Shown: positions 1-64,000 of the stretch, piece after piece
Layout of the letters: the number at the start of each line of letters is the position of its first letter
Position numbering within the stretch: position 1 is the first letter of the stretch
Source of the DNA: an uncultured Candidatus Binatia bacterium
Lineage (GTDB): Bacteria; Desulfobacterota; Binatia; Bin18
Assembly (NCBI GenBank): GCA_965116085.1
Contig: OZ220487.1
Span: 1,787,185-1,851,184 of the forward strand
Direction: 5' to 3'
Length of the DNA stretch: 64,000 nt
The notes under the pieces: model-generated
Databases searched by the model: none
Told to the model about the DNA's origin: nothing
Seen by the model: only the letters and a program-made list of their open reading frames with translations
Position numbers and translations under genes: made by a program

Positions 1-611
1 TCGCCGAAGGCGAGGTTTGTGGTGATGATGATCGAGGTGCGCTCGTAGAGCCGGCTCATCAGGTGGAAGAGCAGCTGTCCTCCGGCCTGGGCGAAGGGGA
101 GGTATCCGAGTTCGTCGAGGACGACGAAGTCGCGCCGGGCGAGCTGCTGGGCGGTACGACCCTGGCGCCCGGCGCGATGCTCGGCCTCAAGCAGATTGAC
201 CAGGTCGACGGTGTTGTAGCAGCGCCCGCGGCAGCCCTGCCGGATGCAGGCGCGCACGATGGCGACGGCAAGATGCGTTTTGCCGCTGCCGGTTCCGCCG
301 ACCAGGACGAGATTGCGCTTTCCTTCCAGGAAGGCGCCGGTGACCAGTTCCTGGATCAGGGCCTCGTTGACCGGGGAGGCCGCGAAGTCGAAGTCGGCCA
401 GTTCCTTGGCCATCGGCAGCCTGGCGCTTGCCATCTGGTATTTGATCGAGCGCGCCGTCTTGTCGGCGATCTCGGCCTGCAGCAGCGCGGCGATGATCTT
501 CGGCGCCGGGTGGCGGCGCTTGATGGCGTCGGCGAGGATATCGTCGTAGGCGGCGCGCATGCCCGACAGCTTGAGGGCGGTCATCATCGCCAACACGTCA
601 TGACGCTCCAT
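1..611 (-). CDS. istB: IS21-family helper ATPase IstB (C-terminus runs off the left window edge)
   Basis: Own minus-strand translation from ATG 611 gives MERHDVLAMMTALKLSGMRAAYDDI... Walker A GGTGSGKTHLA and Walker B FVVLDELGY are present. The start overlaps the istA stop. It is absent from the ORF track because no stop lies within the window. Confidence 0.9.
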   Translation of the reverse strand, partial: MERHDVLAMMTALKLSGMRAAYDDILADAIKRRHPAPKIIAALLQAEIADKTARSIKYQMASARLPMAKELADFDFAASPVNEALIQELVTGAFLEGKRNLVLVGGTGSGKTHLAVAIVRACIRQGCRGRCYNTVDLVNLLEAEHRAGRQGRTAQQLARRDFVVLDELGYLPFAQAGGQLLFHLMSRLYERTSIIITTNLAFG

Positions 612-2112
612 GGCCGGCCTCCCTCAGACGGTCGTAGCGGTGGCAGTCGGCCACTGGCTGATGGCGAAGCTGCAAGCCCTCGGGCGTCGGGATGGGCGGA
701 ACCGGCGCCGGCTGGCGATGCCGGGCGAGGATGTTGAGCACGACGTCGGCGCTGCAGGCGACATTGGCGAGCGCCTCGGCGCAGGCGGCTTCGACCGCCT
801 CAAGTCCGTCCTCCAGAACCGCTGTAAGGATCCGGACGATCTGGCGGTCGCCATCGTCATGGCCGGACAGCCGGGATCGTAGCCGACCGAGGGCATCGGG
901 CAACGGCCAGTCCTTGAAGGGCGCGCCGTTGCGCAGCGCGCCGGGCTTGCGTGCCAGGATCGGCACGTAGTGCCACGGATCGTAGGTGACCGTGCCGCGC
1001 GCGAAGCTCCGGGGGTGCTCGGCAACCGTCTCGCCGTCCTGGCGGATGACGATCCGGTTGGCGTAGGCCCGCACGTCGACCGGCCGGCCGACGGCGCGGG
1101 CGGCAACGCTGTAGTGGTTGTTGTCGAAGCGCACCAGGCAGGTCTTCGAGACCGCCGACTCAACCGCGTGGAAGCCGTCGAACGGACCGCAATACCCCAC
1201 CAGGAACGGCTGCTCCTCCTCGAACACCTCCCACACCGTCTTGCCCGCGATCGACGGATGCGCGCGGCGCTTGGCGTCCCGGATGCAGGCGTCCATGAGC
1301 CATGCGTTCAGCTCATCATAGGAGCGGCCCCGCAGGCGCGGCACGAACAGGCGGCTGCGGGCGTAGCCCACCTGGTTCTCTACCTGGCCCTTCTCCCATG
1401 CCGCCCCGGGGGTGCAGGCCACAGGCTCTACCAGGTGATGGGAGCACATCTCCAGGAAGCGACGGTTGCAGGCGCGCTCCTTGCCGATGAAGATCGCGCT
1501 CACCGCCGTCTTCATATTGTCGTAGATCCCCCGGCGGCACGACCCGCCGAAGAGCCGGAACGCCCGCTCGTGCGCCTCGAACACCATCTCCTGGCCTTCG
1601 CGCGGGAAGACCTGCACCAGCATCATGCGGCTGTGGCAAAGGCGCATGTGCGCCGCCTTCACCCGGGTCGTCACGCCCGACAGAACCGCGTATTCGTGGC
1701 TCCAGTCGAACTGGTAGGCCTCGCCGGGGGCAAAGCTCAGCGGCACGAACGCCTGCGAAGCCGACAAGGCACAGCGCTCGCGGCGCCAGACGCCGGCATA
1801 GCGACGAACGGCGTCATAACCGCCGGCATAGCCCAACGCCGCCAGCTCCTCATACATCCGCATCAGCGACAGGCGATCCCGGCGAGCCTTCTTCTCGTTC
1901 GCCTCCAGATAGCCGTCCAGAACCTCGATCCACGGACCCAGCTTTGGACGCGACTGAACCTTCCGCCCGTAGCTGAACGACGTCTCTCCGCTCCGGACCG
2001 CCTTGCGGACCGTGTTCCGGGATACCTTCAGCTCCCGGACAAGCTTCTTGATCGGGACCCCCTTGCCCAGATGCTCTCGACGGATACGCGCGATCGTCTC
2101 CACAACCAACAT
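598..2112 (-). CDS. istA: IS21-family transposase IstA
   Basis: 504-aa ORF with an N-terminal HTH (VSRNTVRKAVR) and typical IstA length and composition. It is followed by istB with overlapping stop/start. Confidence 0.95.
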   Translation of the reverse strand: MLVVETIARIRREHLGKGVPIKKLVRELKVSRNTVRKAVRSGETSFSYGRKVQSRPKLGPWIEVLDGYLEANEKKARRDRLSLMRMYEELAALGYAGGYDAVRRYAGVWRRERCALSASQAFVPLSFAPGEAYQFDWSHEYAVLSGVTTRVKAAHMRLCHSRMMLVQVFPREGQEMVFEAHERAFRLFGGSCRRGIYDNMKTAVSAIFIGKERACNRRFLEMCSHHLVEPVACTPGAAWEKGQVENQVGYARSRLFVPRLRGRSYDELNAWLMDACIRDAKRRAHPSIAGKTVWEVFEEEQPFLVGYCGPFDGFHAVESAVSKTCLVRFDNNHYSVAARAVGRPVDVRAYANRIVIRQDGETVAEHPRSFARGTVTYDPWHYVPILARKPGALRNGAPFKDWPLPDALGRLRSRLSGHDDGDRQIVRILTAVLEDGLEAVEAACAEALANVACSADVVLNILARHRQPAPVPPIPTPEGLQLRHQPVADCHRYDRLREAGHGAS

Positions 2113-2317
2113 CTCCCACCTCCTCGTCCATCAAGAAAACGAGGCGGCTTCAAAGGACACAGCCCTCGGGGGGTCAATTTTGGAAGCCGATCACCCCCGA
2201 ACGGGGGTCAATATTCCACGCCGAATTACACCCCAGGGGTCGGAGCCGGATGGTTCCCCACCGCGCCACGGTCGCGGCGGCGGCGAGCGGCAGACGCCGC
2301 TCGCCGGGTTCAGACAG

Positions 2318-2428
2318 CTACGGACCGATATGGCCGAACCAGGTGGCGTAGGCCGATGCCGAACCTGCTGCAGCAACGCCGAGCACGGCGAGTGCGGTGA
2401 AGATCCTGCGAATGCGGCGGTGGTTCAT
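2318..2428 (-). CDS. 36-aa hydrophobic/signal-like peptide (hypothetical)
   Basis: The internal ATG at 2428 is preceded by AAGGAG 7 nt upstream. The sequence is MNHRRIRRIFTALAVLGVAAAGSASAYATWFGHIGP. No family was recognised. Confidence 0.25.
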   Translation of the reverse strand: MNHRRIRRIFTALAVLGVAAAGSASAYATWFGHIGP

Positions 2429-2952
2429 GGTCTCGCTCCTTGTCGCTGGCGGCTGTCGCCATTGGATATGGGTGCGATACCGAACCGCCGCCAATGAGGT
2501 TTTGTTTGGACCCCGATAGGGAAGTCCAATGAGACCGGACGCGGGAGGGCCGGTCGCGCACCCCTGGCGCAAGGGAATCCCTGATTTCCGGACGGGCCCA
2601 CCTTGAAGATGGTGAAGAGCGCTGTCTCGACCGTATGCAACCGTCCCGCGGTCGATGTTCCTCTGCCGCTCAAGACGGCATCAAGCCCGCCGGCGGACAG
2701 GTCGCAGTTCAGGGCGGCCGTCCCGACCGGCCAGTCGCCGCGATCGTCCCCGACGGCGGGCTTTCCCACCATGAAGCCGAACCGGGTAGCGGACCCGCTC
2801 GGCGGAAGATGGGCAGGCCCGGGGCGGTCGCGTACGGGGCTTTGCTCCCGGCTTCATCGCCAGCCGCGCGCTGCCTCGCCGACCGCAGGTTGCGATCTCG
2901 TCCCGAAAGTCGCACATGCCCTTGTTTCGTAAGATACGCGGCCGGACGCTGT

Positions 2953-3852
2953 GAGAGCCCGTTTGAAAACGCTTGGCCTTGAGGTTTGATCGTGATTCAA
3001 GCTTGGCATGTGGGCCCAAGCGACGCGAGGCCGTATGGCCGAGATCGAACGGAAGACGAAGCGTTACCCGACCGATCTGACGGATGAGGAAGGGGCGAGG
3101 GGCGATCCGGTGATGCCGAAGCCGGCGCGGACCGGACGACAGCGTGAAGTGGATCTTCGCGAGGTTCTGAACGCGATCCGCTCCTTGGCGCGCACGGGCT
3201 GTGGCTGGCGCATGCTACCGAAGGACTTGCCGCCCTGGCAGACGGTCTACTGGTGGTTGCGGCGCTTCGGGCGGCTTCTGCTGTTCCAGCCGATCCACGA
3301 CGTGGCCTTGATGCTGGCCCGCGCGCGCGCGGGCCGCGAGGCGAGCCCGCCGGGCGGGGGGCTCGACAGCCAGTCGGGCAAGGCACCGGCCGCCAAGGAA
3401 CGCGGCTTTGACGGGGGCAAGAAGATCACCGGGCGCAAGCGCCATGTCGCCGTCGCCACCGCTGGCCGCCTGCTCATGATCAATCTGACGAGCGCCGACA
3501 TTTCGGCCTCCGCTGGCGCGCAGAGGATCCTGGACGCCAGCCGCAAGCGCTGGCCTTGGCTCAAGCCTCTCTTCGCCGACGGTGCCTACGATCGCGGCCA
3601 GCTCATGGACAAGGCGGCCTTCCTCGACTTCGTCATCGAGATCGTCCGCAAGATGGAGGGCCAACAGGGCTTCGAGGTGCTGCCGCGGCGCTGGGTCGTT
3701 GAGCGAACCTTTGGCTGGATGATGCGATGGCGGCGCCTGGTGCGCGCTTACGCGCAGCGCCTCGACGGCTCCGAGGCCATGATCCAGGTCGCTATGGGTA
3801 GCCTCCTGCTCAGGCGTATCGCTCATTGAGCAGTGTTCTCAAACGGACTCTG
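2953..3852 (+). mobile_element. IS5-family insertion sequence
   Basis: Imperfect terminal inverted repeats: GAGAGCCCGTTTGAAAAC at 2953 against the reverse complement CAGAGTCCGTTTGAGAAC ending at 3852. They flank a single transposase ORF. Confidence 0.8.
3008..3829 (+). CDS. IS5-family DDE transposase
   Basis: Carries the motifs RYPTDLTDEE, LARTGCGWRMLPKDLPPWQTVYWW and ADGAYD...VERTFGWM. The likely true start is MAEIERK at 3035. Confidence 0.9.
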   Translation: MWAQATRGRMAEIERKTKRYPTDLTDEEGARGDPVMPKPARTGRQREVDLREVLNAIRSLARTGCGWRMLPKDLPPWQTVYWWLRRFGRLLLFQPIHDVALMLARARAGREASPPGGGLDSQSGKAPAAKERGFDGGKKITGRKRHVAVATAGRLLMINLTSADISASAGAQRILDASRKRWPWLKPLFADGAYDRGQLMDKAAFLDFVIEIVRKMEGQQGFEVLPRRWVVERTFGWMMRWRRLVRAYAQRLDGSEAMIQVAMGSLLLRRIAH

Positions 3853-3966
3853 AGAAGGCGCGCAACTCGTAAGCCTTCGGCGTAGACCGCCTGTCGCATT
3901 TCTCCGGGATCGTGGAGGGTGCGCGCTCGGAGGTGGGCGCGCGTCGTAAGTGTCCACTAAGGATAA

Positions 3967-4389
3967 GTGGACACTATGCGGATGTCGGACGCAGCGGAGC
4001 AGTCGGGTTCCGGGGTCGACGGTCGGGGGCGCCGCCGTCGCCGTCGGTGGAGCGAGGCGCGCAAGCGCCTGATCGTTGCGGAGAGCTACCAGCCCGGGGT
4101 TTCGGTGTCGGTGGTGGCGCGCCGTCATGACGTGAACGCGAACCTGGTCTTCATCTGGCGGCGCCAGTATCGGGAGCTGGCGCGCGTGGTGGGCGGCTTC
4201 GTCCCGGTGGTTGTCTCTTCGACGGAAGGGGCGGAGCCGGCGAAGCTGCTGCCGGCGCCGCCGGATATCGAACCGCCTACCTCCGGGCGGATCGAGATTG
4301 CGCTGGCGGACGGCTCGCGGGTGACGGTCGACCGGGATGTGGATGCGGCGGCGCTGTCGCGGGTTCTCGGGGTTCTGGAGCGGCGATGA
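3967..4389 (+). CDS. tnpA: IS66 accessory protein TnpA
   Basis: Carries WSEARKRLIVAESYQPGVSVSVVARRHDVNANLVFIWRRQY. The stop overlaps the tnpB start (ATGA). Confidence 0.85.
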   Translation: MDTMRMSDAAEQSGSGVDGRGRRRRRRWSEARKRLIVAESYQPGVSVSVVARRHDVNANLVFIWRRQYRELARVVGGFVPVVVSSTEGAEPAKLLPAPPDIEPPTSGRIEIALADGSRVTVDRDVDAAALSRVLGVLERR

Positions 4390-4733
4390 TCCCGGTTCCG
4401 AGCGGGGCGCGGGTCTGGCTTGCGACGGGCGTGACGGACATGCGTCGCGGGATGAACACGCTGGCGCTGCAGGTCCAGCAGGGGCTGGGCCGCGATCCCC
4501 ATGCGGGCGATCTCTTCATATTTCGCGGACGCAAAGGCGATCTTTTAAAGATTCTCTGGCATGACGGGATCGGGACCTCGCTCTATGCCAAGCGCCTGGA
4601 GCGGGGCCGGTTCCAGTGGCCGGTGACGTCGGGCGGCGCGGTGTCGATCAGCGCGGCGCAGCTCGGCTACCTGTTGGAGGGGATCGATTGGAGGAACCCG
4701 GTCCGAACCTGGCGCCCGTCGCGGGCCGGCTGA
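4386..4733 (+). CDS. tnpB: IS66 accessory protein TnpB
   Basis: Carries VWLATGVTDMRRGMNTLALQVQ...LFIFRGRKGDLLKILWHDG, the typical IS66 Orf2 signature. Confidence 0.9.
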   Translation: MIPVPSGARVWLATGVTDMRRGMNTLALQVQQGLGRDPHAGDLFIFRGRKGDLLKILWHDGIGTSLYAKRLERGRFQWPVTSGGAVSISAAQLGYLLEGIDWRNPVRTWRPSRAG

Positions 4734-4804
4734 CAGGCGGCAAATGGACTCATCCGATAGGATTGCGATGGCGGCGGAGCGGTTGTTGTGATTCGCTTCC
4801 GGTC

Positions 4805-6451
4805 ATGCCCGACGGATCGGACATCGACGCTCTGAAGGCGGCGCTGGCTGCGGCGGAAGCCGAGGCGGTCGATGCCAGGGCGAAGGCGACCGAGGCCGAG
4901 GCGCGGGCCGCGAACGCCGAGGCGGAGGTGTCGGACGCCGAGGCGCAGATCGCCTCCCTGAAGCTGATGATCGAGACGCTCCGTCACGCGCTCTTCGGCC
5001 AACGATCGGAGCGCAAGCAGCGCCTTCTCGACCAGATGGAGCTCCAGCTCGACGAGCTCGAGGCGAGCGCTACCGAGGACGAGTTGGCGGCCGAACAGGC
5101 GGCGGGCGGCACGACGCATGTGAAGGCGTTCACCCGCCGCCGCCGGTCCGGGCGCAAGCCGTTCCCCGAACATTTGCCGCGCGAGCGCGTGGTGGTGCCG
5201 GCGCCGACATCCTGCGCGTGCTGCGGCTCGCAGAAGCTCTCGAAGATCGGCGAGGACGTCACCGAGACGCTGGAGGTCATTCCGCGCCAGTGGAAGGTGA
5301 TCCGGACGGTGCGCGAGAAGTTCACCTGCCGGGACTGCGAGAAGATCAGCCAGCCGCCGGCGCCGTTCCACCCGACGCCGCGCGGCTGGGCGGGCCCCAA
5401 CCTGCTGGCCATGATCCTGTTCGAGAAGTTCGGGCAGCATCAGCCGCTGAACCGCCAGCGCGACCGCTATGCGCGCGAGGGCGTCGATCTCAGCCTGTCG
5501 ACCCTGGCCGACCAGGTGGGCGCCTGCACGGTGGCGCTGAGGCCGCTGCACGACCTGATCGCAGACCATGTGCTGGCGGCCGAACGCCTGCATGGTGACG
5601 ACACCCCGGTGCCGGTGCTGGCCAAGGGCAAGACCGACAAGGGCCGGGCCTGGGTCTATGTCCGTGACGATAGGCCGTTCGGCGGGCCGGACCCGCCCGC
5701 GGCTCTGTTCCGCTACTCGCGGAACCGGTCCGGCGACCATCCGGTCGAGCATCTTCGCGACTTCGCCGGCATCCTCCAGGCCGACAGTTTCGCCGGCTAT
5801 AACCGCCTCTACGCGGCCGGGCGATTGCCGGGGCCTGTTACCGAGATCCCCTGTTGGGCACACGGGCGCCGCAAATTTTTCGAGCTCGCCGACATTGCGG
5901 CGAGCAAGGGGCGCGGCAGGAACGCGCCGCCGATCTCGCCGCTCGCGATGGAGGCGGTGAAGCGGATCGACGTGCTGTTCGACATCGAGCGCTCCATCAA
6001 CGGCGAGACCGCCGCGCGGCGCCATGCCGTCCGCCAGGAACTGAGCGCGCCGGTCCTGGCCGAACTCGAGACCTGGATGAAGGCCGAGCGCGCAAAGCTC
6101 TCCCGCCATTCCCCCGTGGCCAAGGCCATGGACTACATGCTCAGGCGATGGGACCGCTTCGCCCGCTTCCTCGACGATGGGCGCATCTGCCTGTCAAATA
6201 ATGCCGCTGAGAGGGCGCTCAGAGGTATTGCCCTGGGTCGGAAGTCATGGCTGTTCGCCGGCTCCGACCGCGGCGGCAGGCGCGCCGCAGCCATGTACAC
6301 CCTCATCGGCACCGCAAAGCTCAACAACGTCGATCCCCAGGCCTGGCTCGCCGACGTTCTCGGCCGGATCGCGGGAACCCCGCAGAACCGGCTCGACGAA
6401 CTTCTTCCCTGGAATTGGGTTCCGGAGAAGATGCTCGATCAAGCCGCATAA
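4805..6451 (+). CDS. tnpC: IS66-family transposase TnpC
   Basis: Has a coiled-coil N-terminus, a Cys cluster CACCGS...CRDCE, and a DDE region HGDDTPVPVL...LQADSFAGY...CWAHGRRKF. The start was chosen at ATG 4805 within the longer ORF 4616-6451. Confidence 0.9.
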   Translation: MPDGSDIDALKAALAAAEAEAVDARAKATEAEARAANAEAEVSDAEAQIASLKLMIETLRHALFGQRSERKQRLLDQMELQLDELEASATEDELAAEQAAGGTTHVKAFTRRRRSGRKPFPEHLPRERVVVPAPTSCACCGSQKLSKIGEDVTETLEVIPRQWKVIRTVREKFTCRDCEKISQPPAPFHPTPRGWAGPNLLAMILFEKFGQHQPLNRQRDRYAREGVDLSLSTLADQVGACTVALRPLHDLIADHVLAAERLHGDDTPVPVLAKGKTDKGRAWVYVRDDRPFGGPDPPAALFRYSRNRSGDHPVEHLRDFAGILQADSFAGYNRLYAAGRLPGPVTEIPCWAHGRRKFFELADIAASKGRGRNAPPISPLAMEAVKRIDVLFDIERSINGETAARRHAVRQELSAPVLAELETWMKAERAKLSRHSPVAKAMDYMLRRWDRFARFLDDGRICLSNNAAERALRGIALGRKSWLFAGSDRGGRRAAAMYTLIGTAKLNNVDPQAWLADVLGRIAGTPQNRLDELLPWNWVPEKMLDQAA

Positions 6452-6759
6452 GCCGGCTCACGCTCAAAACCACCCCGCTCCGCACGCACTCGCCGCAAAG
6501 GATGGCCTACCTACCCCTGCGGTCTTCGGCGGACGCATACCGCAACTCGGCGGAATTCCTTGATTCTTCGACTTACCCGGCGAAATACGCGGGGCGTTTG
6601 TCATCGTGCCGAAAGCGGATTGAATCAAACTCCAGACCCCGACTGACCCTCCATGAGGTCTTGCCGCCGGGCCTTGACACACGTCATGCACCGTAGCAAC
6701 GCGCAACTCACGAACTTGGCTGCGCTCTTTCCGATTGGCGCAGATCAACTGACGCCGCG

Positions 6760-7164
6760 CTACTCGTCGGCCTTCGCAGGGGTTGATGACTTGGCGGCTA
6801 TCCGCGCCTTCACCGCTTCCCGTCCAAACCCGAGTACTCCCTGGAACAGCAGGATCGCGCCCTTGCTTCCGCCTGCGATTACGGCCGCGGTAGCGAAGGT
6901 CCCAAACGAGAGTGCCCCGGAATATCCCCCGGCCTTGGCGAAGACGACCGAGAAGACGTCGAACTCGCCCCAGACGCAGATCACGTATGACACAACCAGT
7001 GCGATCGGCACCCTAAGCCGCTTTTCCTTCAGCCAGTCCCTGAGGACACTCCACTCGAAGATGACGGCAAGTGCCCGCTCAAGGAGCATCGCAAGTATGA
7101 CCAACAGAGCGAGCGCGCCGAGCACGGCTTCATATTGCTCGGGTTGCAACCAAGGCACCGTCAT
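6760..7164 (-). CDS. Small multi-pass membrane protein (hypothetical)
   Basis: 134 aa with about three hydrophobic segments (LGALALLVILAMLL, IALVVSYVICVW, FATAAVIAGGSKGAILLF). GGAAGG lies 8 nt upstream of the ATG. It sits 102 nt downstream of the helicase gene on the same strand. Confidence 0.6.
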   Translation of the reverse strand: MTVPWLQPEQYEAVLGALALLVILAMLLERALAVIFEWSVLRDWLKEKRLRVPIALVVSYVICVWGEFDVFSVVFAKAGGYSGALSFGTFATAAVIAGGSKGAILLFQGVLGFGREAVKARIAAKSSTPAKADE

Positions 7165-7266
7165 AACGAGACCTTCCTATTCCTTGCGTTCATGCCGATC
7201 ACCGAACATCCGACTCGTTCACTATCAAGCCAGTCTGTAGCTGACCGGTTGAACATTCCTCGATTC

Positions 7267-10200
7267 TCAACTTGCCTCGCCCGAAAGGACTTCCCAGACC
7301 CGCTTGTATCCGGTCCCCGACAACGCCGCTCCGCCGGGCCTCACACCTTCCCAGTCATCGGCGCCAAGTCCCTGCAGGAAACGCCGCGCCTCTCCCACCG
7401 AATACCTGCGTTCGTCCCTTCCGTTCACCTCCCGGTACAGACTGCCCAGTGCCTCGGCCGCGCTACGCGGTACGGAATTCATGCGCATCAGCACCGCATC
7501 CTCGCTGCTTACACCGTGATAAATCATTGCTGGAAGGGTATTGATCCTGCGTTTTTCCGCTTCTGAGAGCGTGTCGAAATCGATCCCCGACACTCGACTG
7601 AGAGCCGAAACGCCCCACGTTCCGCTGTTCGCGATGGTGCGATAGATCGCTCTGCATGCGTCCGTCAGCGCCGCAGTACCCGCTTCGTCATCTTTCTCGC
7701 GGCTGAAATACTTGCCCGCGATCGCTTCAAGGCCCTTTCCGTTCACCCAGTCGTTGGTGATCTCCGAGATCCTGCTCCGGTCGGAACCGCTGCCGCCCAA
7801 CTCGACCAAGTCCTGCTTGAGTTGTGGCACCCTCAACATAACGCCGAACAGGTCCGCCATTCTGCCTCCGTTGCCGAAGAGGCTCTCCGGCGCCCAGTCA
7901 GCGGCGGTGAGCCCGCTCTCCAAGTTGCGAATGCCGCCCATTGCCGCCCGGACACCTTCCGGCGAGAAGCCGGTCGAATCCGCGAGTTCCGCGATCCCTT
8001 CGGGCATTGCGGCGAGTTCGCGCGCATAGCTCTGCGTCGCGTCCAGGAGAGCATCCGCCTTTCGCCTTTGCTCCGGATCGTTCCGCATAGAGGTGTATCC
8101 GTACGTCTGCCTCAGAAGTTGCTCCGATTCTGCGAGCACCGCGTCCAGATTCTTCTTCTCCGCCCAAAGATGGGCGATGTAACAGCGAAAATCCTCCCAC
8201 TGATCTTTCCAGAGCACTTCCGACAGCTGCGCTAAAGACCCTTGGGCGGCAAGTTCGTCCAGGAGCACCACAAGACGGGATACCAGCGCGCCTGTATTCC
8301 GACTCACAAACTCCATCATCGCATCGCGATCAGTCCCCTCGGACAGACCAACCACGCCTACGCTGTCGTGACCGATGCGACCCGCACGACCCACAAGATT
8401 CCAGAACTCCCGTGCCCCGATTTCCACCGAACTCTTACCCTGCGGCACAAAACGCGAGGCTAGGAAGACTGACGACACCGGGAAGTTGATGCCTTGCGCA
8501 ATCGTCGACGTCGCACACAGCATCCGAAGGCTGCCTGTCTCCGCGAGCCATTCCATAAGCGCCCGGACATCGTCGGACAGCCCTGCATGATGCACGCCGA
8601 TGCCCTGCTCGAGCATATCGATCAGCGGGAATTCGGCACTGATCTCGGTGCGCAGAAAGTCCTGAATCAGCCTGATGTCGGACGGCACCTCGTCCATCTT
8701 CGGAAGGCTCCGCGCCGCTTCACCAGCCATCTTCCAGACCGTTGGAATACTGTTGGTCACGGCAATGCTGGTGCCCCGCGCCGACATCACGGCCCCGATT
8801 GCCGCCGTTTGAAGTCCGAGCCTCTTCTGCACACCATTCGCAAGCACTTGGCTCTTCGGCACATCGATCGGTTTCACGCCTCCCACGCGGTGCGTTCCGT
8901 GAAGCGGCATGGCCTTTTCCGTCGCGGTCAGCGTCTCGAAGTCGAGATGCCAGCCGCCGCGTTCACTGTCATTTGCCACCGCCCGGTAGAGGCCGATGAT
9001 CCGCTCGTTGGGCTTCCACGGAACTGTACCCAGGCTGATTGCATTGCCCGCATCGATGTCCTGCGCCAGCCAGCGCGCCACCGATTCCGTTCCTTCCACG
9101 AAAGGCATCAGCAGGAGGAAGTTTGCCTGCGGACAGTCGCGCTTGACCGTCGCCAAGAGCAGCTCAATCCGGAGGCCCCGACCCTCCGATTCCAAGTTGT
9201 GGGCCTCGTCCATCACTACCAGAGCGAGAGGACGGTCCACCTTCCTGTTGCGAATCACAAGTGACAGCTTTTCCGGCGTTGCGACGAGAATGTGGAACGG
9301 CTCGTCCCTGTCGTTGAGTAGCTCTTCCTCGAACGCGTCCACCTCAATGGCCGCGGTCAACTGTTCGACTCGCAGGCCGATCGGCTCGAAGTCGGCGCGA
9401 AGGCGCCGCGTGATCTGTCCCGACAGCGCACGGGTGGGCGCGACATATACCACCCATCCGCGGTCGCCCTGGAACTGGTTCAATGCCTGCAAGATGCGGA
9501 ACTGCGCGAGCAGTGTCTTGCCGCCCGAAGTGGGCAAGTCGACTACGATCGCGGTCTTCGCCTGGTCGAGCAGCCCCTGCTCAAGCAACGCCGCGCGCTG
9601 TGGCGGCAAGAGCTCGAACATCGCCTGCTGTTTCCGGTGCGTCAGAGAGCGCACGAATTTCGTGGTTCGCGAGTTAACTGTTCGCGTCGCCCACCACAGC
9701 GAATTCGTTACCATGATGCGCGCCGTGGCGTGCAGCCATCTGAGCACCACCTCGTGCTGCGCGTCCCCTGAAGCGGCCGCGGCCCGAATTCCCGCTTCGA
9801 AGTGTTTGTCCAGTGTGCCGAACGGATCGCCCGGTTCGCCCTGGAGCATGTACCTTACCAGCGTCTCCGTCGCTTTCGCCCAGTTGTAAAGTGCCGCCAG
9901 CCGAAGGGCGATCGCCCGGTCTACCGCCTCCGAACCATTTCGCAGACGATGTTCTTCGTGAACCTTCTGGTCGTTGCGCAACCCTGCGATGATCTCGCGG
10001 ATCCGGTCCAGATCGTCCCACCCCTCTTTGCGAAATAACCTGACCCAGCAGGCGAACAACCTGTACAGGAGCCTGCGGTCCCATTCGGCGTCCGCGACGC
10101 TCGGCGCCCTCAACGCCTCTCCCTGTTCCCGATACCAGCGCCGCAGGTCCGACCAGCGATCGCCGCAATAGGCGGCCGCGGAGAGTTGAAGCACGAAGAA

Positions 10201-10545
10201 CAGGCGATCGTGCGTTTCAGCCGGGACAGGAAGGAGCCTGCGGACGTCGAACGCTCGGAACGAAGCGGCTACCGCCTGATCCCGGAGTTGCTGCTGCTCG
10301 CCGGCCGGACGGCTCAGCTCGTCGAGGCCCTCGATGGCAGCCAGCTCGAATGCCAGCGCCACCCTTTCTAGGAACGGCTCGTCCTCCGAATTCTCCTCGA
10401 ACGCGAAACTGATCTGCTTGCCGACCGCTCGCCGCGCCAAACGCTGGTTGACGAGCTCGCCTGCGCGTGCCAGCTCCTCCGCCCCGATGGCCGAAACGGC
10501 CCAATGTTTGTTGAGCGCTTCCAATGCTCTGCCGGACAGGCTCAT
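7267..10545 (-). CDS. Ski2/Hel308-like SF2 DExH helicase (HamB-like)
   Basis: Carries motif I PTSGGKTLLA, motif II VMDEAHNL, plus VHHAGL, CATSTIAQGINFP and GRAGRIGHD. The start was set at ATG 10545, which forms an ATGA overlap with the upstream gene's stop (10542-10545). Confidence 0.85.
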   Translation of the reverse strand: MSLSGRALEALNKHWAVSAIGAEELARAGELVNQRLARRAVGKQISFAFEENSEDEPFLERVALAFELAAIEGLDELSRPAGEQQQLRDQAVAASFRAFDVRRLLPVPAETHDRLFFVLQLSAAAYCGDRWSDLRRWYREQGEALRAPSVADAEWDRRLLYRLFACWVRLFRKEGWDDLDRIREIIAGLRNDQKVHEEHRLRNGSEAVDRAIALRLAALYNWAKATETLVRYMLQGEPGDPFGTLDKHFEAGIRAAAASGDAQHEVVLRWLHATARIMVTNSLWWATRTVNSRTTKFVRSLTHRKQQAMFELLPPQRAALLEQGLLDQAKTAIVVDLPTSGGKTLLAQFRILQALNQFQGDRGWVVYVAPTRALSGQITRRLRADFEPIGLRVEQLTAAIEVDAFEEELLNDRDEPFHILVATPEKLSLVIRNRKVDRPLALVVMDEAHNLESEGRGLRIELLLATVKRDCPQANFLLLMPFVEGTESVARWLAQDIDAGNAISLGTVPWKPNERIIGLYRAVANDSERGGWHLDFETLTATEKAMPLHGTHRVGGVKPIDVPKSQVLANGVQKRLGLQTAAIGAVMSARGTSIAVTNSIPTVWKMAGEAARSLPKMDEVPSDIRLIQDFLRTEISAEFPLIDMLEQGIGVHHAGLSDDVRALMEWLAETGSLRMLCATSTIAQGINFPVSSVFLASRFVPQGKSSVEIGAREFWNLVGRAGRIGHDSVGVVGLSEGTDRDAMMEFVSRNTGALVSRLVVLLDELAAQGSLAQLSEVLWKDQWEDFRCYIAHLWAEKKNLDAVLAESEQLLRQTYGYTSMRNDPEQRRKADALLDATQSYARELAAMPEGIAELADSTGFSPEGVRAAMGGIRNLESGLTAADWAPESLFGNGGRMADLFGVMLRVPQLKQDLVELGGSGSDRSRISEITNDWVNGKGLEAIAGKYFSREKDDEAGTAALTDACRAIYRTIANSGTWGVSALSRVSGIDFDTLSEAEKRRINTLPAMIYHGVSSEDAVLMRMNSVPRSAAEALGSLYREVNGRDERRYSVGEARRFLQGLGADDWEGVRPGGAALSGTGYKRVWEVLSGEAS

Positions 10546-11345
10546 TGTTCCGCTCCTGCCCGCCGTGAAACCATCTCCTCTCCAATACCGTCCAGGCTTT
10601 CCTGCGGTAGGTAGAGTGCAAGCAGTTCGATACGCGTGCCCTCGGGACAAGCACCGGCGAGGCTACCGACCCGCACCCGCAAGTCATCCTGATGGGGTTC
10701 CACGTCCCGAACAAGACATCCATAGAGCTGGATGTCCGACGTGTTCCGCAGATACCTGCTTGCCGCCCGCTCGAAACGCGCCCGCCATGGGGCTGACCCG
10801 GCCCGGTGACCGAGATATTTTACGAGATCGTCGCGGATGGCTTCCTCATCGCGCAGATCTTCCAGTTGCTGTTTCAGTCCGGTGCGGCCGTACATCGCTC
10901 CGGGAGGATAGCTCCGTTCGCTCGATGTCTTCACCTCGCCGAACGCGAGGCAATCGCCGTCGTCGTCGATCCCGAATCCGACCAAGTCCGCCCCCGGCAA
11001 GCTGGAACCGCTCTTTCTCTCGTCCCGACCGTCCGGCCAGGGGAAGCTGCATGACCGATGGTCTGTCAGGTATGTCTCCGCGATCGCTTCGCCCACCCGC
11101 CAGTCCTCGATCCTGTCAGGATCCTCCAGTACGCGCCGCAGCCCCTCCTGGGCGAAATCCGTCTCCGCCAGGCTCGCGAGAATGTCCTCGATATTCGCCT
11201 TGCCTTCGTCGTCAAACAGCACAGCCGCAACTTGGTCATCCATCGCGGCGCTCAGTTCGTTGTCCGACCATCGCAACCCCAGTCCCGAACACGGAGCCTC
11301 GCCCAAACGATATAGGACCTCGCCCGCGCCGACCGTCACCCGCAT
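10542..11345 (-). CDS. PD-(D/E)xK nuclease-like protein (HamA/DUF1837-like candidate)
   Basis: 267 aa with PGADLVGF...FGEVKTS, a D...ExK pattern. It is translationally coupled to the helicase. The size and gene order match Hachiman HamA-HamB. A GTG at 11339 is an alternative start. Confidence 0.55.
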   Translation of the reverse strand: MRVTVGAGEVLYRLGEAPCSGLGLRWSDNELSAAMDDQVAAVLFDDEGKANIEDILASLAETDFAQEGLRRVLEDPDRIEDWRVGEAIAETYLTDHRSCSFPWPDGRDERKSGSSLPGADLVGFGIDDDGDCLAFGEVKTSSERSYPPGAMYGRTGLKQQLEDLRDEEAIRDDLVKYLGHRAGSAPWRARFERAASRYLRNTSDIQLYGCLVRDVEPHQDDLRVRVGSLAGACPEGTRIELLALYLPQESLDGIGEEMVSRRAGAEQ

Positions 11346-11565
11346 CCTCCTGACGCGCCCGTGCGCTCACAGGTGGTCGCCTGAATCCGCTTGCCTCGCA
11401 TGCACCCGATCAACGAAAATTCATACGCCGTTACCTCTCTCATGTTTGAACGATTTCTCGCTACAAGCTATGCGGTAACAGGAAAGCCCAGACAGGCCAT
11501 GGAAGTCCCATGTCTTCCAAGAACCCCTAGTCTGCCGATGCACACATCCATGTTCATACCGCCAT

Positions 11566-11781
11566 TCACAGTTTGCCATATTGATAACGATTCTTGATAT
11601 TGGTGTTGAGGTATATTCCTTTGGAATCCGCTTGCATAAATTCTTGGAAAACCCATTCCTCAACACCGTAATACGCGTATGTTGCTCCCGACTTCAAAAA
11701 TCTAACGTGTAATTCCTGCGCATCCGGGTCGTATCCGATCGCTTCCACATTCGATGAATCCACAAAGTGCATTTCAGGCAT
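11566..11781 (-). CDS. KTSC domain protein
   Basis: 71 aa: VDSSNVEAIGYDPDAQELHVRFLKSGATYAYYGVEEWVFQEFMQADSKGIYLNTNIKNRYQY. The start overlaps the HerA stop by 8 nt. Confidence 0.8.
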   Translation of the reverse strand: MPEMHFVDSSNVEAIGYDPDAQELHVRFLKSGATYAYYGVEEWVFQEFMQADSKGIYLNTNIKNRYQYGKL

Positions 11782-13645
11782 TGGTAGGTTCCTCCCCTAC
11801 GTTTCCACTGTCTTCAATTGTTGCGGTTGTAGTTTGAGAGCGCCAGTTCTCCAACGCGCGGGAGTACAATACGCCATCTGGACGTTCCTCGACCTGCCAT
11901 ACGTCCGGTAGTTTGGGGTCATCACCGACTGGCTTTTCCTTTGCCTTACGTACCCGTACGCGTGAAGGGATCGGCATGACTTCGCCAAGAAAGATTCCCT
12001 CTCCGGTTCGCAACGACGGGAGCTGTTCGATGAGTCCACCCAAGTCATCGGGAACCGCTCCTGCAACTTTACTACGATCAACAGAATTTGTTACGCGCAG
12101 CGCCACCAGAGAACCGCATTGGCTCAATACGGCGCTGTCTATCTCCGAAGGACGCTGTGTCACGAGCATGAGGCCAATGCCATACTTGCGGCCTTCCTTC
12201 GCTATCATGGATAGCGTCCGGTGAGCGGTCGTATCATCGCCCTCAGGAACAAAGCGATGTGCCTCATCCAGCACAACGAGAAGCGGTTGTTGACGGCCTC
12301 CTATCGGCATGTCCTGCGCCCAGAATAGCATGTCATATATTACTCTAAGCATGGTGCCAACAATAGTTGGAAGGACTTCAGACGGCAGGCCCGAGACATC
12401 GAATATCGTAATCGGCCTGTCGTGCCCGACCCAGTCCCTTACCAAGGAATCGAGATCACTTTGGACGTCGCCGCTCAGGGTGGGTTCAAGCCCACCGCCA
12501 GGTGCGAAGAGAAATGAATAGCGGCTATCATTCAATCGGCTACGCATGAGATCGAGCTGACGCTCGATATTGCGCTTGCGCTGGTTCTTGTATGGTTCCT
12601 GATTGTATGGACTTGCCGCAGGGTATCGATCAGACCTTAGTTGGCTTGCATCGCCGACCTCATCCGGTGGATAGGCGTCTTCAGCCGTTTGCTGATTTCC
12701 CGCAGTTCTAAAGGTGATTCTTTCAAACCGATCAAGCTGGTACCAAAGCTCCTTTATGCTGAAGGGTACCGGTGAATCCGCCGTCAATGTCTCAGGAAGC
12801 GGCGGGATAGCCACGCGCTGCGCCGCCGCCACTTTCATATCGAGAACCTGGTCTCTGATGGTCGCTTCATGATTTGGCTGTAGCCCGCCTAATGTTAGCT
12901 GCTGAAGTTCGAAGAATGGGAGCGCCCAAAAGGGCACCCACAATGGCCTTTCCCCTGCCTGCTCGTCCGGACGAACGCTAAACACTCGTGCCTTGTCGCC
13001 AAGTGCCGTTGCGTATTCTCCGTGCGGATCAATAACAAGAGCACGTGCGTTCGGCAGACTGCCATTTGAAACCGTTTCGAGCAGTACGGTCACAAGATTC
13101 GATTTACCTGCGCCCGTGGAACCGACGATAGCGCTGTGCCGGCTTACAAGCCCGGCCACGCTGACATCGGCCGATATACCCGATGTCGCAGCAATCTGCC
13201 CGACCGAGATCGTGCCCTTCTTACCCTTCGCCCAACCATAGATGACCTTGAGATCATCGTTTGTCACGAGATGTACTTCATCGCCCACGGTAGGATATTG
13301 ACCGATGCCTCGTTCAAATTCGCCCCCAAGTCCTTCACCGAACAACACGACCGTCATCCAGCGGTATCCCAAAAGACGAAGCTGTGAGTCTGTTTCGAGA
13401 GCTGCGGCGAGCATTTCCTCAGAACTTCCTGGAGGCGCCGCATCGGCCCCGATCTGCGTGCAGACTGCATAGAGGTTCGCGTAGCCCAAAGGAAGGCGGA
13501 AGAAGCCACCAATCTGTCCGACTCGATACGACTCGCCGCCAATCATGACCAATGTGGATGGCATGTCTTCGCGTAGTCTTACGCGGACAACCGCTCCCGT
13601 AACGGACGCGACTTGGCCGATGTACGTCGGATCAGCGGGCGACAT
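11774..13645 (-). CDS. HerA-type (DUF87) ATPase/helicase
   Basis: Has an N-terminal barrel-like region, Walker A GSTGAGKSN and Walker B LLVVLDEAHRFVP. It lies 17 nt downstream of the SIR2 gene. Confidence 0.9.
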   Translation of the reverse strand: MSPADPTYIGQVASVTGAVVRVRLREDMPSTLVMIGGESYRVGQIGGFFRLPLGYANLYAVCTQIGADAAPPGSSEEMLAAALETDSQLRLLGYRWMTVVLFGEGLGGEFERGIGQYPTVGDEVHLVTNDDLKVIYGWAKGKKGTISVGQIAATSGISADVSVAGLVSRHSAIVGSTGAGKSNLVTVLLETVSNGSLPNARALVIDPHGEYATALGDKARVFSVRPDEQAGERPLWVPFWALPFFELQQLTLGGLQPNHEATIRDQVLDMKVAAAQRVAIPPLPETLTADSPVPFSIKELWYQLDRFERITFRTAGNQQTAEDAYPPDEVGDASQLRSDRYPAASPYNQEPYKNQRKRNIERQLDLMRSRLNDSRYSFLFAPGGGLEPTLSGDVQSDLDSLVRDWVGHDRPITIFDVSGLPSEVLPTIVGTMLRVIYDMLFWAQDMPIGGRQQPLLVVLDEAHRFVPEGDDTTAHRTLSMIAKEGRKYGIGLMLVTQRPSEIDSAVLSQCGSLVALRVTNSVDRSKVAGAVPDDLGGLIEQLPSLRTGEGIFLGEVMPIPSRVRVRKAKEKPVGDDPKLPDVWQVEERPDGVLYSRALENWRSQTTTATIEDSGNVGEEPTNA

Positions 13646-13662
13646 AATGGGCTAATCCACCG

Positions 13663-14874
13663 TCATTGATTCGAGGAACTCGCAGAAGGACGCAAATCAC
13701 CAATCTTCATCACCCCTGTCTTCGCGTCCGCGTTCTCGCCAGTTTCCGCGGATGCAGTTGCCTTCAGCTCAAAAAGCGCCGTCCATGAATGAGGGCTCTC
13801 GACCGGCGCCCACGCCGCCCGTCGGCCACCAATGATGCCGGTGTTGGGTCCAATCATAATCATGTTGCGACGCTGGTACGCGCGTTTGACCAGCTCGCAA
13901 TCCTCTGGCCTCTCATCGAACTGCAAGGCATATACGTGTGTGCGAGGTCTGTTCTCAAGGGCGCCAAACACGAGATTATTGATATGCTCGTCGCCGAAGT
14001 TGAAACCCGCTACGATCAGCAATGCGTCATCCTGCTCAAGAAAACGGCTGAGTCGGTCGGTAAAGGCGGCATAGGGCTGCTGACGGGATTCATCGTACTT
14101 CTGAAACGACGGGTAGATCATCTCCCCTGCCGGATCGGGCTCTCCCCGCACCACGCGAACGCGCCCGTCTTGATCGATGCGTCGCCATGTGACCGACCCG
14201 TGCATCTTCCAGAGCCGCGTCCAGGTCGCGCCGGGCGCCGCTTCCAAACGGCGTAAGCTGTCCGGATGGAAAAAGGGCTGGAAACTCCCCACGAATCCGT
14301 CGAACAACGGGATACGTTCCGCTTCGAGCCCATGTTCGAGGAGCACATCGTAGTTAACTGTAAATATCTCTACCGGGTTCTGGCGTGATGCCTTGACCAG
14401 CCACCGAGCGAATTTCCGATGGGGTAAATCCACAGGAATGCCGTCCAAGTCCGGAGTGACGACTCCCGCGATGGTCTTCCGAACCGACTCTTCTAACTTC
14501 CCAATCTCTACTTTATTGAGCCCAGACAGGGTATCGTCCTTGCCGACGGCGCCAAGCATCATGCGAAGCCGTGACAAAATGTTTTCAACGTTAGGATCTT
14601 GGTTATGTTCCTTACAATGAACCTCAATTAAACTCCACGCATGCGTATACTTTTCGCCCAATTCGCCCGCATCCTTTCTGGCAATTTCTGTCAAGCCCGC
14701 CACTGCCGGGATGAGCGGTTGGGTTTGAGATTCTTCTGCGGATGACGGTACCCGGACAGCGCAGGATGTTCCTGCGCCAAAGAAAAATGCAATTGGCTTG
14801 TCGTGACGCGACAGATGATCCCGCAAATCGCCGAGTGCCTTTTGCGCATCGTGTAAGTGCTGCTCGCCATTCAT
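13663..14874 (-). CDS. SIR2-family (SIR2_2) NADase-type protein, HerA-associated
   Basis: Carries FFFGAGTSCAV, TVNYDVLLE and LWKMHGS. There is an ATGA overlap with the upstream nuclease gene (14871-14874). Confidence 0.85.
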   Translation of the reverse strand: MNGEQHLHDAQKALGDLRDHLSRHDKPIAFFFGAGTSCAVRVPSSAEESQTQPLIPAVAGLTEIARKDAGELGEKYTHAWSLIEVHCKEHNQDPNVENILSRLRMMLGAVGKDDTLSGLNKVEIGKLEESVRKTIAGVVTPDLDGIPVDLPHRKFARWLVKASRQNPVEIFTVNYDVLLEHGLEAERIPLFDGFVGSFQPFFHPDSLRRLEAAPGATWTRLWKMHGSVTWRRIDQDGRVRVVRGEPDPAGEMIYPSFQKYDESRQQPYAAFTDRLSRFLEQDDALLIVAGFNFGDEHINNLVFGALENRPRTHVYALQFDERPEDCELVKRAYQRRNMIMIGPNTGIIGGRRAAWAPVESPHSWTALFELKATASAETGENADAKTGVMKIGDLRPSASSSNQ

Positions 14875-16370
14875 GACGTGCCCTCTGGCCGAACCGTCAA
14901 GTCCTTGATAGCATCCCGCAACACCCGAGTGGCTCGACAGTCGTCTTCGTTATAGTCAAGAATTCGTTGCCGGATCGCGGTATCGCGATCTTCCACCCAT
15001 CGATGGAACCACTCGATTGAAGCCGCTCCGGAAGGATGGATATCCCGCCAAGAGAAGCCTAGATACTTGGCTAAGGTCTTTATTGAGAAATCCCAAGTAG
15101 GCCACTCAGTCGCCTTCCTCACCACGTCACTGTAAAGATCAATTGAATGCGCCGGATCGAATAGCTCTTCGATCTCGTCCTCACTGCAAACATCGGGGTA
15201 TTTTTCTCGAAGCTTACGGTAGATCGTACGTTCGTATTTTGAATAGAAGTAGATGGCACAGGGCCTTCGCTGCCTTATGTATGCCCAAGCTTCTGCAAAC
15301 GCGTTCTTTTCCGCCTCCGGTGTCGGATCATCCGCGAAGAAAAATACAAATTTCTCTGTAGTATTGTTGCCAGACCAACGTTCTACAAAGCCGTGCAGGT
15401 AGCAAATATCCCGCATGGGATCGACTTCGATATCGAAGAACAGTTCGCAGTCGTAGGTTGGTAGATTGACAGGGGCCCTTAGGAACGGCTTTGCGTCCTT
15501 GGTTGTGAGAAGGGTGGCACGATCATGAAACTTCAGCAACGTATCCCTTCCTACCCCGGGAAACGCTGTCTTCCTGCCCTCGATGAACCTCTCCGGGTTC
15601 GCCTCAGCAAGCGCAGTAACGGTAGGCAACTCCTGGTACATTACGTCGCGCCTCGATCGTCCGAGCTCGGGGATCATCGTTAGATCACCGCTTTCCTCAA
15701 GACGTTTGACGCAAGCCGAATACCAGTGGCAGAGCTTGCAGGCGGAACTAAACGCTGGAAGAGTCTGCTCGCTTCCAGCGACGATGGCCTCAGCCTCGCG
15801 TAGGATATCCTGATAATCCTGCCATAGCGTTCGCGGATTTCGTTTGCCATACAGCGTGTCGAAGTCGTACGGCACCTCGATCCCATGTATATCCCACACA
15901 AAGGCTCGGCGACCAGCAGACAGCCCCTTACGTTCGAGGATGTCCGTGTACAACCCAAGCTGAACCGCGTAATGGACTTTAGGCTTCGATGCTTCTTCCC
16001 GGCTTTCCTCACCGATGCCCGACTTAATGTCGCCCGCTACATAAGCTGTGCCCTCCTTGCGAAGCAAATCGGGGGCGCCCAATAGCCCATCGACCTGAAT
16101 GCGTCCGCTATAGATTAAGGTCTCGCCCTCTTGCATCGCTTTAAACGTAAGCCGCTCCTTTTCGTCACCTCCGTACGGTGACAGGTCAAGGAAGGGCATC
16201 TCTAGACCGTCAATAACTTCTCGTTCGTATAGAGAGCCCTTCTCCCAGAGAAGTTGGACAAATGGATTTGGTTCGTCCCGTAGTAGCGGATCCGCAAAGA
16301 GATCCATTGTTATGCGATGCGGGCACGCTACTAGGTCATACAGCATTGCGGCAGTTACATGCGCAACCAT
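14871..16370 (-). CDS. TM0106-type RecB/Cas4-like nuclease fused to a DnaQ/RNase-H-like exonuclease domain
   Basis: The N-terminal part has GAPDLL...GDIKSG, QLGLY, an N-terminal Cys plus CKLCHWYSAC. The C-terminal part has FDIEVDP and YNEDDCRATR. AGGAGG lies about 5 nt upstream of the ATG. Confidence 0.75.
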   Translation of the reverse strand: MVAHVTAAMLYDLVACPHRITMDLFADPLLRDEPNPFVQLLWEKGSLYEREVIDGLEMPFLDLSPYGGDEKERLTFKAMQEGETLIYSGRIQVDGLLGAPDLLRKEGTAYVAGDIKSGIGEESREEASKPKVHYAVQLGLYTDILERKGLSAGRRAFVWDIHGIEVPYDFDTLYGKRNPRTLWQDYQDILREAEAIVAGSEQTLPAFSSACKLCHWYSACVKRLEESGDLTMIPELGRSRRDVMYQELPTVTALAEANPERFIEGRKTAFPGVGRDTLLKFHDRATLLTTKDAKPFLRAPVNLPTYDCELFFDIEVDPMRDICYLHGFVERWSGNNTTEKFVFFFADDPTPEAEKNAFAEAWAYIRQRRPCAIYFYSKYERTIYRKLREKYPDVCSEDEIEELFDPAHSIDLYSDVVRKATEWPTWDFSIKTLAKYLGFSWRDIHPSGAASIEWFHRWVEDRDTAIRQRILDYNEDDCRATRVLRDAIKDLTVRPEGTS

Positions 16371-16388
16371 TATCCCTCCTACATTTGG

Positions 16389-16405
16389 ATTGTCTTGCAG
16401 ACAAT
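16389..16405. promoter_or_regulatory. Perfect palindrome ATTGTCT-TGC-AGACAAT upstream of the nuclease-SIR2-HerA-KTSC operon (candidate operator)
   Basis: Read directly. It lies 19-35 nt upstream of the start codon at 16370. Confidence 0.3.
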
Positions 16406-16832
16406 AGTAATGTCAGCAGTCATGCGTTCCTGACTTCGATCTCTCCGAAGTAAATTTGTGACGGTCCCCCGTGCCTATGCTACTTGAGTCTTGCAATAAA
16501 TCCCGGGATCAACTAAGAATTTACGCTTCTTCTGCCCACCTCCGGCCTTTCCCAGACTGATTCCTTCCGTATCGTAATCCTCTGATCTGGCCATCAGCAG
16601 CTCAGTCTTCTTCTTGTGGGACATATGGCTGCTCGCTAAATCAGTGTTCCTGCTTGTTTCCTCGGCGCGCCGGTAGCGGGCACGGTGCCCCAGCGTCAAC
16701 CCCTTACTCATGCTTGATTTCTCGCAGGCCGGCTCTCCCGCTGGAGCGCGCGCTGTCTTCATACGGCAAGCGGCCGAATTCAACACGAAGCCCCTCCTGT
16801 GCCCGCTTGTCCTCGATCGCCCGTTATGCCGA

Positions 16833-17117
16833 TCACGACCCGCCTGCGTTCACGGCGTCCCGCAACGGCTTGCCGGCCTTGAAGGTCGGCGTAGTCGAAG
16901 CGGCGATGTTCAGGCTCTCGCCGGTCCTCGGATTGCGCCCCGTACGGGCGGGGCGGCTCCTGGTGCCGAATGTCCCGAAGCCGACGATCCGCACATCCTC
17001 GCCCCTGGCGAGGGTTTCCGCGATCGCCTCGAAGACGGCATCGACGGCGTCTCCAGCCGCCGACCGCCCGACTCCGATCCGGTCGGCCACACGGCCTGCC
17101 ATCTCCGACTTGTTCAC
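16833..17117 (-). CDS. HU-family DNA-binding protein
   Basis: Reads VNKSEMAGRVA...RIVGFGTFGTRSRPARTGRNPRTGESLNIAASTTPTFKAGKPLRDAV. GTG start at 17117; an alternative ATG is at 17099. Confidence 0.9.
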   Translation of the reverse strand: MNKSEMAGRVADRIGVGRSAAGDAVDAVFEAIAETLARGEDVRIVGFGTFGTRSRPARTGRNPRTGESLNIAASTTPTFKAGKPLRDAVNAGGS

Positions 17118-17369
17118 CCATTCTCTCCCTGCGCTGCCGACTTCTCCCGACAGACCATAGCCGAGGCCGGCGCCCACGGTTAGCACGAAGCGCCGGCCAT
17201 TTCGATTCCGGCAGCGGTCGTTCCGCACCCTTCCTGCCCGAGCGGCGCCTCCGGCGTTTCGCACGGCATGGTCCCGCGGTTCGGCGTCAGGAGTTCGAGG
17301 CCGGCGTCCTCCGGGCGATTCCAGGGGGCCGAAGGGCGGACCCCGCGCCGCCGTCGGGGAGGTCGATCC

Positions 17370-18227
17370 ATGTCCAGCCGCATCGCCGATGTTCCCGTGC
17401 CGCCGAGGTGCAACGAAATGATCCGGGCCGGCGCCCTCGTCGCCATCAACACCAGCGGAGGCAAGGATTCACAGGCCATGACCATCCTGCTGTCCCGGAT
17501 CGTTCCCCGCGACCAGATCGTGGCGGTTCACGCCCCGCTCGGCGAAGTGGAATGGCCCGGCACAGTGGAACATATCGAGGCAACGCTACCCGCCAGCGTG
17601 CCGCTGATATTCGCCCCCGTCGCGTCCGGCAAGACCCTGCTCGAACGGATCGAGGAACGGGGTCTCTGGCCCTCGAATTCGGCGCGATGGTGTACCAGCG
17701 ATTTCAAGTCTGGACCTATCCAGCGCGAGCTGCGCCGCTATCTGAAGACCCATCCGCGTTTCGGCGGACGGCTCGTCAACGCCATGGGCATGCGCGCGGA
17801 GGAAAGCCCGGCGCGCGCAAGGAAGGCGCCGTGGCGGCGCAATGACAGGATGAGCGTCGCGGGCCGCGAGGTCTTTGACTGGCTGCCGATTTTCGACCTC
17901 TCGACGGAAGAGGTATTCCGCGTCATCCGTCACGCCGGCCAATCGCCGCACCAGGCCTACGCCACCGGCATGTCGAGGCTGAGTTGCAGCTTCTGCATCC
18001 TGGCGTCCCGCGCCGATCTGCGCCGCGCAGCAGAGCTTCGTCCAGGCCTCTACGCGAAATACGTGCAACTCGAACGGCGAATCGCCCACACGCTCTCGCC
18101 CACACGGAAGTATCTGCCGGAGCTGACGGGCATCCCGGTCGACGGCACCGTCTCCACGCCGGTCCCGCCCCGAGGGCTGAAGCGGGATCGTCCCGCGCGG
18201 TTCCGAGCCGCGTCAGTTTCGCGGTAG
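17370..18227 (+). CDS. PAPS-reductase-family / PP-loop protein
   Basis: PP-loop NTSGGKDSQAM and a C-terminal CSFC. GGGGAGG RBS precedes ATG 17370. Confidence 0.8.
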   Translation: MSSRIADVPVPPRCNEMIRAGALVAINTSGGKDSQAMTILLSRIVPRDQIVAVHAPLGEVEWPGTVEHIEATLPASVPLIFAPVASGKTLLERIEERGLWPSNSARWCTSDFKSGPIQRELRRYLKTHPRFGGRLVNAMGMRAEESPARARKAPWRRNDRMSVAGREVFDWLPIFDLSTEEVFRVIRHAGQSPHQAYATGMSRLSCSFCILASRADLRRAAELRPGLYAKYVQLERRIAHTLSPTRKYLPELTGIPVDGTVSTPVPPRGLKRDRPARFRAASVSR

Positions 18228-18503
18228 CGGCGCTCCGAACCGCGCAGTCTCCCAGACCGCGCGGCTCTCCGGGTGGCGGCGCATCCAGTCGCGATAGCCG
18301 TCCATCTTGCGCTTCCAGTCGATCTCGCCGCCGACATATTCGCCGGTCTCGTCGATGACCCCGCACTCAAGCTCCGCCGCGTTCAGGTGCCACCACATGT
18401 CCACATCGGCGGCGATCTCTTCCTCGCTGATGCCGTCATGCCTCAGCCGCTTCGCGGTGATTGCGCGCGCAACGGCTTCGATGTTGTCGCTCCAGCTTGG
18501 CAT
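18213..18503 (-). CDS. Hypothetical protein
   Basis: 96-aa ORF with protein-like composition (MPSWSDNIEAVARAITAKRL...). No family was recognised. Confidence 0.4.
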   Translation of the reverse strand: MPSWSDNIEAVARAITAKRLRHDGISEEEIAADVDMWWHLNAAELECGVIDETGEYVGGEIDWKRKMDGYRDWMRRHPESRAVWETARFGAPLPRN

Positions 18504-18921
18504 GACCGCAAGTTAACGCCGCCGTGGCGGGCGCTGCAAGCCACCAGTCAACTTCCTGTAGGTGACGGTCAGGAACTGCATTTATTTGCTGAAGTCGGCA
18601 GCCGAGCGCCCCGGATCGGTGTTCTGGCCAGGCAGCGGCAGACCGCGGGGCGCGAGGAACGCGAGCGATGCCGCGGCCGTCAGCAGATCTCCCGGACCCG
18701 CAAACGCACCGGCGGCCTCCGGCCCGCAAGGAAGCGCCAGCGGCCCGGAGGCCGCGCCGCGCCATCGATCCCCGCCCGTTCATGCGCACCGATGCCCCGG
18801 GCAGCGCGGCAATGCAGGCGAGGCCGACCCGTTCGCGCCGCAGAGGTGGAGAGGAGCGCGCGGGGGAGCGAAGCCGCTGACGGAGAGGGAGCGGCGGTAA
18901 TCGCAACCGGGGAGATCGGAC

Positions 18922-19467
18922 ATGGCGACATTGCGATATGCGGGGATCGGGGCGCGGGCGACACCGACGGCCGTGCTGGCGGATATGGGCGTCATCGCGG
19001 GATGGCTGGCCCGGACCGGCTGGCATCTGTCTTCCGGCGGGGCGGACGGGGCCGATGCTGCGTTTGCGGCGGGAGCGTCAGCAGAGCAGCGGACGATCTG
19101 GCTGCCGTGGCGGGGCTATAACGGGCATCGCGGCGCCGACTGCCGGACCCTGTCTCCGGCGGCGATGGCGGCAAGCCTGGAGATCGCGGCGCCCCTGCAT
19201 CCGGCCTGGGAGCGCTGTTCGCCGGCCGTGCGCAAGCTGCATGCCCGGAACGCGGCGGTGGTGCTCGGCGGGACCCTGGAGCGCCCGGTCGATGCGGTCG
19301 TGTGCTGGAGCGAACGCGGCGCGTCAACCGGCGGCACGGGCATGGCCATCCGCATCGCCCGGACCCGCGGCATCCCGGTGCTGAACCTGGGGTCGATGCC
19401 GCCGCGCGCCGTCTGTGAGCGCCTGGCCGCGATCCGCCGCGCCGTCCCCCCGTGTAGAGAGGAGTGA
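18922..19467 (+). CDS. SLOG/DprA-like Rossmann-fold protein
   Basis: Carries RYAGIGAR.TP, SSGGADGADAAFAAGA and GGTGMAIRIARTRGIPVLNL. Confidence 0.6.
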   Translation: MATLRYAGIGARATPTAVLADMGVIAGWLARTGWHLSSGGADGADAAFAAGASAEQRTIWLPWRGYNGHRGADCRTLSPAAMAASLEIAAPLHPAWERCSPAVRKLHARNAAVVLGGTLERPVDAVVCWSERGASTGGTGMAIRIARTRGIPVLNLGSMPPRAVCERLAAIRRAVPPCREE

Positions 19468-19578
19468 GGCGCCTGCCGGGCGAGTGTCCGGCAGGGCGGA
19501 GGAGAGGACTCCCCGCCGATGCCGGATCGGTGTCCGGCACAGGTTGCCGGGCAGGGCAACGGCAGAGGAGTTCCCGCC

Positions 19579-19848
19579 ATGTTTCATCCCGATACATCCC
19601 TCGACCTTCCGACCGGCTGCGACCTGCTCGCCGAACTCGGCGTCGACCGCCGCACCGTCCGCGAGATCACGGAGGACGAGCGCGCCATCCGCTGTCCCGA
19701 CCGGGGCGCGGCCTGTCCGGTGCACGGCTTCGCGAGCCTCTTCCCGGAACCGGCCCTCGGGATGTCCCTCCAGGAAGCGGCGCCGGCGGAGCTCCGGGAC
19801 CCGGCGGCGCCGCTCCCTCCGGCGAACTGGAGGTGGAGGAGGGCCTGA
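19579..19848 (+). CDS. Hypothetical protein
   Basis: ATG 19579 is preceded by GAGGAG. The sequence starts MFHPDTSLDLPTGCDLLAELGVDRRTVREI... No family was recognised. Confidence 0.3.
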   Translation: MFHPDTSLDLPTGCDLLAELGVDRRTVREITEDERAIRCPDRGAACPVHGFASLFPEPALGMSLQEAAPAELRDPAAPLPPANWRWRRA

Positions 19849-19940
19849 AGAGATTGAACGGGCGGGGGGTCGGGAGGGTGTCCCGGCCTCCGGTCGTTCG
19901 CAACCCATCGTCATGAACGCGAACCTGAAGGAGTATCGCA

Positions 19941-20384
19941 ATGAGCTTCGGACTGAACAAGGTGCAGATCATCGGCCGCCTCGGCGCGGACGTCACCGTC
20001 AACCACCTCGCCTCGGGCGGGCGCGTCGCCAACCTGAGCATCGCGATCGACGAGTGGTTCATCAACAAGCAGACCGGCGAGAAGGTCGACAGGACCGAGT
20101 GGCACCGGGTCGTGACCTTCCAGGACGGGCTGATCGACATGCTCGGGAAGCACGCCACCAAGGGCCGGCTGGTCTACATCGACGGCAAGCTCCAGACCCG
20201 GCGCTGGTCGAAGCCGGGCGAGGACGGCGACCGCTTCTCGACCGAGATCCTGCTGGTCCCCGGCGGGCGCGTCCAGTTCCTCGACAAGCCGAACGGCAAC
20301 GCCGCGCAGCCCGGCCCGGACGCGGCGGACGGCTCCGCGCCGGCCGGCGGCGACCCGATGGACGGGGACGAGATCCCGTTCTAG
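19941..20384 (+). CDS. ssb: Single-stranded DNA-binding protein
   Basis: OB-fold N-terminus (NKVQIIGRLGADV...TEWHRVV), a Gly/Pro/Ala-rich tail and an acidic C-terminus DGDEIPF. Confidence 0.95.
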   Translation: MSFGLNKVQIIGRLGADVTVNHLASGGRVANLSIAIDEWFINKQTGEKVDRTEWHRVVTFQDGLIDMLGKHATKGRLVYIDGKLQTRRWSKPGEDGDRFSTEILLVPGGRVQFLDKPNGNAAQPGPDAADGSAPAGGDPMDGDEIPF

Positions 20385-20410
20385 AGCTTCCCGTTCTTCC
20401 TTCCCCACAG

Positions 20411-20441
20411 GGCCGGCGCCTCGCGCGCCGGCCTTTTTTTT
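20411..20441 (+). terminator. Rho-independent terminator after ssb
   Basis: 9-bp GC stem GGCCGGCGC/GCGCCGGCC with a 5-nt loop, followed by T8. Confidence 0.85.
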
Positions 20442-20573
20442 GCAGCCGAACCGGAGGCGGTCCGTCCGGGCGCCGCGCCCGCGCCTGGCGCGGGTCGCTC
20501 GCCTTCCGGCGCCGTCCAGAGGCGGAGGGCGGCCGGTATCGGGCGTCCCGCTCGACCTGGAAGGAAGTCCCGC

Positions 20574-21689
20574 ATGCAGCACCAACCGTCTCCCGCCGCC
20601 GCCATCGCCGCCGCGCTTGCCGCGCGCGCCGAGGCGGTCTGCCGACGCTATCTGCCCCATGGCCGCCGGCAGGGCCACTACTGGATCTGCGGCGACCTCG
20701 ACGGCGCCCGCGGACGCTCGCTCTTCGTCCGCCTCTCCGGACCCGGCACGCCGGGGAAGTGGACCGATGCGGCCCGGGGCATGCACGGCGACCTGCTCGA
20801 TCTGGTCCGCTACCGCTCGGGCGCGCCGACGCTGCGCGCGGCGCTCGACGAGGCGTGCGCCTTCCTCGCCCTGGAGCCTGACCCGGACAGTGCCCGGACT
20901 TGTTCCGGGTATCCGGGAACCCCGGACGCACCCTGGGACGCGACAGAGGCTGCCCGCCGCCTGTGGCGGCGCTGCCGCGCCATTGCCGGCAGCCACGCCG
21001 AGCGCTACCTGCATGCCCGGGGTCTCGCGCGCTGCCGTTTCGCGGCGCTGCGCTATCACCCGGAGCTTCGCTACCGCGAAGGCTCCCTGGTGCGCCGCCT
21101 CCCGGCGCTGGTCGCCGCCGTCACCGGCGACGACGGTGCCATCCTCGGTGTGCAGCGCACCTGGCTCGATCCCCGCGCACCCGCCAAGGCGGACGTCGCC
21201 GCGCCGCGCAAGGCGCTCGGACGCATCCACGGCCTCGCGGTGCGCTTCGGCGCGCCTGCCGGTCACGCGCCGCTCGTCGTCGGCGAGGGCATCGAGACGG
21301 TCCTCTCGCTGGTCACCGCCGTGCCCGAGATCACGGCCACCGCCGCGCTCGCGGCCGGGAGCCTCGGCGCGTTCGCGCCGCCGCCCGGCCTCGCGCGGCT
21401 GGTCATCGCGCAGGACAATGACGAGCACGGCGCGCTCGCGGCCGAACGCCTCGCCCGGCGCTGCGCGCGGGCCGGCGTCGCCGCCACCGTCATCCTGCCC
21501 GCCGGCAACGATTTCAACGACGACCTCGTCGCCCTCGGCCCGGCAACGCTCCGCGCCCGCTTCGCGCCGCTGTTCCGTACCGCCGCCTGCGCCTCCGGCT
21601 CCCCGGCCGGCGCGGGCTCCCGGTCCGCTGAAGGAAGAGGAGAGCGGAGGGTCGGGCAAGCCGACCCGAAGAGTGGAGGGAGTTCATGA
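20574..21689 (+). CDS. Toprim-domain protein (ICE/plasmid primase-like)
   Basis: Carries VVGEGIETVLSL and IAQDNDEHG...GNDFNDDL. There is an ATGA overlap with the next gene. Confidence 0.8.
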   Translation: MQHQPSPAAAIAAALAARAEAVCRRYLPHGRRQGHYWICGDLDGARGRSLFVRLSGPGTPGKWTDAARGMHGDLLDLVRYRSGAPTLRAALDEACAFLALEPDPDSARTCSGYPGTPDAPWDATEAARRLWRRCRAIAGSHAERYLHARGLARCRFAALRYHPELRYREGSLVRRLPALVAAVTGDDGAILGVQRTWLDPRAPAKADVAAPRKALGRIHGLAVRFGAPAGHAPLVVGEGIETVLSLVTAVPEITATAALAAGSLGAFAPPPGLARLVIAQDNDEHGALAAERLARRCARAGVAATVILPAGNDFNDDLVALGPATLRARFAPLFRTAACASGSPAGAGSRSAEGRGERRVGQADPKSGGSS

Positions 21690-22036
21690 AAGCCGTCGTC
21701 AACCTGAAAACCGAGATCCGGCTGCGCGAAGAGTTCGAATACGCGCATGTCGTCGACAACACCGTGCTGATCGACCGCCGCACCAGGTGGGGCAATCCGT
21801 TCCGCATCGGCCAGGACCGCGCGCAGGCGATCGCCCGCTATCGCGCCGACCTCTGGCGCCGCATCCGCGCGGGCGAGATTACCCTCGAAGAGCTGGCCGA
21901 ACTGGACGGCTGCTGGCTCGCCTGCTGGTGCGAGCCGCTGCCCTGCCACGGCGATGTCCTCGCCCGGGCCGCGGAATGGGCATCCGGGCAGCTGGCGCAG
22001 CGCAACACCGGCCGGACGGAAGGAGGCGCGTCATGA
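21686..22036 (+). CDS. DUF4326-family protein
   Basis: Carries RWGNPFRIG...YR..LW...LACWCEPLPCHGDVL. Confidence 0.75.
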   Translation: MKAVVNLKTEIRLREEFEYAHVVDNTVLIDRRTRWGNPFRIGQDRAQAIARYRADLWRRIRAGEITLEELAELDGCWLACWCEPLPCHGDVLARAAEWASGQLAQRNTGRTEGGAS

Positions 22037-22260
22037 GCACCATCTCCTTCCGCCGCATCGCCCCCGACGAATCCCGCATCTACCGGGACGGCGACCATGT
22101 CGGCGACATCCACGCCTTCGACGACAGCACCCGGCCGGGGCACAGGGTGTTCGCCATACACCTCGACGAAGACCCGCGCGGCCCCGTCTATCTCCACGAC
22201 CGCGCCCGCATCCGCGAGACCGCCCGGCAGCGGGTCGACTCCCATCCCCTGTGGAACTGA
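22033..22260 (+). CDS. Hypothetical 75-aa protein
   Basis: ATG 22033 forms an ATGA overlap with the DUF4326 gene stop. GGAAGGAGG lies upstream. The sequence starts MSTISFRRIAPDESRIYRDGDHVGDIHAF... Confidence 0.5.
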   Translation: MSTISFRRIAPDESRIYRDGDHVGDIHAFDDSTRPGHRVFAIHLDEDPRGPVYLHDRARIRETARQRVDSHPLWN

Positions 22261-22585
22261 CGCAAGGGCGGGCAGGGCCGGAAATCCTTCCCGGCGCCGT
22301 GCCGGGACGAAACGACGATGGGGTCCGTGCAGGGCCAGAGAAATACGCCACCCCGCTGTGATCTCCAATCGTGTCACACGTGCTCCCTACGCCAACCCCT
22401 GCGGGGTCCTCCACTCCGCTGACGCTCCGTTCCGGCCGGGACTCGGAATGAAACGGCGCAAGCGCCTAGGCCTGACGGCATGCGCGACCGTGGCTCCGCA
22501 CTCGCTGCGCTCGCTTGTGCGCCCGCACCACTCGCGCATCCCGCCAGGCCATTCATTCCGGCCCCGGTGACTGCGGTCCGCGCGC

Positions 22586-24268
22586 GTGTCCCGACAGGAC
22601 ATCACAACGGGGATCGGCCCCGAACGTGAAAACCGAAAGGAAAACGACATGACCTTCCATACCGATACCACCGAAACCGCCGCGCAGTCCGCAACCGCGA
22701 TCGTCTGCGACCTGGCGGAAGAGTTCTCGTCGATCCATGTGGTGAACCTGCGGGGTAATGCCCGGACATCGGGGGAACGCCGCCGCTCGGAAGGCGATAA
22801 CGCCTTCGGCCAGGGGTCCCGGGCGCCGGTCGCGGTCACCGTCCTCGCGAAGAATCCGGACGCGCAGCATGACGGCTGCCGCATCCTCTACCGCGACATC
22901 GGCGATTATCTCTCCCGCGAGGACAAGCTGGGGCTGTTGCGCGAGTGGGGGTCGATCGCCAGCGTCACGGACTGGGAGGAGACCGCCCCCGACCGGCACC
23001 ACGACTGGATCGGCCAGCGCGACGAGGCGTTCCGGGCGCTCTATCCCCTGGGATCGAAGACGGCGAAGGCGGGCAGAACGGACGAGGCGGTGTTCCGGCT
23101 GTTCAGCAATGGGTACAAGTCGGGTCGGGATTCGTATGTCTACAATTTCGACCGTGAGGCTTGCGCTGCCAGCGCCCGCAGGATGGTGGACGATTACCGC
23201 AGGGCCTTGCGGGAACTGTATGATGCGGCAGACGCGAACGCCGAAAAGCCGGACATCGAGGAAATCGCAAGGCGCCATTCCTCATATCTGCGATGGGACG
23301 ATAAGCTGAAACAGCAGCTTCGGAGACGAACGGAGGCAGCATTTTTCGAAGACTGTATCCGAAAGATAGCGTATCGGCCGTTCGTCAAACTACATCTGTA
23401 TGCCGATCCAACATTTGCTCAGCGTGCAGCCCTCACAGGAGACATCTTCCCCACCGCCGAGACAGGGAACCGTGCGATCTGCGTCCCGGGGGTCGGCTCG
23501 ACCAAGCCGTTCTCCGCGCTCGTCGTCGATACGATGCCGGACCTGGAGCTGATCTCGAAGGGCCAGTGCTTCCCGCGATACCGCTATGAGCGCCGCGACA
23601 ACCAGCAGAGCCTGCCCGGCATGGGGCCGCCGTCGGAGCGCATCGACAACATTGCCGACACCGCGTTGCGCGCCTTCCGGGTGCGCTACGGCGACAGCGC
23701 GATAACGAAGGACGCGATCTTCGACTATGTCTACGGCGTTCTGCATGCGCCTTCATACCGCGAGCGTTTTGCCAACGACCTGGCGAAGGAGTTGCCGCGC
23801 ATTCCGTTCGCCGACGATTTCCATGCCTTCGCCGAGGCCGGCCGCCGCCTCGCGGCACTGCATCTCGGCTACGAAACCTGCGAGGAATATCCGCTGCGGC
23901 TCGACTATGCCGGGAAGGGGGAGCCCGTGCCCGCACAGTTCCGGCTCGGCCAGCGCGCCATGCGCTTCGCCGACGCGGACCGGACCGTTCTCATCGTCAA
24001 CGACCTGGTCCGCCTGTCGGGCATCCCCCCGCAAGCACACGAGTATCGGGTCAATGGGCGCACCCCGCTCGAATGGCTGATCGACCGTTACCGTATCGTC
24101 CGCGACCGGCAGAGCGGCATCGTCAATGACCCCAACGGCTGGTTCGACGACCCGCGCGACCTGATACCGGCGCTGCGCCGCATTGTGCAGGTCAGCGTGG
24201 AGACCGTTGCCATCATTGCGGGCCTTCCCTGTCCGTTCGCGGAACTGCGGGAACAGTCGGTCGGAGAG
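22586..24268 (+). pseudogene. Type ISP restriction-modification enzyme, C-terminal region only (N-terminal helicase/methylase part absent; last codons split off by IS4)
   Basis: Carries CFPRYRYE, YVYGVLHAPSYRERFANDLAKELPRIPF, EYRVNGRTPLEWLIDRY and IVNDPNGW. No methyltransferase motifs lie upstream. The reading frame enters IS4 sequence at 24269. Confidence 0.7.
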
Positions 24269-25544
24269 CACGGCTGTCCGGTTTATTTTTGTGGACGGGT
24301 TGCATGGCATTGATTCTACTGGCGTCCAAGCGTTTGGGAACGTTTTGGACACGAAGGAGGCTCAATGCCATGCGCCACCACAATAGCGTTTTGCACGACC
24401 TGTTGAAGTACATTCCCTGGGCCGTGTTCGACCGTCTGGTGGCGGCGCATAAAGCGGACCGTCGAGTGCGGTGCCTTCGCAGCCGGGACCAGTTGATCGC
24501 GCTGCTTTACGGCCAGCTTTCTGGAGCGGGGAGCCTGCGGGAGATCGTAGGCGGCCTGCACAGCCACAAGGCGCGCCTCTATCATGTGGGCGGTCGTGCC
24601 GTGCAGCGTTCGACGCTGGCCGACGCCAATGCCAAACGCCCGGCAGGGTTGTTCGCGGCGCTGTTTGCCGAGATGGTCGGTTGCGCGCGTCGGGGCCTGC
24701 GGCGCAAGATCGGCGAGGCGACCTACCTGATCGACGCGACCGGCGTTCGCCTGGGCGGGCGGGGGTCTGAATGGGCGCATTTCTCGTCCAAGGCCTGCGG
24801 GGCCAAGGTTCATGTGGTCTACGATGCCGAGGCCGGGCAGCCGATCTATGCGTCGGTCACGGCGGCGAAGGTCAACGACATCACGGCGGCGAAGGAGATG
24901 CCGGTCGAGGCCGGCGCGACTTACGTGTTCGACCTCGGCTACTACGATTACGGCTGGTGGGCGGCGCTGGACAGCGCCGGCTGCCGCATCGTCACCCGGT
25001 TCAAGTCCAACACGCCGTTGAAGGAGAGCGTCGAGCGCGCCCTGCCCGAAGACGAAGACGGCAACATTCTCTCGGACCGCATCGGCCTGTTGGCGCAACG
25101 CTAGGCCCGGAGCCGCAAGAACCCGTTCTCCAAGCCGGTGCGCGAAGTACAGGTCAGGACCGACACCGGCAAGGTGCTGCGCATCCTCTCCAACGACCTC
25201 AAGGCCCCGGCCCGGGAGATTGCCGATCTCTACAAGCGGCGCTGGGCCGTCGAGTTGTTCTTCCGCTGGGTCAAGCAGAACCTCAAGATCAAGCACTTCC
25301 TCGGCGTCAGCGAAAATGCCGTGCGCATCCAGGTCGCCGTCGCCCTGATCGCCTATCTGCTGCTCAGCATCGCCCAGGCCGCCCAGAGCGCCGTCAAATT
25401 CCCCCTCGCCTTCGCCCGCCTCGTGCGCGCCAACCTCATGCACCGAAAGCGCATCGACTGCCTCATCGCACCCCATATCCCGCCCCCCAAATGCAACAAA
25501 CAAACCGCAATACAATGGCCCCTGACATAAACCGGACAGCCGTG
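24269..25544 (+). mobile_element. IS4-family insertion sequence with 9-bp target-site duplication
   Basis: Perfect 18-bp terminal inverted repeats CACGGCTGTCCGGTTTAT (24269-24286, and the reverse complement of 25527-25544). Direct repeats GTCGGAGAG lie at 24260-24268 and 25545-25553. Confidence 0.95.
24370..25530 (+). pseudogene. IS4-family transposase interrupted by one in-frame TAG
   Basis: ORFs 24289-25104 and 25138-25530 are in the same frame, separated by TAG 25102-25104. Motifs include YLIDATG, YVFDLGYYDY and YKRRWAVELFFRWVKQ. Confidence 0.85.
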
Positions 25545-25558
25545 GTCGGAGAGCGACC

Positions 25559-27001
25559 ATGACGGTCGAGCGGATCGCGCGAATGGTATCGGCGGGTGAA
25601 TCCGAAACGCTTGAGTTCAAGACCACGACCGGGACGCGCCGCGAGGCGGTACGAACCGTCTGCGCGATGCTTAACCAGCAGGGTGGTCTGGTCCTGTTCG
25701 GCATCACGCCGGAAGGCCGCGTGGTGGGCCAGCAGGTGAGCGAACGCACAATCGAGGAGGTGAGCGCTGAGCTCTCCAGAATAGATCCGCCCGCTTTTCC
25801 GGCGATTGAGCGCATCCCAGTTAAAGAAGGTCTCGAGGTCGTCGCCGTCACTGTCGTGCGTGGGCAAGCCGGACCCTACATGTACCGTGGCAACGGTACC
25901 GGCGGGTCGGCAACACCACCGTCGAGATACACACGGGCGAGTACCGCCAAATGCTCTTCGAGCGCATGCACAGCGAGCGGCGCTGGGGAGAACCAGCCTG
26001 CGGAGGGGTGGTCGGTCGACGAACTGGACGCACACGAAATACGCACCACCGTGGAGGAAGCGGTGCGGCGAGGCCGGATCGAAGATCCCGGCACCCGCGA
26101 ACCCGGCGATCTGCTTCGCGGCCTCGGACTTTACCGGGACGGAATACTGTGGCGGGCGGCGGTTGCGCTGTTCGGCACCGAGGAACGGATCACTTTCGAC
26201 ATGCCGCAGTGCCTGCTCCGCGTCGCGCGCTTCCGGGGTATTGATCGCACGGAGTTTGTCGACAATCGTCAATTTCATGGCAACGCCTTTTCACTGCTCA
26301 AGGCCGCCGAACGCTTCCTGCGCGACAGCCTGCCCATCGCGGGTCACATTGAGGACGGCCGCATTGAGCGAATCGACGAGCCGCTCATTCCTCCACTTGC
26401 GACGCGCGAGGCGCTGGCGAACGCGCTTTGCCATCGTGACTATTCTATCGGCGGCGGTTCCGTGGGCGTTGCGATCTACGATGATCGCTTGGAAGTCACG
26501 CCGGCCGGGACGCTGCATTTCGGACTGACGCCCGAAAAGCTGTTTGCACCGCACGAGTCGATACCCTGGAATCCGCTGCTCGCCGATGTCTTCTACCGTC
26601 GCGGCATCATTGAGCGCTGGGGACGTGGAACGCTGAAGATGGCGGAAGTGACAATCGCAACTGGATTACCGCAGCCCGAAATCGAGGATGCTGGAGGGTG
26701 CGTGACGGTTAGATTCCGCCATCCGTCGGCATCAATGCATATCGTCGCGAAAGAGCGTACGGCCGTTGCCGACGAATCAAATGTGCAGGTGCAGAAATTG
26801 AGCGAGGTGCAGCGGAGCGTCCTTGATCTTTTGGACCATACCGACCATCCTCTAGCACTTCGCGAAATACACGCTCGTTTGGCTGGATCTCTGAGTCTTC
26901 GTCAGGTGAAGAGGGTATTGGGCCGATTGCGGGAACTCGGATTTGCAACATCGACGGGTCACGGGGTATCGGCTCGATGGAACCGCGCGCAAGGACAATA
27001 G
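25559..27001 (+). CDS. AlbA_2 (Schlafen-like) + HATPase_c_4-type putative DNA-binding/ATPase protein
   Basis: Carries ESETLEFKTT..., LANALCHRDY, GGSVGVAIYDDRLEVTPAG and IIERWGRGTLKM. A roughly 30-codon stretch (about 25895-25990) looks out of frame. Confidence 0.75.
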   Translation: MTVERIARMVSAGESETLEFKTTTGTRREAVRTVCAMLNQQGGLVLFGITPEGRVVGQQVSERTIEEVSAELSRIDPPAFPAIERIPVKEGLEVVAVTVVRGQAGPYMYRGNGTGGSATPPSRYTRASTAKCSSSACTASGAGENQPAEGWSVDELDAHEIRTTVEEAVRRGRIEDPGTREPGDLLRGLGLYRDGILWRAAVALFGTEERITFDMPQCLLRVARFRGIDRTEFVDNRQFHGNAFSLLKAAERFLRDSLPIAGHIEDGRIERIDEPLIPPLATREALANALCHRDYSIGGGSVGVAIYDDRLEVTPAGTLHFGLTPEKLFAPHESIPWNPLLADVFYRRGIIERWGRGTLKMAEVTIATGLPQPEIEDAGGCVTVRFRHPSASMHIVAKERTAVADESNVQVQKLSEVQRSVLDLLDHTDHPLALREIHARLAGSLSLRQVKRVLGRLRELGFATSTGHGVSARWNRAQGQ

Positions 27002-27444
27002 ACCCAATTGGACCGGCCCTATCGGGTCTAATGGAGGGCCATTGGAAGACAAGCAGAAGTCCGTACCTCGTGGAGAGACACTTCCGGAAATCTCTGATCG
27101 AACAGTTGGAGGTTCATCTTGTGGAGACCGGGCGTTCAACGAAACGTCCCGAAAGCACTAAATTATCCGGATAAATCAAATGGTTGTGACGGATCAGACC
27201 GGGACTTCGATCAAATGTCGGTCTCGGTGGTTGCCAGCCCCCGCAACCAGATTTATCTAATAAATACAACGTAATCCGGTTCAGCCCGGTACCATTTCCG
27301 CACCGCGGTATATGCAGGGGTGTGGCTCTACTGAAGCCTCAATCAATTAGTTTTCCTGAAATTGGGATCAGATGCAGTCTCGCGCAAACGACACTTATCC
27401 TTTCCTTAAGCCTGCATGCCTACCATGGGCGATGGGTATCTGAA

Positions 27445-27520
27445 CTAGGGCCTGTTACCACTCATATGCAGGATTATGGTCTCCTCGGTGTATGGAACTC
27501 ACGCAAGCGCAAGACTATCG
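27445..27520 (+). mobile_element. Terminal fragment of an IS5-family (IS427-like) element
   Basis: CTAGGGCCTGTTACCACTCAT matches the ends at 43710-43728 and 58645/59385. About 70 bp of similarity to the 59385-side end of the 58645-59385 copy follows, then it diverges. Confidence 0.6.
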
Positions 27521-27684
27521 CCTATTTGCCTTTCTTTGATGGCCTCAACGACGTGAGTTCTGGCTTTGCTTTTCGCGGTTTTCACCGACATGGGACGCCC
27601 GTCTACGGTGCTGCGACCGATTTTGGTTGATTTAGCCATTCTGGCTTCCCCCCCCCCTTCAGGGTAGTTGCCCACTAGAGCGGC

Positions 27685-28760
27685 TTCGTTTCATGTGGGT
27701 TCATCTCCGCAGGCAGGGAAGCAGCTGCGAGCGTCGTGTGGCGTGCCGGCGGTCGCTGGCGTGGCGGAGGGCCTCCCAGCGGGCATGTCCGGAGCGTGCT
27801 GCGGCCTGTTGCAGGAGCGCCTTGATCTGGGAGCAGGCCCTCGCGCTGGGGGGGTGCCGTCGGGACGGTAGGGCGGCCGGAACAGGAGGCCGGCGCCTGG
27901 GGCCGTGAGGGCTTCGCGGAGGGCGAGGGGCTTGTGGGCCGGGAGGGGATCGCGGAGGACGCGGGGGCCGGGCGTCAGGGCCGGGGCCAGGACCTGTGCG
28001 CCAGAGGCCAGGCCGGCGGCCCCGGTCCGCGCGCCCTTGCTGGTCCTCGGCGCGCCCCCGCCATCGAGCGTGAGGCCGGCGACCCAGGGGGGGGCTTCCC
28101 GTGGCCCTGGGGGACGGGAGCGCGGCAACGCGCGCCCCTGGGAGCGCGCCCCTCCCCTGCGGGCCCTCTGGGGCGAGGGCCCGCTTGCGTCGATGCAGAG
28201 CCGGCGCGCGGGGGCAAGGGCGGGCGGGTCTGCGCACCAGACGGGGCGCGGGCGGGCGCCGTCCGGGCGGGGCTGCTCGGCCGCAGGGGCCGGCTTTTGT
28301 GGCGCGTCCGGCCGCGACGCGTGCAGACCCCGTGCCCCACGCGGGGCGGCGGGCGATCGCCGCCCCGCCCCCTCGAGCTTGGCCGCGCTCGCCGGGTGGG
28401 GCCGGGCGGGCGCCGCCTCGACCTACGCCAGGAGCAGCTCGCCATGACCCTCTATGCGCCCCGGACGGCGCCCGCCGCGAGGCTGCGGCGACAGAGCGCC
28501 GGTCCGGCGCGAGGGGGGGGACCCCGCGGAGCGCAGACGCCCCCCCCCCCGCCCAAGCGCGCCGCCGCCGGCCGACGGGACCTCCCGGTCTCGACCGCCG
28601 CAACACCACGACGACGCAGAGCAACAGCAAGAGAGTGCGCCCTACGAGCGGGCCTCCTGCACCAGCGCCCAGCGTGCATCACCTCATCAACCGATGGGGA
28701 CTCCCCCGCCGATTCAATCCCCTGCGCATTCGCCCTAGAGCGTTTTGACTTCATTCAGAG
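27685..28760 (-). pseudogene. Degenerate IS630-family transposase
   Basis: Recognisable pieces across several frames: HKPLALREAL..LLFRPPYRPD and IKALLQQAAARS...WEAL. It is extremely GC-rich with G/C homopolymer runs. Boundaries are approximate. Confidence 0.6.
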
Positions 28761-28796
28761 TCATTTGGGGGATTCCCAAATCGTGTGGTGAGTGCT

Positions 28797-29790
28797 TCAT
28801 AGGCCCCCATCTGATTTGACGGGGGGCGGGCATTGGGGAGTGAGCTTCGGCGGCGGGTAAGTGAAGCGATTGAGGGCGGCCTGTCGACTCGGGCCGCCGC
28901 CCGCCGCTTGGCCATTGGGGAAGCGCCTGCAGGCGCCTGGCATGGCCCGTGGCGCCAGCCCGGCAGTGACGCGGCGCTGGCCCCGGGCGGACGCAAGAGC
29001 TCGATCCGTGATGCCCATGCGCGTTTTCGGATGGGGGTGATCAGCGCCCAAGCCGCCATCCCCCTTGCCGAGAGGGCCAAGCCTCTTGAAGACAAGCGAG
29101 CCCGGCGCGGCGATCCCTCAACGATCGGGTCTTGTCTCAAGCGGCGCGCGCTCCCCTTCCAAAAAAGCCCGCACCCGCGGCAGCCCACGCGCGCCTGATG
29201 GTCTTGCGCAAAAGGCGCGCCTGGGTTTCCGGCCCGCGCGATCTTGATCCCGCAAGGCTGGGGTTCCTCGCCGAGCCCGGCGCTTCCACCAAGAGGGCAC
29301 GCCGTTATGGCCGGTCAAAGCGCGGCGCGCGGTGCCGGGCCCCCAGCCCGCCCGGCCACGGGAAGACCACACCAGTTGGCGGCGCCCGCAGGCGCGCCGG
29401 CATGACCGCCCCCAGGGGGCTCGCCGGGGCCCTGCCCGGTGCCGCCTGCAGCGCCTCTGTGGCACAGGGGCTGGGGTTCCACCCCTCAGCCCCGGCGCTA
29501 TCGTCCTTCTGGACGACCGGCCCGCTCACAAGCCGGTGGCGGTTCGTGAAGCCCTCGAGAAAGCCGGCGCAGCACGGTGCTTCCTGCCGCCAGACAGTCC
29601 AGACTGCAATCCCCTCGCAATGGCGTGCTCGACACTCCAGGCGATTTTGCAAAAAGCCGCCTGCCGAACACTTGATGAACTCTGGGCCAAAAGCGCCGCC
29701 ATAACCGCCTTCTCATCAGACAGAGGGCGCCAACTACTGCAATGCAGCAGGATATCACCCCGTTTGACGTCAAAATGCTCTAATTGGAAC
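28797..29790 (+). pseudogene. Frameshifted IS630-family transposase
   Basis: Three frames carry the pieces: LRRRVSEAIEGGLSTRAAARRL, LDPARLGFL.E.GASTKRARRYGRSKRG.RC and LLDDRPAHKPVAVREALEKAGAARCFLPPDSPDCNPL. Confidence 0.8.
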
Positions 29791-29875
29791 TTCCCCATCC
29801 GTCGGGATCCGCGAATCGCTATTAACCGGGCGTAATATTGCGCCGTTTCAGACAGAGAAACAATCGCGCATCGAA

Positions 29876-30415
29876 CTATGTTCTTGTTTTGAATAAGACA
29901 TACGCGGAGAATGTCCGCCTGTCTTTGATCGGTGCTGCCAGAAAATCCTCGATGACTTTTTCTGCGGCCAGTAGATCAGTGACTACAGTGGACTTGTCGA
30001 GCTTCGTGGCCGGATCGTAATCGGCCAAGTGACGCTTGCTCTGCATAGCGGCAAACAGGTTTGCAAAGTCCTGAATTTCGGCTGGAAATTTGGAAATAAT
30101 GTCGCTGTTTTGACACCTTTTCTTGGCTGCGCTGTGTTCAAGAGCACGGTAAACCTGATTCCATGCCCGCCCGCTACGTTCAGCGCCGGTCCCACCAATG
30201 AGTACATCGGCGGAACATCGCGCCAAAGTATGAAACACGGCGTAGTAGATGGTGCTTGTTGCTCGTAGAAGATTTGCCTGGCGCGGCCTGCTATTCGATG
30301 CCTTTACCAAATCCCACGCCGTTTTCAGCAAATCAAGCGGCTGCACCCCCGCCGGCCTCCAATTCTTTTTTGGAAATGAAGGAGAAGATCGGGAACGCGC
30401 GTTCGCCAATCTCAT
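29876..30415 (-). CDS. HEPN-like protein
   Basis: First helix RATSTIYYAVFHTLARCSADVLIG and a later QSKRHLADYD (R..ADY-type HEPN signature). A GTG at 30347 with GGAGG 9 nt upstream is a likelier start than the longest ORF. Confidence 0.5.
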   Translation of the reverse strand: MRLANARSRSSPSFPKKNWRPAGVQPLDLLKTAWDLVKASNSRPRQANLLRATSTIYYAVFHTLARCSADVLIGGTGAERSGRAWNQVYRALEHSAAKKRCQNSDIISKFPAEIQDFANLFAAMQSKRHLADYDPATKLDKSTVVTDLLAAEKVIEDFLAAPIKDRRTFSAYVLFKTRT

Positions 30416-30647
30416 TCAGTTTCGGGCGTATGTGGCGAGCAGCTCCAGACACGCTATCTGTTAGCAGGTCTTTCGGAGTGCCGTGAAAGACCACGGTGAT
30501 GCGCAATACTTCGTCTCCATCGAAGTCGATGTCACGCACCACATCGACGTCAAAAATTTCAACGTTGTTAAAATCCTTCTTTATGTTATTCAGGACAACG
30601 TCGTGAATTTTCTCGATATCTACAGTTTTCTCAGTCATAAGAATCAA
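30333..30647 (-). CDS. Small acidic protein (hypothetical; candidate partner of the HEPN-like gene)
   Basis: 104 aa in an AT-rich region, immediately upstream of and overlapping the HEPN-like ORF. It contains VRDIDFDGDEVLRITVVFHG. No family was recognised. Confidence 0.45.
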   Translation of the reverse strand: MILMTEKTVDIEKIHDVVLNNIKKDFNNVEIFDVDVVRDIDFDGDEVLRITVVFHGTPKDLLTDSVSGAARHIRPKLNEIGERAFPIFSFISKKELEAGGGAAA

Positions 30648-32152
30648 CGCTCATATCCGCCCCGACCATCGGGAAAAGGTGTGTGAAGCCACCTCGATGA
30701 AAACACTCCTGTGTCTGTTATTGTGACCGGCACCCACTAAGTTGTCCACTGCGTTTTTTTAGTGCATGAGCGGTCTCTTGTCCATCGGGCGACGGTTTTT
30801 TTGGCATCTCCCCTGGGCCGGGCGTGTTGTCGGTATCGATCACAGTACGGAGAAGATAGGGGTTGCGGTTGCACAATGCACGGATCGATCCTTCGCCGGG
30901 TTTGCCTCTTGAACTACCGATGTGGATGTTTGACCGGCTGATCTGCTTGGCGGTTAGCTTTCTGGAGGATCCAAGAGTTGACTCCTCGCCGCTCTCGACT
31001 GCGCGATATTTGCCCACTTTGATGACCGCGCAACTGAAGTACTGGTGGGGCAATGCGATTTCCGGAGACTGGCCTTTGGATTAAAATCTCCTTCTGAGGT
31101 CAATTGCCACTCCATGGGAGAAACATCGCAGGGCGCGTGACATGACCAAAAACACCGAAACATCCACGATCGAATCGGCGAACGGGGACGCGCATGCGGC
31201 CCGTTAAGCGATGCGGGCAGGGGCGATCCCGGAGCGCCGGTCCGAGGCCTCCAGGGAATGGGTCGATTTCCCGGCCGGCCCCTATGCGCCCGAGGACCCG
31301 CGGTGAACCGCCCCGCCAGCGAACGAACGGGCGATGAACGCCCCATGCAACGGCGGTGGTGCGCCCGCTAATGCCTGCCAGGTCGATGCGCCGCCGCTTC
31401 AGGACACCGAACCCGGCACCGAACCGGATACCCCCGATACACCCCCCCTCCCGATTCATCGACGCCTAGGCCACAGCCCCCGAGGCGGCGCGGCAGCGGC
31501 TCACGGCCGGAGCGCCGGGCCGAGGCGCTGATCGAAGGCGGCCTGCCCGCATCCGAAGCCGACCGTATCGCCGCACAAACGGCCCTTGTCTCTGGAAGCG
31601 GCATCTCGGCCGCCTCGCTCGGTCGCTGGCGCCAGCAGGTGAAGGGCGCCGGGCGCGGTGTCCGCGTTGCGCTCTTACTGGAGCGGCCGCGCACCGGCCG
31701 TCCGGGCGGCGTCACGCCCGACTAGGCCAAGACCCTGGAAGCGCCCGCCTGGTATCACGGCCCGCACCTGACGGCCTCAAACGGCGAGAGATCGCCAGCC
31801 GGAAGCGGCGATGGGACGACGTGCTGCGTGGTGCTGAGGAAGAGGCCGCCCGCATTGCCGTCCTGCAGCGCAAGGCCGTTCCGCACGACACGCCCGCCCT
31901 GCGCCAGGCTGATGCAGCCGCCACGGCCGATGCAGCCGGCCGAACCGGTACCGGTCAGCCCCGTGCTTTGACGGCGGCCGCCAAACTACTCCTCGGCGAT
32001 GATGACTGAAGAAGGGAAGAGACATGGAAAACGCACGAAAGATCACGCCCGTCGCCCGGTTTGAAACCGGCAGGGCGGAGCGCCAACGTCATGATCCCGA
32101 CGCCAGGGATCTGAAGGCTTCGGATACGTAAGTCCAAAATCTGAGAGGACGC

Positions 32153-32935
32153 ATGGAGGCGGAACTGGCCGCCTCCGGCATCACCCGTGCGAAGGCCGTC
32201 GCCGGCCTTGCCGCCCCTGCCGACACCGAGGCGACGCGGCAGATATCGGCGCCGCTCGCCTATGCGCAGGCTGCCGGGGATCTGGCGCTCATCCACGGCC
32301 CGTCCGGACGCGGCAAGACCTGGGCCGCCAAGTGCCATTGCCGGTCCCGCGCCGACGCCGTCTTGAAGAGCGCGCATCGCCGACGCTCACCACGCTGCCC
32401 GGCCTTCTGTCACGCCTTGGCGTGGCGGCCGGGGCCGGGTCCCGCCACGGTTCGGCCATTGGCTAGACAAGCGCCGTCATCGCCCGGTTGGAGGGTCGCG
32501 GCGCGCTGGTGATCGTCGACGAGGCCCATCTGCGGCAGGGAGACCGTGCCGGGCCTTCGTCCGGCGCTGCTCGACGAATTGTGCTGCATCCGTGATCTCG
32601 CCGGCTGTGGCTTGGCGCTGATCGGAGACACCGGCACGGTCTCCTGCCGTAACTCCACCCTCATGACGCTGGGCCGCTACCCGCAGGTGGCCGGACGCAT
32701 TGGCATGACGGTGGATCTGAAAACCGTGGCGCGCGGCGATACCGGCCTCATCGCCGCAGCCCCGCTGGGGCGCACCGCATCGCGGCGCGAATTGAAGCAT
32801 CTGGCGGAAGCAGCGGCAGGACCCGGCGGGCTGCACGCGCTACGCTGGCTTTTGGCGCGCGCCTGGATGATCGCCCTCACCGACAAGCGGCGGGAAATAG
32901 ACGAAACCGACATCAAGGCCGTCGCTGGCGACTGA
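32153..32935 (+). pseudogene. Mu-B/TniB-like AAA+ transposition ATPase, frameshifted
   Basis: Walker A LIHGPSGRGKTWAA is in ORF 32153-32512. VIVDEAH is readable in a different frame around 32509-32529. The C-terminal half is in ORF 32546-32935. An upstream HTH-like remnant lies at about 31500-31725. Confidence 0.55.
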
Positions 32936-33486
32936 GCCCTTCGATCTGTCGCCGGTTGCCACGCCCGTATCCATCACCGCGCCGCGCGCTGCGGAGGGCC
33001 GGATGAGAACGGCCAGAGTTGGACACCGCCCTTTGACGCCCCGCGCATCGAAAACCCCACAGGGTGGAGCGCTTATCACGGGCCTTTCGAAGTGGTTTGA
33101 AAGGCGGGATTTTCAAGGGCATGTTCCGGGCAGGAGTTTCCCCGCCCCCCCCTACGCTAGGGAGGAAGGACAAGTAGGAAGGGGGGCTGAAAGTCCCCCA
33201 AAGCGTGGGGGATCGAGGGGGTTGCGCCCCAAAGATTGGGGATGGGGGTTTGAAGGGAAAGAGTGCGCGGAGGGCCGCTTCTGCCCAGCGCCCGGCCTCG
33301 TTCCAGCCGGGCGCTGGGCGGAAAACAGCTCGCCCCGCCTTGTTCCTCCGGGTAGGGGAGTTCGGCTTGGTGCGTCCAGGCGGAACAATGGGGAGCGCCC
33401 CGCCTGGGGGGATAAGAAAGTGGATTATAGCGAATGATCCAAATTAGGTGTCGACCGTGCTGGGAATCTGTCATAGGTAATCTCAA

Positions 33487-33990
33487 TTGAGGGAGGTGGA
33501 CATGGCGCTGAGCGCACCGGGCGAGGCTCACAGGAAGGAGATCAGCCTCAAGAAGCTGAGCGATATGTTCCCCGACAATGAACGGGCGCGGGCTTGGCTC
33601 GAAGAGCAGGCTTGGCCGCATGGTCCCTACTGTCCCCGGTGTGGCGGCTTCAATGTGCAGAGTGGGCAAGCACAAGACGATGACTCACCGCTGCCGCGAC
33701 TGCCCGAAGCGGCCGCAGTGCAGCTTCAAGACCGGGACGATCATGCAGTCGCCCTATCTCGCTACCGCGATTGGACTATTGCCATCTATCTGTTGACGAC
33801 GAACCTTAAAGGCGTCTCGGCAATGCTGCACCGTGACCTTGAGATTGCCTGTACTCCCGCATGGCACTTGGCGCACCGGTTACGGGAAGCGTTTGACAGT
33901 GGTGACGCATCGCTCTCTACCGGCCCCACCGAAGCTGACGAAACGCATATAAGCGGCAAGAGGAAGAACAAGATGGATCCGCACGGGCCT
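33487..33990 (+). pseudogene. IS1595-family transposase N-terminal fragment, frameshifted
   Basis: Carries WPHGPYCPRCGGFNVQSG, then in another frame KHKTMTHRCRDCPKRPQCSFKTGTIMQS, then IAIYLLTTNLKGVSAM.LHRDL...AWHLAHRLREAF and DETHISGKRKNK. Confidence 0.75.
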
Positions 33991-34019
33991 GCCGATGCGG
34001 TTAGCAAACGACGCTTGCG

Positions 34020-34513
34020 GCGTGCGGAACGCTGCAACTCGAAAATACCTCACCGCCGATCACCTTTGGTATTTTCCGCCACCGGCAGCTTTCGTGCAAA
34101 TGGCGGCCTATGCGAACGAACATGGCGACTCAGCAGGGCGTCCGTATTTTCAGCATAGACGGCAAGCGCCCGCTCAGCGAAGCCGAGTGGGCAGCCAAGC
34201 GAGCGAAATTCAATTGCTCGGTCGGCGTCACCAATGTCTGGCGTACCCTCATGTTTCGGGCGGCGAGCGTATAGCTGGCGAACGAAGCGCGAGGCAATGG
34301 AAATTCAAGAGTCTTCACGGTAGCCAGAAGCCGCTTCCGTTGATCGATCTGACCATTGCAGCTAGCACCGATCCCGGCGATACGGTGTGGGAGCCGTTCG
34401 GAGGCTTATGTCCTGCTGCGGTGAGCGCTCTGCGCTTGGCCCGTGCGTGTCACAGCGCGGAGATCGTCCCGGAGTTCTACAATGCCACTGTCGTCCGCCT
34501 CGCCAGCGCCTAA
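34020..34513 (+). pseudogene. N4/N6 DNA methyltransferase (PF01555-type) C-terminal fragment, frameshifted
   Basis: Carries SQKPLPLIDLTIAASTDPGDTVWEPFGGLCPAAVSALRLAR.CHSAEI. An upstream piece ...GVTNVW... lies in another frame. The DPPY-side N-terminus is missing. Confidence 0.7.
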
Positions 34514-35030
34514 GAGCCGCGTGAGCCGGTCGAGTGGGAGCATTTCGACCTGTGGCGGCGCGTCGGAAGATCCCTGCTCGCCGTTCCAGACCACTTCACA
34601 ACCTCAATCAGCATCGAAGGGCTGTCGGCAACGGACATCTTCACGCTGAATGCTCCGCTCGGGGCGACCATCGAAGACTCGGTCGTCAAAACTCTGAACA
34701 GGCTGCGGCCGGCGTGGGACCCGGATTCGAGATACCAGACCTATTCATTCGTTCGGCAGGCACAAACTTTCCCCGATGTCGTCCTGCGCACGATCAACAA
34801 CGGATCGACACCGCTTATGGGGATCGAGATGAAAGGCTGGCATCTCCTCGCCAAAGAGAAAGTGCCGACATCTCGGTTCACTCAAACCGCCGCGGCTTGC
34901 GCTCCTTGGGACTTGCTGGTTGTCTTTCCTTGGGTGCTATCTAATGTGCTGGCGGGGACGGGCGTTCTTTCCCGCCCGTTTGTGCGGCACGCCCGGTATT
35001 GCGCGGAGAATCGCAATTACTATTGGCAGC
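34482..35030 (+). pseudogene. PD-(D/E)xK restriction-endonuclease-like gene, frameshifted at the 5' end and 3'-truncated
   Basis: Own translation gives ...TFPDVVLRTINNGSTPLMGIEMKGWHLL..., a D...ExK pattern. No in-frame start follows the TAA at 34511. The gene ends where IS5-like sequence begins. Confidence 0.5.
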
Positions 35031-35032
35031 CG

Positions 35033-35207
35033 CCGCTCCAAAACCCGCGCTCAAGTCGAACATCCCTTCGCCCGCATAAAGCACCTCATGAGGTTAACCG
35101 TACGCACGACCGGTACCGCCCGTGCCACAACCAGGATTGTTTTGGCTAATCTCGCCCATAACTTCCATCGCATGGTCTGGCTCAACAGGAGCGTTGTGCC
35201 CAGATGA
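35033..35207 (+). pseudogene. IS5-family transposase C-terminal fragment
   Basis: Carries SKTRAQVEHPFARIKHLM.LTVRTTGTARATTRIVLANLAHNFHRMVWL. Confidence 0.7.
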
Positions 35208-35307
35208 GGCAAAACGGGTCGTAAAGAGCGATGGAACGACAAAACCCAATCAAAATCGGAACCGAACAACCATCAAAAGCAGTTCCCAAACGACACGATA
35301 TTCGTGG

Positions 35308-36474
35308 TCAATCAGAAACCATCTGGTTCTTCGAGGTGCTCGACTTCTGCGAATATCTCAGTGCAGGTCGTCGTCGGCGCATTCGAATGACGAAATCGTG
35401 TTCCTGTCTTTTTCCCTTGGTTCCCGGCCTGAAGGCATTTGTTTGCCGGTTCTTGATGTCGGTAGATCTTGGACGATCAGCGAGGCGTATGTCGAAATTT
35501 TGTAGAGCCGAATCAACTCCAGCAATTAGATTGGTCTCAATATCTTCAACACTCAACCTGCCTCCGCCAATTCTGACAGCCATTGTCGCCTCATCGTCGA
35601 GTAGATTCTCCAGGCCTTGCCATGCTTCAATGAGGAAAGCCCAATATCGGGACGAGACATCATGTCGGCCGTCTGGGAATAGGCCCCCTTTGGGACGCTG
35701 GCCTCCACCCAAGAACCAAAGGCGCAGCCACTGATCCTCGCCATAGTCAGTAGTGTCCAAATAGGGCGGTGATGTCAGAACCAATTTCACTCGGCGTCTA
35801 AGGCCAACAAAAACCCTGCCTGCCAGACGGGCATCTGCAAGTTTAGCTCGTCCCGCTTGTTTTGGGATACCCTGATTGAAACGAAACCCGACTTGGTTCA
35901 GGAGGATTTCAAAAACGTCTCTCTCCGGCGCCTTGTACCCGTGCCTCCGCCACCACCGGATCGAGTATGCGGGTTTTGTAGAAATTGTGCGTGGCATCCG
36001 ATTTGAAAAGCAATTGGCCGATTTGTGCGACTCGCCGTGCAGGCACCCAAGCGCCATTGCGGCGACAAACCGATCAACTTTCCTTGAAGTCCAATTCAGT
36101 TCGGAGCGAAGGAAGAGAATTTGCTTGAGCGTACCAATGGAAAAGCAATACTCAAAAAAAGGTTCATCCAAGTTTACTTCAACAGAGGTGTGGTCAAACT
36201 TCCGAGCGAGTTCCACTATCCGCCGCCTGACATTTTGTGGCGCAGGTGGATCAGCCTTGGCACCCGACACACACGCAGCAACCGGATTGATATCTGTTCC
36301 GTATGCGGGCCGACCAAGAAGGAGGCTTTCAAAAATAGTCGTTCCGCGGCCAGAGAATGGATCGAATACTATTTCGCCAGGTTCGGTATATGCCAGTACG
36401 TATTGTTGGACGAACTCCGGGGGAAACATAGCGAAGTATGGGCATATGGAATGAAGTGGATGAACCGCACTCAT
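35308..36474 (-). CDS. DNA methyltransferase (motif I before motif IV; SPPY type, N4-C or N6-A)
   Basis: Carries VFDPFSGRGTT (motif I) and LVLTSPPYLD (motif IV). There is an ATGA overlap with the upstream gene (36471-36474). Confidence 0.8.
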   Translation of the reverse strand: MSAVHPLHSICPYFAMFPPEFVQQYVLAYTEPGEIVFDPFSGRGTTIFESLLLGRPAYGTDINPVAACVSGAKADPPAPQNVRRRIVELARKFDHTSVEVNLDEPFFEYCFSIGTLKQILFLRSELNWTSRKVDRFVAAMALGCLHGESHKSANCFSNRMPRTISTKPAYSIRWWRRHGYKAPERDVFEILLNQVGFRFNQGIPKQAGRAKLADARLAGRVFVGLRRRVKLVLTSPPYLDTTDYGEDQWLRLWFLGGGQRPKGGLFPDGRHDVSSRYWAFLIEAWQGLENLLDDEATMAVRIGGGRLSVEDIETNLIAGVDSALQNFDIRLADRPRSTDIKNRQTNAFRPGTKGKRQEHDFVIRMRRRRPALRYSQKSSTSKNQMVSD

Positions 36475-37532
36475 ACTTCACCACGCACAGACTGGGTCGT
36501 TTGCGCGCACCAATCTACGACAGTGTGGAGTTTATCCGCTGCTACTTTTGCAGAAGGTTCGGTTTGGCGAAGCGCCTCGATAGCGTAAAGAACGACTCTT
36601 GAGCGATCTAATATGAGACCCATTTCTTTCTCAATTTGGGAGTAGAAACCCTTCATGTTTTCTTCAGTCCGAAGGCCATGGGTATTCTCTTTTCCCATGT
36701 ACAATGGAAATGGCAAGAGAAGCGCCGGGAGCCAATGTTTGGATGGTGGCTCAAAATAGTACCCATTGAGGCGGTCTACTTTTGCGGCAACTGGCTTGCC
36801 TTCCCAATTCATTCCTGATGCACATTGCCCATAGATGATGATTTTTGCCGGGCGCTCATCGGCATGATGTCGCCATGCTACAACATCGACCCCCGCGTCT
36901 TTCGCATGCATCGTCTCACCAGGTGGACGATCTCCCCTCGCTTGTCCAGTTTTCAGGAGACCTGCGAGTTTTTTTACCGCGTCGATCAAGGGCGTGTTGT
37001 CGGGACGCGGAGCGCCGAACCAATACGCATCGCCTTTTATATACCCCGCCGCCGCAAGCGTTGCGCAGACCTGGAACAGATTGCCTATCGTGGGGTCGAC
37101 CTGAATGTCGGCGGCTCTGGCATCAATTATTCCGCTTCGCAATGCAGACATTAACAAGCAGGCCCGGTATACATCTCGACCACTTGAAACACTTTCATCT
37201 TGCAATTCTTCAGCGCGCTTTAGGCGCAGATGATGACGTAAAAACGCAGTGTCAAAAGGGTATGCCTGACCGAGCTCTTGTTTGCGGCGTCCAACCTCTT
37301 CGAACAAAGCGTTGAGCCCGTTTTCTTGTGCAGGATCAATTATATCCTGGTCGTATTCTTCCGAGGTCGCATCAATCTCAACTATTGCGGCCCGGTCTTC
37401 GAGGAAACCGCCCGGTGCCGTTAAATCGTTGTCAGAGGCCTCGCCAGTTGGCCTTAACAGGCAAAGGAGTTCGAGCCAGTCCGCAGCTACAGAAAATGAG
37501 TCAGTCAATTTAGGCGGGCTGACAAATTTCAT
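36471..37532 (-). CDS. Uncharacterised 353-aa protein, possible degenerate PD-(D/E)xK nuclease
   Basis: It has ATGA overlaps on both sides. The C-terminal half contains AKDAGVDVVAW....KIIIYGQCASG, a D...QxA pattern that resembles Mrr-type cores but lacks the Lys. No family was recognised. Confidence 0.6.
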   Translation of the reverse strand: MKFVSPPKLTDSFSVAADWLELLCLLRPTGEASDNDLTAPGGFLEDRAAIVEIDATSEEYDQDIIDPAQENGLNALFEEVGRRKQELGQAYPFDTAFLRHHLRLKRAEELQDESVSSGRDVYRACLLMSALRSGIIDARAADIQVDPTIGNLFQVCATLAAAGYIKGDAYWFGAPRPDNTPLIDAVKKLAGLLKTGQARGDRPPGETMHAKDAGVDVVAWRHHADERPAKIIIYGQCASGMNWEGKPVAAKVDRLNGYYFEPPSKHWLPALLLPFPLYMGKENTHGLRTEENMKGFYSQIEKEMGLILDRSRVVLYAIEALRQTEPSAKVAADKLHTVVDWCAQTTQSVRGEV

Positions 37533-38602
37533 AAATCATCAAGGCCCTTTTCACGGTCCCTATAGTCGCGAAACGATTTGAAAAGGGTTCGCGCCCCTTG
37601 AAAAAGACGGTTGCCAAGCTCAAATAGGTTCTCTCGACCGTCAAATGACCCTGAAAGCGAAAGTGAGGTTTCAGTTTCGCGCACTGCCTTAGTCAATGCT
37701 GTTTCAAGTCGCGCGCTTCTGGGTTCCAATTCTTCCCATGCCTCATTCAGATCCCGCGTTCTTATCAAAACATCGCGTGTATGCTCGTGTGCCATTACAT
37801 TGGCCAATCGATTAAGGTCCGGATTCTGAGATTTTACCAGTGCCGGCTCAGATTCACCCTGACCATATAGCCATGACATAAGCTGAGCGAGCTTATCGCT
37901 GTTTTGTGCAGGAACCGGGGCGGAAGTCGGATCTTCTTGCAGTTCCAGCCAGTCACGGATGGGGGCGCGAGTGATTGCGGTATAAAGATGAGAAAAAGCC
38001 AATCGTCTTGCGGTTCTCCGTTCGGGGTCGAAGCCATCGCATACGGCCTGCTGATAGACCCGAAATCCATAGACAAGCCGTTGAACTGTATTGAATGTAT
38101 CACCGAGAGACTTGCTTATCGTTTCTAAAGAAGCGCCGGTTTCAAACCAATCTGTTGCATATTTCGCCTTCGACATCGCATCCCATTTGCGTGGGCCGTT
38201 TATGTGCTTGAAACCAATAAAGTTTCGGGCTTCTGTGTGGTCCTTGACGATAACGGCCCTGATTTTATCTGGTCGTGCATCTTCACCCGGTTCAGATGGC
38301 AATACGACTTCAAGCCGATCTCTCAGCTTGGAGTCCCTGATGAGCTTTAAGGCCGCAACTCGTCTGTTGCCCTCAAGGACAACATTATCCTCTTTTACTA
38401 TGATTGGCTCGAAGTCCAGGTAGCCGGAGTTAATAATCGACAGCAATAGCTCGTCAATATCCGCTTCCTCGATCAGATATTTGAGCATATCCTCTTCGTC
38501 TTCAAAGGACATTCCAATGAAGCGTGGATTCTCCAGATTGAGCCCAAGAGAGATCACTTCGACATCTTCGATCCTATATTTTTGAGCTTCCATGCAAGCC
38601 AA
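37529..38602 (-). CDS. ParB/Srx-fold N-terminal domain protein
   Basis: Carries PIIVKEDNVVLEGNRRVAALKLI (ParB-type GxRR box) followed by a long helical C-terminal region. It is the first gene of a three-gene overlapping operon. Confidence 0.7.
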   Translation of the reverse strand: MACMEAQKYRIEDVEVISLGLNLENPRFIGMSFEDEEDMLKYLIEEADIDELLLSIINSGYLDFEPIIVKEDNVVLEGNRRVAALKLIRDSKLRDRLEVVLPSEPGEDARPDKIRAVIVKDHTEARNFIGFKHINGPRKWDAMSKAKYATDWFETGASLETISKSLGDTFNTVQRLVYGFRVYQQAVCDGFDPERRTARRLAFSHLYTAITRAPIRDWLELQEDPTSAPVPAQNSDKLAQLMSWLYGQGESEPALVKSQNPDLNRLANVMAHEHTRDVLIRTRDLNEAWEELEPRSARLETALTKAVRETETSLSLSGSFDGRENLFELGNRLFQGARTLFKSFRDYRDREKGLDDL

Positions 38603-38685
38603 GTTCTCGCAAAAGTTCAGGTCAGGTTGTATTTATCCTCCCTGCCCCGTTCCGTCTATCCCATGAGCAACCAAATCATGGATAA

Positions 38686-39800
38686 TCAAGGGAGCTTCGG
38701 CAGCCCGAGTTCGGACAAAAACACGTTGTGGGGTTGCTTTGCCTTGGTGATCTTGTCTTCCAGCGCTTCAAGCACGCGGTGCGTTCCGGCAAGATCAACC
38801 TCTTTTTCGGCCCCGGCGATGCTGACATAACGGGCGATGTTGAGATTGAAGCCCTTTTCTTCGATCTCATCCACTGCAACGCGCCGCGAAGCGGTCTTCT
38901 TCCTTGCGAAACCGCTAGGTTTCGACGATATCTGCGATATGGTCCCCGGTCAGTTGATTTTGACGTTTGCCCTTCTTGAAGCGGCCCGGCCCTGCCGCGT
39001 TGATGAACAGGACATCGTCGTGTTTCCTGCACCACTTCAGAACGAGGAGGCAAACCGGTATTCCGGTCGAAAAGAAAAAGCTCGCGGGCAAGCCGATGAC
39101 CGCATCGATGTGGCCGTCCTTCAGGAGCCTGGTCCTGATCTTCTCCTCCGCCCCGCCGCGGAACAAAACGCCGTGTGGCTGGCTGGTCGCCAGGGGGAGC
39201 CTTCCTGCTTCAGGTAGTGGAAACCGTGGAGCAGGAAGGCGAAATCGGCGGGCAGACCTGGAGGTGAGGCCGCAGTTCCTGAAACGGGCGTCCTCGCCGA
39301 GGGTTTCCGACGGACCCCAGCGATAGCTGAAAGGCGGATTGGCGACCACGGCATCGAAGCGCGGCATTCTGGCCGGGTGCGCTTCCCTCGGCATGTCCCA
39401 GTCATTGGTCAGCGTATCGCCGTGAAAAATCTCGAACTCCGTGTCCCTGACCCCATGCAGTAGCATGTTCATGCGGGCCAGGTTGTAAGTCGTGATGTTG
39501 CGTTCCTGTCCGTAGATCTTGCCGATGCCGTGCGGGCCGAGCCGGTTTCGCACGTTCAGCAGCAGCGAGCCGGAACCGCAGGCGAAATCGAACACGCTGT
39601 CGATATGATCCTTCCTGCCCAATGTCGGGTCCTGACTGTCGAGGGCGACAATCTCCGACAGCAGGATGCAGGAAATCTGTTGCGGGGGGTAGAACTCGCC
39701 CGCCTTCTTGCCGGACCCGGCCGCGAACTGGCCGAGTCAGGTACTCATGGACATCGCCCAGCGTATCATTGTCTGCCGAAAAACCGACAAGGCCCCTGGC
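38686..39800 (-). pseudogene. hsdM: Type I R-M methyltransferase subunit HsdM, multiply frameshifted and 5'-truncated
   Basis: Carries GEFYPPQQIS, FDFACGSGSLLL, VVANPPFS and a C-terminal EEKGFNLNIARYV, spread across at least three frames. Confidence 0.8.
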
Positions 39801-39829
39801 GACCTCCTCAATGACGCCACATAGCCTCG

Positions 39830-40037
39830 GCAGGAAAGTTGACCCGGAACGGTTCAGAAGCCGGGGCGCGACCGGGGCATGAGGGTGGTATGATCGCAAG
39901 ACCGCTCTCGCCATGGTCCTTCGTCTTATGATGTCCGCGAAGAGGAAGTGGCACTTTCCGGTGCTAATCAATTGCCCGAAGTCATCCAAGGGGTTGAGTT
40001 CAAAGACGGGATCAAGCAAGTTCAAGTCGTCGCCTGA
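39830..40037 (+). pseudogene. IS256-family transposase C-terminal fragment
   Basis: Carries RKTALAMVLRLMMSAKRKW, then with a +2 shift LSGANQLPEVIQGVEFKDGIKQVQVVA and a stop. Confidence 0.6.
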
Positions 40038-40135
40038 CCGTAGCCGTCACCAACTTTCGGTCATATCTCGCTGTCCCCTGCCCAGATCTTCAAAAAAGGC
40101 TTATTGCAGCAAATGTTTGTATAAGTGGGTACATA

Positions 40136-41175
40136 ATGAAAAAAACGGTTCTTATTCTCGGTGCAGGCTCCTCTGCTGATTACGGTTACCCACTATGGTA
40201 TGCATTGAAAAAAGAGGTGCTCGCATTCGATATAAATCGGGATCTAGCAGGCCTGCACCTATCGCAAAATGAGATAGCTTCCCATAAAGCGGCTTTCGAA
40301 GAGTTCAAGAAGTACTTAGATCGAGAACCTGATGCGACGCTAGATCGCCTTGTCTTTTTGATTGATCAACCAAAGTCAAAGCATCTTAGTCCGACAGGGC
40401 ACTTGATCCTCAATCTAGCCGGATATCTCCTCGTGCAAGTTGAGCGTCAAGGTCTTGATGGCCTGTGGGTCTCGGAATTTCAAACTCTCTTGGTAGACTA
40501 TTTGGCTAGTCTGAGCGGTCAGGCAGGCACTGGTCAGAATCACCTCCAAAACCTTACTATCGTATCTCTAAACTACGACCGTGTTTTTGAGCACTTTGTC
40601 AGTGCAGGATTTTATAAAAAGCTGTGCGCGCATCCTGAATATAACCCACCGGATCAGCGGTTTAGTAGCATTTTTCACACGAAAATGTGCTCTCAGTATT
40701 AAAACCCCATGGATACATCAGTGGGCTGGCTTACAATAACGGCGTGAAAGAGGCGGGGATGGACCGAGACTTGGTGATCTCAGGAGGGCATACGACGGGC
40801 ATTCGGTACCCCGGCAATGATCAAGCTATTGCGTATGGCAGCCCCCAAATTGCAACAAAGGAAACCTTCCTTCGGATGGGGCGCCATATGTATGTCGCAG
40901 GTGAAAGAGATATCAGCGACTATAATGTAGCGAATCAAGCGCTTCAAAACGCTGAGATTGTTTTTTGCTTAGGACTTTCTCCTGCTGGAATTTGCCAAAG
41001 TTCATTTAATTTTGGAGATGGTCAGACTGTTTACCTGTCAAACAAGGGCGAAGAACTTGACGAAATCGAGGCTTGTAAAGGCTCTGCAAAATTTCAATCT
41101 CTCGGAACAGCTACCAATCGGCTGAACTCACAAGATTTTCCAAACAAGTTTAAATCTTTAGTCTTTGAATCATGA
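40136..41175 (+). pseudogene. Stand-alone SIR2-like (SIR2_2) protein split by one frameshift
   Basis: Carries ILGAGSSADYGYP and SLNYDRVFE in ORF 40136-40702, and LKPHGY in ORF 40687-41175. The frames join at TTTTTCACAC (40671-40680). The region is AT-rich. Confidence 0.65.
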
Positions 41176-41286
41176 CCGTGAATCGGCATGAGAAATCGAT
41201 CCGCTGCACTCATTTCAAGGTTCGATTTTGTCTTCCAGTGTGGTTTTGTCCTTATCTGTTTTCTGAGGTATCACTGGTTTCATTTT

Positions 41287-41450
41287 CAATGTCGGCGGAG
41301 CGACATCGCTGTGGCGTTTGCTGTGCGCCGCCTGTAGCTCTCAACGTTCATCTCGAAGATTGTTGCGTGATGTATGAGCCGACCTATTGCGGCGATGCCC
41401 ATGGTTTTGTCGGGAAACACATCCTTGTCATCGACGAAGAAACCGAAGAA
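41287..41450 (-). pseudogene. IS21 IstB C-terminal remnant
   Basis: Own translation gives FPDKTMGIAAIGRLIHHATIFEMNVESYRRRTA, which matches the IstB tail pattern (DRL.HH...I...G.SYR). Confidence 0.45.
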
Positions 41451-41489
41451 CGAACGATAAAGTTAAGAGAGCGATAGTATAATGGCAGC

Positions 41490-42383
41490 GACCAGCGACA
41501 CCGGAACTCTGGAAATTCACGTACGGCGATGAAGAAGATAATACGATAACGGGGCTGGACACGCACCGCGATTCGATTTGGGGCAGGGGCGGCGACGATA
41601 CGCTGGACGGCGGCAACGGCGACAATACGCGGCGGGGCGGGGGACGACGAACTTGATGGCGGCGCCGACAACGACGACCTGCGGGGCGGGGCGGACAACG
41701 CTAGGCTTTGGGGCGGCAAGGGCGTCGATCTCCTGCTGGGCGGCGACGGCCATGACCGGATGTATGGCGGCGTCGGTGATGATGCGCTAATCGGCGACGG
41801 CAACGACATCCTGGCGGGCGGCGACGGCGGCGGACGTATTGGATGCGCCGAAGGCGAAGACTGGGTGTCCTACCGCAATTCCGCGGTGGGCGTTTATGTC
41901 AGCCTGGAGGACGGCGTCGGCAGGAACGGGGACGCCGCGGGCGATAAGCTGTCGAGTATCGAGAATATCGGCGGCTCCCTCAAGGACGACGAATTGTGCT
42001 GCGACCGGCAGGACAATAAAATCAGGAGTCTTTACGGCGGCGACGGGAATGACACGCTTTATGGCGGGGTCGGCCTTGACCGGATGCACGGCGGCGACGG
42101 CGATGACACGCTGAACTGCGGCGGTGCTGACACGTTCGTTTTCGAAGCCGGTCACGGGAACGACAGGATTGAGGATTTCGGGGATGGCGACCTCATCGAT
42201 CTGGAGGCGTTTGCCAACGGAAGCGGTGTGAACGACTTCACCATGACGGTGGACGGCGGCGTGCTCACCATCAACCTGACGGGCGTGGGCGGCGGCACCG
42301 TCGTGCTGGAGGGCATGCCCCAAGTGCTGACCGAAGAGGCTTCGTTTTCGTGTAAACCCGGGGCGTGTAAAACGGCGCTATAG
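41490..42383 (+). pseudogene. RTX-type calcium-binding repeat protein, 5' part frameshifted (intact ORF 41760-42383)
   Basis: Repeated GGxGxD nonapeptides (GGDGNDTLYGGVGLDRMHGGDGDDTL). The upstream repeats GGDDTLDGGNGDN lie in a different frame. Confidence 0.6.
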
Positions 42384-42672
42384 CGAAGCTACGGCAGTTG
42401 CGGTGGGTTGCCGGGCTGGTCCCGATATCAGGCCCAAATGGCCCGAAGCCGTGTGTACGCTCCTCCGTACGCAACAGTACACCGGAATCGGCAGCGGCCG
42501 GGAATACCCCGGCAAACATGCACAATGAATAAGGTGACGTCTTCGCGCGTCGCGTCTCGCCGGGCCGGTATTGAACCGCTGAGCGGCATATGCCCGTTCC
42601 GGTGACGTCGCTTGTGTTCAGGCAAGGTGTTTCGGGGAGAATGTTCGTTCGATCGGCCCCGCCCCTGATGCC

Positions 42673-42945
42673 GGCTACGTCCGCCCGCTCACCATCGACG
42701 CCAAGGTCGGGCGCGTCCCCAACGATGACCGGACCCATGACAACGCCCCAGCCTTCCGCGTCCTCGTAGGCAACGCCCGCATCGGTGACGCCTAGGATAC
42801 CCGGACGACGGGCGATCGCTCGCCATACTCTCTCCGCGTCCATCTCGACGCCCCGAGCCTTTCCGAGCCCTTCACCGCTGCCCTGCTCCCCTCCGAGGAA
42901 GGTGATCAAGCGCAACTCGTCTGGAACATGTGGCGGCAGGGATGA
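42673..42945 (+). pseudogene. DUF736-family protein remnant with in-frame TAG and missing N-terminus
   Basis: Own translation gives GYVRPLTIDAKVGRVPNDDRTHDNAPAFRVLVGNARIGDA*DTRTTGDRSPYSLRVHLDAPSLSEP... The TAG at 42793 sits where DUF736 proteins have Trp. Confidence 0.65.
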
Positions 42946-43028
42946 GCTGCCCCGATTTGCTCGATTCCGAAATCGTTCGCAAAAGACTTCAAAATATGAT
43001 AGGTTTTGCGCTCTATTTCGGAGGCGCT

Positions 43029-43300
43029 ATGTCGGACGCCGGGAGCTATATTGACGGACTTGCCGCGCGCGGCCGGTATCATTTCACGCCGGACGAAGCG
43101 CGGGAAGCGCTCGGCGGCACCAAGAACGCCGTCATGTTCGCGCTGCACCGGCTTGCCCGGCATGGGCTGGTGGCGCCCGGCGCACGGATTCTACGTCATT
43201 GTCCCGCCCGAGTACAGGCAATTCGGAGGCCTGCCCGCCGATCAGTTCATCCCGGCGCTGATGGAACAGCTTGGCCTCGGCTATTACGCAGGGCTACTTT
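43029..43300 (+). pseudogene. AbiEi-family antitoxin, frameshifted and 3'-truncated by an IS fragment
   Basis: Starts MSDAGSYIDGLAARGRYHFTPDEAREALGGTKNAVMFALHRLARHGLVA, then in another frame HGFYVIVPPEYRQFGGLPADQFIPALMEQLGLGYYAGLLSAA. Confidence 0.7.
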
Positions 43301-43728
43301 CCGCCGCCCCAAGATGCCTCTTGGGGGTCCAGCCGCCTCGGGACCGGCCGAGGGATGGGGGCCCGTTTATTTGAGTGCCCCCGTCCCGTCGGGATGAACC
43401 TTGACGAGGGGGTGGGCTCTCGACCGGGCCTCCAGCTTGAGGTGCCCGCTCGGGGCTCGGTGCCGAGGATCGCAGACCTGGGCGAGGACGCTGGGGGGCG
43501 AGCAGCGGGGCAGCCGAGGAGGCCAGCGGCCAAATCGGGGCGGGCACCCGCGCCCTTTGCCGCCCTGCTCGGCCACAGACAACCTGGCGGTGCGCCCGTG
43601 GCGATGGGACAGGCGGACAGGGCCGCGCGGCACCGGGAGAGGGGGCGCGATCCGTGCGTAGTGAGCTTGCGTGAGTTCCGGCCACCAAGGGGACCATCTT
43701 CATGCTCATGAGTGGTAACAGACCCTAG
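43300..43728 (-). mobile_element. 5' half of an IS5-family (IS427-like) element
   Basis: The end GAGTGGTAACAGACCCTAG lies at 43710-43728. Transposase N-terminal pieces are LSHRH...VAEQG.. and KVHPDGTGALK...GRSRGGWTPK. Confidence 0.7.
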
Positions 43729-43744
43729 TCCCATCCGGTATTCT

Positions 43745-45076
43745 CTAGCTTCTTTCAATCGCCTCGGTTTTGAAGCTGAAACTGCAGATTCGCGCGGTTG
43801 CGGCCTCCATCACTGAACCGTGGATGAATTCAGGGAAATCTTTCGGCAGCGAAGCTTCGAGGCGCGAGAATGCCTCTTCCGCCGCGTTTGCAATTTGCTC
43901 GATCGCGTCGGGGACAAGCGTTTTTGGCAGGCCGGCTTCTATCCCTGTCTGGATAAAATGCCGGGGATGAATATTGGTGAATCGGTAGTGGCGGTTCTTG
44001 CCGACCGACATGGCCAGCTTCATCTGCTTGCGATTGATCTGATTGCTATCGAGGCTCGGCTGTGCGGTCAGCACATCGTAGAGCGGTGTCAGATGAAAGC
44101 TGCCGCCCGGGCCGAGATATATGCTGAAGTTTTTGGCGTGGCCGTCCGTTGTGCCGAGCAGCCAGAATAGCAACTGCGCCTTGACGAAGACCATATGATC
44201 TTTTGCCGGCGTGTCGCTGCCTTTGAGAAGATCAAGGATCGTGACCATGCCGGGACCGCCGTCACTTTGGTATTTCAGTGGAGGGGGTACCGACAACGCC
44301 TGACAGCAATCTTCTTGCGGCAATCGCAGCAGCCGGCCATCTCTTGTCCAGCGACGATCGAAACGCTTGATGACGAGCGCCTTCGTTTCTCCGAAGGTTT
44401 TGATCTCGGCTTCGTTCACCGGAAGGCCAAAAGCCTCAATGAATTTGAGGCAGTAAAATTCGTTCTCCACGCTATTTGATAGATCGACTCCATTCGGCAA
44501 CTGACCGATCTGCGTTTTGAACAGATGCGTGGTTGGCGTCGTGCCGTGAGGCTTGATCCATTTGTCGTCATGCCAGAGGAGGGCGGTCTTTTCCTGTGCG
44601 CCCGCCACCGATATGCGAAACTCGTCGTCACGGTTCAGGCCCAACGGTGCTTGCGTCAGACTGCGAAGCAGCCGGTCTATGGCCTCGTCATCGACGACAT
44701 CGCCTTCGATCTTGCCGGTGACGTCAATCTCTTCATCGCCATCGGCTATGAATTGCAATGCCCCGACACAATCCCGGCCAATCGCAGCAAGCAGACTGTA
44801 GGCATCGGTTCTGCGGGCTCCGACCTTTTCGGCTACGCGGCGACGCAGCGCATAAGAGTCCGGTAGCAGGTTCTCGAAGACCGCGGCAACGGATTCGCCA
44901 TGGAAGGGCGTCTCGCGGAGAGGGAAAGAAAGGGAGACCGGTATGGCATGCTCCCATTCCAGCCAGCTTTCTTCATACTGAAAGCCGACCGCGCCACTTG
45001 ACGCTCTGGTCAGATGGCCGACCAAGCGGTTGTTCAGGAAAACTCGCAGCCGTGGACGTTGACGATGGCGTGGCAT
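43745..45076 (-). CDS. hipA: HipA-family serine/threonine kinase toxin
   Basis: Carries LRVFLNNRLVGHL, SVAGAQEKTAL, GHAKNFS and LTPLYDVL. ATG 45076 overlaps the hipB stop by 1 nt. Confidence 0.9.
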   Translation of the reverse strand: MPRHRQRPRLRVFLNNRLVGHLTRASSGAVGFQYEESWLEWEHAIPVSLSFPLRETPFHGESVAAVFENLLPDSYALRRRVAEKVGARRTDAYSLLAAIGRDCVGALQFIADGDEEIDVTGKIEGDVVDDEAIDRLLRSLTQAPLGLNRDDEFRISVAGAQEKTALLWHDDKWIKPHGTTPTTHLFKTQIGQLPNGVDLSNSVENEFYCLKFIEAFGLPVNEAEIKTFGETKALVIKRFDRRWTRDGRLLRLPQEDCCQALSVPPPLKYQSDGGPGMVTILDLLKGSDTPAKDHMVFVKAQLLFWLLGTTDGHAKNFSIYLGPGGSFHLTPLYDVLTAQPSLDSNQINRKQMKLAMSVGKNRHYRFTNIHPRHFIQTGIEAGLPKTLVPDAIEQIANAAEEAFSRLEASLPKDFPEFIHGSVMEAATARICSFSFKTEAIERS

Positions 45077-45327
45077 CAAAAGATGTCCTCGATGGCGTCT
45101 GCATGGGCTTTCGAGCGGGGCACGATTCTGAATTCCAGATCGAGCGCGGCGAGGATCGCTAGGATGGTTTCCAGCTTCGTGGCTGGATTACCTGTCTCGA
45201 TCAGGGAAATCGTCTCCTGCCGCAAACCGGCGATGTTGCCGAGTTCCGTCTGATTGAGGGCCCGCTTTTTGCGGGCGCGTTGTACGATGTTTCCGATCTG
45301 CTTCGGATTGCGTGCTAAATCTGCCAT
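45076..45327 (-). CDS. hipB: HipB-like XRE-family HTH antitoxin
   Basis: 83 aa with RKKRALNQTELGNIAGLRQETISLIETG. It lies immediately upstream of hipA. Confidence 0.85.
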   Translation of the reverse strand: MADLARNPKQIGNIVQRARKKRALNQTELGNIAGLRQETISLIETGNPATKLETILAILAALDLEFRIVPRSKAHADAIEDIF

Positions 45328-45374
45328 GTTGGTATTATGATTTAATTCCGATAGAAATGCAATATCGGATTTGG

Positions 45375-45395
45375 CGCATAATCTTATTTTATGCG
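45375..45395. promoter_or_regulatory. Inverted repeat CGCATAA-N7-TTATGCG upstream of hipB (candidate HipB operator)
   Basis: Read directly. A related half-site, GGAATTGGCGCATAG, lies at 45421-45435. Confidence 0.35.
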
Positions 45396-45926
45396 TTGAA
45401 TACTATAAATTTGGATTATAGGAATTGGCGCATAGTTGCGACCGGTGCGCTCAGCATAACCAGCCACAATCGAAGCATGAAACAAGCATCATTTCATGCC
45501 AAATATTCTTCCTTGTGCCATCATTTCAGTATGTCAAGGATGCTAACATCCAACCCAGTTGCTTGGAGACTGGCGAGACAACAGTGCGTCTTCGGTTTCT
45601 GTCAATCGGTTTTCAGTCTGACGGTCGCTCACGACTCGAGGCCGGTATTGATGGGATAGCCGAAGGAATGGATAATGGCCAGCCACTGCGCGTAGGATTG
45701 CCGTCCAGGTAAAGGCGACAATCCTGCTTCCGCAACCCCAAAAAGAGATTTTAATTCAACAAGTTGACGGCAATTTTCGATTTGGGCGGATCGACAGATA
45801 TCTTGTTTCGGAATGCATTCAGAATGAAATGTCTTGTGTGCACGCAGAGGATGGAAGGCAAGTGTCCGTGAGTAGGACGGGGCGTTGCGGGTCGACCGGG
45901 ATGGCGATTCGCCATAGGGTGCCGCC

Positions 45927-46987
45927 ATGTCGAGCGTCTTTCTTCTTCCGGCCCGTGAGCGGGATGTTCGTCGGGGAGCCTCCTGGAGACGCCGGGGGTT
46001 CCTCCCGGTGAGCCTTCCGGTGACACAGCACAATGCATTGTTCCCGGCGCTGGTCTCCGAGCCAGCCCGCGCCGCCGTGCTGCTCGCGGAACACTTGCCG
46101 CCAGAGGTAGCCGCTCTCCTCGACCCCGAGATCCCGCCCGAGGCGGTCGAAGGCAGCTTCGGCGACGAGGCCACCGCGCGGACCCAGTGCGACGAGCTCT
46201 TCCGGGCCAGGCTGAGGAGCGGTCACGATGCGCGCCTCTATGTGCTGCTCGGACACAAGAGCCGGGTCGACGCCGACACGCCGCTCCATCTCCTGAAATA
46301 CATGGTCAACATCAGGCGCCGTGAGATCGAGGACGGCGCCGCCGGGGACAGGCTGCCAATGATCGTCCCGCTGGTTTTCTACCACGGCCGGGGCCGCTGG
46401 ACGGCGGCGCGCCCGGTGTCGGGGATGATCGACGCGCCTGGGGAGTTGGAGCCGTTCGTCAGGGAGTTTGCCTATGTGGTGCACGATCTCGGGGGGAGAT
46501 TGCGCCCCGCCGGCTGTCGGTCTCGCCCGAGGTACGGGCTGGGCTCTGGCGCTCAAGGTTGTGCATACCGAGGAGATTCCGCCGGATCTTCTCGACCAGA
46601 TGACGGGCGGACCGGTTGCGGGAGCGCGTTCGAGCGTCATCTGGTGCGCTACATTGCCGAGCGCATGAACCTGACGCCGCCGTTGCTGGAGGCGTCGCTG
46701 CACCGGACGAAGCCGGATCGCCGGGAGGCGCTGATCGGCACGGTGGCGCAAGCCTGGATCGAACAGGGAATCGAGAAGGGAATCGAACGAGGTCGGAAGG
46801 AGGGCCGGAGACAAGCCTTGGCGGAGCTTCTTCGTCAACTGGCGCTGCGCTTCGGGGATGTGCCGGATGCGTCCGCGAACGGGCCCGCGACGCGTCGGCA
46901 GCCGAACTGGAGGCTTGGGCGGAGGCGGTGCTGGTGGCCGCGAGTCTCGGCGAGGTGCTGGCCGCCGAGGAATTGCCGGGCAGATGA
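45927..46987 (+). pseudogene. Rpn-family (YhgA-like, PD-(D/E)xK) recombination-promoting nuclease with local frame disruptions
   Basis: Carries HNALF, LLGHKS, PLVFYHGRGRW and ALIGTVAQAWIEQGIEKG. The segment 46491-46625 is readable only by passing through all three frames. The C-terminus ...AAELEAWAEAVL... is in another frame and ends at 46987. Confidence 0.75.
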
Positions 46988-47044
46988 CGAGATCGTGCGG
47001 ACCGTGTGCGCGTTGCGGCGGGAGCCGGCAATGCACCCGAACCG

Positions 47045-47155
47045 GGTCGCAAGCCGGCCTCGACGCGGCGACGGTCGGCGGCCTACACGGAGGTGGCGCT
47101 CACCCCATTGCGTTGGGAGGTCGCAAGCCGGCCTCGACGCGGCGACGGTCGGCGG
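47045..47155. repeat. Two perfect 37-bp direct repeats separated by 37 bp
   Basis: GGTCGCAAGCCGGCCTCGACGCGGCGACGGTCGGCGG occurs at 47045-47081 and 47119-47155. Confidence 0.9.
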
Positions 47156-47387
47156 GGCCATCATGGCGAACGCATGCCTGCCGCGGCGGGCCCGGTTATC
47201 CGGCATGCTTGCGGATCTGGACCGGCTGCGGGCGCCGGAGACCGGCAACGATTCGGCGGCCTGCGCGCAGAACCCCGCCCGCCGCTGAAGCGGATCGGGA
47301 CGGCATGTTCATGTGTCGTCGGACAGGGCAGCCTGTGGGTTTAGGGTCGGTGATGTCTTTTGACGGACAGCCTCTACCTGCCAGCGC

Positions 47388-48260
47388 TTATGGCCATTCG
47401 ATACGGGTTTGATCTCCCCAGGTCCAGATCGCCCCAGTGTTCTTCGGAGGTCGTCTTCCATAGTGGCGAGGGCGCTTGCGGGAACCTCCGCTTCGAAATT
47501 TCACCTCCACGACAAGTCCCTTGCCGACCCGCAGCCTGGGAACGACTTTGGTGCCGAGACGGTTCCATATCTCCGACGGCACGACTCCAGTCAGGCGCAA
47601 TCGGACCGGAGCGGCGGTCTTATGTGGTTCGTTTTCATTCCCGGGCTCCTGCTCGGCGTCGGGGCCGGGTGTGGGAAGCGTCGGCGTATCGGCGTCTGAC
47701 ACCAGTTGCGGCCTGGGCACGGTCGGTGCCTGAATCTCCTCGCTCCGGGCTTTGGTCAACAGGAATATGTTCGGTTCGAACGCGACTTCCTCCGCCCCGA
47801 CCGGCCCGGCATGCCAGATCCGTTCATACCCACCGTCCGCCATCGTGCCCGACGCGAGGCCGACGGCGCCGGTCCCGATGAATTCGACGATCCTGCGGCG
47901 CAGGACGGCATCTGGACCGACGAGCCGGGTCAGCGACCCGTCGAGGAAGCTCTGGCGCAGGCCGGTGAGCGGCCGGCCCGCCAGCCTGAGGGCGGATACC
48001 TGGTCCTGCATCAGGGCGATCAGGGGTAACACCACAACCGTGAGACCGTCCACGACCAGGGTGGGGACCTGGAAGCAGAGCGACTTGCCCGAACCCGTCG
48101 GTACCCCGGTGAGCGCATGGCGGCCATCAAGGAGCGCGTCGATCATCGCATCCTGGCCCGGACGGAACCCCGCGCAGCCGAAGACCTCCCGCAGCGCCTC
48201 TCGCACCGCGCGCAGCCGCCTTCCCTCTGGACTGGGCCGGCGCGTTTGCCCTTCCGACAA
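47388..48260 (-). pseudogene. Chimeric remnant: RecQ-like helicase N-terminal fragment joined to the C-terminal tail of an unrelated large protein
   Basis: Carries FGCAGFRPGQDAMIDALLDGRHALTGVPTGSGKSLCFQVPTLVVDGLTVVVLPLIALMQDQV, then unrelated ...LRLTGVVPSEIWNRLGTKVVPRLRVGKGLVVEVKF. Confidence 0.5.
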
Positions 48261-48299
48261 CGATTCGAACGGCGCACCCGGCGGGGTGGTGCTACCACA

Positions 48300-48956
48300 T
48301 GACGCTGCGATGTCCTCGGCAGCCGGTCCGGGGGGAGGCCTCCGGGTGTGCCGCGACCGTCCGATCAAGGAGGAGAGGCACCGTCCTGATTGGCCCGAAG
48401 AGACATGGGGAAAACCTCCTACCACGAATTGCCGTCCCGGACGATTGCCGCATACGCGGAGTTGGATCCACGTCGGAGCCACCCAAGGACGCGGACGCCG
48501 TGATCGGGAAAAACCGTACGGCAAGCCCCGCAAGGATATCCGGCTTCGGCTCACCCGAACCCCGAACACGGCATCGGGTATCGTCGGGCGCAAGGCATCG
48601 ACCCTGATGCCTCGACCTGCCGAAATGCTCCGGCGGCGTTTCGCCGACCCGCGCCGTCCGGTCGAGCAGGCGGCGAGCGTTTGGGGGCGAGGGGACGGTC
48701 GAGACGCAGTTTGCGCAACGTGCCGAGCACCGCTGCGACAGGGCCGTGGGGCACAGAGCGCACGATATCGAAGGCGTCGTGGCGGCCGACGAGGAGGGCG
48801 TCGGTGAGCAGCCGGCGCAGGATGGCGACCTTTGAGCCGGGCCACCTGGAGAGGTTGGCGAGGGTACGTTTTCGCACTTTGCCGTTTTCGCGCCAGCCTG
48901 CGCACAGGAGGAGGGCGGGGGGCGCGTTCCGGTTGGGGACGATGTCGATATACATG
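48300..48956 (-). pseudogene. IS1634-family transposase fragment, frameshifted
   Basis: Carries MYIDIVPNRNAPPALLL...ENGKVRKRTLANLSRWP and FDIVRSVPHGPVAAVLGTLRKLRLDR. The downstream part is degenerate. Confidence 0.65.
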
Positions 48957-49113
48957 GCAACGATAATAATCTGTTCCTTTGTTGCAGGAAAAAATGCGCC
49001 ATTACATGGGAACACTGTACAACTGCCTGAACGATATTTCCTCTTGCATGTCAACCTGTTGAGCGGGATACGACGGGAAATCCCGGGGGAACTTCAGATT
49101 AAAACCCGGCGTT

Positions 49114-49691
49114 TCAGGGGGTGTGTTTCGCGGGGAAATCAGGGCCCCGGAAATCATCGGTTTCCGGCTCTTCAGGCTCAATGCCAAGCTCATCGAAAAT
49201 ATAGCGGGCTGTGAAGTCCAATTCTGCGTTCTGGTCATCGCTGATCTGGCGAACAGCGAATTCAGCTTCGGGCTGTTCTTCCAGCCCGAACAGCCAGAGC
49301 AACTAGTTCTGGATCGTGCTTCCGGCGGGAGTCACGATCACCACGGCCGTGCCGACACTCCGCAAGGCAAGGAAGAAGCTGTCTCCCGCCTTCATCAATC
49401 CTGTCACATCATTGCCAGGATAATAGAGGCGGTATTCCGTTCGTGTGGGATAGCGACGGTGCGCATCATGCCAGCTCACGCTGCTGTCGACGGTGATCCC
49501 TTCCTGTTCCTCTCCCAGCCGGATAAAGCGGGCGGGAATGCCCTTCTGTCGTCATCGCCAAAGAGGTGGCGCAGGGTATGGGACCCGTTGAACTCGTGCT
49601 GGTTCGATCCAGTTGGCGTGGTCTCGACCATGCTGAGCTGTTTGACAGCAACGCCCTCGAAATAGTCGGAAAGCAATCCGCGTCTGATCAC
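49114..49691 (-). pseudogene. Type II restriction-endonuclease-like gene (one frameshift, one in-frame TAG, 3' end truncated)
   Basis: Own translation gives LSDYFEGVAVKQLSMVE...SNQHEFNG, then a shift near 49540, then ...TEYRLYYPGNDVTGLMKAGDSFFLALRSVGTAVVIVTPAGSTIQN*LLWLFG. The GTG start overlaps the vsr stop (GTGA). Confidence 0.6.
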
Positions 49692-50141
49692 TCACGCCCC
49701 CGCAATTCCATTCTCGGGAGAGTGGATTTCAGCCATGCTTCGCACTGGTCAAGGATCTCTTCAACCGGGAGGGATGTGCACCCCGTCAACGCGCACTCCC
49801 AGACGAACCCTCTGCGCCAGCCCAGATTGGCAAGGGCTTGTCGACTTTTATATCGCGCTCGCGATTACCGGCTATTTTTTCCTGCCAGAATCCGGTCTGG
49901 GTCGAAGGGAGCTGGAACAGATGGCAGTCATGTCCGTGCAAGAAGCAGCCATGGGCGAACAACACGGCATGCCACTTCGGGAAAACAGGTCAGGCTTGTC
50001 AGGCAAGGTCTTGTCGTGAAACCGGAAGCGGAAACCCGTAGAATGAAGACCGCGCCGCAGCACCAGCTCTGGCCGGGTGTTTTTCCCCCTTATACCGGAC
50101 ATCATCCTGCTGCGTATCTCCGGTGTGACAATATCAACCAT
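49688..50141 (-). pseudogene. vsr: Very-short-patch repair endonuclease Vsr, two frameshifts
   Basis: Carries TPEIRSRMMSGIRGKNTRPELVLRRGLHSTGFRFR, then FAHGCFLHGHDCHLF, then LANLGWRRGFVWECAL, in three frames. Confidence 0.8.
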
Positions 50142-51415
50142 GTGCTGCTGACCGTCGTGCGGGGACTTGTGGAGGAATAACCGTCACAGGAGTGGCTTTC
50201 CGGCTTTCCGCCAGGATAGTGACCAGATTCTGGCTGGCCTTGGCTACGAATTCGACAACCGGAACGACGACGGAATTGCCGAACTGGCGATAGGCCTGGG
50301 TGTCCGAAACAGCAATGCGCCAGTGCCGGTTGCCACGGTCAAAGCCCATGAGACGGGTGCATTCCAGTGGTGTCAGCCGCCGGGGTCGCTTGCCCGGCTG
50401 GTCGATCAGTATTTCGGAACCGTCCTTGTAATAGCGGGTCGAAAGGGTCCTGGCCACATCGTCAGGTCCGAACAGGCTGTAGCCGAAGCCGTTACCGGCG
50501 GCACGGTGCTTTTCCTTGTATTTCTGAAGATAGTTCCAGAGATTTTCGGTGAGGGTATATTTCGGATCAACCTCGTCATGAGGCTTGAGGATGCTACCAA
50601 GTTTTGGCCCGGAACCCGATGGCGGCACTTCCAGCGCATCAAAATCAAAGCCGGCCGGTTCCCTGAAGCCCACAATGAAAATGCGCTCCCTTTTCTGGGG
50701 CACCCACGGCGCCGCACTGATCACACGATGCTGAATGTGATAACCCAATTCGTTTTTCAGCACGTTCAGGATCGTTGCAAATGTGCGCCCCTTGTCGTAG
50801 TTCTCAAGGTTTTTACATTCTCCAGCACGAAAGCGGTCGGCCGGTGGTGCGCAATGATCTGGGCCGTATCGAAGAACAGCGCACCTTGTGTGTCGCACAG
50901 GAAGCCGTGGGGACGGCCGAGCGCATTTTTCTTGGAAACGCTGGCAATTGAGAATGGCTGACAGGGAAAGCCGACAAGCGGAAGATCATGTTCCAGAACC
51001 AGTCCGGGACTCTGCGAGAACTCCCTGATGTCACCATTGATCGGGTGATTGTCGGGAAAGTTCAGCGCGTATGATTTCTGGCAATTGGCATCCCATTCAG
51101 AAGTAAAGACACAGTGCTCGCCGATACTCTCGAAGCCCAGTCGCAAACCCGCCAATGCCTGCAAAAAGGTCGATGAATGTAAAGCACGGCTGTTCCATAT
51201 GGGCTGATTCAAGCCGTTTCCTGGCTGAATCCTTCAGTATGCGGATTGCAAGGCGACTGGGTTCACTCTTGCCTTCCTCGTAACGGTAGACGGTGCGCGG
51301 TGTCACCTCCGGAAGATCAGCTGTCTCTTCGAGGGTCAGCCCTGCTCTTTCTCGAAGTCGTGTGAACTCCGTTTTGGTACCGCGCCCGGTGTCTCCGAAT
51401 CATATATCTGGTCAT
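50134..51415 (-). pseudogene. dcm: HTH-fused DNA (cytosine-5) methyltransferase, at least two frameshifts
   Basis: Carries an XRE-like N-terminus (LTLEETADL..VTPRTVYRYEEGKSEP), FIDLFAGIGG, GFPCQPFS, ENVKNL, QKRERIF, RRLTPLECTRLMGF and GNSVVVPV, spread over different frames. Confidence 0.85.
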
Positions 51416-51449
51416 TTTTTGACACAGTGGCATTGATCGACCTTGGCTA

Positions 51450-52913
51450 TCAAGTAAATGTTCTTTCTTTGTTCTCATACAAAAAGCTACCGTCCACAAC
51501 GTGATGCTTCATGAGATACGACGGTTTCAGATAAGATCGGAAATATGCATTTCCGCCGTAAAAATAGGGATTGCACGATCGGCTTTTACGACTTCTGCAG
51601 ACAGGTACGGAAAGTACTGTAGCTATTTTAAGCGCGGGCCTTTTTGGCGGAGTGCTTGGTAGCGCAGCCGCTGGTCTTAAGCGACGAGCCGCTCGCCGAT
51701 TGCGGCAAGAAGAAGATCGGCTTGTTGCTGATATGGCTAGGATACGCGGTGTTGCAGCCACCCCAGCGCCAACCACCATCCCACCGCGCACTACGGTTCT
51801 CACTGAGGGCAAAGCCCGCAACATGTCGGGACGCACTACAAATGCAAAAACTGTTCGTGCGTACGCAAGCGGCACTGCATGAAAAGTGGCTAAAAATGCA
51901 TAAAGTATGTTCGGGAGCCAAAACAATGAATGGATTTGAAGAACACCCGCAGATGCCACAAGCGTATTCGCAGAAAGTCCTGCAGGATTTGGGAGTGATC
52001 GAGGCAATCGCTCAACTGCATCGACTCGCACTGCACAACATCGATGAAGCTGCCGATGCTCGTGGTGTATTCTTGGTACGTACAGGACGGCCGGAATTGC
52101 AGGGGGGGTAGGTGCCCGGTACATGCAAGCAAATGGCAGACCATCTGGCGAAGTGCTTCCGAGAGTCTTGGCAAATCGCAGCGCGGCCGAACCAAAGAAA
52201 AGCTCCTCGCGCGCTTCCGGTTGAACACTCGGTGGAGCGTTCACATGATCATATGGTGTGACCGGATTGGCCGTTACGGCCTCCACCCATGCCGCTCCGC
52301 CTTTGCGGTTTTCGATCCTAAAATCGGGTGAGGGATGTGGCTGTTCCACTAGCAAACCCTGTGCGCGAAAACTCGCCAGCAACTGCGCTTCCCAAAGCCT
52401 CGTGTGGAAGTTGCCTGTCTGACAATCTCCGGCCCAGTTCTTGTCCGGATTGGGCATCGCCAAATAAAGCTGATTGAGCGTCCAGGCCGCCACGTGAGGC
52501 GACGGCGTGCTCAACGCGCGGAACACGGTGCTCGGTTCGCGGTTGCCAACGTCGTGGAGCGCCGGTCGAGGGGCCGTATTTGCTGGAAGCGGTTCGTTCT
52601 GCTGATCAATATGGAGAAACCGCTTCAATTCGTCCATGGCAGCATCCCGTGACGCGATACCGGTCTTTGTCGCAACCTCGACCCATACGCCGTCAACCCG
52701 ACGCCGTATGACCAGAATACCAATGTCCGCTGTTTCCACATGTCGGGTGATGACGCCGCAAGCAATACCGTCTTCGCTTTGCCATGCTCCAATAGGTGGT
52801 CGCATACCGAAACCGTGACCGCGAGGCAGAGCAAGTGCATAGAGATCGAAAGTGACCGCGGCAGCAGCTTTGGCGCGTCGCGGCGTTCGTACTCTTGGTT
52901 CATTTGGACACAA
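51450..52913 (-). pseudogene. Hypothetical protein with a PD-(D/E)xK-like core; C-terminal half probably out of frame
   Basis: The first roughly 250 aa look protein-like (SPDFRIENRKGGAAWVEAVTANP). The remainder is an A/R/P/S-rich, shadow-like sequence. Confidence 0.35.
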
Positions 52914-53849
52914 ACTCCGGCCAGCTATGAGGCTGTTGGTTGAGAATTATGCGAACCACTTTCTGCTCAAGCGCACGTTGCAGAGCTTGGGTGAAGTTGG
53001 TCATATTGCTGACTACAGATTCGCGCCTAATCGCATGCCGCCAGTTGATTAGCTCGCCTTCCTGCAGTGACCAGTTCAGCAGGTGAACCAGGGCCATATG
53101 ACCGAACATCCATACCGTCATCTTCTCCGGCGACGAATTGCATCTCGACATGAGACTCTGAATGGACTTGATGTTCCGACAAGTCCCATGTCGTAAAGAG
53201 CGTCGTGACATCGTCATCCAAGGCGTCTGTGAAACCCACCTTGTCGACCCGCATCTGCCATTGTTCGTTCAATCCTTCGTCTGTCTCTTCTGATGCCAGG
53301 AGTTTCTCCTTTTTGAGCCGAAGGTGAACACCTGCACCTGGTACGATTTTGTACGCAACATCGCCTGCGAGGACACCGAGCGGATTTTCTCTCATCGCTG
53401 CTTCAAAGCGGATGTTGAAGTTCTTCTTCGTCTTGGTCAGATGCCGAGCCTCAAAGAGTGTCCAAATACCCAGATATTTCCACGCAATAAGCAACGGCAT
53501 CTTCAAGACATCCGAATAGGTCTGCAATCGTGCAAGGTAATCAGGCCTGAATGAAAGGGTCGGAGTTTTCTTCGATTTGACCTCAATGATCGCAGGCCCT
53601 GAATTCTCATACAAAGCCAGGAGGGTCGGGGACCTAGTAGTCTGCTCGCGATTGGCGCGGTGCATGGTGCTGGTCGAGCTTGTGGACCAGACATGTCTTG
53701 CCAAGCCAGCTGCAAACGGCAATGAACTCGTCTTCCGCAGGCAGCCCACGGTCCAGACGCCGAACCTGTTCAGCGATCTGACTCGGATCGGCTTCCCGAC
53801 CAAGCTCCGCGAGCGCCTCCTGTATCAGCCTTTCGTCATCGTCTGCCAT
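52900..53849 (-). pseudogene. PD-(D/E)xK nuclease-like protein, two frameshifts
   Basis: Starts MADDDERLIQEALAELG...CSWLGKTCLVHKLDQ, shifts near 53640, continues LLALYENSGPAIIEVKSKKTP...LLIAWKY, then shifts near 53110. Confidence 0.45.
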
Positions 53850-53901
53850 CTAGGCCTCCCCTGCCGTGCTCGTGGCTTGCCACGAATATCGTACATATCG
53901 C

Positions 53902-53997
53902 TACGCGCAATAATCGTTGCGCCTACAAATGATTCTTGCGCCTAGACTTGAAAGTTGCGCGTAAACCAGCATAGTTGCGTCTACAGCATACACGCAA
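53902..53997. promoter_or_regulatory. Iteron-like array of six TTGCG(C/T)NTA sites between divergent genes
   Basis: Four direct copies at 53917, 53936, 53955 and 53975 (spacing 19/19/20 bp). One inverted copy flanks each side (53902-53910 and 53989-53997). Confidence 0.6.
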
Positions 53998-54005
53998 GAA
54001 AGACG

Positions 54006-55403
54006 ATGATGGCCAACAAAATCCCGCAAGATGCCCTCAAGGAGCTGCTCGATGTCGTTGCGGACCATCCGGACGGCATCGCTGCGCCCAGCATCGCAGA
54101 AAGACTGACCGGTCATGTTCCACGCCGAACCCTGCAATACCGGCTAAAACAGCTTGTCACCAATGGACATCTGCAGATGGAGGGCAGCGGTAGATGGACG
54201 CGTTACCGTCTGGCGACCGCCGACGGTTTGACCGTGGCTGAGCAAGATGATCAGGACTTCGACTACGGTGATCTTATTGCCTTGTCGGACGATGCAAAGG
54301 CCATTCGAGACTATGTCCTGCAGCCCGTCGCAGCGCGCAAGCCAGTCGGATATAATCAGGACTTTCTCGGACGCTATCAGCCCAATACGACATTCTATCT
54401 TCAAGAAGAGGATTGCGAACGGTTGGACCGGCTCGGTAAGTCGAAGACTTCCACACAACCAGTTGGAACCTACGCAAAACTCATTCTCAACCGCCTGTTG
54501 ATTGATCTTTCCTGGAACTCTAGCCGCTTGGAAGGCAACACCTACTCGCTCCTGGATACGAAGCGTCTGATTGAATTTGGAGAAGAAGCCACCGGACGGG
54601 ACCACGTTGAGGCACAAATGATCCTCAATCACAAGGATGCCATTGAGTTTCTGGTGGGTTCTGTCGACGAGATTGACTTCAATGCCTACACCTTTCTCAA
54701 TCTGCATGCGCTTCTGTCGAACAACCTGTTGGCCGATCCGGCCGCTTCCGGGCGCCTGCGCTATATCGCAGTTGGCATAGAAAAATCGGCGTTCCACCCC
54801 CTCGAGATGCCACAACGCATTGAAGAGTGCTTCAAGCAGCTTCTTGCCAAGGCATCAGAAATCGAAGACCCGTTCGAGCAGGCCTTCTTCGTGATGGTGC
54901 ATATCCCTTATCTTCAACCCTTCGATGATGTGAATAAGCGCGTCTCGCGTCTCGCCGCCAACATGCCTCTCATTCGAAGCAACCTCTCTCCATTGGCGTT
55001 CACTGATGTGCCTCAGCGCGCCTATACGGAAGCTATTCTGGGTGTCTACGAACTGAACGATACGGCGCTTCTCAAGGAAGTTTTCCTCTGGGCCTATGAA
55101 CGTTCTGCGGCCCAATACGCGGCCGTCCGGCAATCTTTGGGAGAGCCGGATCCTTTCCGCTTGAAATATCGGGCGGAGATCCGCAACGCCGTCGCCCAAA
55201 TCATTCGCTCCACGGTCGGGCGTAAAGAAGCTGCTGACCAGATCATGAAATTGGCCGAAATTGCGGTTGCGGCAGAAGATCGAGATACCTTTGCGGCAGT
55301 TGTCGAAGACGAGCTTCTCCGCCTCCACGATGGAAACTTCGCCAGATATCAGCTCCGGCCATCCGAGTTCCAGGAGTGGAAAAGCGTATGGACGAAATCT
55401 TGA
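54006..55403 (+). CDS. wHTH + Fic-domain protein with a non-canonical Fic motif
   Basis: N-terminal RRTLQYRLKQLVTNGHLQMEGSGRWTRYRL. The Fic core reads IPYLQPFDDVNKRVSRL where the canonical motif is HPFx(D/E)GN(G/K)R. Start set at ATG 54006. Confidence 0.75.
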   Translation: MMANKIPQDALKELLDVVADHPDGIAAPSIAERLTGHVPRRTLQYRLKQLVTNGHLQMEGSGRWTRYRLATADGLTVAEQDDQDFDYGDLIALSDDAKAIRDYVLQPVAARKPVGYNQDFLGRYQPNTTFYLQEEDCERLDRLGKSKTSTQPVGTYAKLILNRLLIDLSWNSSRLEGNTYSLLDTKRLIEFGEEATGRDHVEAQMILNHKDAIEFLVGSVDEIDFNAYTFLNLHALLSNNLLADPAASGRLRYIAVGIEKSAFHPLEMPQRIEECFKQLLAKASEIEDPFEQAFFVMVHIPYLQPFDDVNKRVSRLAANMPLIRSNLSPLAFTDVPQRAYTEAILGVYELNDTALLKEVFLWAYERSAAQYAAVRQSLGEPDPFRLKYRAEIRNAVAQIIRSTVGRKEAADQIMKLAEIAVAAEDRDTFAAVVEDELLRLHDGNFARYQLRPSEFQEWKSVWTKS

Positions 55404-57139
55404 CCGGAAGCTCGTATCCTGTCGTAGAGGCCGATGACTTTGCCCGTCGATTTTCGATGCGGTCAGGCAGCCTTATCTGGTTCTTGGGTGCCGGCACGTC
55501 CGCATCAGCGGGGATTCCAACCGCATGGGACATGATCTGGGAGTTCAAGCAACAGCTTTACGTCAGTCGGCGGCGTGTCGCTTTGAAAACGGTCGCAGAC
55601 CTCTCAAATCCAGCCGTCCGAAGGCAAATTCAGGATTTCATAGCGAGCCAAGAAGCTTTTTCAGAGCCGGATTCGCCCGAAGAATACGCGGCTCTCTTTG
55701 AGGCGGTCTATCCAAGTGAAGCAGACCGTCGGACATACATTGATGCCAAAATCACTGGCGCCAAACCATCCTACGGGCACGTGGCACTGGCAACTCTGAT
55801 GAAAGCGGGCCATACCAAACTTGTCTGGACGACGAACTTCGATCCGCTCGTCGCCGATGGCTGCGCAAGAGTTTTTGGCGGCACTGGCAACCTGACAACA
55901 GTTGCATTTGACGCGCCTGACATCGGCCGACAGGTCATAAATAGCGAACGCTGGCCTGCGGAAGTCAAACTGCATGGCGATTTTCGGTCACGGCGTCTCA
56001 AAAACACTGGAGACGAGCTTCGCCAGCAAGATGCGACCTTAAGAGATCTTCTTGTCGGCACATGCGTGCGTTCTGGCCTAGTCATTGCGGGGTATAGCGG
56101 GCGCGACGACTCGATCATGAACGCTTTAGAGGAAGCGCTTGAGCATGCTTTCCCGTTTCCTAGAGGCCTTTTCTGGCTCCATCGTGGTGCCCATGATCCT
56201 CTCGACAGAGTGTGCAGTTTTCTCTCGGCTACATCAAACAAGGGGGTCGATGGCGGTCTCGTTCGAATTGAAAACTTCGACGAAGCCCTGCGCGATCTCG
56301 TGCGCCTCATTCCCGACCTTGATACAAAGCAGCTCGACGAGTTCGCGTCGGAGCGCTCTGTCGTTTCATCGCCGCCACGTATCTCTGGCAGCCGAGGCTA
56401 CCCGGTTATTCGATTGAACGGGTTGGAAGTGAAATCCTGGCCGACGATCTGCCGGCTAGTTGAGTGTGAAATTGGCGGATACAAGGAAGTTGCCGAGGCC
56501 ATTACCGCAGCAGGGGTTGATGTTCTGGCAACACGATCAGCGAAGGGCGTTCTTGCATTCGGTGCGGACACCGATGTGCGCGCTGCGCTCGCAAATGTCA
56601 CTATCAAGGAATTCGATCTGCACGAGATCGAAACGCGCCGCCTCCGGTATGACAGCCAAGAACGAGGCTTGCTGAAGCAAGCACTTTCGCGAGCTTTGAC
56701 CAGAGAGCATGACCTGACACTAAGGCATCGCCGGAGCGTCGATTCTCTTGCGCCCGCCGATGTGACAGATCAAAAATGGATTCCTCTGAAACGCATTGTT
56801 GGCGGTTTGTCAGGCAATGTGCCGGGACAACTCGATCTGACCTGGGAAGAAGGCGTTGTCGTGCGGCTCGAGTGGGCTAACGAAAAGTTGTGGCTCGTCT
56901 TTGAACCGCGAACGCTTTTGAAGGGCATAACCGAAGTAAACCGCGCTGCAGCCACGGATTTTTCACGTGAGCGCAGTGTGAAGCGATACAACAGACCGCT
57001 CAACGATCTCACATCCTTCTGGGGTGATCTGCTTTCTGCGAGCGGCAAAGACCTTCGCGCCCTGAACGTAAGTACCGGGGTCGACGCTGTCTTTTCCCTC
57101 GGAACAACTACTGCATTTTCAAGACGGTCGCGCCCATGA
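55388..57139 (+). CDS. SIR2-APAZ protein (short-pAgo partner)
   Basis: Carries [22 protein letters not shown] and VKLHGDF, with a roughly 300-aa C-terminal extension. AGGAG lies 11 nt before ATG 55388. There is an ATGA overlap with the pAgo gene. Confidence 0.85.
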
Positions 57140-58560
57140 CGAGTCAGATTTCGCCCCATCTCTGGTTTCCCGAACCTCATCTCTCTTTCCATCCCGATCA
57201 TGTCGAAGATGTAGATATTCATCCATTGAGAGGGCTATTGAGGCATGGTCCCTATTCGGCTGGCCTTGTGCCCGATCCCATTCGCGTGGCTACAATCTCG
57301 CCGTTTGTAGAAAGTCAGCGGCTGTATGACTTCATGAAGGCCTTAAACAGCAAGTTTGAACCGTCCGAGCGACGCGATTACCTGCCAACTTGGCCGGGCT
57401 TCCGTAGCGTGTTCAATCTGAACATGCGCGCCGCTGCAACGGATTGCCATATTCAGTTGGACGAGCGGCTGGGCCCTGAAATGGCCGATGCCAGCGCACC
57501 ACATGTCGTTCTGTCTTCCCGACTTACACGGGCTTTGCAGACTTTGGATGCCGTGCGTCAGCAGTTCGACGTCATTTTCATTTACGTGCCGGAATCGTGG
57601 TCTAGCGGCTTTGTAGGGGGCGAAGGTGAGGACTTCGACCTTCACGATCACCTGAAAGCAGCAAGTGCGGCCCGGCATTTGCCGATCCAGTTGGTAAGAG
57701 AGGACCGAGCGCTCGCCTATCTCCATAGAGCAAGTGTCATGTGGCGCATCGGCTTGGCACTCTACGCCAAGGCGGGTGGCATTCCATGGAAATTGGCTGA
57801 TTCTGATCCCGAAACAGCTTACGTTGGCATCTCCTACGCAGTTCGGCCGGTCGAGACCGATCAACCGCGCTTTGTTACGTGCTGCAGCCAGGTCTTCGAC
57901 GGAGATGGTGCAGGGCTAGAGTTCGTTGCCTATGATGCCAACGATGTTGAGGTGCAGCGCGACAATCCATTCTTGTCTCGCAACGAGATGTTCCGAGTCA
58001 TGACACGTTCTCTCGATCTCTATCGTCGCAGACATGCCGGGCGCACGCCGCGGCGGGTTATCGTGCACAAGTCGACAGAGTTTAAGCCTGATGAAATCGA
58101 CGGCTGCATGGAGGCATTGCACTTGTGTGAGGCCGTTGACTTGGTACAGGTCGTTGAGGATGTCGCTTGGCGAGGTGCCAAAATAGATCCGCCGAAAGCG
58201 TCCAACCGGAAGGGAACGCCTGCGGGGTACCCAGTCGACCGAGGTTCATTGTTAGGTCTTGGACCACGGGAGTGCCTTTTGTGGATGCATGGAAATGTCA
58301 CCGGCATCAACAACTCCGGTTCCTACTTTCAAGGTGGGCGAAGCACGCCCAGACCAATCAGGCTTGTGCGTCATGCAGGGCATGGCCCTTGGGACGATAC
58401 GGCACGGTCTGCCTTGGCGCTATCCAAGATGAATTGGAATAACGACGGCTTCTACGATCAGCTCCCAGTGACGATGAGTTACGCAAAGATACTCGCAAGG
58501 GTAGTCAAACGGATGCCTGGACTTGGCAAGACACCCTACCAGTTCCGGTTTTTCATGTAG
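57136..58560 (+). CDS. Short prokaryotic Argonaute (MID-PIWI, predicted catalytically inactive)
   Basis: Carries [21 protein letters not shown] sits where active PIWI has GxDV. The C-terminal tail is [17 protein letters not shown]...YQFRFFM. Confidence 0.85.
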
Positions 58561-58644
58561 CCGCGATGTGTGGAGTTCATCGCAGCCTATTATGGAGCGA
58601 AGATGGACAAGAAATCGGGAACATCGAAGGACGCGGCTGACAAG

Positions 58645-59385
58645 CTAGGGCCTGTTAACACTATCGCAACGCATTGATGATGAGGGCGAAGACGATGAAT
58701 CCAAGGAAGAGCACGGCGCGTTGCTCGAAGCGCGTGAAGAGGCGGCGGAACCCCTTCAATCGACGCAACACCCGCGCGATTTCGTTGCGCCGCTTGTCTA
58801 GCTCACGGGCGGACGCCCGGTCCCTCAGCACCGCGGGAGGAGCGGGGGGCGGACCCAGGCGAGTCAGCAATTGGCGGCCCGCCGGGGCGGCGGGGGCGGG
58901 CCCGGGCGAGCGCGCGCAGGCGAGCGCCGGGCGAGCGTCCGCGGCACCCCTAGGCATCGTGGGGGTCCAGCCGCCTCGGGAGCGGCCGAGGGATTGAGGA
59001 CCGGTTGTGTGCGCGCCCCCGGGCCGGCGGGATGGACCTTGGCGATGGTGCTGTCGAGCGACCGGGCCTCCCGCTTGAGGCGCACGAGCTGTTCGCGTTG
59101 CAGACGCTCGAAGACCCGGGCGAGCCCCCCCGGTTTGCGACCAGCGGTGCAGCCGGGGGGAGAGGGGGGCCAGGTGCCAAAGCGGGCCGGCAACCCGCGC
59201 CATGTACAGCCCTGCTCGGCGACATACAAGATGGCGTTGAGCACGTGGCGATTGGAGAGGCGGACATTGCCGCGCGGCACCGGGAGAGGATGCGCGATCC
59301 GGTCGTATGGAGCTTGCGTGCGGTCCCTACAGCCAGGAGACCAGAATCATGCAGAATCATCCACATGAGTGTGAACAGGCCCTAG
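58645..59385 (-). mobile_element. Degenerate IS5-family (IS427-like) element with both ends
   Basis: The ends are CTAGGGCCTGTTAACAC and GTGTGAACAGGCCCTAG. The transposase pieces LSNRHVLNAILYVAEQGCTWRGLP, KVHPAGPGA, GRSRGGWTP and KRRNEIARVLRRLKGFRRLFTRFE lie in several frames. Confidence 0.8.
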
Positions 59386-60394
59386 GCAAGACCATTCGCC
59401 GCAAGACACGTCGTCTGCATTCACCCGAAGAAAAGACGGGATCGTTTTGGCAGGCCTGCGCGGTGAGGAGAGTATTGCCGCGCTATGCAGACGTGAGGGG
59501 ATCAGCGAGAGTCTGTATTCTTTCTGGTCGAAGGAATTCCTCAAGGCTGGCAAGCAGCGCCTTGCTGGAGACACGGCTCGGCAGGCGACCAGCCCCGAGG
59601 TCAAAGATATGCGATCAGAGTCTGCGGCCTTGAAGGAAATGGTGGCCGATCTGACCCTGGAGAACCGCCTGCTCAAAGCGGTGAAGTACACCGATGAGAA
59701 GCAGTATTTTATCTCGCAGTCATCGGCTTGCCGCATCCTGAAGGCGGAAGACCTGATCATGGCCCCCGGGCACATCGTGATCAAGGCGGCCGATGAGTTC
59801 AAGGATAACGCCACGAGGCCAAACGAGCTCTGGCAGACGGACTTCACCCATCTCAAGGTCATCGGCCGGGGCTAGTTCTACCTGTCCACGATCCTGGACG
59901 ACCACAGCAGGCACATCATTGCCTGGAAGCTTTGCACGACGCTGAAAGCCCAGGATGTGACCGATACCCTCGATCCGGCGTTGGAAGCTTCTGGCTGCAA
60001 CAGCACGACCGTCGCCGCCAAACCAGGGTTGCTGAGTGACAATGGCTCCTCCCATGTCACAGGTGATCTGGCAAAATACCTGGATGGGAAGGACATGGGT
60101 CACGTCCGTGGCGCGCCTCATCACCCTCAGACCCAGGGCAAGATCGAACGTTGGCGCCAGACGATGAAGAACCGCGTCCTGCTTGAGTATTACTTCTTGC
60201 CTGGCGACCTCGAAGCGCAGACCGGTGACTTCGTCGAATACTGCAACAATCGCCGATACCACGAGAGCCCGGGCAATTTAACGCCCGCCGATGTTTACTT
60301 CGGGCGCGCCGAACAGATCCTGAAACAGCGAGAGGAGATCAAACGAAAAACCATGCTCAAATGGCGCTTGCGCCACCAAAAGAAAAACGCATGA
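59386..60394 (+). pseudogene. IS3-family transposase (orfAB) with internal deletion and in-frame TAG
   Basis: Carries RRKTRRLHSPEEK, GEESIAALCRREGISESLY, WQTDFTHLKVIGRG*FYLSTILDDHSR (TAG 59873) and HPQTQGKIERW...RYHESPGNLTPADVYFGR. Confidence 0.8.
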
Positions 60395-60396
60395 AC

Positions 60397-61059
60397 TCAA
60401 TTAAGGATGAGCCAGAGCCTCCAAACAAAAACGTGCTCTGCTGTCCCAAAATATCTGACGACGGACAGCATCGGGTCATCAACGGTGTCGGGATACCAAA
60501 ACCCGTCCATCAGGGCGCCGGCGCTGTTCCAGGTCGAACCACCATGGACGAGTTGGTTGCGCAGCACATAAAGCCGGTCGAAGACGAAGCTGAGCATCCG
60601 TTTTGTGTCGCCGCTCTGGACCGCCCGTGCGAACGCGCGCGAGGACGTTTTGAATCGCTCCTCCCAGTCCTCGAACCCGGTTATCTCGTTATGGTGCTGC
60701 CAAAAGGGGTTGAACACGTGGCGATTGTCCATCAGCAACTGTACCGGCCCGGAGAAGCGCTGCCAGATCGCTCCGTAGATTCGACGTTTTTGGTCCAGGG
60801 CGACAGGCGCCCAAAGAAATCGACGAAGGCGGTGCGTTCGCCCGGCTGGATCGCCTGGAACTCCCCCCTCGTCGGCATAGGCGGCGTTGAACGCGATCCA
60901 CAGGAAGATAAATCGTGCATCGTCGTCGTCACCGTACGCCTCGGCACGGCCGATCCAGCTGATGGAGCGATGAATGCGAAGACCCATAGTTTCAGGAAAC
61001 CCGTCGCGGATCGTTCGTTGTTTGGTTTTCAACTCTGCGTGCGTGAGGTCAGTTTTCAT
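60397..61059 (-). CDS. HEPN-domain protein (RNQLVH motif); 3' end abuts or overlaps the IS3 remnant
   Basis: Carries RIHRSISWIGRAE and YVLRNQLVHGGSTW (Rx4H). The start was taken at MKTDLTH. The last roughly 40 codons look atypical, so the gene may be truncated. Confidence 0.55.
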   Translation of the reverse strand: MKTDLTHAELKTKQRTIRDGFPETMGLRIHRSISWIGRAEAYGDDDDARFIFLWIAFNAAYADEGGVPGDPAGRTHRLRRFLWAPVALDQKRRIYGAIWQRFSGPVQLLMDNRHVFNPFWQHHNEITGFEDWEERFKTSSRAFARAVQSGDTKRMLSFVFDRLYVLRNQLVHGGSTWNSAGALMDGFWYPDTVDDPMLSVVRYFGTAEHVFVWRLWLILN

Positions 61060-61084
61060 CTTCAACCCTGTTTGGTCCTTTGCC

Positions 61085-62054
61085 TTATGGGAGCGCGTTG
61101 AAATCGCTCCTGCGGTGGTGTTCAACCATGATGCGTAGCCCCTCTGGAGCGATCACCTCGACATTGTCGCCCCATTGGTGGAGATGCCACGCCATCTCGA
61201 GCCACCCCGATGCGTGAAATCGCACGATGAGACTGCCATCCTCCTCATGGTCGACGATCTGCTTTGGATGGAAGCAGAATTCGGCGGCGCGGGCAGCAGC
61301 TTCAGGGGTGAAGCGCCAGACTACCTCTCCATATTGCGCCGGATCCTGGTAGACGCCGAAGGACTGAGCCGAATAGGCGTCCAGCGAGAAGCTAAAACTT
61401 TCATCCAATGCTTGGACGCTGTGGATCCGGTCCAGCCGGAAGTTCAGCATGTCATCGCCCCGAGCTGGCTGGCGCGCGACGAGATAGCTGCGATGCCCCA
61501 ACAAGAGACCGTGCGGCTCGATGATCCGTTCGGGGGCACCTTCAGCCCCGTATCGCAGCCGCAGACGAAAAGGGCCACGTAGTCCCTCAATCACTGCATC
61601 AAGTACTGCCGGCGACAGATTTACCCGGGGCCAGGCCGGGTGACTGATCCCATCGTCATCAGCACCGCTTCGACATCGGCCTCGGTCCGAAGCGCGTCTT
61701 TCGGTGTCAGGCGCGCGAGCAGCCCGTCGCGCAAACCTCGAGAGCCGCCGCGTGACGCAGCCGTCCATCGCCTCGGACTGTCCTGCTAGCCATTTGCAGC
61801 GCCTCGACCGCCGTTTCCTGGCGCGGTCGGAGCCGGTCGAGTATCGGGTCAGCGATGCGCCACCGGCGTCGTCGATCTGGACCATCCACGGCTTCGACAT
61901 TGGCGAATACGGTCTCTAGCGCGTCGGTCATTCTCTGCGCGGTGCGATGAGACACCGCGAACTCCTCGCATATCTCATCGAGCCCGATTCCAGCCCGTCT
62001 GATGGCAGCCCGTCGTGCAAGCCTGATCAGATCCTGAGCCTTGGCGAACGACAT
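61085..62054 (-). pseudogene. HTH-WYL-WCX transcriptional regulator (CapW/BrxR-like), two frameshifts
   Basis: N-terminal HTH (GLDEICEEFAVSHRTAQRMTDAL). WYL core (RIIEPHGLLLGHRSYLVARQP...LNFRLDRIHSV). The frames change near 61733-61740 and at CCCGGGG 61624-61630. Confidence 0.7.
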
Positions 62055-62114
62055 ACTATATTCCTGGCCCCAATCCGTGACAGATATTGACACCCACGCA
62101 CGCTATTGCTGGAG

Positions 62115-62135
62115 TTGCATATTGTCGAGATGCAA
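62115..62135. promoter_or_regulatory. Inverted repeat TTGCAT-N9-ATGCAA in the WYL / E1 divergent intergenic region
   Basis: Read directly. It sits between the starts at 62054 (minus strand) and 62177 (plus strand). Confidence 0.35.
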
Positions 62136-62176
62136 ATCTTTGCCTTTGCCGGTTTGCACTCGGATAGAGGGCGGCA

Positions 62177-63184
62177 ATGCGTGATGTTGATGGTCGAATC
62201 AACGGTGCTGCGATCATTATGCCTGACGGCTCCATAGTGGCTCGGGCGGTGTCCGAAAACGGTCAATTTCATGCGTTCAGATCCGTCAATGTCGTCGGAG
62301 ATAGCATTCGCTTTTGGACGGAGGGAGCGTGCGCTGTTACGACGGCGTATGGGGGAAAACTGTCCCAGACTTTGGGACGAGGAACATTGGATCGATTGCG
62401 GGCGATGAAAGCTGGGGTGGTTGGTTGCTCTGGAACCGGTAGCATATTGATCGAACTCCTCGTACGGAATTGCGTGGGAGAGCTGGTGATTGTCGATAAT
62501 GATGTATTGGAGGAGAAGAACCTTAATCGAATTGTGAATGGCACAATGGCTGATGTCAGAAGTAGACGATCGAAAGTACAGGCGATTCGGATGTCGATAA
62601 AGCGAAGTGGTCTTGAGACCAAGGTCGACGCATATGATGCCTTGACGGATTCTCCTGAGGTCGTGTCTGCGCTTGTTGATTGCGACATGCTCTTTGGTTG
62701 TGTGGACTCGGCGTTCGGGCGTTACCATTTGGAGTGCATATCTAGTGCCTATCTGATTCCCTACTTCGATATTGGGGTGCATATAGACGCAGACGGTACA
62801 GGGGATATCAGTGCAGCTGACGCGGTTGCCCACTACGTCCACCCGGACGGACGCGATTTGTTGTCTCGCGGCGCATATCACCTGGACCAGGCAACCGCCG
62901 AGAACTGGAGAAGAACGGATCCGGCCTATTACGCCCGGCAACGCGTTGCCGGATATCTGGCAGCGGTTGGAGAGGAACAGCCCGCCGTTATGTCGGTGAA
63001 CATGCAGGCAGCTTGTATGGCCTTCAACGACTTCGTGGCAAGGTTGCATTCATTTTGGATGGACAAGGACCACGAGTTCGCTACCCAGAGATTTCGACCG
63101 GTCCACGGGAGTTACGAATGCGAAGCGGATAAAGGGAGGCCACATCGCTTGTTTGAACGGTACCGGGGCGCTGGGCGACAATAG
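62177..63184 (+). CDS. ThiF/E1-like adenylyltransferase
   Basis: Carries AGVVGCSGTGSILIELL...LVIVDNDVLEEKNLNR (Rossmann GxGxxG plus the DxD..E..NLNR adenylation signature). A roughly 60-aa N-terminal extension ends in YGG. Confidence 0.8.
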   Translation: MRDVDGRINGAAIIMPDGSIVARAVSENGQFHAFRSVNVVGDSIRFWTEGACAVTTAYGGKLSQTLGRGTLDRLRAMKAGVVGCSGTGSILIELLVRNCVGELVIVDNDVLEEKNLNRIVNGTMADVRSRRSKVQAIRMSIKRSGLETKVDAYDALTDSPEVVSALVDCDMLFGCVDSAFGRYHLECISSAYLIPYFDIGVHIDADGTGDISAADAVAHYVHPDGRDLLSRGAYHLDQATAENWRRTDPAYYARQRVAGYLAAVGEEQPAVMSVNMQAACMAFNDFVARLHSFWMDKDHEFATQRFRPVHGSYECEADKGRPHRLFERYRGAGRQ

Positions 63185-63189
63185 CCTGC

Positions 63190-63576
63190 TTGTGCAGAAC
63201 AATACGCGCCGTGATTAGATGGTTCTTCAATCAGTTGGCCAAATTGTATCCGTACCGTACGGAATGGGTGGAGGACCTGCCGGAACGTCCGTCCCGGGAC
63301 ACCGTCTACATCATTGGGGGGAGAAGGTATCCATTTCAGGCTGCGGTGGTGTGCCCAAGACGCAGGTGCAAGCAGGTGATCCATTTTGGATATATCACCT
63401 AAAGTCCAAAGGCGGTGGGCGGTTACAGAGCACCCGGCGGGGAATTGTCACTGGCTCCGTCCATACACGTTACAGGCCTAAGGTGCAAATGCCATTACTG
63501 GCTTGAGTGTGGAAAAATCCGCTGGAGCGAAACGCCGAGCATTTTTGTACCGAGGGAGAACAGGAATGATCCGTAG
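63190..63576 (+). pseudogene. DUF6527-like small Cys-rich protein, two homopolymer frameshifts
   Basis: Carries VEDLPERPSRDTVYIIGG...AAVVCPRRRCKQVIH, then LDISPKVQRRWAVTEHP, then GGELSLAPSIHVTGLRCKCHYWLECGKIRW, in three frames. Confidence 0.55.
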
Positions 63577-64000
63577 GGTCGTCGTAAGGTGCTTCAAGAA
63601 GTTCAGCCGTCTGGAGTTTGAAATGCAGGATCGGGCGCTCATTGCCGGTCCGAATAACTCGGGTAAGACGACGCTTTTGCAAGCATTAGCGACTTGGGCG
63701 GAGTTAGGCGAAATATGGCTCGGCAGTAATGCGGATCTAGCCCGCCAAGCCGATGGGAGCTTTCATCGAGTGGAACTCGACATAGCTGGCTTCAGGACGC
63801 TGGCACTCTCCAGTTTTGATGAGTTGTGGCGTAATCGGGAGACACGGGAGCCAATCTCTATCAGAATAGCTACGGACGGCTGGGATGTGGGTTTTGACTT
63901 GCACTACCAGAACCCTACGACCGCTACGGTTGGGCCTTTGACGGAAATATCAGAGAATCATCTGGAGAGCTACGCAGAGAACCCACTGAAGGCGCTATAT
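63566..64000 (+). CDS. AAA/ABC-type ATPase (OLD/AAA_15-21-like), N-terminal part; continues beyond the window
   Basis: Own translation gives MIRRVVVRCFKKFSRLEFEMQDRALIAGPNNSGKTTLLQALATW... The frame is open to the window end. The start overlaps the DUF6527-like reading frame by 11 nt. Confidence 0.8.
   Translation, partial: MIRRVVVRCFKKFSRLEFEMQDRALIAGPNNSGKTTLLQALATWAELGEIWLGSNADLARQADGSFHRVELDIAGFRTLALSSFDELWRNRETREPISIRIATDGWDVGFDLHYQNPTTATVGPLTEISENHLESYAENPLKALY

Follow-up and report, generated by a model that had tools for sequence, protein, structure and literature searches.

The locus described here is a known defence system, SIR2-HerA, in a new form: the KTSC part of HerA is split off as a separate gene, and an optional nuclease, undescribed in this role, stands at the head of the operon. 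The locus lies on the minus strand of a stretch of 64,000 nucleotides from an uncultured Candidatus Binatia bacterium (contig OZ220487.1), which is referred to below as the window. As an explanation of the whole, we favor, with a probability of about 0.6, an abortive-infection SIR2-HerA system of the Paenibacillus type that has a split, HerA-docking KTSC subunit and has captured a facultative end-processing nuclease.

The ORF check of the window yielded four minus-strand ORFs of 499, 403, 623 and 71 aa, and the four-gene coordinates, junctions and domains given in an earlier note on this DNA were all confirmed. The features, in positions of the window, are listed below.

16369..16416, minus strand: a pair of overlapping sigma-70-like promoter matches, just 5' of the nuclease start codon (9/12 consensus positions each)
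14871..16370, minus strand: TM0106-family dual nuclease gene, 499 aa (TIGR03491, PDDEXK_1, RNase_H_2)
14871..14874, minus strand: ATGA stop/start overlap of the nuclease and SIR2 genes, i.e., translational coupling (read from the sequence)
13663..14874, minus strand: SIR2 NADase effector gene, 403 aa (SIR2_2, PADLOC SIR2, 8W9L match)
13646-13662, minus strand: SIR2-herA intergenic gap of 17 nt (read from the sequence)
11774..13645, minus strand: HerA hexameric ATPase/translocase gene, 623 aa (DUF87/HerA, PADLOC HerA, 8WIV alignment)
11774..11781, minus strand: overlap of the herA stop and the KTSC start, 8 nt (read from the sequence)
11566..11781, minus strand: KTSC gene, 71 aa (PF13619, 8WIV_A alignment)
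11485..11498, minus strand: weak terminator-like hairpin with a 5-bp stem, 68 nt past the KTSC stop codon (low confidence)

Judged from their agreement with the consensus, the matches at 16369..16416 are likely the operon promoter; the search gave no such site between the nuclease gene and SIR2. A GGAGG ribosome-binding site is located 9 nt 5' of the KTSC ATG, inside the end of herA. Overall, the region has no more terminator-like sites than shuffled sequence does. The G+C content is 0.52-0.56 in all four genes, whereas that of the flanks is 0.60-0.73. Mu-like/TniA-like transposase genes and IS elements occur near the operon in the window and in the related locus L001. DNA homology with four unrelated loci with unrelated flanks (L005, L008, L009 and L013) is confined to window positions 11560-16358, i.e., to the four-gene unit, and the edges of the homology block coincide with the nuclease start and the KTSC stop. 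A chance origin of the four-gene pattern is dismissed.

The Pfam and PADLOC scores and the motifs support the central claim of the earlier note, namely a SIR2-HerA core in a tightly coupled four-gene operon; all motifs that it had listed for the nuclease, SIR2 and HerA were located and assigned residue positions, and the HMM searches that it had proposed gave domain matches well above the curated cut-offs. The SIR2 protein scored 60 bits against SIR2_2 (PF13289) and 448 bits against the PADLOC SIR2 model PDLC04093. Its motifs are FFGAGTS (31-37), NYD (174-176) and KMHGS (223-227), the catalytic residues N174, D176 and H225 are invariant across 12 homologues, and the top PDB match is the Paenibacillus chain 8W9L (202 bits). 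HerA scored 107 bits against DUF87/HerA (PF01935) and 513 bits against the PADLOC HerA model PDLC04105, with a Walker A motif GSTGAGKS at 175-182 and a Walker B motif VVLDEAH at 457-463. Its residues 6-604 align with residues 11-603 of 8WIV_A, the top PDB match (472 bits, E 2e-140), which includes the helical part of the arm; the protein ends in the linker which, in fused homologues, leads into the KTSC domain. Chains of E. coli Nezha score far below the Paenibacillus chains (105 bits for HerA, 57 bits for SIR2). The locus has the composition by which PADLOC defines SIR2-HerA/Nezha, a sirtuin with the catalytic N, D and H next to a co-directional HerA with Walker motifs, and by sequence similarity the core is of the Paenibacillus sp. 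453MF type.

The anti-phage activity of the Paenibacillus sp. 453MF system was reportedly first validated by Gao et al. in 2020. Cryo-EM structures of this validated system (8WIV, 8W9L and 8WLD) were presented in Nucleic Acids Res in 2024 (PMC11472057). It resembles the present locus in full-length HerA homology, in the SIR2 N/D/H and HerA Walker motifs, in the KTSC module and in the order SIR2, then HerA. SIR2 and HerA of relatives assemble into a ~1.1-MDa complex, within which the NADase, the ATPase/helicase and a DNase become active; by analogy, a SIR2 ring on a HerA hexamer, with these activities switched on in the complex, would be expected here. Phage protection with NAD+ depletion and supramolecular SIR2-HerA assembly are known for homologues (PMC11472057, PMC13434337). 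Unlike the Paenibacillus system, which is described as, and works as, two genes and in which KTSC is the C-terminus of a 696-aa HerA, the present locus encodes KTSC as a separate protein of 71 aa and has a TM0106-family nuclease gene coupled upstream.

The E. coli Sir2-HerA/Nezha systems (types I-III; PDB 8J4U and 8SU9), for which no accessory genes are described (PMC13434337), follow the same two-component logic, with ATP restraining the NADase, but are much more distant in sequence; the nicking activity of type III resides in HerA itself, and the E. coli HerA chain gave no KTSC match. In type III, DNA ends made by the nickase drive the ATPase and thus relieve the ATP block on the NADase (PMC13434337), which provides a rationale for an end-processing partner.

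The nuclease scored 215.8 bits against TIGR03491, the model of the TM0106 family (cut-off 97.45), over residues 6-486 and model positions 2-460 of 462, and also matched PDDEXK_1 and RNase_H_2 of Pfam. It has the complete set of features of a TM0106-family member: the match spans the model, the PD-(D/E)XK motifs and all four Fe-S cysteines are present, and an RNase H-fold exonuclease domain follows. The N-terminal half is Cas4/RecB-like PD-(D/E)XK (D101, D114/K116, Q137/Y141; Fe-S cysteines C16, C211, C214 and C220) with the motifs GDIKSG (113-118), QLGLY (137-141) and CKLCHWYSAC (211-220). The C-terminal half is a predicted DEDDy RNase H-fold 3'-5' exonuclease domain (D313/E315, D411, Y473/D477) with the motifs FDIEVD (312-317) and YNEDDC (473-478). 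Among 12 homologues, solitary copies included, D114/K116, Q137/Y141, C211/C214/C220, D313/E315 and Y473/D477 are invariant, and C16 is conserved in at least 90%. Fold matches to Cas4, PolB exonuclease domains, ExoI and MrfB were weak, and no PDB chain matched the nuclease by sequence. It shares with CRISPR Cas4 the PD-(D/E)XK core, the QxxxY motif and the C...CxxCx5C signature of the Fe-S cluster but carries the extra DEDDy exonuclease domain; an assignment to CRISPR Cas4 was rejected (16.6 bits against TIGR00372, cut-off 65; PADLOC Cas4 models at E 1e-4 to 1e-3 only).

The closest functional analogy would be with archaeal HerA-NurA (acting with Mre11-Rad50), in which a HerA hexameric translocase likewise stands beside a dedicated DNA-end nuclease; end resection by HerA-NurA is discussed in PMC11472057. 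The locus is not itself HerA-NurA, since the NurA family is absent from the Pfam and NCBIfam matches of all four proteins; it differs in having a Cas4-like PD-(D/E)XK and DEDDy nuclease, in the absence of a Mre11/Rad50 gene from the operon and in its defence context with SIR2. PADLOC v2 has no model for the nuclease or for the KTSC gene. In the literature searched, neither a paper on the function or structure of the TM0106 family nor a published description of a link between the nuclease and SIR2-HerA was found.

Loci were surveyed in genomes (one per species, 45 intact loci) and in metagenomes. The linkage of the nuclease to SIR2-HerA homologues, which the earlier note had seen in one locus, recurs: of the 34 loci of the close clade, 18 have the gene immediately upstream of SIR2, and of the 7 informative genome loci of the distant clade (clade B), none has it. 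Four placements occur (upstream overlapping, upstream with a gap, convergent and downstream), and nucleases that are 58-78% identical are paired with SIR2-HerA-KTSC sets that are only 33-42% identical.

It is possible, although in our view unlikely, that the nuclease is an autonomous defence or repair module from defence islands which was fused transcriptionally by chance in one lineage and acts independently of SIR2-HerA or at most additively. Such a module is suggested by the 40 of 53 informative loci of close nuclease relatives (~75%) that have no SIR2-HerA nearby and often adjoin restriction-modification genes; by solitary copies, 71-72% identical, that adjoin MmeI-type or SNF2 restriction-modification genes; by the neighbours of solitary copies, which are heterogeneous and rich in defence genes, without a fixed partner; and by the decay of the gene beside an intact SIR2-HerA-KTSC set (L002-4 and L020, with a weaker trace in L012). 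In L035, where only a remnant of the nuclease is left, SIR2 and HerA are degraded as well. Operonic copies, moreover, have no added domain: they differ from solitary ones only in the last ~7 residues and so offer no obvious docking domain. A chance fusion in one lineage is, however, difficult to reconcile with the 4-nt overlap between nuclease and SIR2, which recurs in 21 loci when the genome survey and the metagenome survey are taken together. Nor does it fit well with SIR2-HerA partners from two far-diverged clades (only ~34% identity between them), with the four gene orders, or with the occurrence of linked nucleases at about eight or more places in the nuclease tree. SIR2-HerA is also the single commonest neighbour, touched by 13 of the 53 informative nuclease loci (25%), and the conserved module boundaries take in the nuclease.

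The nuclease is the facultative first gene of the operon. It is not a fixed fourth component, since the gene has degenerated in some lineages and about three in four of its close relatives are solitary. Some nuclease-less loci are flanked by other end-processing enzymes, namely an RNase T-type exonuclease (L031), DUF2779 (L042), UvrD plus PD-(D/E)XK (L030), a TM0106-Dna2-like helicase fusion (L038) or a UvrD-like helicase (L024); these 'alternative nucleases' could be merely neighbouring defence genes.

The KTSC protein scored 82.2 bits against PF13619 (cut-off 25) over all profile positions (1-58 of 58) and also matches the solved KTSC proteins 4RGI and 7X8C. It further aligns with residues 632-695 of 8WIV_A, the fused 696-aa HerA of Paenibacillus (E 3.8e-9). 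The earlier note had regarded the gene as an accessory that might be a sensor or a regulator; this view is superseded by the homology to the C-terminal domain of a solved HerA. Because the alignment falls in the C-terminal arm domain, and because the sizes of HerA (623 aa) and KTSC (71 aa) sum to 694 aa as compared with 696 aa, the two proteins together reconstitute the fused Paenibacillus HerA. On the evidence of this alignment, the 71-aa protein corresponds, in detached form, to the KTSC part of the arm domain of HerA. Covalent fusion of KTSC to the HerA C-terminus is absent here, and the separate ORF supplies KTSC in trans.

The arm domain (aa 576-696 of Paenibacillus HerA) wraps the neighbouring RecA-like domain and stabilises the split-spiral hexamer (PMC11472057). 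The passages of that paper on the arm emphasize helices alpha19-20 and contain nothing specific on the KTSC part, so that docking and role of KTSC are what we infer. What has been called the "unique C-terminal arm" of the solved HerA has a KTSC domain at its end, and most natural members of the lineage make this domain as a separate subunit. Recurrence beside SIR2-HerA homologues, checked by the neighbourhood survey, was borne out: with one genome sampled per species, KTSC comes after HerA, as a gene or as a fused domain, in 44 of the 45 intact loci, i.e., in 34 of 35 loci of clade A and in all 10 of clade B, the latter clade being only ~34% identical. HerA and KTSC are fused in one ORF in L054 and L110. 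Each of the 120 closest KTSC relatives is free-standing and ~71 aa long, and the tblastn matches of HerA and KTSC overlap, as they do in the window, in 18 of the 45 intact loci of the genome survey.

According to Pfam, KTSC is a probable nucleic-acid-binding domain. Iyer, Burroughs, Anantharaman and Aravind (2022) noted, for variants with an endoDNase replacing the sirtuin, that HerA-like conflict-system ATPases are coupled to a KTSC gene whose product is DNA-binding in their view, citing unpublished observations (PMC9503650, section 3.7.1). The four-gene layout, of which the earlier note knew no described variant, is new as regards the nuclease link, for which PADLOC has no model and the literature searches gave no paper, but not as regards the HerA-KTSC coupling; the relation of split and fused forms to the solved HerA and the TM0106 nuclease are absent from PMC9503650. 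KTSC might instead be an independent small nucleic-acid-binding sensor or regulator that, e.g., binds phage DNA or RNA and switches HerA on or off. The probable nucleic-acid-binding nature of the domain (PMC9503650) would suit this role, as would its existence as a stably separate polypeptide in this clade, which makes a regulated association possible, and the presence of KTSC-like domains in phage protein families (phrog_3292, E 2e-16). We consider it quite improbable, since KTSC is homologous to a covalent domain of the solved HerA, situated in the arm that contacts the neighbouring subunit, since the fused form and the split form replace one another within the family, and since near-universality is what is expected of a core subunit.

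Least credible of all is a role of the nuclease in moving or maintaining the cassette (e.g., homing, recombination or anti-restriction of a mobile element) rather than in defence. It is suggested by the transposase genes and IS elements near the operon and by the integrases among the neighbours of 2 of 57 solitary copies, but no transposase or integrase is consistently linked, a search of 50,697 phage records gave no match, matches in plasmids are below 30% identity, and the conserved DNA block stops at gene boundaries, without shared flanks resembling the ends of a mobile element.

Under the favored explanation, a Paenibacillus-type system with split KTSC and a captured nuclease, the KTSC subunit, translationally coupled to HerA, would dock back onto the HerA hexamer and complete the arm that clamps the neighbouring protomer, thereby stabilising the ring; it might touch DNA as well. 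The self-contained TM0106-family nuclease would have been captured at the head of the operon, where it is translationally coupled to SIR2, and would act as a facultative DNA-end-processing partner that resects nicked or broken phage DNA. It may make or prolong end-bearing DNA that drives HerA and so unlocks SIR2, or it may be a second, DNA-destroying effector, as NurA is with archaeal HerA. The core system could exist without the nuclease, which would also work alone elsewhere.

More tentatively, and with the odds against it, the TM0106 subfamily could be an unrecognised, widespread and modular DNA-end-resection partner of defence systems that joins SIR2-HerA-KTSC, and perhaps also type IIG restriction enzymes, as a bacterial defence counterpart of HerA-NurA. 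The nuclease would then turn a first nick or cut into end-bearing DNA, by which HerA is driven and the SIR2 NADase unlocked, or finish the phage genome independently of RecBCD, and exonucleases of the RNase T, DUF2779 and UvrD-PD-(D/E)XK types would take the same role in other lineages.

Because KTSC is mostly a separate subunit in this lineage, catalogues that list the system with two genes overlook a third that is near-universal, and SIR2-HerA constructs cloned without the KTSC gene may be defective. If the nuclease is a mere neighbour, the finding shrinks to an improved annotation of a known system. An uncharacterised but highly conserved dual nuclease family is the commonest optional partner of these systems. 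Recent work has found that DNA ends gate both the ATPase and the NADase in one Sir2-HerA system; a nuclease dedicated to end processing within the operon would provide a directly testable handle on how the sensing of DNA damage is coupled to NAD+ depletion.

Four minus-strand genes make up the SIR2-HerA locus, and the coordinates and sizes read from the sequence in the earlier note proved exact:

14871-16370, minus strand: nuclease, 499 aa
13663-14874, minus strand: SIR2, 403 aa
11774-13645, minus strand: HerA, 623 aa
11566-11781, minus strand: KTSC, 71 aa

The junctions are likewise as described there: an ATGA overlap between nuclease and SIR2, a 17-nt gap between SIR2 and HerA, and an 8-nt overlap between HerA and KTSC, which is preceded by a GGAGG ribosome-binding site. 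In profile searches (Pfam, TIGR03491, PADLOC) all the domains named in that note scored above curated thresholds. The nuclease belongs to the TM0106 family (TIGR03491, 215.8 bits versus a cut-off of 97.45) and carries PDDEXK_1 and RNase_H_2 domains; it is neither a Cas4 (16.6 bits versus a cut-off of 65) nor a NurA, and its matches in PADLOC v2 are weak Cas4 matches only. The SIR2 gene (SIR2_2) and the HerA gene (DUF87/HerA) reached 448 and 513 bits against the respective PADLOC models, and the KTSC domain 82 bits versus a threshold of 25; PADLOC v2 contains no model for the KTSC protein. The G+C content of the four genes (0.52-0.56) is below that of the flanks, and coding-strand promoter-like matches near the operon were found only just upstream of the nuclease gene. 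DNA homology of the window to four loci with unrelated flanks is confined to positions 11560-16358, beginning with the nuclease gene and ending with the KTSC gene; this block of four is passed on as a discrete unit.

A search of PDB sequences matched the KTSC protein to two small KTSC proteins (4RGI and 7X8C) and to residues 632-695 of the 696-aa chain 8WIV_A (E 3.8e-9), the HerA of the SIR2-HerA system of Paenibacillus sp. 453MF, for which cryo-EM structures were published in 2024 (PMC11472057). Residues 6-604 of the window HerA aligned to residues 11-603 of that chain (472 bits), and the window SIR2 matched the partner chain 8W9L (202 bits); HerA (623 aa) and KTSC (71 aa) together thus reconstitute the Paenibacillus HerA. 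In that paper the C-terminal arm domain (aa 576-696) is described as folding around the RecA-like domain of the adjacent subunit, with a stabilising effect on the split-spiral hexamer; its authors do not use the name KTSC for it, and the text consulted places emphasis on helices alpha19-20 rather than on the KTSC part (PMC11472057). In the PDB search no KTSC match was found in the other defence HerAs of solved structure to which the window HerA has matches (8ZIQ, 9C1M, 8XAU and the E. coli Nezha (Sir2-HerA) entries 8J4U and 8SU9). By family the core of the locus is SIR2-HerA, and its nearest counterpart is the Paenibacillus type, from which it differs in one defining feature, the covalent KTSC fusion, KTSC being supplied in trans. 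A programmed frameshift fusing HerA to KTSC was ruled out by the good ribosome-binding site and ATG of the KTSC gene, by junctions that vary among loci (overlaps, or gaps of tens of nt) and by the best 120 KTSC relatives listed, each of them a separate protein of about 71 aa.

A scan with a SIR2 alignment, covering one genome per species, yielded 55 loci from many phyla, which were annotated using iterated profiles and tblastn. The intact loci fall into a close and a distant SIR2 clade:

Clade A (SIR2 at least 44% identical to the window): 35 intact loci; KTSC, as gene or domain, after HerA in 34 of 35; full-length nuclease directly upstream in 18 of the 34 with enough upstream sequence
Clade B (SIR2 33-35% identical): 10 intact loci; KTSC, as gene or domain, after HerA in 10 of 10 (fused in L054); full-length nuclease directly upstream in 0 of 7

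In this genome survey both additional genes recur beside SIR2-HerA, KTSC in both clades and the nuclease in clade A. Because KTSC follows HerA almost without exception and its relatives are free-standing, it belongs to the core of the system in this lineage and is mostly supplied in trans. The sole intact locus without it (L033) has an IS transposase (DDE_Tnp_1, 9095-10222) directly after HerA. The KTSC part of the observation is essentially accounted for by the existing structures and by an earlier remark on HerA-KTSC gene coupling (Iyer et al. 2022, PMC9503650). The two-gene PADLOC model does not reflect that KTSC is split off and nearly universal, and neither feature was found in the papers searched. 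The KTSC protein also matches PHROGs of unknown function (phrog_3292, E 2e-16; phrog_8113, E 1e-9), so phages encode KTSC-like domains as well. Insertions were also observed in two other related operons, one of about 2.6 kb splitting HerA (L030, 7486-10083) and one of about 1.3 kb between HerA and KTSC (L037, 9052-10366).

With the genome and metagenome surveys taken together, 21 loci show the 4-nt overlap of nuclease and SIR2 again. Remnants of the nuclease gene are present in L002-4 (internal deletion), L020 (residues 381-499) and L035 (residues 440-497); SIR2-HerA-KTSC is still intact in L002-4 and L020 despite this decay. The family is very conserved (the best 120 matches listed are all at least 69% identical); in the operonic and solitary copies compared, the catalytic residues of both domains are invariant and an Fe-S cysteine, C16, is at least 90% conserved. 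No PDB chain was matched by sequence, no match was found in phage records, and plasmid matches were all below 30% identity. The AlphaFold model, built from an input of just 12 similar sequences, is mediocre for that reason: mean pLDDT is 66.7 and the N-terminal half is poor. Its Foldseek matches (Cas4, PolB proofreading domains, ExoI and MrfB) are weak, all with E of at least 0.02, and their agreement with the domain calls offers weak corroboration from a predicted structure.

The main rival explanation, that the nuclease is an autonomous defence or repair gene which merely became co-transcribed, is considered rather unlikely; the distribution of linked and solitary copies bears on it from both sides. 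Among 80 metagenomic nuclease loci (57-78% identical), 13 touch SIR2-HerA and 40, each with at least 2 kb of flank, stand alone, the remainder being uninformative. Solitary copies 71-72% identical to that of the window lie beside an MmeI-type enzyme (L062) and beside a SNF2/methylase set (L063). Neighbours of solitary copies include no common partner, and defence genes are abundant among them: type IIG restriction-modification enzymes (MmeI-type; L062, L066 and others), which are the second commonest nuclease neighbour after SIR2-HerA, account for 6 of the 57 nearest neighbours scanned, and DISARM-like SNF2, GmrSD and DUF4411 genes are found too. Integrases, HU and housekeeping genes are also among the neighbours. 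Operonic and solitary nucleases differ only in the last 7 or so residues. On the other side, nucleases 58-78% identical to that of the window pair with SIR2-HerA-KTSC sets just 33-42% identical to its own, in four arrangements: the nuclease gene lies upstream, either overlapping the set or about 100-130 nt away from it, or is convergent with it, or follows a fused HerA-KTSC. In Vineibacter (L061) the 3' ends of a 74% identical nuclease gene and of a SIR2-HerA-KTSC operon face each other. A neighbour-joining tree of 102 nucleases, calculated without support values and with short contigs included in the solitary class, places SIR2-HerA-linked copies at about eight or more separate positions among solitary ones, the clade A operonic copies being concentrated in two neighbouring sub-branches.

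At five clade A loci that lack the nuclease, other enzymes acting on DNA ends adjoin the operon:

L031, upstream: RNase T-type DEDD exonuclease
L042, 36 nt upstream: DUF2779 protein, weakly similar by BLAST (E 0.004) to the nuclease's Cas4-like half
L030, upstream: UvrD-helicase/PD-(D/E)XK protein
L038, 9333-12860, minus strand, convergent, 40 nt from SIR2-HerA-KTSC: fusion of a TM0106-type nuclease with a Dna2/NAM7-like SF1 helicase (AAA_11/AAA_12)
L024, 9 nt downstream: UvrD-like helicase

These neighbours are suggestive of a recurring functional slot for end-acting enzymes beside the operon; crowding within defence islands could explain them equally well. TM0106-type domains in larger proteins were noted in L038 (1175 aa), L085 (2260-7575, 1771 aa) and L103 (6956-9439, 827 aa). 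Three Dehalococcoidia loci carry a conserved ORF of about 280 aa on the plus strand, 74-102 nt upstream of SIR2 (L033, 5031-5927; L036, 5060-5899; L049, 5061-5903; 72-86% identical among themselves). It was ruled out as a nuclease substitute, since it resembles no nuclease and hits no Pfam family; it may represent a further accessory gene specific to that lineage.

Defence genes and mobile elements are densely packed in the window, in which no tRNA gene was found:

598-2112 (minus), 3008-3829 (plus), 4616-6451 (plus), 45927-47288 (plus): transposase genes (Mu-like rve/Mu-transpos_C_2, IS5-like DDE_Tnp_1, IS66, YhgA-like)
7267-10650 and 10542-11345, minus strand: PDC-M23A/B, a PADLOC candidate system (334 and 1387 bits)
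16833-17264, minus strand: HU-type DNA-binding protein, encoded immediately upstream of the operon
17268-18227, plus strand: PAPS-reductase-domain protein
19941-20384, plus strand: 147-aa ORF, SSB-like as judged from sequence, with an extreme GC3 of 0.99
22586-24313, plus strand: ORF whose sole recognized part is the Type ISP C-terminal specificity domain
35308-38602, minus strand: three-ORF block in a low-G+C stretch, with a partial N6_N4 methylase and a PD-Lambda-5_A/PDC-M38A-like protein
43745-45079, minus strand: HipA toxin
47388-48905, minus strand: DpdF-like DEAD-box fragment
51450-52913, minus strand: weak PD-T7-1 match
53955-55403, plus strand: Fic/SoFic-like
55376-57139, plus strand: SIR2-APAZ (PADLOC Aga_SIR2-PNTD1-PNTD2, 601 bits)
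57136-58560, plus strand: short class I prokaryotic Argonaute (pAgo_I, 658 bits), overlapping the SIR2-APAZ gene

HU genes also flank two solitary nuclease copies. On its downstream side the KTSC gene is followed directly by the PDC-M23 pair, of which the larger protein is a DEAD-box helicase resembling Hachiman HamB. The pair was ruled out as part of the operon, since L001/L006 alone carry it with the four genes (88% DNA identity over 9.5 kb, window 7182-16654). Since a Mu/TniA-like transposase set also adjoins the block in L001, the closest relative, the defence genes may have been carried as cargo of a transposon. SIR2-APAZ and the short Argonaute constitute a SPARSA-type system (55376-58560) and therefore a second, unrelated SIR2-based defence in the window, predicted to deplete NAD+.

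In the Paenibacillus system SIR2 rings dock on the HerA hexamer, and assembly of the complex activates NADase, ATPase/helicase and an ATP-inhibited DNase (PMC11472057). In an E. coli subtype, nicking yields DNA ends that drive the ATPase, ATP is lowered and the NADase is released (PMC13434337). At the present locus KTSC would bind HerA in trans at the position of the arm, and the nuclease, with its Cas4-like and DEDDy 3'-5' exonuclease domains, probably acts at DNA ends. It could strengthen the signal that end-bearing DNA provides; alternatively, by analogy with NurA and archaeal HerA, it may be a second effector degrading DNA. In either role it would be optional, and it presumably acts independently elsewhere too. 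The E. coli Sir2-HerA types I-III, as classified in 2026, are two-gene systems for which no accessory gene is mentioned (PMC13434337). Literature searches on TM0106/TIGR03491, and on RecB- or Cas4-like nucleases associated with SIR2-HerA, returned nothing relevant, and as far as could be found the association is undescribed. The association of the nuclease with SIR2-HerA is real, recurrent and facultative, and the roles proposed for the nuclease are putative.

Follow-up and report, generated by a model that had tools for sequence, protein, structure and literature searches.

Among described defence systems, the closest to the locus considered here is PD-lambda-5, an experimentally validated two-gene system from a P2-like prophage that has been described as a compact RM+Abi system (Vassallo et al. 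2022, PMC9519451). It combines a methylase of the D12 class, PD-Lambda-5_B, with a ParB-like protein of ~470–500 aa, PD-Lambda-5_A, which carries its own C-terminal effector domain, reported to be HEPN (10.1101/2024.10.26.620412; PMC3710099). ParB-superfamily domains are also paired with nucleases in the DNA-modification-aware defence of the GmrSD/BrxU/SspE enzymes and DndB, which are single-chain, modification-dependent (type IV-like) and without a methylase of their own. Among the enzymes to which parts of the locus can be compared, those of the MspJI/Mrr type have a D...QxK motif, and ParB-like nucleases have a DGxHR-type box.

In the window (the whole stretch of 64,000 nucleotides that was analysed), three overlapping genes encode a ParB-like protein, a protein of an unannotated family and a DNA methylase. 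Sequence comparison and predicted structures together lead us to read this trio, with a probability of roughly 0.6, as a three-gene restriction-modification (R-M)-type defence operon of an undescribed kind that is related to PD-lambda-5.

The operon and its setting

All three genes lie on the minus strand: gene 1 at 37529..38602 (357 aa from a TTG at 38602; the public gene call starts at the ATG at 38593 and gives 354 aa), gene 2 at 36471..37532 (353 aa) and gene 3, an N6_N4 DNA methyltransferase, at 35308..36474 (388 aa). An earlier note on this DNA had described three intact ORFs joined by two ATGA overlaps, and both overlaps were read directly, the stop of gene 1 and the start of gene 2 sharing 37529..37532 (GATGATTTATGAAATTT) and the stop of gene 2 and the start of gene 3 sharing 36471..36474 (GAAGTATGAGTGCG). 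The ATGA at the gene 1/gene 2 junction would couple the translation of the two genes. In three related loci (L001, L006, L007) this junction likewise shows a 4-bp overlap or direct abutment, and the 4-bp ATGA overlap between gene 2 and the methylase recurs in L007, L008 and L002. The ORFs are not due to chance, because each of the three proteins has full-length homologues in many genomes. In a scan for promoters and terminators the operon yielded no signal beyond that expected from shuffled sequence.

The region is AT-rich relative to its surroundings (GC 0.48–0.53 over 35000–39000, with flanks at 0.60–0.72) and is bracketed by IS and R-M debris, both as the note had it. The debris consists of an IS1595 zinc-ribbon fragment (33487–34158), the C-terminal fragment of another N6_N4 methylase (33995–34513), an IS5-type DDE fragment (34920–35207) and a fragment of a type I HsdM (38915–39622; PADLOC MTase_I, E 1.5e-66). 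The island around the trio also holds a weak SIR2-like ORF and HipA, and the type I hsdM there is decayed.

A conserved gene pair with exchangeable methylases

A neighbourhood survey covered 88 related loci from Alphaproteobacteria, Acidobacteriota, Actinomycetota, Gemmatimonadota, Bacteroidota, Chloroflexota and Patescibacteria. Gene 2 is present in every one of them and gene 1 stands directly upstream of it, on the same strand, in 87, the pair being cut by a contig end in the last; the pairwise identities of the two proteins co-vary (r = 0.93). In 83 of the 88 loci the pair has a DNA methylase as its neighbour, whose type differs: N6_N4 in 22 loci, D12/Dam-like (PF02086) in 43 and C5 (PF00145) in 18, which are three unrelated classes. 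The conserved unit is the gene 1–gene 2 pair, and the methylase is exchangeable among the three classes. Along the gene 2 tree, D12 and N6_N4 methylases interleave, which implies that the methylase was replaced repeatedly while the core stayed constant, as happens in R-M systems, and methylase swapping of this kind is typical of restriction-modification. The expectation that the trio would be conserved as a unit elsewhere is upheld by these counts. The proposal of a ParB-like and nuclease module coupled to its own methylase stands as regards the adjacent methylase, but the fixed core is the pair alone. The broader idea of an R-M-like self/non-self system fits the frequency with which a methylase adjoins the pair.

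Some loci depart from this arrangement. Five (L005, L059, L063, L078, L086) are without an adjacent methylase of the three classes, and in L017 a methylase fragment alone was detected. An in-frame TAG interrupts the methylase gene in L002–L004, at a codon where relatives encode Gln, and genes 1 and 2 remain open there. The stop in L002–L004 and the fragment in L017 would not be expected were unmethylated self-DNA lethal in every case; in L002–L004 and the five loci protection may come from a methylase elsewhere in the genome. A full PD-Lambda-5_A+B pair lies directly beside the gene pair in 18 loci, and the D12 methylase in 18 actinobacterial loci could belong to the adjacent PD-Lambda-5_A and not to the pair.

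The trio resembles classical R-M systems (type II, and the multi-subunit NTP-dependent types I/III and McrBC-like) in that its methylase, translationally coupled by the second ATGA, is tightly linked to a putative restriction component, in the swapping of differing methylase classes around a conserved core, and in its position in a variable island. It differs in that the restriction part would be a fixed pair of a ParB-fold and an unannotated protein, in neither of which we found a domain of the helicase, AAA+ or specificity-subunit kind. Any use of NTP would go through a ParB-type switch, and we found no such switch described for any R-M type.

Gene 3: a permuted N6_N4 methylase

Gene 3 had been taken for a methyltransferase with motif I before motif IV, and this order is confirmed, FDPFSGRGTT (residues 37–46) standing ahead of TSPPY (234–238). 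The protein matches Pfam PF01555 above the gathering score (E 3.4e-15) in two stretches, its N-terminus aligning with the C-terminal part of the profile, in keeping with a permuted order. It is 51–61% identical to the methylases that follow gene 1–gene 2 in L001 and L006–L008, where TSPPY is invariant, and both motifs are kept across its full-length homologues. In PADLOC its best matches are MTase_II models (E 7e-28), and PD-Lambda-5_B is absent among the best 25 matches listed. The TSPPY motif suggests N4-cytosine methylation; alternatively, the product may be N6-methyladenine.

Gene 1: a ParB/KorB/Noc-like protein

Gene 1 begins with a ParB-CTPase-type domain that carries NPR and EGNRR boxes, continues with a helical region of DNA-binding appearance in its centre and ends in a helical C-terminus. 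The ParB N-terminal box quoted in the earlier note is present in the ORF (LEGNRRVAALKLI). Its AlphaFold model (pLDDT 84) was matched by Foldseek over ~250 columns, with probability 1.0, to KorB (8qa9, E 4e-5), ParB-CDP (6sdk) and Noc (7ng0), and this, together with residue conservation, shows the fold of a ParB N-domain, including the phosphate-binding GxRR motif of box II. The residues E74-G75-N76-R77-R78, H130 and W137 are kept in 98–100% of 84 homologues, whereas position 19 is Asn in the window copy and Asp in 95% of homologues. In Pfam the ddrB-ParB match stays below threshold (E 0.08). Gene 1 is thus predicted to have a ParB/KorB/Noc-type fold plus a central DNA-binding region, and it shares NPxxR-like and GxRR boxes with these clamps. 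It departs from them in its box III region, which reads FKHINGP and not ENLQR, in its C-terminus, and in its company, as its partners are a nuclease-like protein and a methylase in place of a ParA partner or a segregation role. No ParA adjoins gene 1 in the window and none was found among the recurrent neighbours of the related loci. In L001 the parAB operon upstream is the chromosomal one, beside gidAB. For proteins of this fold, a PNAS 2025 survey found nucleotide specificity to be predicted by neither sequence nor AlphaFold3 (PMC12704722).

The nearest kin of gene 1 had been sought in the GmrSD/BrxU/SspE (DUF262) enzymes and DndB, and this did not hold. Neither DUF262 nor DUF1524 matched gene 1 or gene 2 in Pfam (E<=1), and the DndB profile gave no match in the Pfam search; the kinship was rejected for want of these profile matches, ParB/KorB/Noc (by Foldseek) and PD-Lambda-5_A (by PADLOC and hhalign) being nearer. 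In contrast to the single-chain enzymes, the nuclease-like part is here a separate gene, with a linked methylase.

The kinship with PD-lambda-5 is confined to one part of gene 1. In PADLOC, gene 1 matches the N-terminus of PD-Lambda-5_A (E 2.2e-17) and PDC-M38A (E 2e-19), residues 11–174 alone aligning with positions ~4–183 of profiles that are 428–526 positions long, and hhalign against PD-Lambda-5_A-like proteins gave 98.1% probability over residues 13–158. A true PD-Lambda-5_A, from L034, matches end to end (15–495 vs 9–463, E 1e-44). In its first ~150 residues gene 1 is homologous to PD-Lambda-5_A, but the full-length architecture (~450–500 aa) is not found in it. In place of an effector of its own, gene 1 continues into a KorB/ParB-like central region and depends on a separate, obligate partner; this partner, gene 2, is itself without similarity to PD-Lambda-5_A. 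Both systems unite a ParB-like protein with a methylase, and a D12 methylase adjoins the gene pair in 43 of the related loci, the class representative matching the PD-Lambda-5_B model at E 6e-110. The methylase of the window is N6_N4 (PF01555) and not D12, the genes number three and not two, and the pair is chromosomal and not prophage-borne. The trio is related to PD-lambda-5 without being a member of it. In the literature and among the PADLOC models no named system was found that joins a ParB-like protein, a gene 2-type partner and a methylase, and the name 'PDC-M38' did not occur in the literature searched. The statement that the architecture belongs to no named class survives to this extent, although a named relative, PD-Lambda-5_A, exists.

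Gene 2: a putative effector

Gene 2 is one member of a large family (3,068 clusters at 50% identity, counted as representatives at E<=1e-3), and the view that it is unrecognizable by sequence proved right. Searches of Pfam, NCBIfam, PADLOC and the PDB with the single protein and with profiles of 31 and 109 sequences gave no sequence match, and scanning the 109 members singly gave noise, Mrr_cat appearing in 2 of the 109 at E ~0.08. The AlphaFold model (pLDDT 89.5) has as its top Foldseek match MspJI (4f0p; E 4.5e-3, probability 0.97, TM 0.24, which is weak), with PspGI fifth, so that the sole structural neighbour of note is a restriction endonuclease; viral structures gave no significant match. 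In the 109 sequences, whose identity is about 22–34% (two closer relatives apart), the residues E21, R83, P92, Y122, D212, D216, Q236 and R310 are invariant. Within the core, D212 and D216 precede a strand, Q236-x-A238 ends the next and K246 follows. This arrangement, an Asp followed after ~19 residues by a Gln that ends the next strand, recalls the D...QxK of MspJI, but the lysine of the canonical motif is an alanine (A238, in 95% of members). Gene 2 also differs from MspJI in being linked to a methylase, the reverse of how a type IV enzyme operates.

Gene 2 is most likely a diverged PD-(D/E)xK-type DNase, and we take it as the putative effector, its core being a diverged version of the restriction-endonuclease-like kind. 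The assignment as a nuclease is weak, as it draws on one Foldseek match and a D...QxA without the canonical lysine, and the description of gene 2 as nuclease-like is borne out only to that degree. The degenerate Mrr-like core proposed for it fared similarly: the quoted motif, KDAGVDVVAW...IIIYGQCASG, is present in the ORF, but comparison of the gene 2 profile with E. coli Mrr by hhalign gave 0.3% probability. The possibility that gene 2 is a split-off piece of PD-Lambda-5_A was rejected, as hhalign gave 0.1% against PD-Lambda-5_A-like proteins.

Proposed mechanism and alternatives

In an R-M-type operon of this composition, gene 3 would methylate a motif in the host DNA, and genes 1 and 2 would jointly form the restriction component, as a ParB-like sensor and a nuclease-like effector. 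Gene 1 would read DNA via its central region, and nucleotide binding at the invariant GNRR pocket, by analogy with ParB-fold NTP switches, would let it engage an unmethylated target. Through the ATGA coupling gene 2 would be made in fixed proportion to gene 1, which would recruit or activate it as the effector. We infer from this scheme a complex of the two proteins, NTP binding by gene 1, a nuclease activity of gene 2, a block of the attack by methylation, and protection against phage or plasmids. A more specific version, which we hold to be less likely than not, is that genes 1 and 2 constitute a new restriction class, in which a ParB-type switch or clamp, gated by CTP or another NTP, loads at unmethylated recognition sites and licenses a dedicated nuclease of a hitherto unrecognized family. 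If true, it would be a third NTP-dependent kind beside the helicase/translocase (I/III) and AAA+ (McrBC) kinds, and its modularity would let it be combined with methylases for m6A, m4C or m5C.

The same genes could make up an orthodox type II R-M system in which gene 2 by itself is the restriction endonuclease and gene 1 is a large controller, a KorB-like DNA-binding transcriptional regulator that times expression in the role of a C protein. This appears unlikely, even though KorB, a transcriptional repressor, is among the structural matches of gene 1, which has a DNA-binding-like central region and stands first in the operon, and although gene 2 is a neighbour of the methylase, as expected of a type II endonuclease. 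Gene 1, at ~357 aa, is the better conserved of the two proteins (median pairwise identity 32% vs 25% for gene 2), its pairing with gene 2 is near-obligate, and its nucleotide-pocket residues (NPR, GNRR and H130), for which a plain repressor would have no use, are kept in 96–100% of homologues. Moreover, its homologue PD-Lambda-5_A has an effector domain of its own, which implies that this ParB-type domain works with effectors and not solely as a regulator. There is a similarly small chance that the roles are reversed, gene 1 being a catalytic ParB/Srx-type NTPase or nicking nuclease and gene 2 an inactive REase-fold reader of DNA or its modification. Nicking and NTPase activities are reported for proteins of the ParB/Srx superfamily (cited in PMC12839542), inactive REase domains serve as DNA sensors in Menshen NsnA (PMC12065111), and gene 2 is without the canonical (D/E/Q)xK lysine. 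Yet E21, D212, D216, D225, Q236, K246 and R310 are invariant at ~25% identity, a pattern that resembles an active site more than a binding surface, and the GNRR of gene 1 is that of the CTP-switch ParB proteins and not a DGxHR-type box.

Far less probable is a module of a mobile element that is not concerned with defence, in which the ParB-like protein and the methylase would act on the element's DNA in maintenance, partition or epigenetic regulation. Phage fusions of ParB-fold and methylase domains are common and thought to be anti-defence (PMC12704722), L007 lies beside conjugative transfer genes, and the island of the window is rich in IS fragments. Against this, the pair hardly occurs on plasmids (4 of 72,556 records), in phages (one weak match) or on IMG/VR contigs (one locus), and this rarity counts against a partition role and led to the rejection of a plasmid-partition or phage-borne reading. 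Many loci lie in ordinary chromosomal neighbourhoods, the pair in the window has no ParA partner, and if the methylation were a regulatory mark, the exchange among three classes of methylase would be difficult to account for.

Under the preferred reading, as an R-M-type operon, ParB-type nucleotide switches would extend from chromosome segregation and transcription to immunity, and PD-lambda-5 could be placed mechanistically, as a ParB-type sensor whose effectors are interchangeable. The gene pair may escape Pfam-based surveys of the ParB fold, since gene 1 is below the Pfam ParB thresholds, and PADLOC v2.0.0 is without a model for it; the ~3,000 clusters of the gene 2 family are likewise without annotation in Pfam, NCBIfam and PADLOC. 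Should the pair be shown to be a restriction module, a widespread R-M-like system would be added to genome annotation. R-M-like systems are transformation barriers, and their methylases define motifs that look orphan in methylomes.

Conservation of the operon and exchange of its methylases

The three minus-strand ORFs of the operon lie exactly where the earlier note had placed them, with gene 1, encoding a ParB/KorB/Noc-like protein, at 37529..38602 (357 aa if begun at a TTG; the public annotation takes the ATG at 38593 as start, for 354 aa), gene 2, encoding an unannotated putative effector, at 36471..37532 (353 aa) and gene 3, encoding a DNA methylase, at 35308..36474 (388 aa). They are joined by two overlaps of stop and start codon (ATGA), both confirmed by direct reading of the sequence; all of the peptide motifs that had been quoted were found in the three proteins, and the operon is indeed AT-richer than its surroundings (GC 0.48-0.53 versus 0.60-0.72).

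The earlier note had read this trio as a restriction-modification-like self/non-self system, and the decisive evidence on this point is, at the level of sequence, comparative genomics. Related loci were collected by protein look-up (L001-L008) and by scanning a single genome of each species (L009-L088), and a profile of each protein was run against the ORFs of all 88; of these, L001 and L009 are one and the same place, and L002-L004 represent one population. The trio is conserved as a unit elsewhere, with its gene order unchanged and the 4-bp overlaps frequently retained, down to 30-36% identity in gene 2. In 87 of the 88 loci gene 2 follows directly on gene 1 in the same orientation, the remaining locus being cut by a contig end, and the pairwise identities of the two proteins co-vary (r = 0.93). 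The loci are spread over Alphaproteobacteria, Acidobacteriota, Actinomycetota, Gemmatimonadota, Bacteroidota/Rhodothermales, Chloroflexota, Planctomycetota and Patescibacteria. This pair is adjoined by a DNA methylase in 83/88 loci, which belongs to one of three unrelated classes: the N6_N4 family of gene 3 (22 loci), a D12/Dam-like class (43 loci; PF02086, E 7e-19) or a C5 class (18 loci; PF00145, E 1e-68). The D12 methylase may be upstream, downstream on the same strand or downstream on the opposite strand, and when gene 2 is ordered by neighbour joining, D12 and N6_N4 are interleaved, with the C5 class forming one clade. A two-gene core that stays constant as its methylases are exchanged is, judged from these gene arrangements, the pattern expected of restriction-modification.

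A methylase of the three classes was not found adjacent to the pair in five of the 88 loci. In L002 (9128-9130; also in L003 and L004) the methylase gene has an in-frame TAG where its relatives have CAG (Gln), while genes 1 and 2 are open; this codon, seen in three metagenome assemblies of the one population, could be a nonsense mutation, a site of read-through or a sign that loss of the methylase is tolerated. In L017 the methylase was detected as a fragment only. The stop and the fragment suggest that the pair may persist without its linked methylase, or that another methylase protects. L005, which has no adjacent methylase, encodes a HEPN protein of just 102 aa (PF05168; 8973-9281) directly 3′ of gene 2. 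Two copies of the pair occur within ~5 kb in L076, where they are convergent, and in L083, where they are in tandem. In the alphaproteobacterial MAG of L001/L009 (2542-6731) the trio directly follows the gidA-gidB-parA-parB operon of the chromosome, and the presence of a canonical ParB beside the ParB-like gene 1 is probably a coincidence.

Gene 1 and the relation to PD-lambda-5

Searched against Pfam, gene 1 gave at best a sub-threshold match to ddrB-ParB (E 0.08), and in PADLOC it matched the N-terminal ~150 positions of many models of PD-Lambda-5_A (best E 2.2e-17) as well as the candidate model PDC-M38A (E 2e-19). Its AlphaFold model, built with 31 homologues as input (pLDDT 84), resembles KorB, ParB-CDP and Noc in a structure search with probability 1.0 over ~250 columns, a match that spans the CTPase-type N-domain and the DNA-binding region following it. 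Among 84 homologues from the related loci, the NPR box, E74-G75-N76-R77-R78 (of the ParB box II type), H130, G133 and W137 are 96-100% conserved. Directly before the NPR box, gene 1 of the window has Asn19 (LNLENPRF; codon at 38537-38539, numbered from the ATG at 38593), where 95% of the 84 homologues have Asp (LDLENPRF).

PD-lambda-5 is a two-gene defence system found experimentally in E. coli (PMC9519451), of which the ParB-like protein, PD-Lambda-5_A, was reported to have a HEPN domain (10.1101/2024.10.26.620412); the small HEPN protein of L005 recalls this effector. With hhalign, residues 13-158 of gene 1 were aligned on residues 24-176 of PD-Lambda-5_A-like proteins with a probability of 98.1%, and outside this N-domain the two are unrelated. 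Of the D12 methylases, in turn, the one taken to represent the class matches PADLOC PD-Lambda-5_B (E 5.8e-110), and 18 loci of Actinomycetota (L018-L029, L032-L034, L036, L037 and L039) have a full-length PD-Lambda-5_A (representative E 1.2e-44) and PD-Lambda-5_B directly beside the pair, apparently as a four-gene cluster sharing one D12 methylase. Gene 1 is thus paralogous to the sensor-like N-domain of PD-Lambda-5_A; it does not carry the effector that is fused there, and its constant neighbour is gene 2. Since gene 1 matches protein A by its N-domain alone, gene 3 is a methylase of a different class and the trio has three genes rather than two, the trio is a relative of PD-lambda-5 and not a member. 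The claim that the architecture falls into no named class thus stood in part: gene 2 is covered by no model in PADLOC (2023), Pfam or NCBIfam (2026), and no paper naming the trio was found in the literature searched, but PD-lambda-5 is a named relative. The trio is best filed as a putative restriction-modification-like system related to PD-lambda-5, which combines a ParB/KorB-type subunit with an effector from a widespread, unrecognised family.

Gene 2 and gene 3

Gene 2, which the earlier note could not recognise, proved equally without a match in Pfam, NCBIfam, PADLOC and the PDB sequences, whether by single sequence, by profiles or by a member-by-member scan. The family is nevertheless large: a profile search of 1.84 billion representatives returned 3,068 clusters at E<=1e-3, of which 727 reach E<=1e-30; the 150 best-ranked of the 3,068 are without exception stand-alone proteins of ~155-385 aa, mostly 290-370 aa. 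The predicted structure is confident (pLDDT 89.5) and had no match in a viral structure library; its only notable neighbour is the MspJI restriction enzyme (E 4.5e-3, probability 0.97, TM just 0.24), with PspGI at rank 5. In a set of 109 sequences of ~22-34% identity, two closer relatives excepted, E21, R83, P92, Y122, D212, D216, Q236 and R310 are invariant and D18, W19, D225, A238, G240, W243, K246 and R312 nearly so. The model places D212/D216 before one strand, Q236 at the end of the next and a helix just after K246, an order that would be that of a PD-(D/E)xK core in which the usual lysine has been replaced by alanine. The suggestion of a nuclease-like protein is therefore kept in a weakened form: the quoted motif is present and MspJI is the top neighbour, but the match is weak, and gene 2 is a putative nuclease, tentatively assigned.

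That gene 3 is a DNA methyltransferase with motif I before motif IV was borne out (PF01555, E 3.4e-15; PADLOC MTase_II, E 7e-28); it belongs to the N6_N4 family, its motifs stand in permuted order compared with the Pfam model, and TSPPY is invariant among its homologues. SPPY in this family favours N4-cytosine methylation, which gives a lead, rather than a result, as to the modification made.

Proposed mechanism

The analysis shows the anatomy, folds, homologies and co-occurrence of the genes. In the mechanism proposed, the gene 3 methylase would mark host DNA, and gene 1 would contact DNA by its KorB/ParB-like DNA-binding region and switch by means of its conserved nucleotide pocket. The effector would be gene 2, produced at a fixed ratio through translational coupling and most likely a diverged DNase of the restriction-endonuclease type. 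We infer complex formation, use of NTP, cleavage, sensitivity to methylation and protection. The same genes could be read with gene 1 as a controller and gene 2 as an ordinary type II enzyme, or with the roles reversed, gene 1 being a ParB-type nickase and gene 2 an inactive sensor with a restriction-endonuclease fold. A third reading, in which the module serves the maintenance of a mobile element, is made less likely by the near absence of the pair from plasmids (4 matches in 72,556), phages (one weak match in 50,697) and IMG/VR (one locus). Restriction by a ParB switch plus a nuclease, the preferred reading, is an idea notable to specialists and directly testable; new defence systems are often found, and the function here is putative.

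The surrounding island

The debris of insertion sequences and restriction-modification genes noticed around the trio could be identified. On the plus strand, fragments of an IS1595 zinc-ribbon transposase, the C-terminal part of an N6_N4 methylase and an IS5-type DDE transposase follow in a row (33487-35207); the second of these retains the motif I part (33995-34513), and the third is a tail (34920-35207) that ends ~100 bp from the gene 3 stop. On the other side lie the decayed remains of a type I hsdM, broken into three or more minus-strand ORFs (38686-40025), of which one matches N6_Mtase (E 5e-53) and PADLOC MTase_I (E 1.5e-66). The C terminus of this hsdM is ~80 bp upstream of gene 1, so that the trio occupies the place expected for hsdS/hsdR. 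A second low-GC patch (29500-31000, GC 0.50-0.55) has ORFs, such as 29876-30415, that gave no match in Pfam and PADLOC.

Further along, in a patch of 0.46 GC, two overlapping plus-strand ORFs (40136-41175), the first of which begins MKKTVLILGAGSSADYGYP and weakly matches PADLOC SIR2 (E 4e-5), had no match in Pfam and may be a frameshifted SIR2-like defence gene. They are followed by a complete HipA-type toxin kinase (43745-45079, minus strand; HipA_C, E 2e-49) and a YhgA-like Transposase_31 protein (45927-47288, plus strand), both of which fit a variable defence/toxin island. From the IS fragments, the methylase remnants and the SIR2-like, HipA and YhgA-like genes, the setting of the trio is a variable island rich in remnants of defence, toxin and IS genes.

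Follow-up and report, generated by a model that had tools for sequence, protein, structure and literature searches.

A Gln-variant wHTH-Fic-like gene overlapping a SPARSA operon in an uncultured Candidatus Binatia bacterium as a candidate leader regulator

Gene content and coupling of the locus

The analysed DNA was a 64,000-nt window from an uncultured Candidatus Binatia bacterium (GCA_965116085.1 OZ220487.1:1787185-1851184), and the feature under study occupies positions 54006-58560. Three genes, encoding a Fic-like protein with an N-terminal winged helix-turn-helix (wHTH), a SIR2-APAZ protein and a short prokaryotic Argonaute (pAgo), follow one another downstream of an array of six short boxes (Table 1). 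An earlier sequence-only reading of this DNA had reported the three ORFs and their overlaps, and all of its sequence-level statements hold. The reading frame of the Fic-like ORF is open from a TTG at 53955. The 16-nt overlap between the Fic-like stop and the SIR2-APAZ start is, as judged from the sequence, translational coupling, and the start of the short pAgo gene overlaps the end of SIR2-APAZ in an ATGA at 57136-57139. No promoter-like site was found between the three genes in a scan of the plus strand from 53700 to 58800, and terminator-like sites between them were not above chance. These features support the tight coupling of the three genes predicted by that reading. The island to which the window belongs also contains HipA, methylases, a PD-T7-1-like gene and IS elements, and a separate WYL-WCX gene is present at 61085-61900 (Pfam and PADLOC matches).

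Table 1 Coordinates of the features in the 64,000-nt window
Feature	Position	Strand	Details
Predicted operator, six TTGCGYNTA boxes	53902-53997	.	Repeat families and inverted pairs found
Box 1, inverted	53902-53910		
Boxes 2-5, direct	Starts 53917, 53936, 53955, 53975		About 19-20 nt apart
Box 6, inverted	53989-53997		
Sigma-70-like promoter, TTGAAA-16 nt-CATAGT	53948-53975	+	Between boxes 3 and 5; consensus match alone
Fic-like ORF	54006-55403	+	465 aa from ATG
N-terminal wHTH, residues 8-69	54027-54212	+	AlphaFold2 model
SSRLEGN, inhibitory-helix motif (S/T)xxxE(G/N)	54519-54539	+	Residues 172-178; translation
Fic motif variant QPFDDVNKRVSR	54915-54950	+	Translation
Fic-like/SIR2-APAZ overlap, 16 nt	55388-55403	+	Stop TGA 55401-55403; SIR2-APAZ ATG 55388
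SIR2-APAZ, 583 aa, apparently intact	55388-57139	+	PADLOC Aga_SIR2-PNTD1-PNTD2, 601 bits, full length
SIR2 motif TNFD	55832-55843	+	Residues invariant among relatives
SIR2 motif KLHGD	55967-55981	+	Residues invariant among relatives
Short pAgo (MID-PIWI), 474 aa	57136-58560	+	PADLOC pAgo_I, 658 bits, full length
ISYAV replacing catalytic GxDV in PIWI	57829-57843	+	Short pAgo residues 232-236

The two downstream genes form a SPARSA core, as the sequence-only reading had called them; the ISYAV that it noted in place of GxDV was also confirmed. In addition to the full-length PADLOC matches, SIR2-APAZ matched Pfam SIR2_2 and, over residues 14-578, the Sir2 chain of PDB 8in8/8jkz (248 bits). Residues 2-474 of the short pAgo aligned to positions 2-457 of the 457-position PADLOC pAgo_I profile, and the Piwi chain 8in8_C was matched at 375 bits. 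A MID-PIWI protein with an inactive PIWI domain is thus combined in one operon with a partner carrying an N-terminal SIR2 and a C-terminal APAZ domain, and this gene order is the same in at least 75 related loci. The presence and invariance of the TNFD and KLHGD motifs are consistent with guide/target-activated NAD+ depletion by the SPARSA system of the window.

The two-gene GsSir2/Ago operon of Geobacter sulfurreducens, expressed from PBAD, defends Escherichia coli (bioRxiv 10.1101/2021.12.14.472599), so SPARSA can work without the Fic-like gene. The locus resembles GsSir2/Ago in its overlapping two-gene core, full-length homology, inactive PIWI domain and SIR2 TNFD and HG motifs. Unlike the characterised two-gene SPARSA systems, this locus and its closest clade add an upstream wHTH and Fic-like gene with its own operator-promoter. 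A Fic partner was not mentioned in the short-pAgo literature searched.

The Fic-like protein and its predicted operator

Fic was the single domain reported by Pfam for the Fic-like protein (39.1 bits, cut-off 24), and no WYL domain was matched. The PADLOC SoFic and PDC-S04 models matched by domain homology, reflecting the shared Fic domain only. The structure prediction of the Fic core that the sequence-only reading had proposed returned a Fic fold. In the AlphaFold2 model of the protein (pLDDT 94, pTM 0.82), the wHTH and an inhibitory helix are followed by a Fic core, which includes the flap region, and by a helical domain at the C terminus. The best structural matches in Foldseek were FICD/HYPE, Fic-1 and SoFic, and FICD was aligned with a probability of 1.00 and an rmsd of 3.2-3.8 Å over about 250 columns.

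The motif QPFDDVNKRVSR aligned with HPFxDGNGRxxR of FICD in a profile search. It departs from the canonical HxFx(D/E)GN(G/K)RxxR with its invariant His by three changes (His to Gln, Gly to Val and Gly to Lys), while Asp308, Asn310, Arg312 and Arg315 are retained. The catalytic His is therefore missing, as the sequence-only reading had noted; the description of the motif as degenerate was not borne out, and it is instead a stable family signature. Of the top 150 cluster representatives, 117 had a recognisable motif, which in approximately 115 read QPFxx[VG]NKR, and the Gln was at least 90% conserved both in these representatives and in 90 diverse members. A Gln that is near-invariant across at least 4000 protein clusters indicates that QPFDDVNKRVSR is not a product of decay. 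Conservation in the family extends to the motif's D, N, R and R and to the inhibitory Glu, and the active-site region is the best-conserved part of the protein. SSRLEGN aligned with TVAIEGN of FICD in the profile search, which places it among class II inhibitory-helix motifs; its Glu176 is at least 90% conserved, SS[RHQK]LEG is conserved in the family, and the flap-region GRLR is retained.

The protein is similar to class II Fic proteins (FICD/HYPE and SoFic) in its Fic fold, N-terminal SxxxEG helix motif, D/N/R/R residues and flap-region GRLR, and differs from FICD and SoFic in that the catalytic His is Gln, the motif glycines are V and K and the wHTH is N-terminal. The wHTH of SoFic-type proteins is C-terminal. 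The Gln motif variant had already been noticed computationally, as clade D2, in an in silico study of 2015 that gave the consensus Qx[F/Y]x[D/E][G/V]NKR, described 45 mostly single-domain, Doc-like sequences and considered that the clade may not be catalytically dead (Khater & Mohanty, PMC4454073). QPFDDVNKR of the window protein fits this consensus exactly, and its Lys at motif position 8 is shared with the Doc kinase motif HxFx(D/N)(A/G)NKR (PMC4177925). In contrast to the single-domain, Doc-like clade D2, the present family consists of multidomain proteins of about 460 aa with wHTH, inhibitory helix and flap in thousands of clusters, and the window protein is structurally closest to FICD and SoFic, not to Doc. 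The altered Fic domain is probably non-catalytic. The loss of the general base, as read from the motif, argues against canonical AMPylation catalysis; the conserved active site, including the Doc-type Lys, would be expected equally of a sensor and of a genuine enzyme whose chemistry has changed.

In the structural model, the wHTH consists of helices at residues 8-19, 27-33 and 40-52 and strands at 56-59 and 66-69. Its recognition helix is PRRTLQYRLKQLV, with RTLQYRL invariant among aligned Fic-like homologues, and its wing is GSGRWTRYR; several homologues carry precomputed Pfam HTH_20 matches. All six TTGCGYNTA matches of the 64-kb window fall within 96 nt, against approximately 2.2 expected window-wide, thereby confirming the repeats reported upstream of the gene. 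The boxes lie at about -101, -90, -70, -51, -31 and -14 from the start codon, a layout shared by Fic-like loci of many phyla. The sequence-only reading had regarded them as an iteron array, and the comparative data instead point to a family-wide promoter-operator of the Fic-like gene, in which four to six TTGCGYNTA boxes, spaced by about 20 nt, surround a sigma-70-like promoter. At least three hexamers were found at 75 of the 85 Fic-like loci, regardless of the genes that follow, and at none of the 67 SPARSA loci lacking the Fic-like gene. Wing residue W64 was associated with a TA box flank (odds ratio 35, Fisher p = 6e-9), a statistic that ignores phylogeny. The only promoter-like site on the plus strand of 53700-58800 is the one inside the array; it matches the consensus at 9 of 12 positions, and such matches were no more frequent in the region than expected by chance. 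Other loci also conserve the TTGA of its -35 element between their boxes. Of the roles that had been suggested for the gene, the comparative data thus favour that of a regulator acting, as predicted, through its wHTH on the upstream repeats.

Family distribution and linkage to defence genes

More than 8000 matches to the Fic-like protein were obtained, and at E ≤ 1e-3 the family comprises 4087 clusters. Solitary copies with unrelated neighbours predominate: 129 neighbouring genes fell into 115 Pfam families, none of which occurred beside more than three members. Solitary copies adjoin housekeeping genes and mostly ordinary, non-defence genes, and the gene with its array also occurs in multi-megabase chromosomal contigs next to housekeeping genes. 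The family has spread between phyla at 55-60% identity, and only 11 matches were found in 2.9 million viral contigs. Plasmids carrying the gene have their own RepA or replication initiator. SPARSA was absent from more than 90% of the sampled family members.

Among 80 SIR2-APAZ loci, the Fic-like gene lies directly upstream in the six closest and is absent from the other 74. The SIR2-APAZ clade that carries it shares 66-86% identity with the SIR2-APAZ of the window, and relatives at ≤67% identity are without it; it was also absent from the two distant plasmid SPARSA systems that were inspected. The combination was further found on two plasmids and in two other loci (L001 and L018). The analysis found 11 Fic-SPARSA loci and four with SIR2-APAZ remnants. 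The junction overlaps measure 13-16 nt in the clade of the window, and an ATGA joins the Fic-like gene to the downstream gene in five loci (L091, L092, L018, L012 and L086). Overlapping Fic-like/SIR2-APAZ junctions are kept across 35-40% protein divergence in hosts of different phyla. Pairwise identities of the three genes are correlated (r = 0.97-0.99, 36 pairs), and the three genes diverge together.

The Fic-like gene is intact beside a decayed SIR2-APAZ in L012, L016, L086 and L179. On a Sagittula plasmid (L082), the Fic-like gene is apparently frameshifted and SPARSA is intact, so that SPARSA may be expressed without an intact Fic-like protein unless the frameshift is a sequencing error. 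Gabija is coupled to the Fic-like stop codon in three loci; GajA/GajB are ATGA-coupled to the Fic-like gene in L023 and L067; the third locus, L011, has an interrupted GajA. The sequence-only reading had named a lack of recurrent linkage in other genomes as grounds for rejection; the linkage does recur, with 11 loci and four remnants, and is confined to one lineage, being absent from 74 of 80 relatives. A general partnership of the Fic-like gene with short-pAgo systems is not supported. Linkage in a single clade with a hard-to-break overlap could persist through inheritance alone.

Proposed role of the Fic-like gene

We consider it somewhat probable that the Fic-like protein is a transcription factor that controls its own gene and senses through a Fic-derived domain, with the coupled defence genes driven by its promoter; it would not belong to the core subunits of SPARSA. 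The N-terminal winged helix would bind the TTGCGYNTA boxes around its own promoter, as suggested by conservation and protein-DNA co-variation. The Fic fold carries Gln instead of the catalytic His but appears to retain the flap, the inhibitory Glu and the residues that bind nucleotide and Mg; it would most likely serve as a ligand- or partner-sensing module, not as an AMPylase. SIR2-APAZ and short pAgo, coupled to the Fic-like stop and having no promoter-like site of their own, would be expressed from and controlled by the Fic-like operator-promoter in the window and in one SPARSA lineage. The gene and its operator would constitute an autonomous, horizontally mobile unit that is usually alone and may have acquired defence genes on at least two occasions (SPARSA and Gabija), thereby acting as an accessory leader or regulator for SPARSA.

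BrxR and CapW (wHTH-WYL-WCX; PMC9122601, PMC9122589, PMC11662680) and RptR (PMC12255303) are defence-associated leader regulators. Like them, the present gene is the first of its operon, encodes a wHTH with a putative ligand-sensing domain, is predicted from its sequence to be autoregulated and precedes unrelated defence systems. Unlike in BrxR and CapW, the sensor is Fic-like and the WYL/WCX domains that define those proteins are lacking, which makes the analogy functional only; unlike in all three regulators, most copies are not beside defence genes. A broader proposal, which we advance tentatively and hold to be less likely true than not, is that Gln-variant wHTH-Fic proteins form an unrecognised class of transcription factors in which a disabled Fic domain serves as sensor, and that they act as portable leader cassettes for abortive-infection systems. 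The cue might be a nucleotide, a modified protein or an infection signal; SPARSA and Gabija would have been grafted on by start/stop overlap to give signal-dependent expression of toxic systems, and the protein would be a Fic-fold counterpart of BrxR and CapW.

A Fic-like leader recurring in one SPARSA lineage points to a type of regulator not previously described for defence operons in bacteria. Few defence regulators (BrxR, CapW, RptR) have been described. For the question of how NAD+-depleting systems such as SPARSA are kept silent until they are needed, the locus offers a concrete candidate, namely, a wHTH protein with a six-box predicted operator. Its gene is coupled to SPARSA at about a dozen loci and to Gabija at three. 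The locus also provides a first biological handle on a large, conserved Fic subfamily with Gln for the catalytic His that has so far been known in silico only. If true, a Fic fold that lets a transcription factor sense its cue would widen the known roles of the superfamily.

SPARSA may instead have landed behind an unrelated or selfish solitary Fic-like gene, with the overlap holding the genes together and read-through as their only relation; a Fic gene beside pAgo should then not be annotated as part of the system. This explanation is unlikely, although it is the most serious competitor. It would account for the lack of SPARSA in more than 90% of the sampled family, for the SPARSA relatives at ≤67% identity and distant systems without the gene, for its survival of SPARSA decay in four loci, for the possibly broken Fic-like gene beside an intact SPARSA in L082 and for the sufficiency of two-gene SPARSA in E. 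coli. It accords less well with a start/stop overlap that survives approximately 35-40% divergence in hosts of different phyla, and with unrelated Gabija systems coupled likewise in three loci. Moreover, no alternative promoter-like site precedes SIR2-APAZ, so any autoregulation of the leader would necessarily regulate the cargo. An active enzyme of non-canonical chemistry, such as a Doc-like kinase or NMP transferase using the Gln and Lys, is a less probable alternative still, in which the protein would be a third functional component serving as effector, as immunity factor restraining the SIR2 NADase or as modifier of a host or phage target. The strong conservation of the active-site region, the retained GRLR and inhibitory Glu, the NKR Lys that in the Doc kinase motif inverts ATP binding (PMC4177925), the proposal that clade D2 is not dead (PMC4454073) and the existence of Fic-domain defence genes (PADLOC SoFic) are all compatible with it. 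However, hardly any family member keeps the His that acts as general base, and both motif glycines have been replaced. No partner or target gene recurs beside the mostly solitary members, both close SPARSA relatives and GsSir2/Ago function in the absence of the Fic-like gene, and a central role for DNA binding is suggested by the wHTH and the conserved operator.

The absent catalytic His also weighs against a one-gene toxin-antitoxin-like or abortive-infection module, composed of an autorepressor, an inhibitory helix and a Fic toxin, that merely shares defence islands. Its autoregulatory architecture, wide transfer between phyla at 55-60% identity, the SoFic and PDC-S04 matches and the HipA, methylase, PD-T7-1-like and IS-element surroundings of the window locus would suit such a module; yet solitary copies are mostly beside ordinary and not defence genes, viral contigs yielded only the 11 matches, and the PADLOC matches reflect the shared Fic domain alone, which leaves the idea with little probability. 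Replication-origin iterons with a Rep-like initiator protein, brought to mind by direct repeats of about 20-nt period beside a winged-helix gene and by the copies on plasmids, are extremely improbable, and an iteron-type replication module was rejected. The array, which has the promoter inside it, reaches no farther than about 100 nt from the start codon, the gene and array occur together in chromosomal contigs of several megabases beside housekeeping genes, carrier plasmids possess their own RepA or replication initiator, and the fold of the protein in Foldseek is that of Fic, not of Rep.

Structure of the three-gene locus

Judged by its sequence, the locus is a SPARSA operon headed by a wHTH/Gln-variant Fic gene that is probably autoregulated, with a parallel Gabija operon elsewhere. 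The three open reading frames, their overlaps and the SPARSA-type pair described in the sequence-only reading were confirmed by ORF coordinates, PADLOC profiles and homology with PDB chains; the observations of that reading stand, and its interpretation holds in part only. The Fic-like protein matched the Pfam Fic profile with 39.1 bits (cut-off 24). The stop codon of its gene (55401-55403) falls within SIR2-APAZ, the ATG of which lies at 55388, giving a 16-nt overlap, and the SIR2-APAZ/pAgo junction is an ATGA overlap. SIR2-APAZ and pAgo are homologous from end to end with the Sir2 (248 bits) and Piwi (375 bits) chains of the SPARSA structures 8in8 and 8jkz. The SIR2 motifs TNFD and KLHGD, which are invariant in relatives, were found in the SIR2-APAZ protein, and the PIWI domain of the pAgo carries ISYAV in place of the catalytic GxDV; the SPARSA pair of the window appears intact. 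In a terminator scan, candidate sites were no more frequent than in shuffled sequence, and none between the three genes was convincing.

Features of the window and of numbered loci (L) from the homologue searches
Locus	Feature	Position	Strand	Remark
Window	Fic-like ORF	54006-55403	+	465 aa counted from ATG; ORF opens at TTG 53955
Window	Fic motif of Fic-like protein	54915-54950	+	translates as QPFDDVNKRVSR
Window	SIR2-APAZ	55388-57139	+	full-length match to PADLOC SIR2-APAZ profile, 601 bits
Window	Short pAgo	57136-58560	+	full-length match to PADLOC short-pAgo class I profile, 658 bits
L001, Vannielia	SIR2-APAZ gene downstream of Fic-like gene			
L018, Acidobacteriota MAG	SIR2-APAZ and pAgo downstream of Fic-like gene			frameshifts present, real or sequencing errors
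L012, Methylocapsa	N-terminal SIR2-APAZ fragment			~80 aa, after intact Fic-like gene
L016, Lichenihabitans	N-terminal SIR2-APAZ fragment			~80 aa, after intact Fic-like gene
L086, Rhizobium rhododendri replicon, NZ_CP117268	SIR2-APAZ remnant	360928-361563		intact Fic-like gene adjoining only SIR2-APAZ residues 5-211
L179	SIR2-APAZ remnant	7414-7712		solitary-looking Fic-like copy; frameshifted remnant of residues 12-111
L023, Reyranella	Gabija coupled to Fic-like gene	8121-11413		Fic-like stop overlaps start of GajA homologue by ATGA (249 bits); GajB next
L067, Croceicoccus	Gabija coupled to Fic-like gene	11344-14615		Fic-like stop overlaps start of GajA homologue by ATGA (226 bits); GajB next
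L011	Gabija coupled to Fic-like gene	11368-15981		as in L023 and L067; GajA broken by ~1.3-kb insertion

Linkage of the Fic-like gene with SPARSA and Gabija

The genome survey with the Fic-like gene comprised the best 80 of at least 598 loci, and SIR2-APAZ sequence lay directly downstream in four of these 80. Plasmid searches added three further cases, namely two plasmids with the full block and one Rhizobium rhododendri replicon with a remnant. The Paracoccaceae plasmid pLA6_011 and the Sagittula sp. P11 plasmid have a five-gene block in common with the window. In the Sagittula plasmid (NZ_CP021915.1 6702-8088), SIR2-APAZ and pAgo are full length and the Fic-like gene, annotated as 384 aa, aligns in three pieces, reflecting either a real frameshift or an assembly or sequencing error.

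In the reverse survey, which covered 80 metagenomic SIR2-APAZ loci (55-86% identity), the Fic-like gene was found immediately upstream in the six closest (66-86%). It was absent from the other 74 (at most 67% identity), most of which had enough upstream sequence, and no other recurrent upstream gene was found in them; the Fic-like gene was likewise missing from two distantly related SPARSA systems on plasmids (29-32% identity). The recurrence at SIR2-APAZ loci that the sequence-only reading had proposed to look for is therefore borne out, on plasmids as well, but the gene is no general partner of short pAgos, its linkage with SPARSA being confined to one lineage.

In nine complete loci, the pairwise identities of one protein track those of the others (r = 0.97-0.99 among the Fic-like protein, SIR2-APAZ and pAgo); inheritance and transfer have therefore involved all three genes together. 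The Fic-like/SIR2-APAZ junction is always a start/stop overlap, of 13-16 nt in the clade of the window and ATGA in the other clade. These comparisons establish a linkage that is lineage-restricted but long-lived. In a neighbour-joining tree of Fic-like proteins, SPARSA-linked, remnant-bearing and solitary copies are interspersed, a pattern that fits one old SPARSA capture followed by repeated cargo loss. At L012, L016, L086 and L179, the gene remains indicate that the defence cargo has repeatedly been lost while the leader Fic-like gene stays. The SIR2-APAZ remnants at these loci are N-terminal, of about 80-210 aa and partly frameshifted, and the Fic-like gene beside them is intact.

A second defence system, Gabija, occupies the same position at three loci (see table). 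Between the Reyranella and Croceicoccus loci, GajA and the Fic-like protein are similarly diverged (64% and 68% identity), and in the neighbour-joining tree the Fic-like proteins of L011 and of a SPARSA-linked locus are sisters. Outside SPARSA and Gabija loci, the Fic-like gene is mostly solitary. All-against-all clustering of ORFs within 6 kb yielded no recurrent partner of the solitary genes, and the 129 neighbours of Fic-like genes scanned against Pfam matched 115 families, each present in three members at most; examples are a transhydrogenase, a TonB-dependent receptor, an H+-pyrophosphatase, TRAP transporters and IS elements. Some ORFs at the Fic-like stop were excluded as cargo: the + strand ORFs overlapping it at L032, L058 and L026 look like spurious high-GC ORFs, and those at L051 and L054 resemble, by eye, ordinary metabolic genes. 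Fic-like relatives were present in 11 of 2.9 million viral contigs, none of which held SPARSA or Gabija, making a phage origin of the gene unlikely.

Upstream boxes and the Fic-like protein family

The repeat TTGCGYNTA has six matches in the 64-kb window, all within 53902-53997, arranged as one inverted box, four direct boxes at 19-20 nt spacing and a last inverted box. The only sigma-70-like consensus match on the + strand of 53700-58800 (TTGAAA-16-CATAGT, 53948-53975) lies inside this array. Family members have boxes in common near -101, -90, -70, -51, -31 and -14 relative to the start codon. The same layout recurs in Alpha- and Gammaproteobacteria, Acidobacteriota, Rhodothermales, Caldilineaceae and others, independently of the downstream genes; the spacers are variable across loci, except for TTGA at the -35 position. 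Of 85 Fic-like loci, 75 had three or more TTGCGY hexamers within 150 nt upstream, as against none of 67 SPARSA loci without the gene. What had been called an iteron array is instead a family-wide, operator-like array around the predicted promoter of the Fic-like gene. A replication origin with a Rep protein was rejected because the module also occurs in multi-megabase chromosomal contigs beside housekeeping genes, and because plasmids with the Fic-like gene carry their own replication genes.

The wing residue of the winged helix co-varies with the box flank: Trp64 accompanies a TA flank at 52 loci and a non-Trp residue accompanies other flanks at 17, with 10 exceptions (odds ratio 35, Fisher p = 6e-9 in a test that ignores shared ancestry). 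Such an array is what would be expected of an autoregulatory operator bound by the wHTH of the Fic-like protein. Among the roles considered in the sequence-only reading, a regulator acting via its wHTH on the upstream repeats is the predicted one, favoured by the shared box layout and the Trp64 co-variation.

A word-indexed search with the Fic-like protein gave at least 8000 matches, the best 120 of which were all about 460 aa in length with 63-86% identity to the query; an exhaustive search of 50%-identity representatives gave 4087 clusters at E<=1e-3, of which 798 remained at E<=1e-30. Conservation in alignments of 20 close and 90 diverse members peaks at the wHTH recognition helix RTLQYRL, the SSRLEGNTYS segment and LPYLQPFDDVNKRVSRLAAN, and QPFxx[V/G]NKR was present in about 115 of 117 recognisable motifs among the top 150 representatives. 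The replacement of His and Gly was correctly noted, but the motif is conserved across a large family rather than degenerate. An NCBIfam scan of the protein assigned no specific family, its sole match being spurious (20 bits).

The AlphaFold2 model, built from the 90-sequence alignment, is confident (pLDDT 94, pTM 0.82); in it, residues 8-69 form a canonical winged helix, which a linker joins to a helical Fic core. The Foldseek neighbours of this core are FICD/HYPE, C. elegans Fic-1, a Mycobacterium marinum FIC-domain protein and SoFic, so that the proposed structure prediction returned a FICD/SoFic-like Fic fold. In a PDB profile search, SSRLEGN was aligned with the FICD inhibitory helix TVAIEGN, and the motif QPFDDVNKRVSR with HPFxDGNGRxxR. 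Together with the fold, the inhibitory Glu and the motif Asp, Asn and two Arg are retained; the general-base His is changed to Gln and both glycines are replaced. In Fic enzymes, the Asp, Asn and two Arg serve in metal and phosphate binding. Lys at motif position 8 is a Doc-type residue that inverts ATP binding (PMC4177925). The Gln variant itself is not new; it was already noticed computationally as "clade D2" (consensus Qx[F|Y]x[D|E][G|V]NKR, 45 sequences, function unassigned) in the in silico study of Khater & Mohanty 2015 (PMC4454073). An NHK triplet at residues 208-210 (54627-54635, in MILNHKDAIEF) is invariant or nearly so in the family, but the profile alignment shows no conservation of it in FICD. 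The triplet may be a functional site peculiar to this family, and possibly a relocated His.

Role of the Fic-like gene and surroundings of the locus

The best fit to these data is that the Fic-like gene and its operator-promoter form an autonomous, horizontally mobile unit. Defence genes, in one SPARSA and one Gabija lineage, would have been grafted onto its 3' end via translational coupling and would then rely on its promoter. The wHTH would bind the boxes, the predicted sigma-70-like site would be the actual promoter and the Fic-like domain would sense instead of catalysing, and SPARSA output would be regulated through the protein, operator and promoter. The nearest functional analogy is with the wHTH-WYL regulators BrxR and CapW and with RptR, all of them encoded in front of various defence systems; the Fic-like protein has no WYL domain and therefore stands outside the wHTH-WYL family. 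Literature searches found neither a Fic partner of short pAgos, in agreement with the earlier view of described systems, nor a Fic-domain transcription factor.

The Fic-like gene is not a core SPARSA subunit, because close relatives and characterised systems are without it and the two-gene GsSir2/Ago suffices: this operon alone protected E. coli (bioRxiv 10.1101/2021.12.14.472599). That the protein is nevertheless a real enzyme of altered chemistry, acting as a third component of the system, we regard as improbable; clade D2 proteins, according to Khater & Mohanty 2015 (PMC4454073), might not be catalytically dead. Pure hitch-hiking of SPARSA behind the Fic-like gene, to be weighed with the solitary copies as well as with the conserved coupling, is somewhat less doubtful, though still unlikely. 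A one-gene toxin-like module is very unlikely. On the preferred reading of a mobile regulatory unit, the Fic-like leader is a defined, testable candidate for the control of a toxic NADase system, and it gives a first way into a very large Fic subfamily that is still uncharacterised.

Around the locus, two genes of the five-gene block divergent from the Fic-like gene (52140-53849, -) are pseudogenes in the window, and the Fic-SPARSA genes are intact. Their counterparts on plasmid CP031596 encode proteins of 322 aa and 475 aa, the latter PD-T7-1-like; the window has a homologue of the 322-aa protein that is broken into three frames, and of the 475-aa protein it retains residues 19-255 alone. At 50134-51306 (-), a C-5 cytosine DNA methylase, probably a frameshifted pseudogene, is spread over two ORFs that overlap and differ in frame (50134-50898 and 50766-51212), and a small HTH-like ORF lies at 51097-51306. 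Directly 3' of pAgo, IS fragments (58661-60394), comprising an IS4/IS5-family DUF4096 ORF and an IS3-type integrase core (rve_3) ORF, may mark the edge of an inserted block. Farther on, a WYL-WCX gene (61085-61900, -) and an overlapping upstream ORF in another frame (61707-62093, HTH-like by eye) resemble a BrxR/CapW-like regulator that a frameshift has divided. The WYL-WCX gene overlaps a 242-aa ORF with no assigned function (60397-61125, -); opposite it lies a ThiF/E1-like gene (62177-63184, +) with matches to PADLOC E1-E2 models. No tRNA genes were found in the 64-kb window. The G+C content is 0.51-0.56 in 34000-58000 and 0.65-0.74 elsewhere in the window. With DNA methylase fragments (35308-36474, 38915-39622), a HipA toxin (43745-45079), a YhgA-like transposase (45927-47288) and a DEAD-box helicase ORF, the 34000-58000 region looks like a decaying island of defence and mobile elements.

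What the first reader, a model, noticed from the sequence alone, without database searches (positions are those of the whole stretch)
61085..64000. E1-like + DUF6527-like + AAA ATPase locus with a divergent WYL regulator
A ThiF/E1 adenylation protein is followed 5 nt later by a small Cys-rich DUF6527-like ORF. That reading frame is overlapped by 11 nt by an AAA/ABC-type ATPase (GPNNSGKTTLLQAL) that runs off the window. A CapW/BrxR-type HTH-WYL regulator is divergently transcribed, and a TTGCAT-N9-ATGCAA inverted repeat lies in the 122-bp intergenic region. E1-containing operons (CBASS Cap2, Bil/Bub-type ubiquitin-like conjugation) are known defence modules, and WYL repressors commonly control defence operons. 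From memory only, DUF6527 proteins accompany such E1 genes. I see no separate E2, JAB or Ubl gene here. The pairing with an OLD/ABC-like ATPase is not something I recognise. The WYL and DUF6527-like genes each need two frame corrections, so the locus may be dead or the assembly may carry errors.
Basis: partly seen in the sequence, partly recalled or inferred. Interest (0 to 1): 0.65.

Follow-up and report, generated by a model that had tools for sequence, protein, structure and literature searches.

The report
Broken Bub operon, intact OLD nuclease
This locus is the dead tail end of a known bacterial ubiquitin-like tagging operon (Type I Bub) that a deletion has joined to an unrelated, also broken, regulator module; only its last gene, an OLD-type ATP-driven nuclease that regularly travels with this branch of Bub operons, is still intact.

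Summary
The region contains a ThiF/E1 ORF, a DUF6527 gene in two frames, an ABC-type ATPase overlapping it by 11 nt, a divergent HTH-WYL gene in three frames, and TTGCAT-N9-ATGCAA at 62115-62135.

- **E1 ORF:** it is the C-terminal three quarters of a 463-aa JAB-E1 fusion (BubCD) of Type I Bub operons. The Ubl gene, the E2 gene and the JAB half are missing, and the E1 has its own frameshift.
- **ATPase:** in 13 of 15 related loci the order is BubA-BubB-BubCD-BubE-ATPase. The ATPase is an OLD-type ABC ATPase plus Toprim nuclease. It forms one clade that is Bub-linked. More distant relatives sit between mod and res of Type III restriction systems.
- **WYL gene:** it belongs to a different module, WYL plus a HEPN-like gene plus a divergent nuclease-helicase. 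It is not palindromic in relatives.

The conjugation system here is dead, and the nuclease may still work alone. The Bub papers I could read do not mention the ATPase partner. This scan had already found the intact five-gene form in another genome.

The parts
60397..61059 (-). HEPN-like gene (Rx4H motif RNQLVH). It is the conserved downstream partner of the WYL gene and is damaged.
   Evidence: Relatives of the WYL gene are followed 20-26 nt later by a 221-223-aa protein that aligns with this ORF. Nucleotide homology to those loci stops at 60521, so the last about 40 codons are foreign. A +1 indel (about 60857-60868) and a -1 indel (about 60803) garble about 20 codons. No Pfam, PADLOC or NCBIfam hit.
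61085..62054 (-). HTH-WYL-WCX regulator pseudogene, read in three frames.
   Evidence: WYL E=1.2e-9 and WCX E=1.1e-12. PADLOC WYL E=2.1e-24. It is 70-91% identical to 327-aa WYL proteins. Two 1-nt deletions lie at about 61733 and about 61627, plus an in-frame 12-nt deletion at about 61390.
62077..62093 (.). Remnant of the conserved palindrome TGTCA-N5-TGACA upstream of the WYL gene. It is the likely WYL operator and overlaps the -35 box.
   Evidence: The palindrome is perfect in L109, L110 and L111. In the window one arm carries a substitution. It overlaps a promoter-like site on the minus strand at 62083-62055, CTGTCA-17-TATAGT. The operator role is inferred.
62105..62140 (+). Leftover first 12 codons of a lost RecB-like nuclease / SF1 helicase gene, with the start ATG changed to ATT.
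   Evidence: Nucleotide homology to L109 and L111 runs from the HEPN-like gene through the WYL gene and the intergenic region into the start of the helicase gene, ending at window 62139. The helicase is 1109-1119 aa in relatives, with TIGR03491 RecB-like nuclease E=1.7e-77 and MkoA E=1.4e-43. The repeat is not palindromic in relatives.
62141..62184 (.). Deletion junction between the WYL module and the Bub operon.
   Evidence: It lies between the end of homology to the WYL module (62139) and the start of homology to bubCD (62185). Its origin could not be assigned.
62185..63218 (+). bubCD remnant: the E1 (ThiF) domain only, matching residues about 123-463 of the 463-aa JAB-E1 fusion. It has a +1 frameshift at the GGG run 63173-63175.
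   Evidence: It is 86% identical to P0002 (463 aa, PF14464 Prok-JAB + PF00899 ThiF). Nearly all of the 120 best homologues are about 463-aa JAB-ThiF fusions. There is no JAB, BubA or BubB match in the window. The Gly-rich ATP loop, a cysteine-free crossover loop and the crossover-loop tyrosine (RVAGYLA) are kept. dN/dS against L003 is 0.14, and the window branch shows no excess of amino-acid changes.
63211..63576 (+). bubE (DUF6527 Ser/His peptidase) pseudogene. It starts at GTG 63211, overlapping the true bubCD stop, and carries +1 and -1 indels and an in-frame TAA.
   Evidence: PF20137 E=3.1e-9 on the C-terminal piece. Relatives give E=3.4e-15 over the full domain. The indels are at 63384-63387 and about 63434, and the TAA is at 63400-63402. 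The CPxxxC, PSIH and CKCH motifs are still readable across the frames.
63566..64000 (+). OLD-type ABC ATPase + Toprim nuclease gene. It is intact and continues to 65227 beyond the window (553 aa).
   Evidence: AAA_21 E=1.7e-15 and AAA_15 E=1.7e-14. PADLOC AriAB E=7.4e-22. The best profile hit in PDB is an OLD nuclease, 6p74, E=1.9e-11. The whole-protein model best matches 6p74 and GajA. The C-terminal domain model (pLDDT 92) best matches OLD C-terminal regions 6njw and 6nk8, then AriB. Acidic residues are invariant in the Toprim part. The gene follows bubE in 13 of 15 related loci.

Best explanation
The locus is a composite wreck of two defence modules joined by a deletion.

**Right-hand part (62185 onward).** This is the 3' end of a horizontally acquired five-gene operon: bubA (multi-ubiquitin Ubl), bubB (Prok-E2_E), bubCD (JAB peptidase fused to E1), bubE (DUF6527 serine peptidase), and an OLD-type ABC-ATPase/Toprim nuclease.

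**How the intact operon would work.** The following steps are taken from the Bub paper, not tested here. BubCD trims and adenylates BubA. BubCD carries it on a crossover-loop tyrosine and passes it to a serine on BubB. BubB attaches it to lysines of targets, and BubE removes it again. I infer that the fifth protein is the effector or sensor that this tagging controls.

**State of the window's copy.** bubA, bubB and the JAB half of bubCD are gone. The E1 remnant and bubE are frameshifted, so no tagging can occur. The nuclease gene is whole and keeps every residue that is invariant across its relatives. It may still act alone.

**Left-hand part (60397-62140).** This is a separate module of WYL regulator, HEPN-like protein and a divergent nuclease-helicase. 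The helicase is reduced to 12 codons. The WYL and HEPN-like genes are frameshifted, and the HEPN-like 3' end is replaced by foreign sequence.

**Consequence.** The apparent divergent WYL-E1 pair and its 'operator' are by-products of the deletion.
For: **Shown**
- E1 homologues are 463-aa JAB-ThiF fusions. The window aligns only from residue about 123.
- DNA homology to an intact operon starts abruptly at 62185 and shows three 1-nt indels over 1517 nt.
- Thirteen of 15 loci found through the E1 have BubA-BubB-BubCD-BubE-ATPase in that order, with overlapping genes. They span Alpha- and Gammaproteobacteria and Thermodesulfobacteriota.
- Three further loci were reached through the ATPase. Two have that five-gene order. 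In the third, L028, bubE is cut down to 13 codons.
- Bub-linked ATPases form one clade with 100/100 support, separate from 16 relatives that are not Bub-linked.
- The ATPase has the OLD architecture at both sequence and fold level.
- Homology to the WYL module runs from 60521 to 62139 and includes the first codons of the helicase gene.
- rpoB, rpoC and dnaE (4149 codons) are unbroken, so indels are not general in this assembly.
- GC is 51-56% across the Bub/ATPase stretch, against 60-65% in the flanking metabolic genes.

**Inferred**
- Seven frame-shifting indels lie in 3.06 kb (60521-63576) and none in the adjacent 1.66-kb ATPase gene. At a uniform rate that has a Poisson probability of about 0.02, which suggests the nuclease gene is still under selection.
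Against: - The E1 remnant shows no relaxed-selection signal. The window branch dN is 0.035-0.038 and the sister branch 0.037-0.040. So either the decay is very recent, or the small indels are local consensus errors.
- Two of the broken genes carry a +1/-1 pair 50-65 nt apart. A mis-polished, strain-variable region could also produce that pattern.
- No promoter-like site was found on the + strand for the ATPase gene.
- The functional link between Bub tagging and the nuclease rests on gene order and co-inheritance only.
Confidence: 0.82

Rival explanations
1. The seven small indels are consensus errors of a long-read assembly in a strain-variable island. In the organism the E1 remnant, bubE, WYL and HEPN-like genes are open, so there is a working reduced unit (E1 domain + BubE + nuclease) downstream of a WYL-controlled promoter. 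The large deletion is still real.
For: There is no excess of amino-acid change on the window branch of the E1 remnant. The +1/-1 indel pairs are close together. Some indels lie in short homopolymers: GGG, TTTT and a run of six G. Earlier first-reader notes report frame breaks in other genes of this island. Related long-read MAG loci also show frameshifts (L007, L009, L017).
Against: About 12.4 kb of rpoB, rpoC and dnaE has no break, and neither do the ATPase and pAgo genes next door. Several indels are not homopolymer-length changes. Even with open frames, an E1 without Ubl, E2 or JAB has no substrate pathway. The own-genome search for Multi_ubiq found only one weak hit, in a different Bub-type locus.
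Confidence: 0.12
2. One reading: a self-contained, possibly new defence module made of E1 + DUF6527 + AAA ATPase, repressed by the divergent WYL protein through the TTGCAT-N9-ATGCAA operator.
For: The domain identities are right. According to the Bub paper, 8% of Bub operons have a CapW/BrxR-type WYL neighbour.
Against: All close relatives have the Ubl and E2 genes and a JAB domain upstream. This WYL was found in none of the 17 related loci tested, and its own relatives sit in another module. The repeat lies in former coding sequence and is not conserved.
Confidence: 0.03
3. The junction at 62140-62185 is an assembly chimera, and the genome really holds two complete, separate modules.
For: Nothing points to it directly. 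The genome looks like a single-contig assembly, possibly from a metagenome, and I could not inspect reads.
Against: No repeat is shared between the two sides to cause a mis-join. The own-genome searches found no second copy of this Bub subtype. Both sides carry independent signs of decay.
Confidence: 0.03

Closest known systems
Type I Bub operon (formerly 6E.1 / DUF6527 operon), prototype Citrobacter sp. RHBSTW-00271 BubA/BubB-BubCD-BubE (bioRxiv 10.1101/2024.11.21.623953)
   Same: The ancestral operon has the same gene set and order: a Multi_ubiq Ubl, a Prok-E2_E E2, a JAB-E1 fusion with a cysteine-free crossover loop and a conserved tyrosine, and a DUF6527 protein with C4 zinc and Ser/His motifs.
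   Different: This clade carries a fifth, overlapping gene for an OLD-type ATPase-nuclease. The two Bub papers do not mention it: 'ATPase' occurs 0 times in both main texts, and Table S1 has no such column. More distant Type I Bub operons on Mesorhizobium, Neotabrizicola and Citrobacter koseri plasmids lack it. The window's copy is a stump without Ubl, E2 or JAB.
OLD-family nucleases (Thermus scotoductus OLD 6p74; Xanthomonas and Burkholderia OLD C-terminal regions 6njw and 6nk8; Gabija GajA)
   Same: An N-terminal ABC-type ATPase with Walker A, signature-like and Walker B motifs, plus a C-terminal Toprim domain with invariant acidic residues. These are the best sequence-profile and fold matches.
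   Different: Sequence similarity is low (11-16% identity in the fold alignments). The gene context is neither a UvrD-type helicase, a retron nor GajB. It is a ubiquitin-like conjugation operon or, in more distant relatives, the gap between mod and res of Type III restriction systems.
PARIS (AriA ATPase + AriB DUF4435/Toprim nuclease), including fused AriAB
   Same: The best PADLOC model is AriAB (E=7.4e-22), spanning the ATPase C-lobe and the Toprim part. AriB is the next-best fold match for the C-terminal domain after the OLD proteins. The relatives embedded in restriction-modification loci resemble the usual PARIS context; that comparison rests on my knowledge of PARIS.
   Different: Pfam DUF4435 scores only E=0.27. 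AriA scores only 1e-4 in the PDB profile search. Nothing here shows a trigger by anti-restriction proteins.
CapW/BrxR-type HTH-WYL regulators of defence operons
   Same: HTH-WYL-WCX architecture, divergent orientation, and a palindrome over its own promoter.
   Different: Its conserved partners are a HEPN-like protein and a RecB-like nuclease/SF1 helicase, not Bub. In the window it is frameshifted twice.
Type II CBASS Cap2 (E1-E2) / Cap3 (JAB), as a working analogy only
   Same: A ubiquitin-like conjugation module attached to an immune effector pathway, with a built-in deconjugating peptidase. This rests on general knowledge of CBASS and on weak PADLOC E1-E2 hits to the ThiF domain.
   Different: The chemistry differs (oxyester rather than thioester), a dedicated Ubl is present, and there is no cyclase. 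Whether the nuclease is the conjugation target is unknown.

Membership tests
Type I Bub operon | Ubl gene (BubA, Multi_ubiq beta-grasp protein) | tested here: not met
   No tblastn match in the window region. The own-genome PF14452 search gave only a weak hit in another locus. It is present in all 15 loci found through the E1.
Type I Bub operon | E2-like gene (BubB, Prok-E2_E) | tested here: not met
   Absent from the window. Relatives have it, with PF14462 at E=8.3e-27.
Type I Bub operon | JAB peptidase fused to the E1 (BubCD), with a cysteine-free crossover loop and an invariant tyrosine | tested here: inconclusive
   The E1 half is present, 86% identical to a 463-aa fusion. The tyrosine is kept and the crossover loop has no cysteine. 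The JAB half is deleted and the 3' end is frameshifted.
Type I Bub operon | DUF6527/BubE gene with C4 zinc site and Ser/His dyad directly after the E1 | tested here: inconclusive
   PF20137 is above its cut-off (37 bits against 23.6) on the C-terminal piece, and the motifs are readable. The gene is interrupted by two indels and a stop codon.
Type I Bub operon | Ubl-target conjugation through oxyester intermediates | not testable with these tools
   This is a biochemical property reported for the Citrobacter system.
OLD-family nuclease | N-terminal ABC-type ATPase domain (Walker A, signature-like motif, Walker B, H-loop) | tested here: met
   AAA_21 and AAA_15 are above their cut-offs. GPNNSGKT, ASGFLQ, LLDEPDAHLH and ATHS are invariant or nearly so. 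The best PDB profile hit is OLD 6p74.
OLD-family nuclease | C-terminal Toprim domain with conserved acidic metal-binding residues | tested here: met
   The domain model has pLDDT 92. The top four fold matches are OLD C-terminal regions (probability 1.00, TM 0.46-0.51), followed by AriB and GajA. The E, G and D of the YxEGxxD motif, the D of ExxD, and both E of RYEIENY are invariant in 24 sequences.
OLD-family nuclease | ATP-dependent nuclease activity | not testable with these tools
   Needs an enzyme assay.
PARIS (AriA/AriB) | DUF4435-type Toprim nuclease and AriA-type ATPase | tested here: inconclusive
   PADLOC AriAB E=7.4e-22. Pfam DUF4435 scores only E=0.27, and AriA only 1e-4 in PDB. AriB ranks fifth and sixth in the fold search.
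CapW/BrxR-type regulator of this operon | Conserved linkage between the WYL gene and the operon it is said to control | tested here: not met
   No match to this WYL in the 17 related loci tested. Its relatives are flanked by a HEPN-like gene and a nuclease-helicase.
CapW/BrxR-type regulator of this operon | Conserved palindromic operator in the shared intergenic region | tested here: not met
   TTGCAT-N9-ATGCAA is palindromic only in the window, and it lies in former helicase coding sequence. A different palindrome, TGTCA-N5-TGACA, is the conserved one.

The most novel reading that the evidence does not exclude
The OLD-type ATPase-Toprim is the autonomous sensing or killing module of this Bub clade. 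The Bub tagging machinery is a regulatory add-on that restrains or arms it, comparable to Cap2/Cap3 acting on the cyclase in CBASS. Two observations fit this. This window lost the tagging genes but kept the nuclease gene intact. A solo Bacteroidota nuclease (L026) sits inside the Bub-linked clade in the tree drawn for display. Both would be natural experiments showing that the nuclease can outlive the tagging part.
Probability: 0.3. Interest if true: 0.7.

Novelty: new variant of a known kind. Interest (0 to 1): 0.4.

Why it matters
The papers that describe Bub operons state that their biological role and targets are unknown. A nuclease of a well-known anti-phage type is translationally coupled to bubE throughout one clade. 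That gives a concrete candidate for the output of the pathway and places Bub more firmly among immune systems.

This window does not supply a working example. It supplies two other things:
- a decayed copy in which only the nuclease gene survives, which hints that the nuclease is useful on its own;
- a caution that apparent regulator-operon pairs in defence islands can be deletion artefacts.

Tried and rejected
Rejected. These residues align with the segment between the JAB and E1 domains of 463-aa BubCD proteins.
- **TTGCAT-N9-ATGCAA as the WYL operator.** Rejected. It is not conserved and lies in former coding sequence.
- **General poor assembly quality as the cause of the frameshifts.** Not supported. 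rpoB, rpoC and dnaE are each a single open frame. Local consensus error is not excluded.
- **Relaxed selection on the E1 remnant.** I looked for it by branch-wise dN and found none. dS to the outgroups was saturated, so only dN is usable.
- **Bub genes near 80 metagenomic ATPase relatives (26-35% identity).** None found. Many of these sit between a DNA methylase and a ResIII helicase.
- **Terminal inverted repeats of the IS3-like element,** to show that it clipped the HEPN-like gene. None found.
- **Promoter scan for the ATPase gene.** No + strand site was found, and the scan as a whole was no richer than shuffled sequence.
Full report
**What is in the sequence**

- A 335-aa ThiF-type ORF lies at 62177-63184 (PF00899, E=7.9e-20).
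- A small gene follows whose C-terminal piece matches DUF6527 (PF20137, E=3.1e-9).
- An ABC-type ATPase starts at ATG 63566, 11 nt before the DUF6527 stop.
- An HTH-WYL-WCX gene is spread over three frames on the minus strand.
- A 122-nt gap holds TTGCAT-N9-ATGCAA at 62115-62135.

The window lies at 1,787,185-1,851,184 of a single 6.04-Mb contig. I fetched the continuation. The ATPase gene is open for 553 codons to window coordinate 65227. It is followed by ordinary metabolic genes: a dehydrogenase and pyruvate/acetoin dehydrogenase subunits.

**The E1 ORF is a stump**

Nearly all of its 120 best homologues are about 463 aa and carry Prok-JAB (PF14464) plus ThiF. The window protein aligns only from residue about 123 of these. 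The few 333-aa entries are short gene calls; in L004 the JAB sequence lies directly upstream in the same frame.

A DNA alignment with the closest intact locus (L003, 84% nucleotide identity) starts abruptly at window 62185 and runs to the end of the compared stretch. It has exactly three gaps:
- an extra G in the run 63173-63175, which cuts off the last 14 codons of the E1;
- an extra T in 63384-63387;
- a missing base at about 63434.

The last two shift bubE out of frame and back, leaving a TAA at 63400-63402 in the entry frame.

**What the intact locus looks like**

In L003 the order is as follows:
- Multi_ubiq protein (252 aa);
- Prok-E2_E protein (128 aa, E=8.3e-27);
- JAB-ThiF (463 aa);
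- DUF6527 protein (E=3.4e-15);
- ATPase.

Neighbouring genes overlap. This is the published Type I Bub operon, formerly 6E.1 or DUF6527. According to the paper, BubCD processes and adenylates the Ubl. A crossover-loop tyrosine and an E2 serine carry it as oxyesters, and BubE is a Ser/His peptidase that removes conjugates.

The window's E1 remnant keeps the ATP loop, a cysteine-free crossover loop and the tyrosine. The Ubl gene, the E2 gene and the JAB domain are absent from the window. The rest of the genome showed nothing of this subtype in the searches I could run.

**The ATPase is a conserved fifth gene of one Bub clade**

- Of 15 loci reached through the E1 protein, 13 have the ATPase directly after bubE, usually overlapping it by about 90 nt. 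These comprise 13 GTDB species genomes and two assemblies. In two of the 13 the ATPase gene is itself interrupted (L006) or frameshifted (L009).
- The two exceptions are L008, where other genes follow bubE, and L014, where the operon ends after the E1 next to cas1/cas2.
- Three loci reached through more distant ATPases (41-43% identity) are also Bub operons. Two of them have CapH/CapP-like regulators and lie next to Type I restriction genes. In one, L028, bubE has been reduced to 13 codons.
- Thirty-six of the top 120 E1 homologues and the top 120 ATPase homologues share a contig length. This is a crude lower bound on co-occurrence.
- More distant Type I Bub operons on Mesorhizobium, Neotabrizicola and Citrobacter koseri plasmids (E1 34-44% identical) end with DUF6527 and have no ATPase.
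- Conversely, none of 80 metagenomic ATPase relatives at 26-35% identity has Bub genes nearby. Of the 45 with enough upstream sequence, 29 are preceded by a large N6/N4 DNA methylase. Eighteen are followed by a ResIII helicase-endonuclease. That places them between mod and res of Type III restriction systems.
- In a maximum-likelihood tree, the 15 Bub-linked ATPases plus one solo Bacteroidota gene (L026) form one group with 100/100 support, apart from 16 sampled non-Bub relatives. Rows left out were L006 and L009 (broken genes) and 64 of the 80 metagenome loci. The root is a midpoint root for drawing only.

The simplest reading is one recruitment of a restriction-linked nuclease into a Type I Bub lineage. 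The five genes were then inherited together, and the Bub part was occasionally lost.

**What the ATPase is**

Pfam gives AAA_21 and AAA_15, and PADLOC's best model is the fused PARIS protein AriAB (E=7.4e-22). A profile of 12 sequences finds the Thermus OLD nuclease first in the PDB (E=1.9e-11).

The whole-protein model (pLDDT 76) matches that OLD nuclease and GajA best. A model of the C-terminal 224 residues alone (pLDDT 92) matches four entries for the C-terminal Toprim regions of Xanthomonas and Burkholderia OLD proteins, then AriB, then GajA. The E-values are modest (3e-3 and up), but the top matches are consistent.

Across 24 sequences, including the non-Bub relatives, these are invariant:
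- the glutamate, glycine and aspartate of YxEGxxD;
- the aspartate of ExxD;
- both glutamates of RYEIENY.

I therefore call it an OLD-type ABC ATPase plus Toprim nuclease. Activity is inferred, not shown.

**The WYL gene belongs elsewhere**

Its relatives are 327-aa proteins, 70-91% identical, common in Alphaproteobacteria. In two genomes I inspected, the WYL gene is followed by a 221-223-aa protein and faces a 1109-1119-aa protein. That large protein is a TM0106-type RecB-like nuclease fused to an SF1 helicase resembling Mokosh MkoA.

The window is homologous to this module at the nucleotide level from 60521 to 62139 (78% to L109). That stretch covers most of the 242-aa ORF, which carries the HEPN motif RNQLVH. 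It also covers the WYL gene, the intergenic region and the first 12 codons of the helicase gene, whose ATG is now ATT.

It is not palindromic in the relatives. The element that is conserved is TGTCA-N5-TGACA at window 62077-62093. It overlaps a promoter-like site for the WYL gene, and one arm is mutated in the window.

Within this module the window has further damage:
- two 1-nt deletions in the WYL gene;
- a +1/-1 pair in the HEPN-like gene;
- foreign sequence replacing the HEPN-like 3' end next to an IS3-like element.

The 44 nt between 62140 and 62185 join the two modules.

**Are the small indels real?**

Evidence for real mutations:
- rpoB, rpoC and dnaE are each one open frame, 4149 codons in all.
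- The neighbouring pAgo and ATPase genes are intact.
- Several indels are not homopolymer-length changes.

Evidence for caution:
- The E1 remnant has dN/dS 0.14 against L003, and its branch carries no more amino-acid changes than the sister branch (0.035-0.038 against 0.037-0.040). Long neutral decay is therefore excluded.
- Two genes have close +1/-1 pairs.
- Other first-reader notes report frame breaks across this island.

Reads could not be consulted. Whatever the answer, the large losses (Ubl, E2, JAB, helicase) make both modules non-functional as systems.

Taken at face value, seven frame-shifting indels in 3.06 kb next to none in the 1.66-kb ATPase gene has a Poisson probability of about 0.02. 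That is a modest hint that the nuclease is still maintained.

**How it most likely works**

- Shown: the anatomy, the homologies and the conserved gene order.
- Taken from the literature: the Bub conjugation chemistry.
- Inferred: in intact operons the OLD-type nuclease is the effector or sensor controlled by BubA tagging and BubE detagging. In this window only the nuclease can still act, if it is expressed. No + strand promoter-like site was found. It might be read from what was the helicase promoter.

**Novelty**

Type I Bub is known. The ATPase partner is not mentioned in either Bub paper held in the library, nor in their operon table. Only those two papers turned up for DUF6527 or Bub.

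This scan had already reported the intact five-gene form in another genome (e1-4912208). My results agree with it independently and add three things:
- the single-group tree;
- the Type III restriction context of the outgroup;
- this decayed, nuclease-only survivor.

The low GC of the stretch (51-56% against 60-65%) fits horizontal acquisition. So does its place in a defence island next to a short pAgo gene (PADLOC pAgo_I, E=1.4e-198).

Noticed in passing
L109:2590-7676 and L111:2617-7676 (relatives of window 60397-62140): A recurring three-gene module. A 327-aa HTH-WYL-WCX regulator is followed by a 221-223-aa HEPN-like (Rx4H) protein with no family hit. It faces a 1109-1119-aa RecB-like nuclease + SF1 helicase (MkoA-like). 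A TGTCA-N5-TGACA palindrome sits over the WYL promoter. It looks like an undescribed or Mokosh-related defence unit.
   Followed up: partly
L029:1087-8791 and 28 other metagenome loci (L029-L108): More distant relatives of the ATPase-Toprim protein (26-35% identity) sit between a large N6/N4 DNA methylase and a ResIII helicase-endonuclease, that is, inside Type III restriction-modification operons. PARIS and Rlo modules sit inside restriction loci in a similar way.
   Followed up: partly
own genome, L023:5760-7662 (G000:C1:1090759-1092661): A second Bub-type stump in the same genome. It has a JAB-E1 gene split by a frameshift at about L023:6680 and an intact 159-aa DUF6527 gene. No Ubl or E2 was found upstream, and it lies next to fragments of a tyrosine recombinase.
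   Followed up: partly
own genome, L024:5379-7299 and L025:6435-7704: Two further DUF6527 genes (138 and 143 aa, intact) with weak ThiF matches beside them. One also has a weak Multi_ubiq hit. They look like Type II Bub operons, so this genome carries four Bub-type loci.
   Followed up: no
L028:5968-6001; L006:10627-12098; L009:10339-10345; L007:5212-5222; L017:7111-8001 and 8903-8931: Damage is common in related operons. In L028 bubE is cut down to 13 codons by an in-frame deletion. In L006 the ATPase is interrupted by a 1.5-kb insertion. L007, L009 and L017 have frameshifts, and L017 has an insertion between bubB and bubCD. This is either frequent decay or long-read MAG errors.
   Followed up: no
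window 57136-58560: An intact short pAgo gene (PADLOC pAgo_I, E=1.4e-198) lies upstream of the IS elements. It is part of the SIR2-APAZ/pAgo system already noted by the scan. The finding therefore sits in a dense defence island.
   Followed up: no
window 60803-60868: The HEPN-like ORF stays open for 242 codons, although a +1/-1 indel pair replaces about 20 conserved residues (EFQ.IQPGERTAF.DFFG) with out-of-frame sequence. The conserved reading survives in another frame (ORF 60732-60947).
   Followed up: partly
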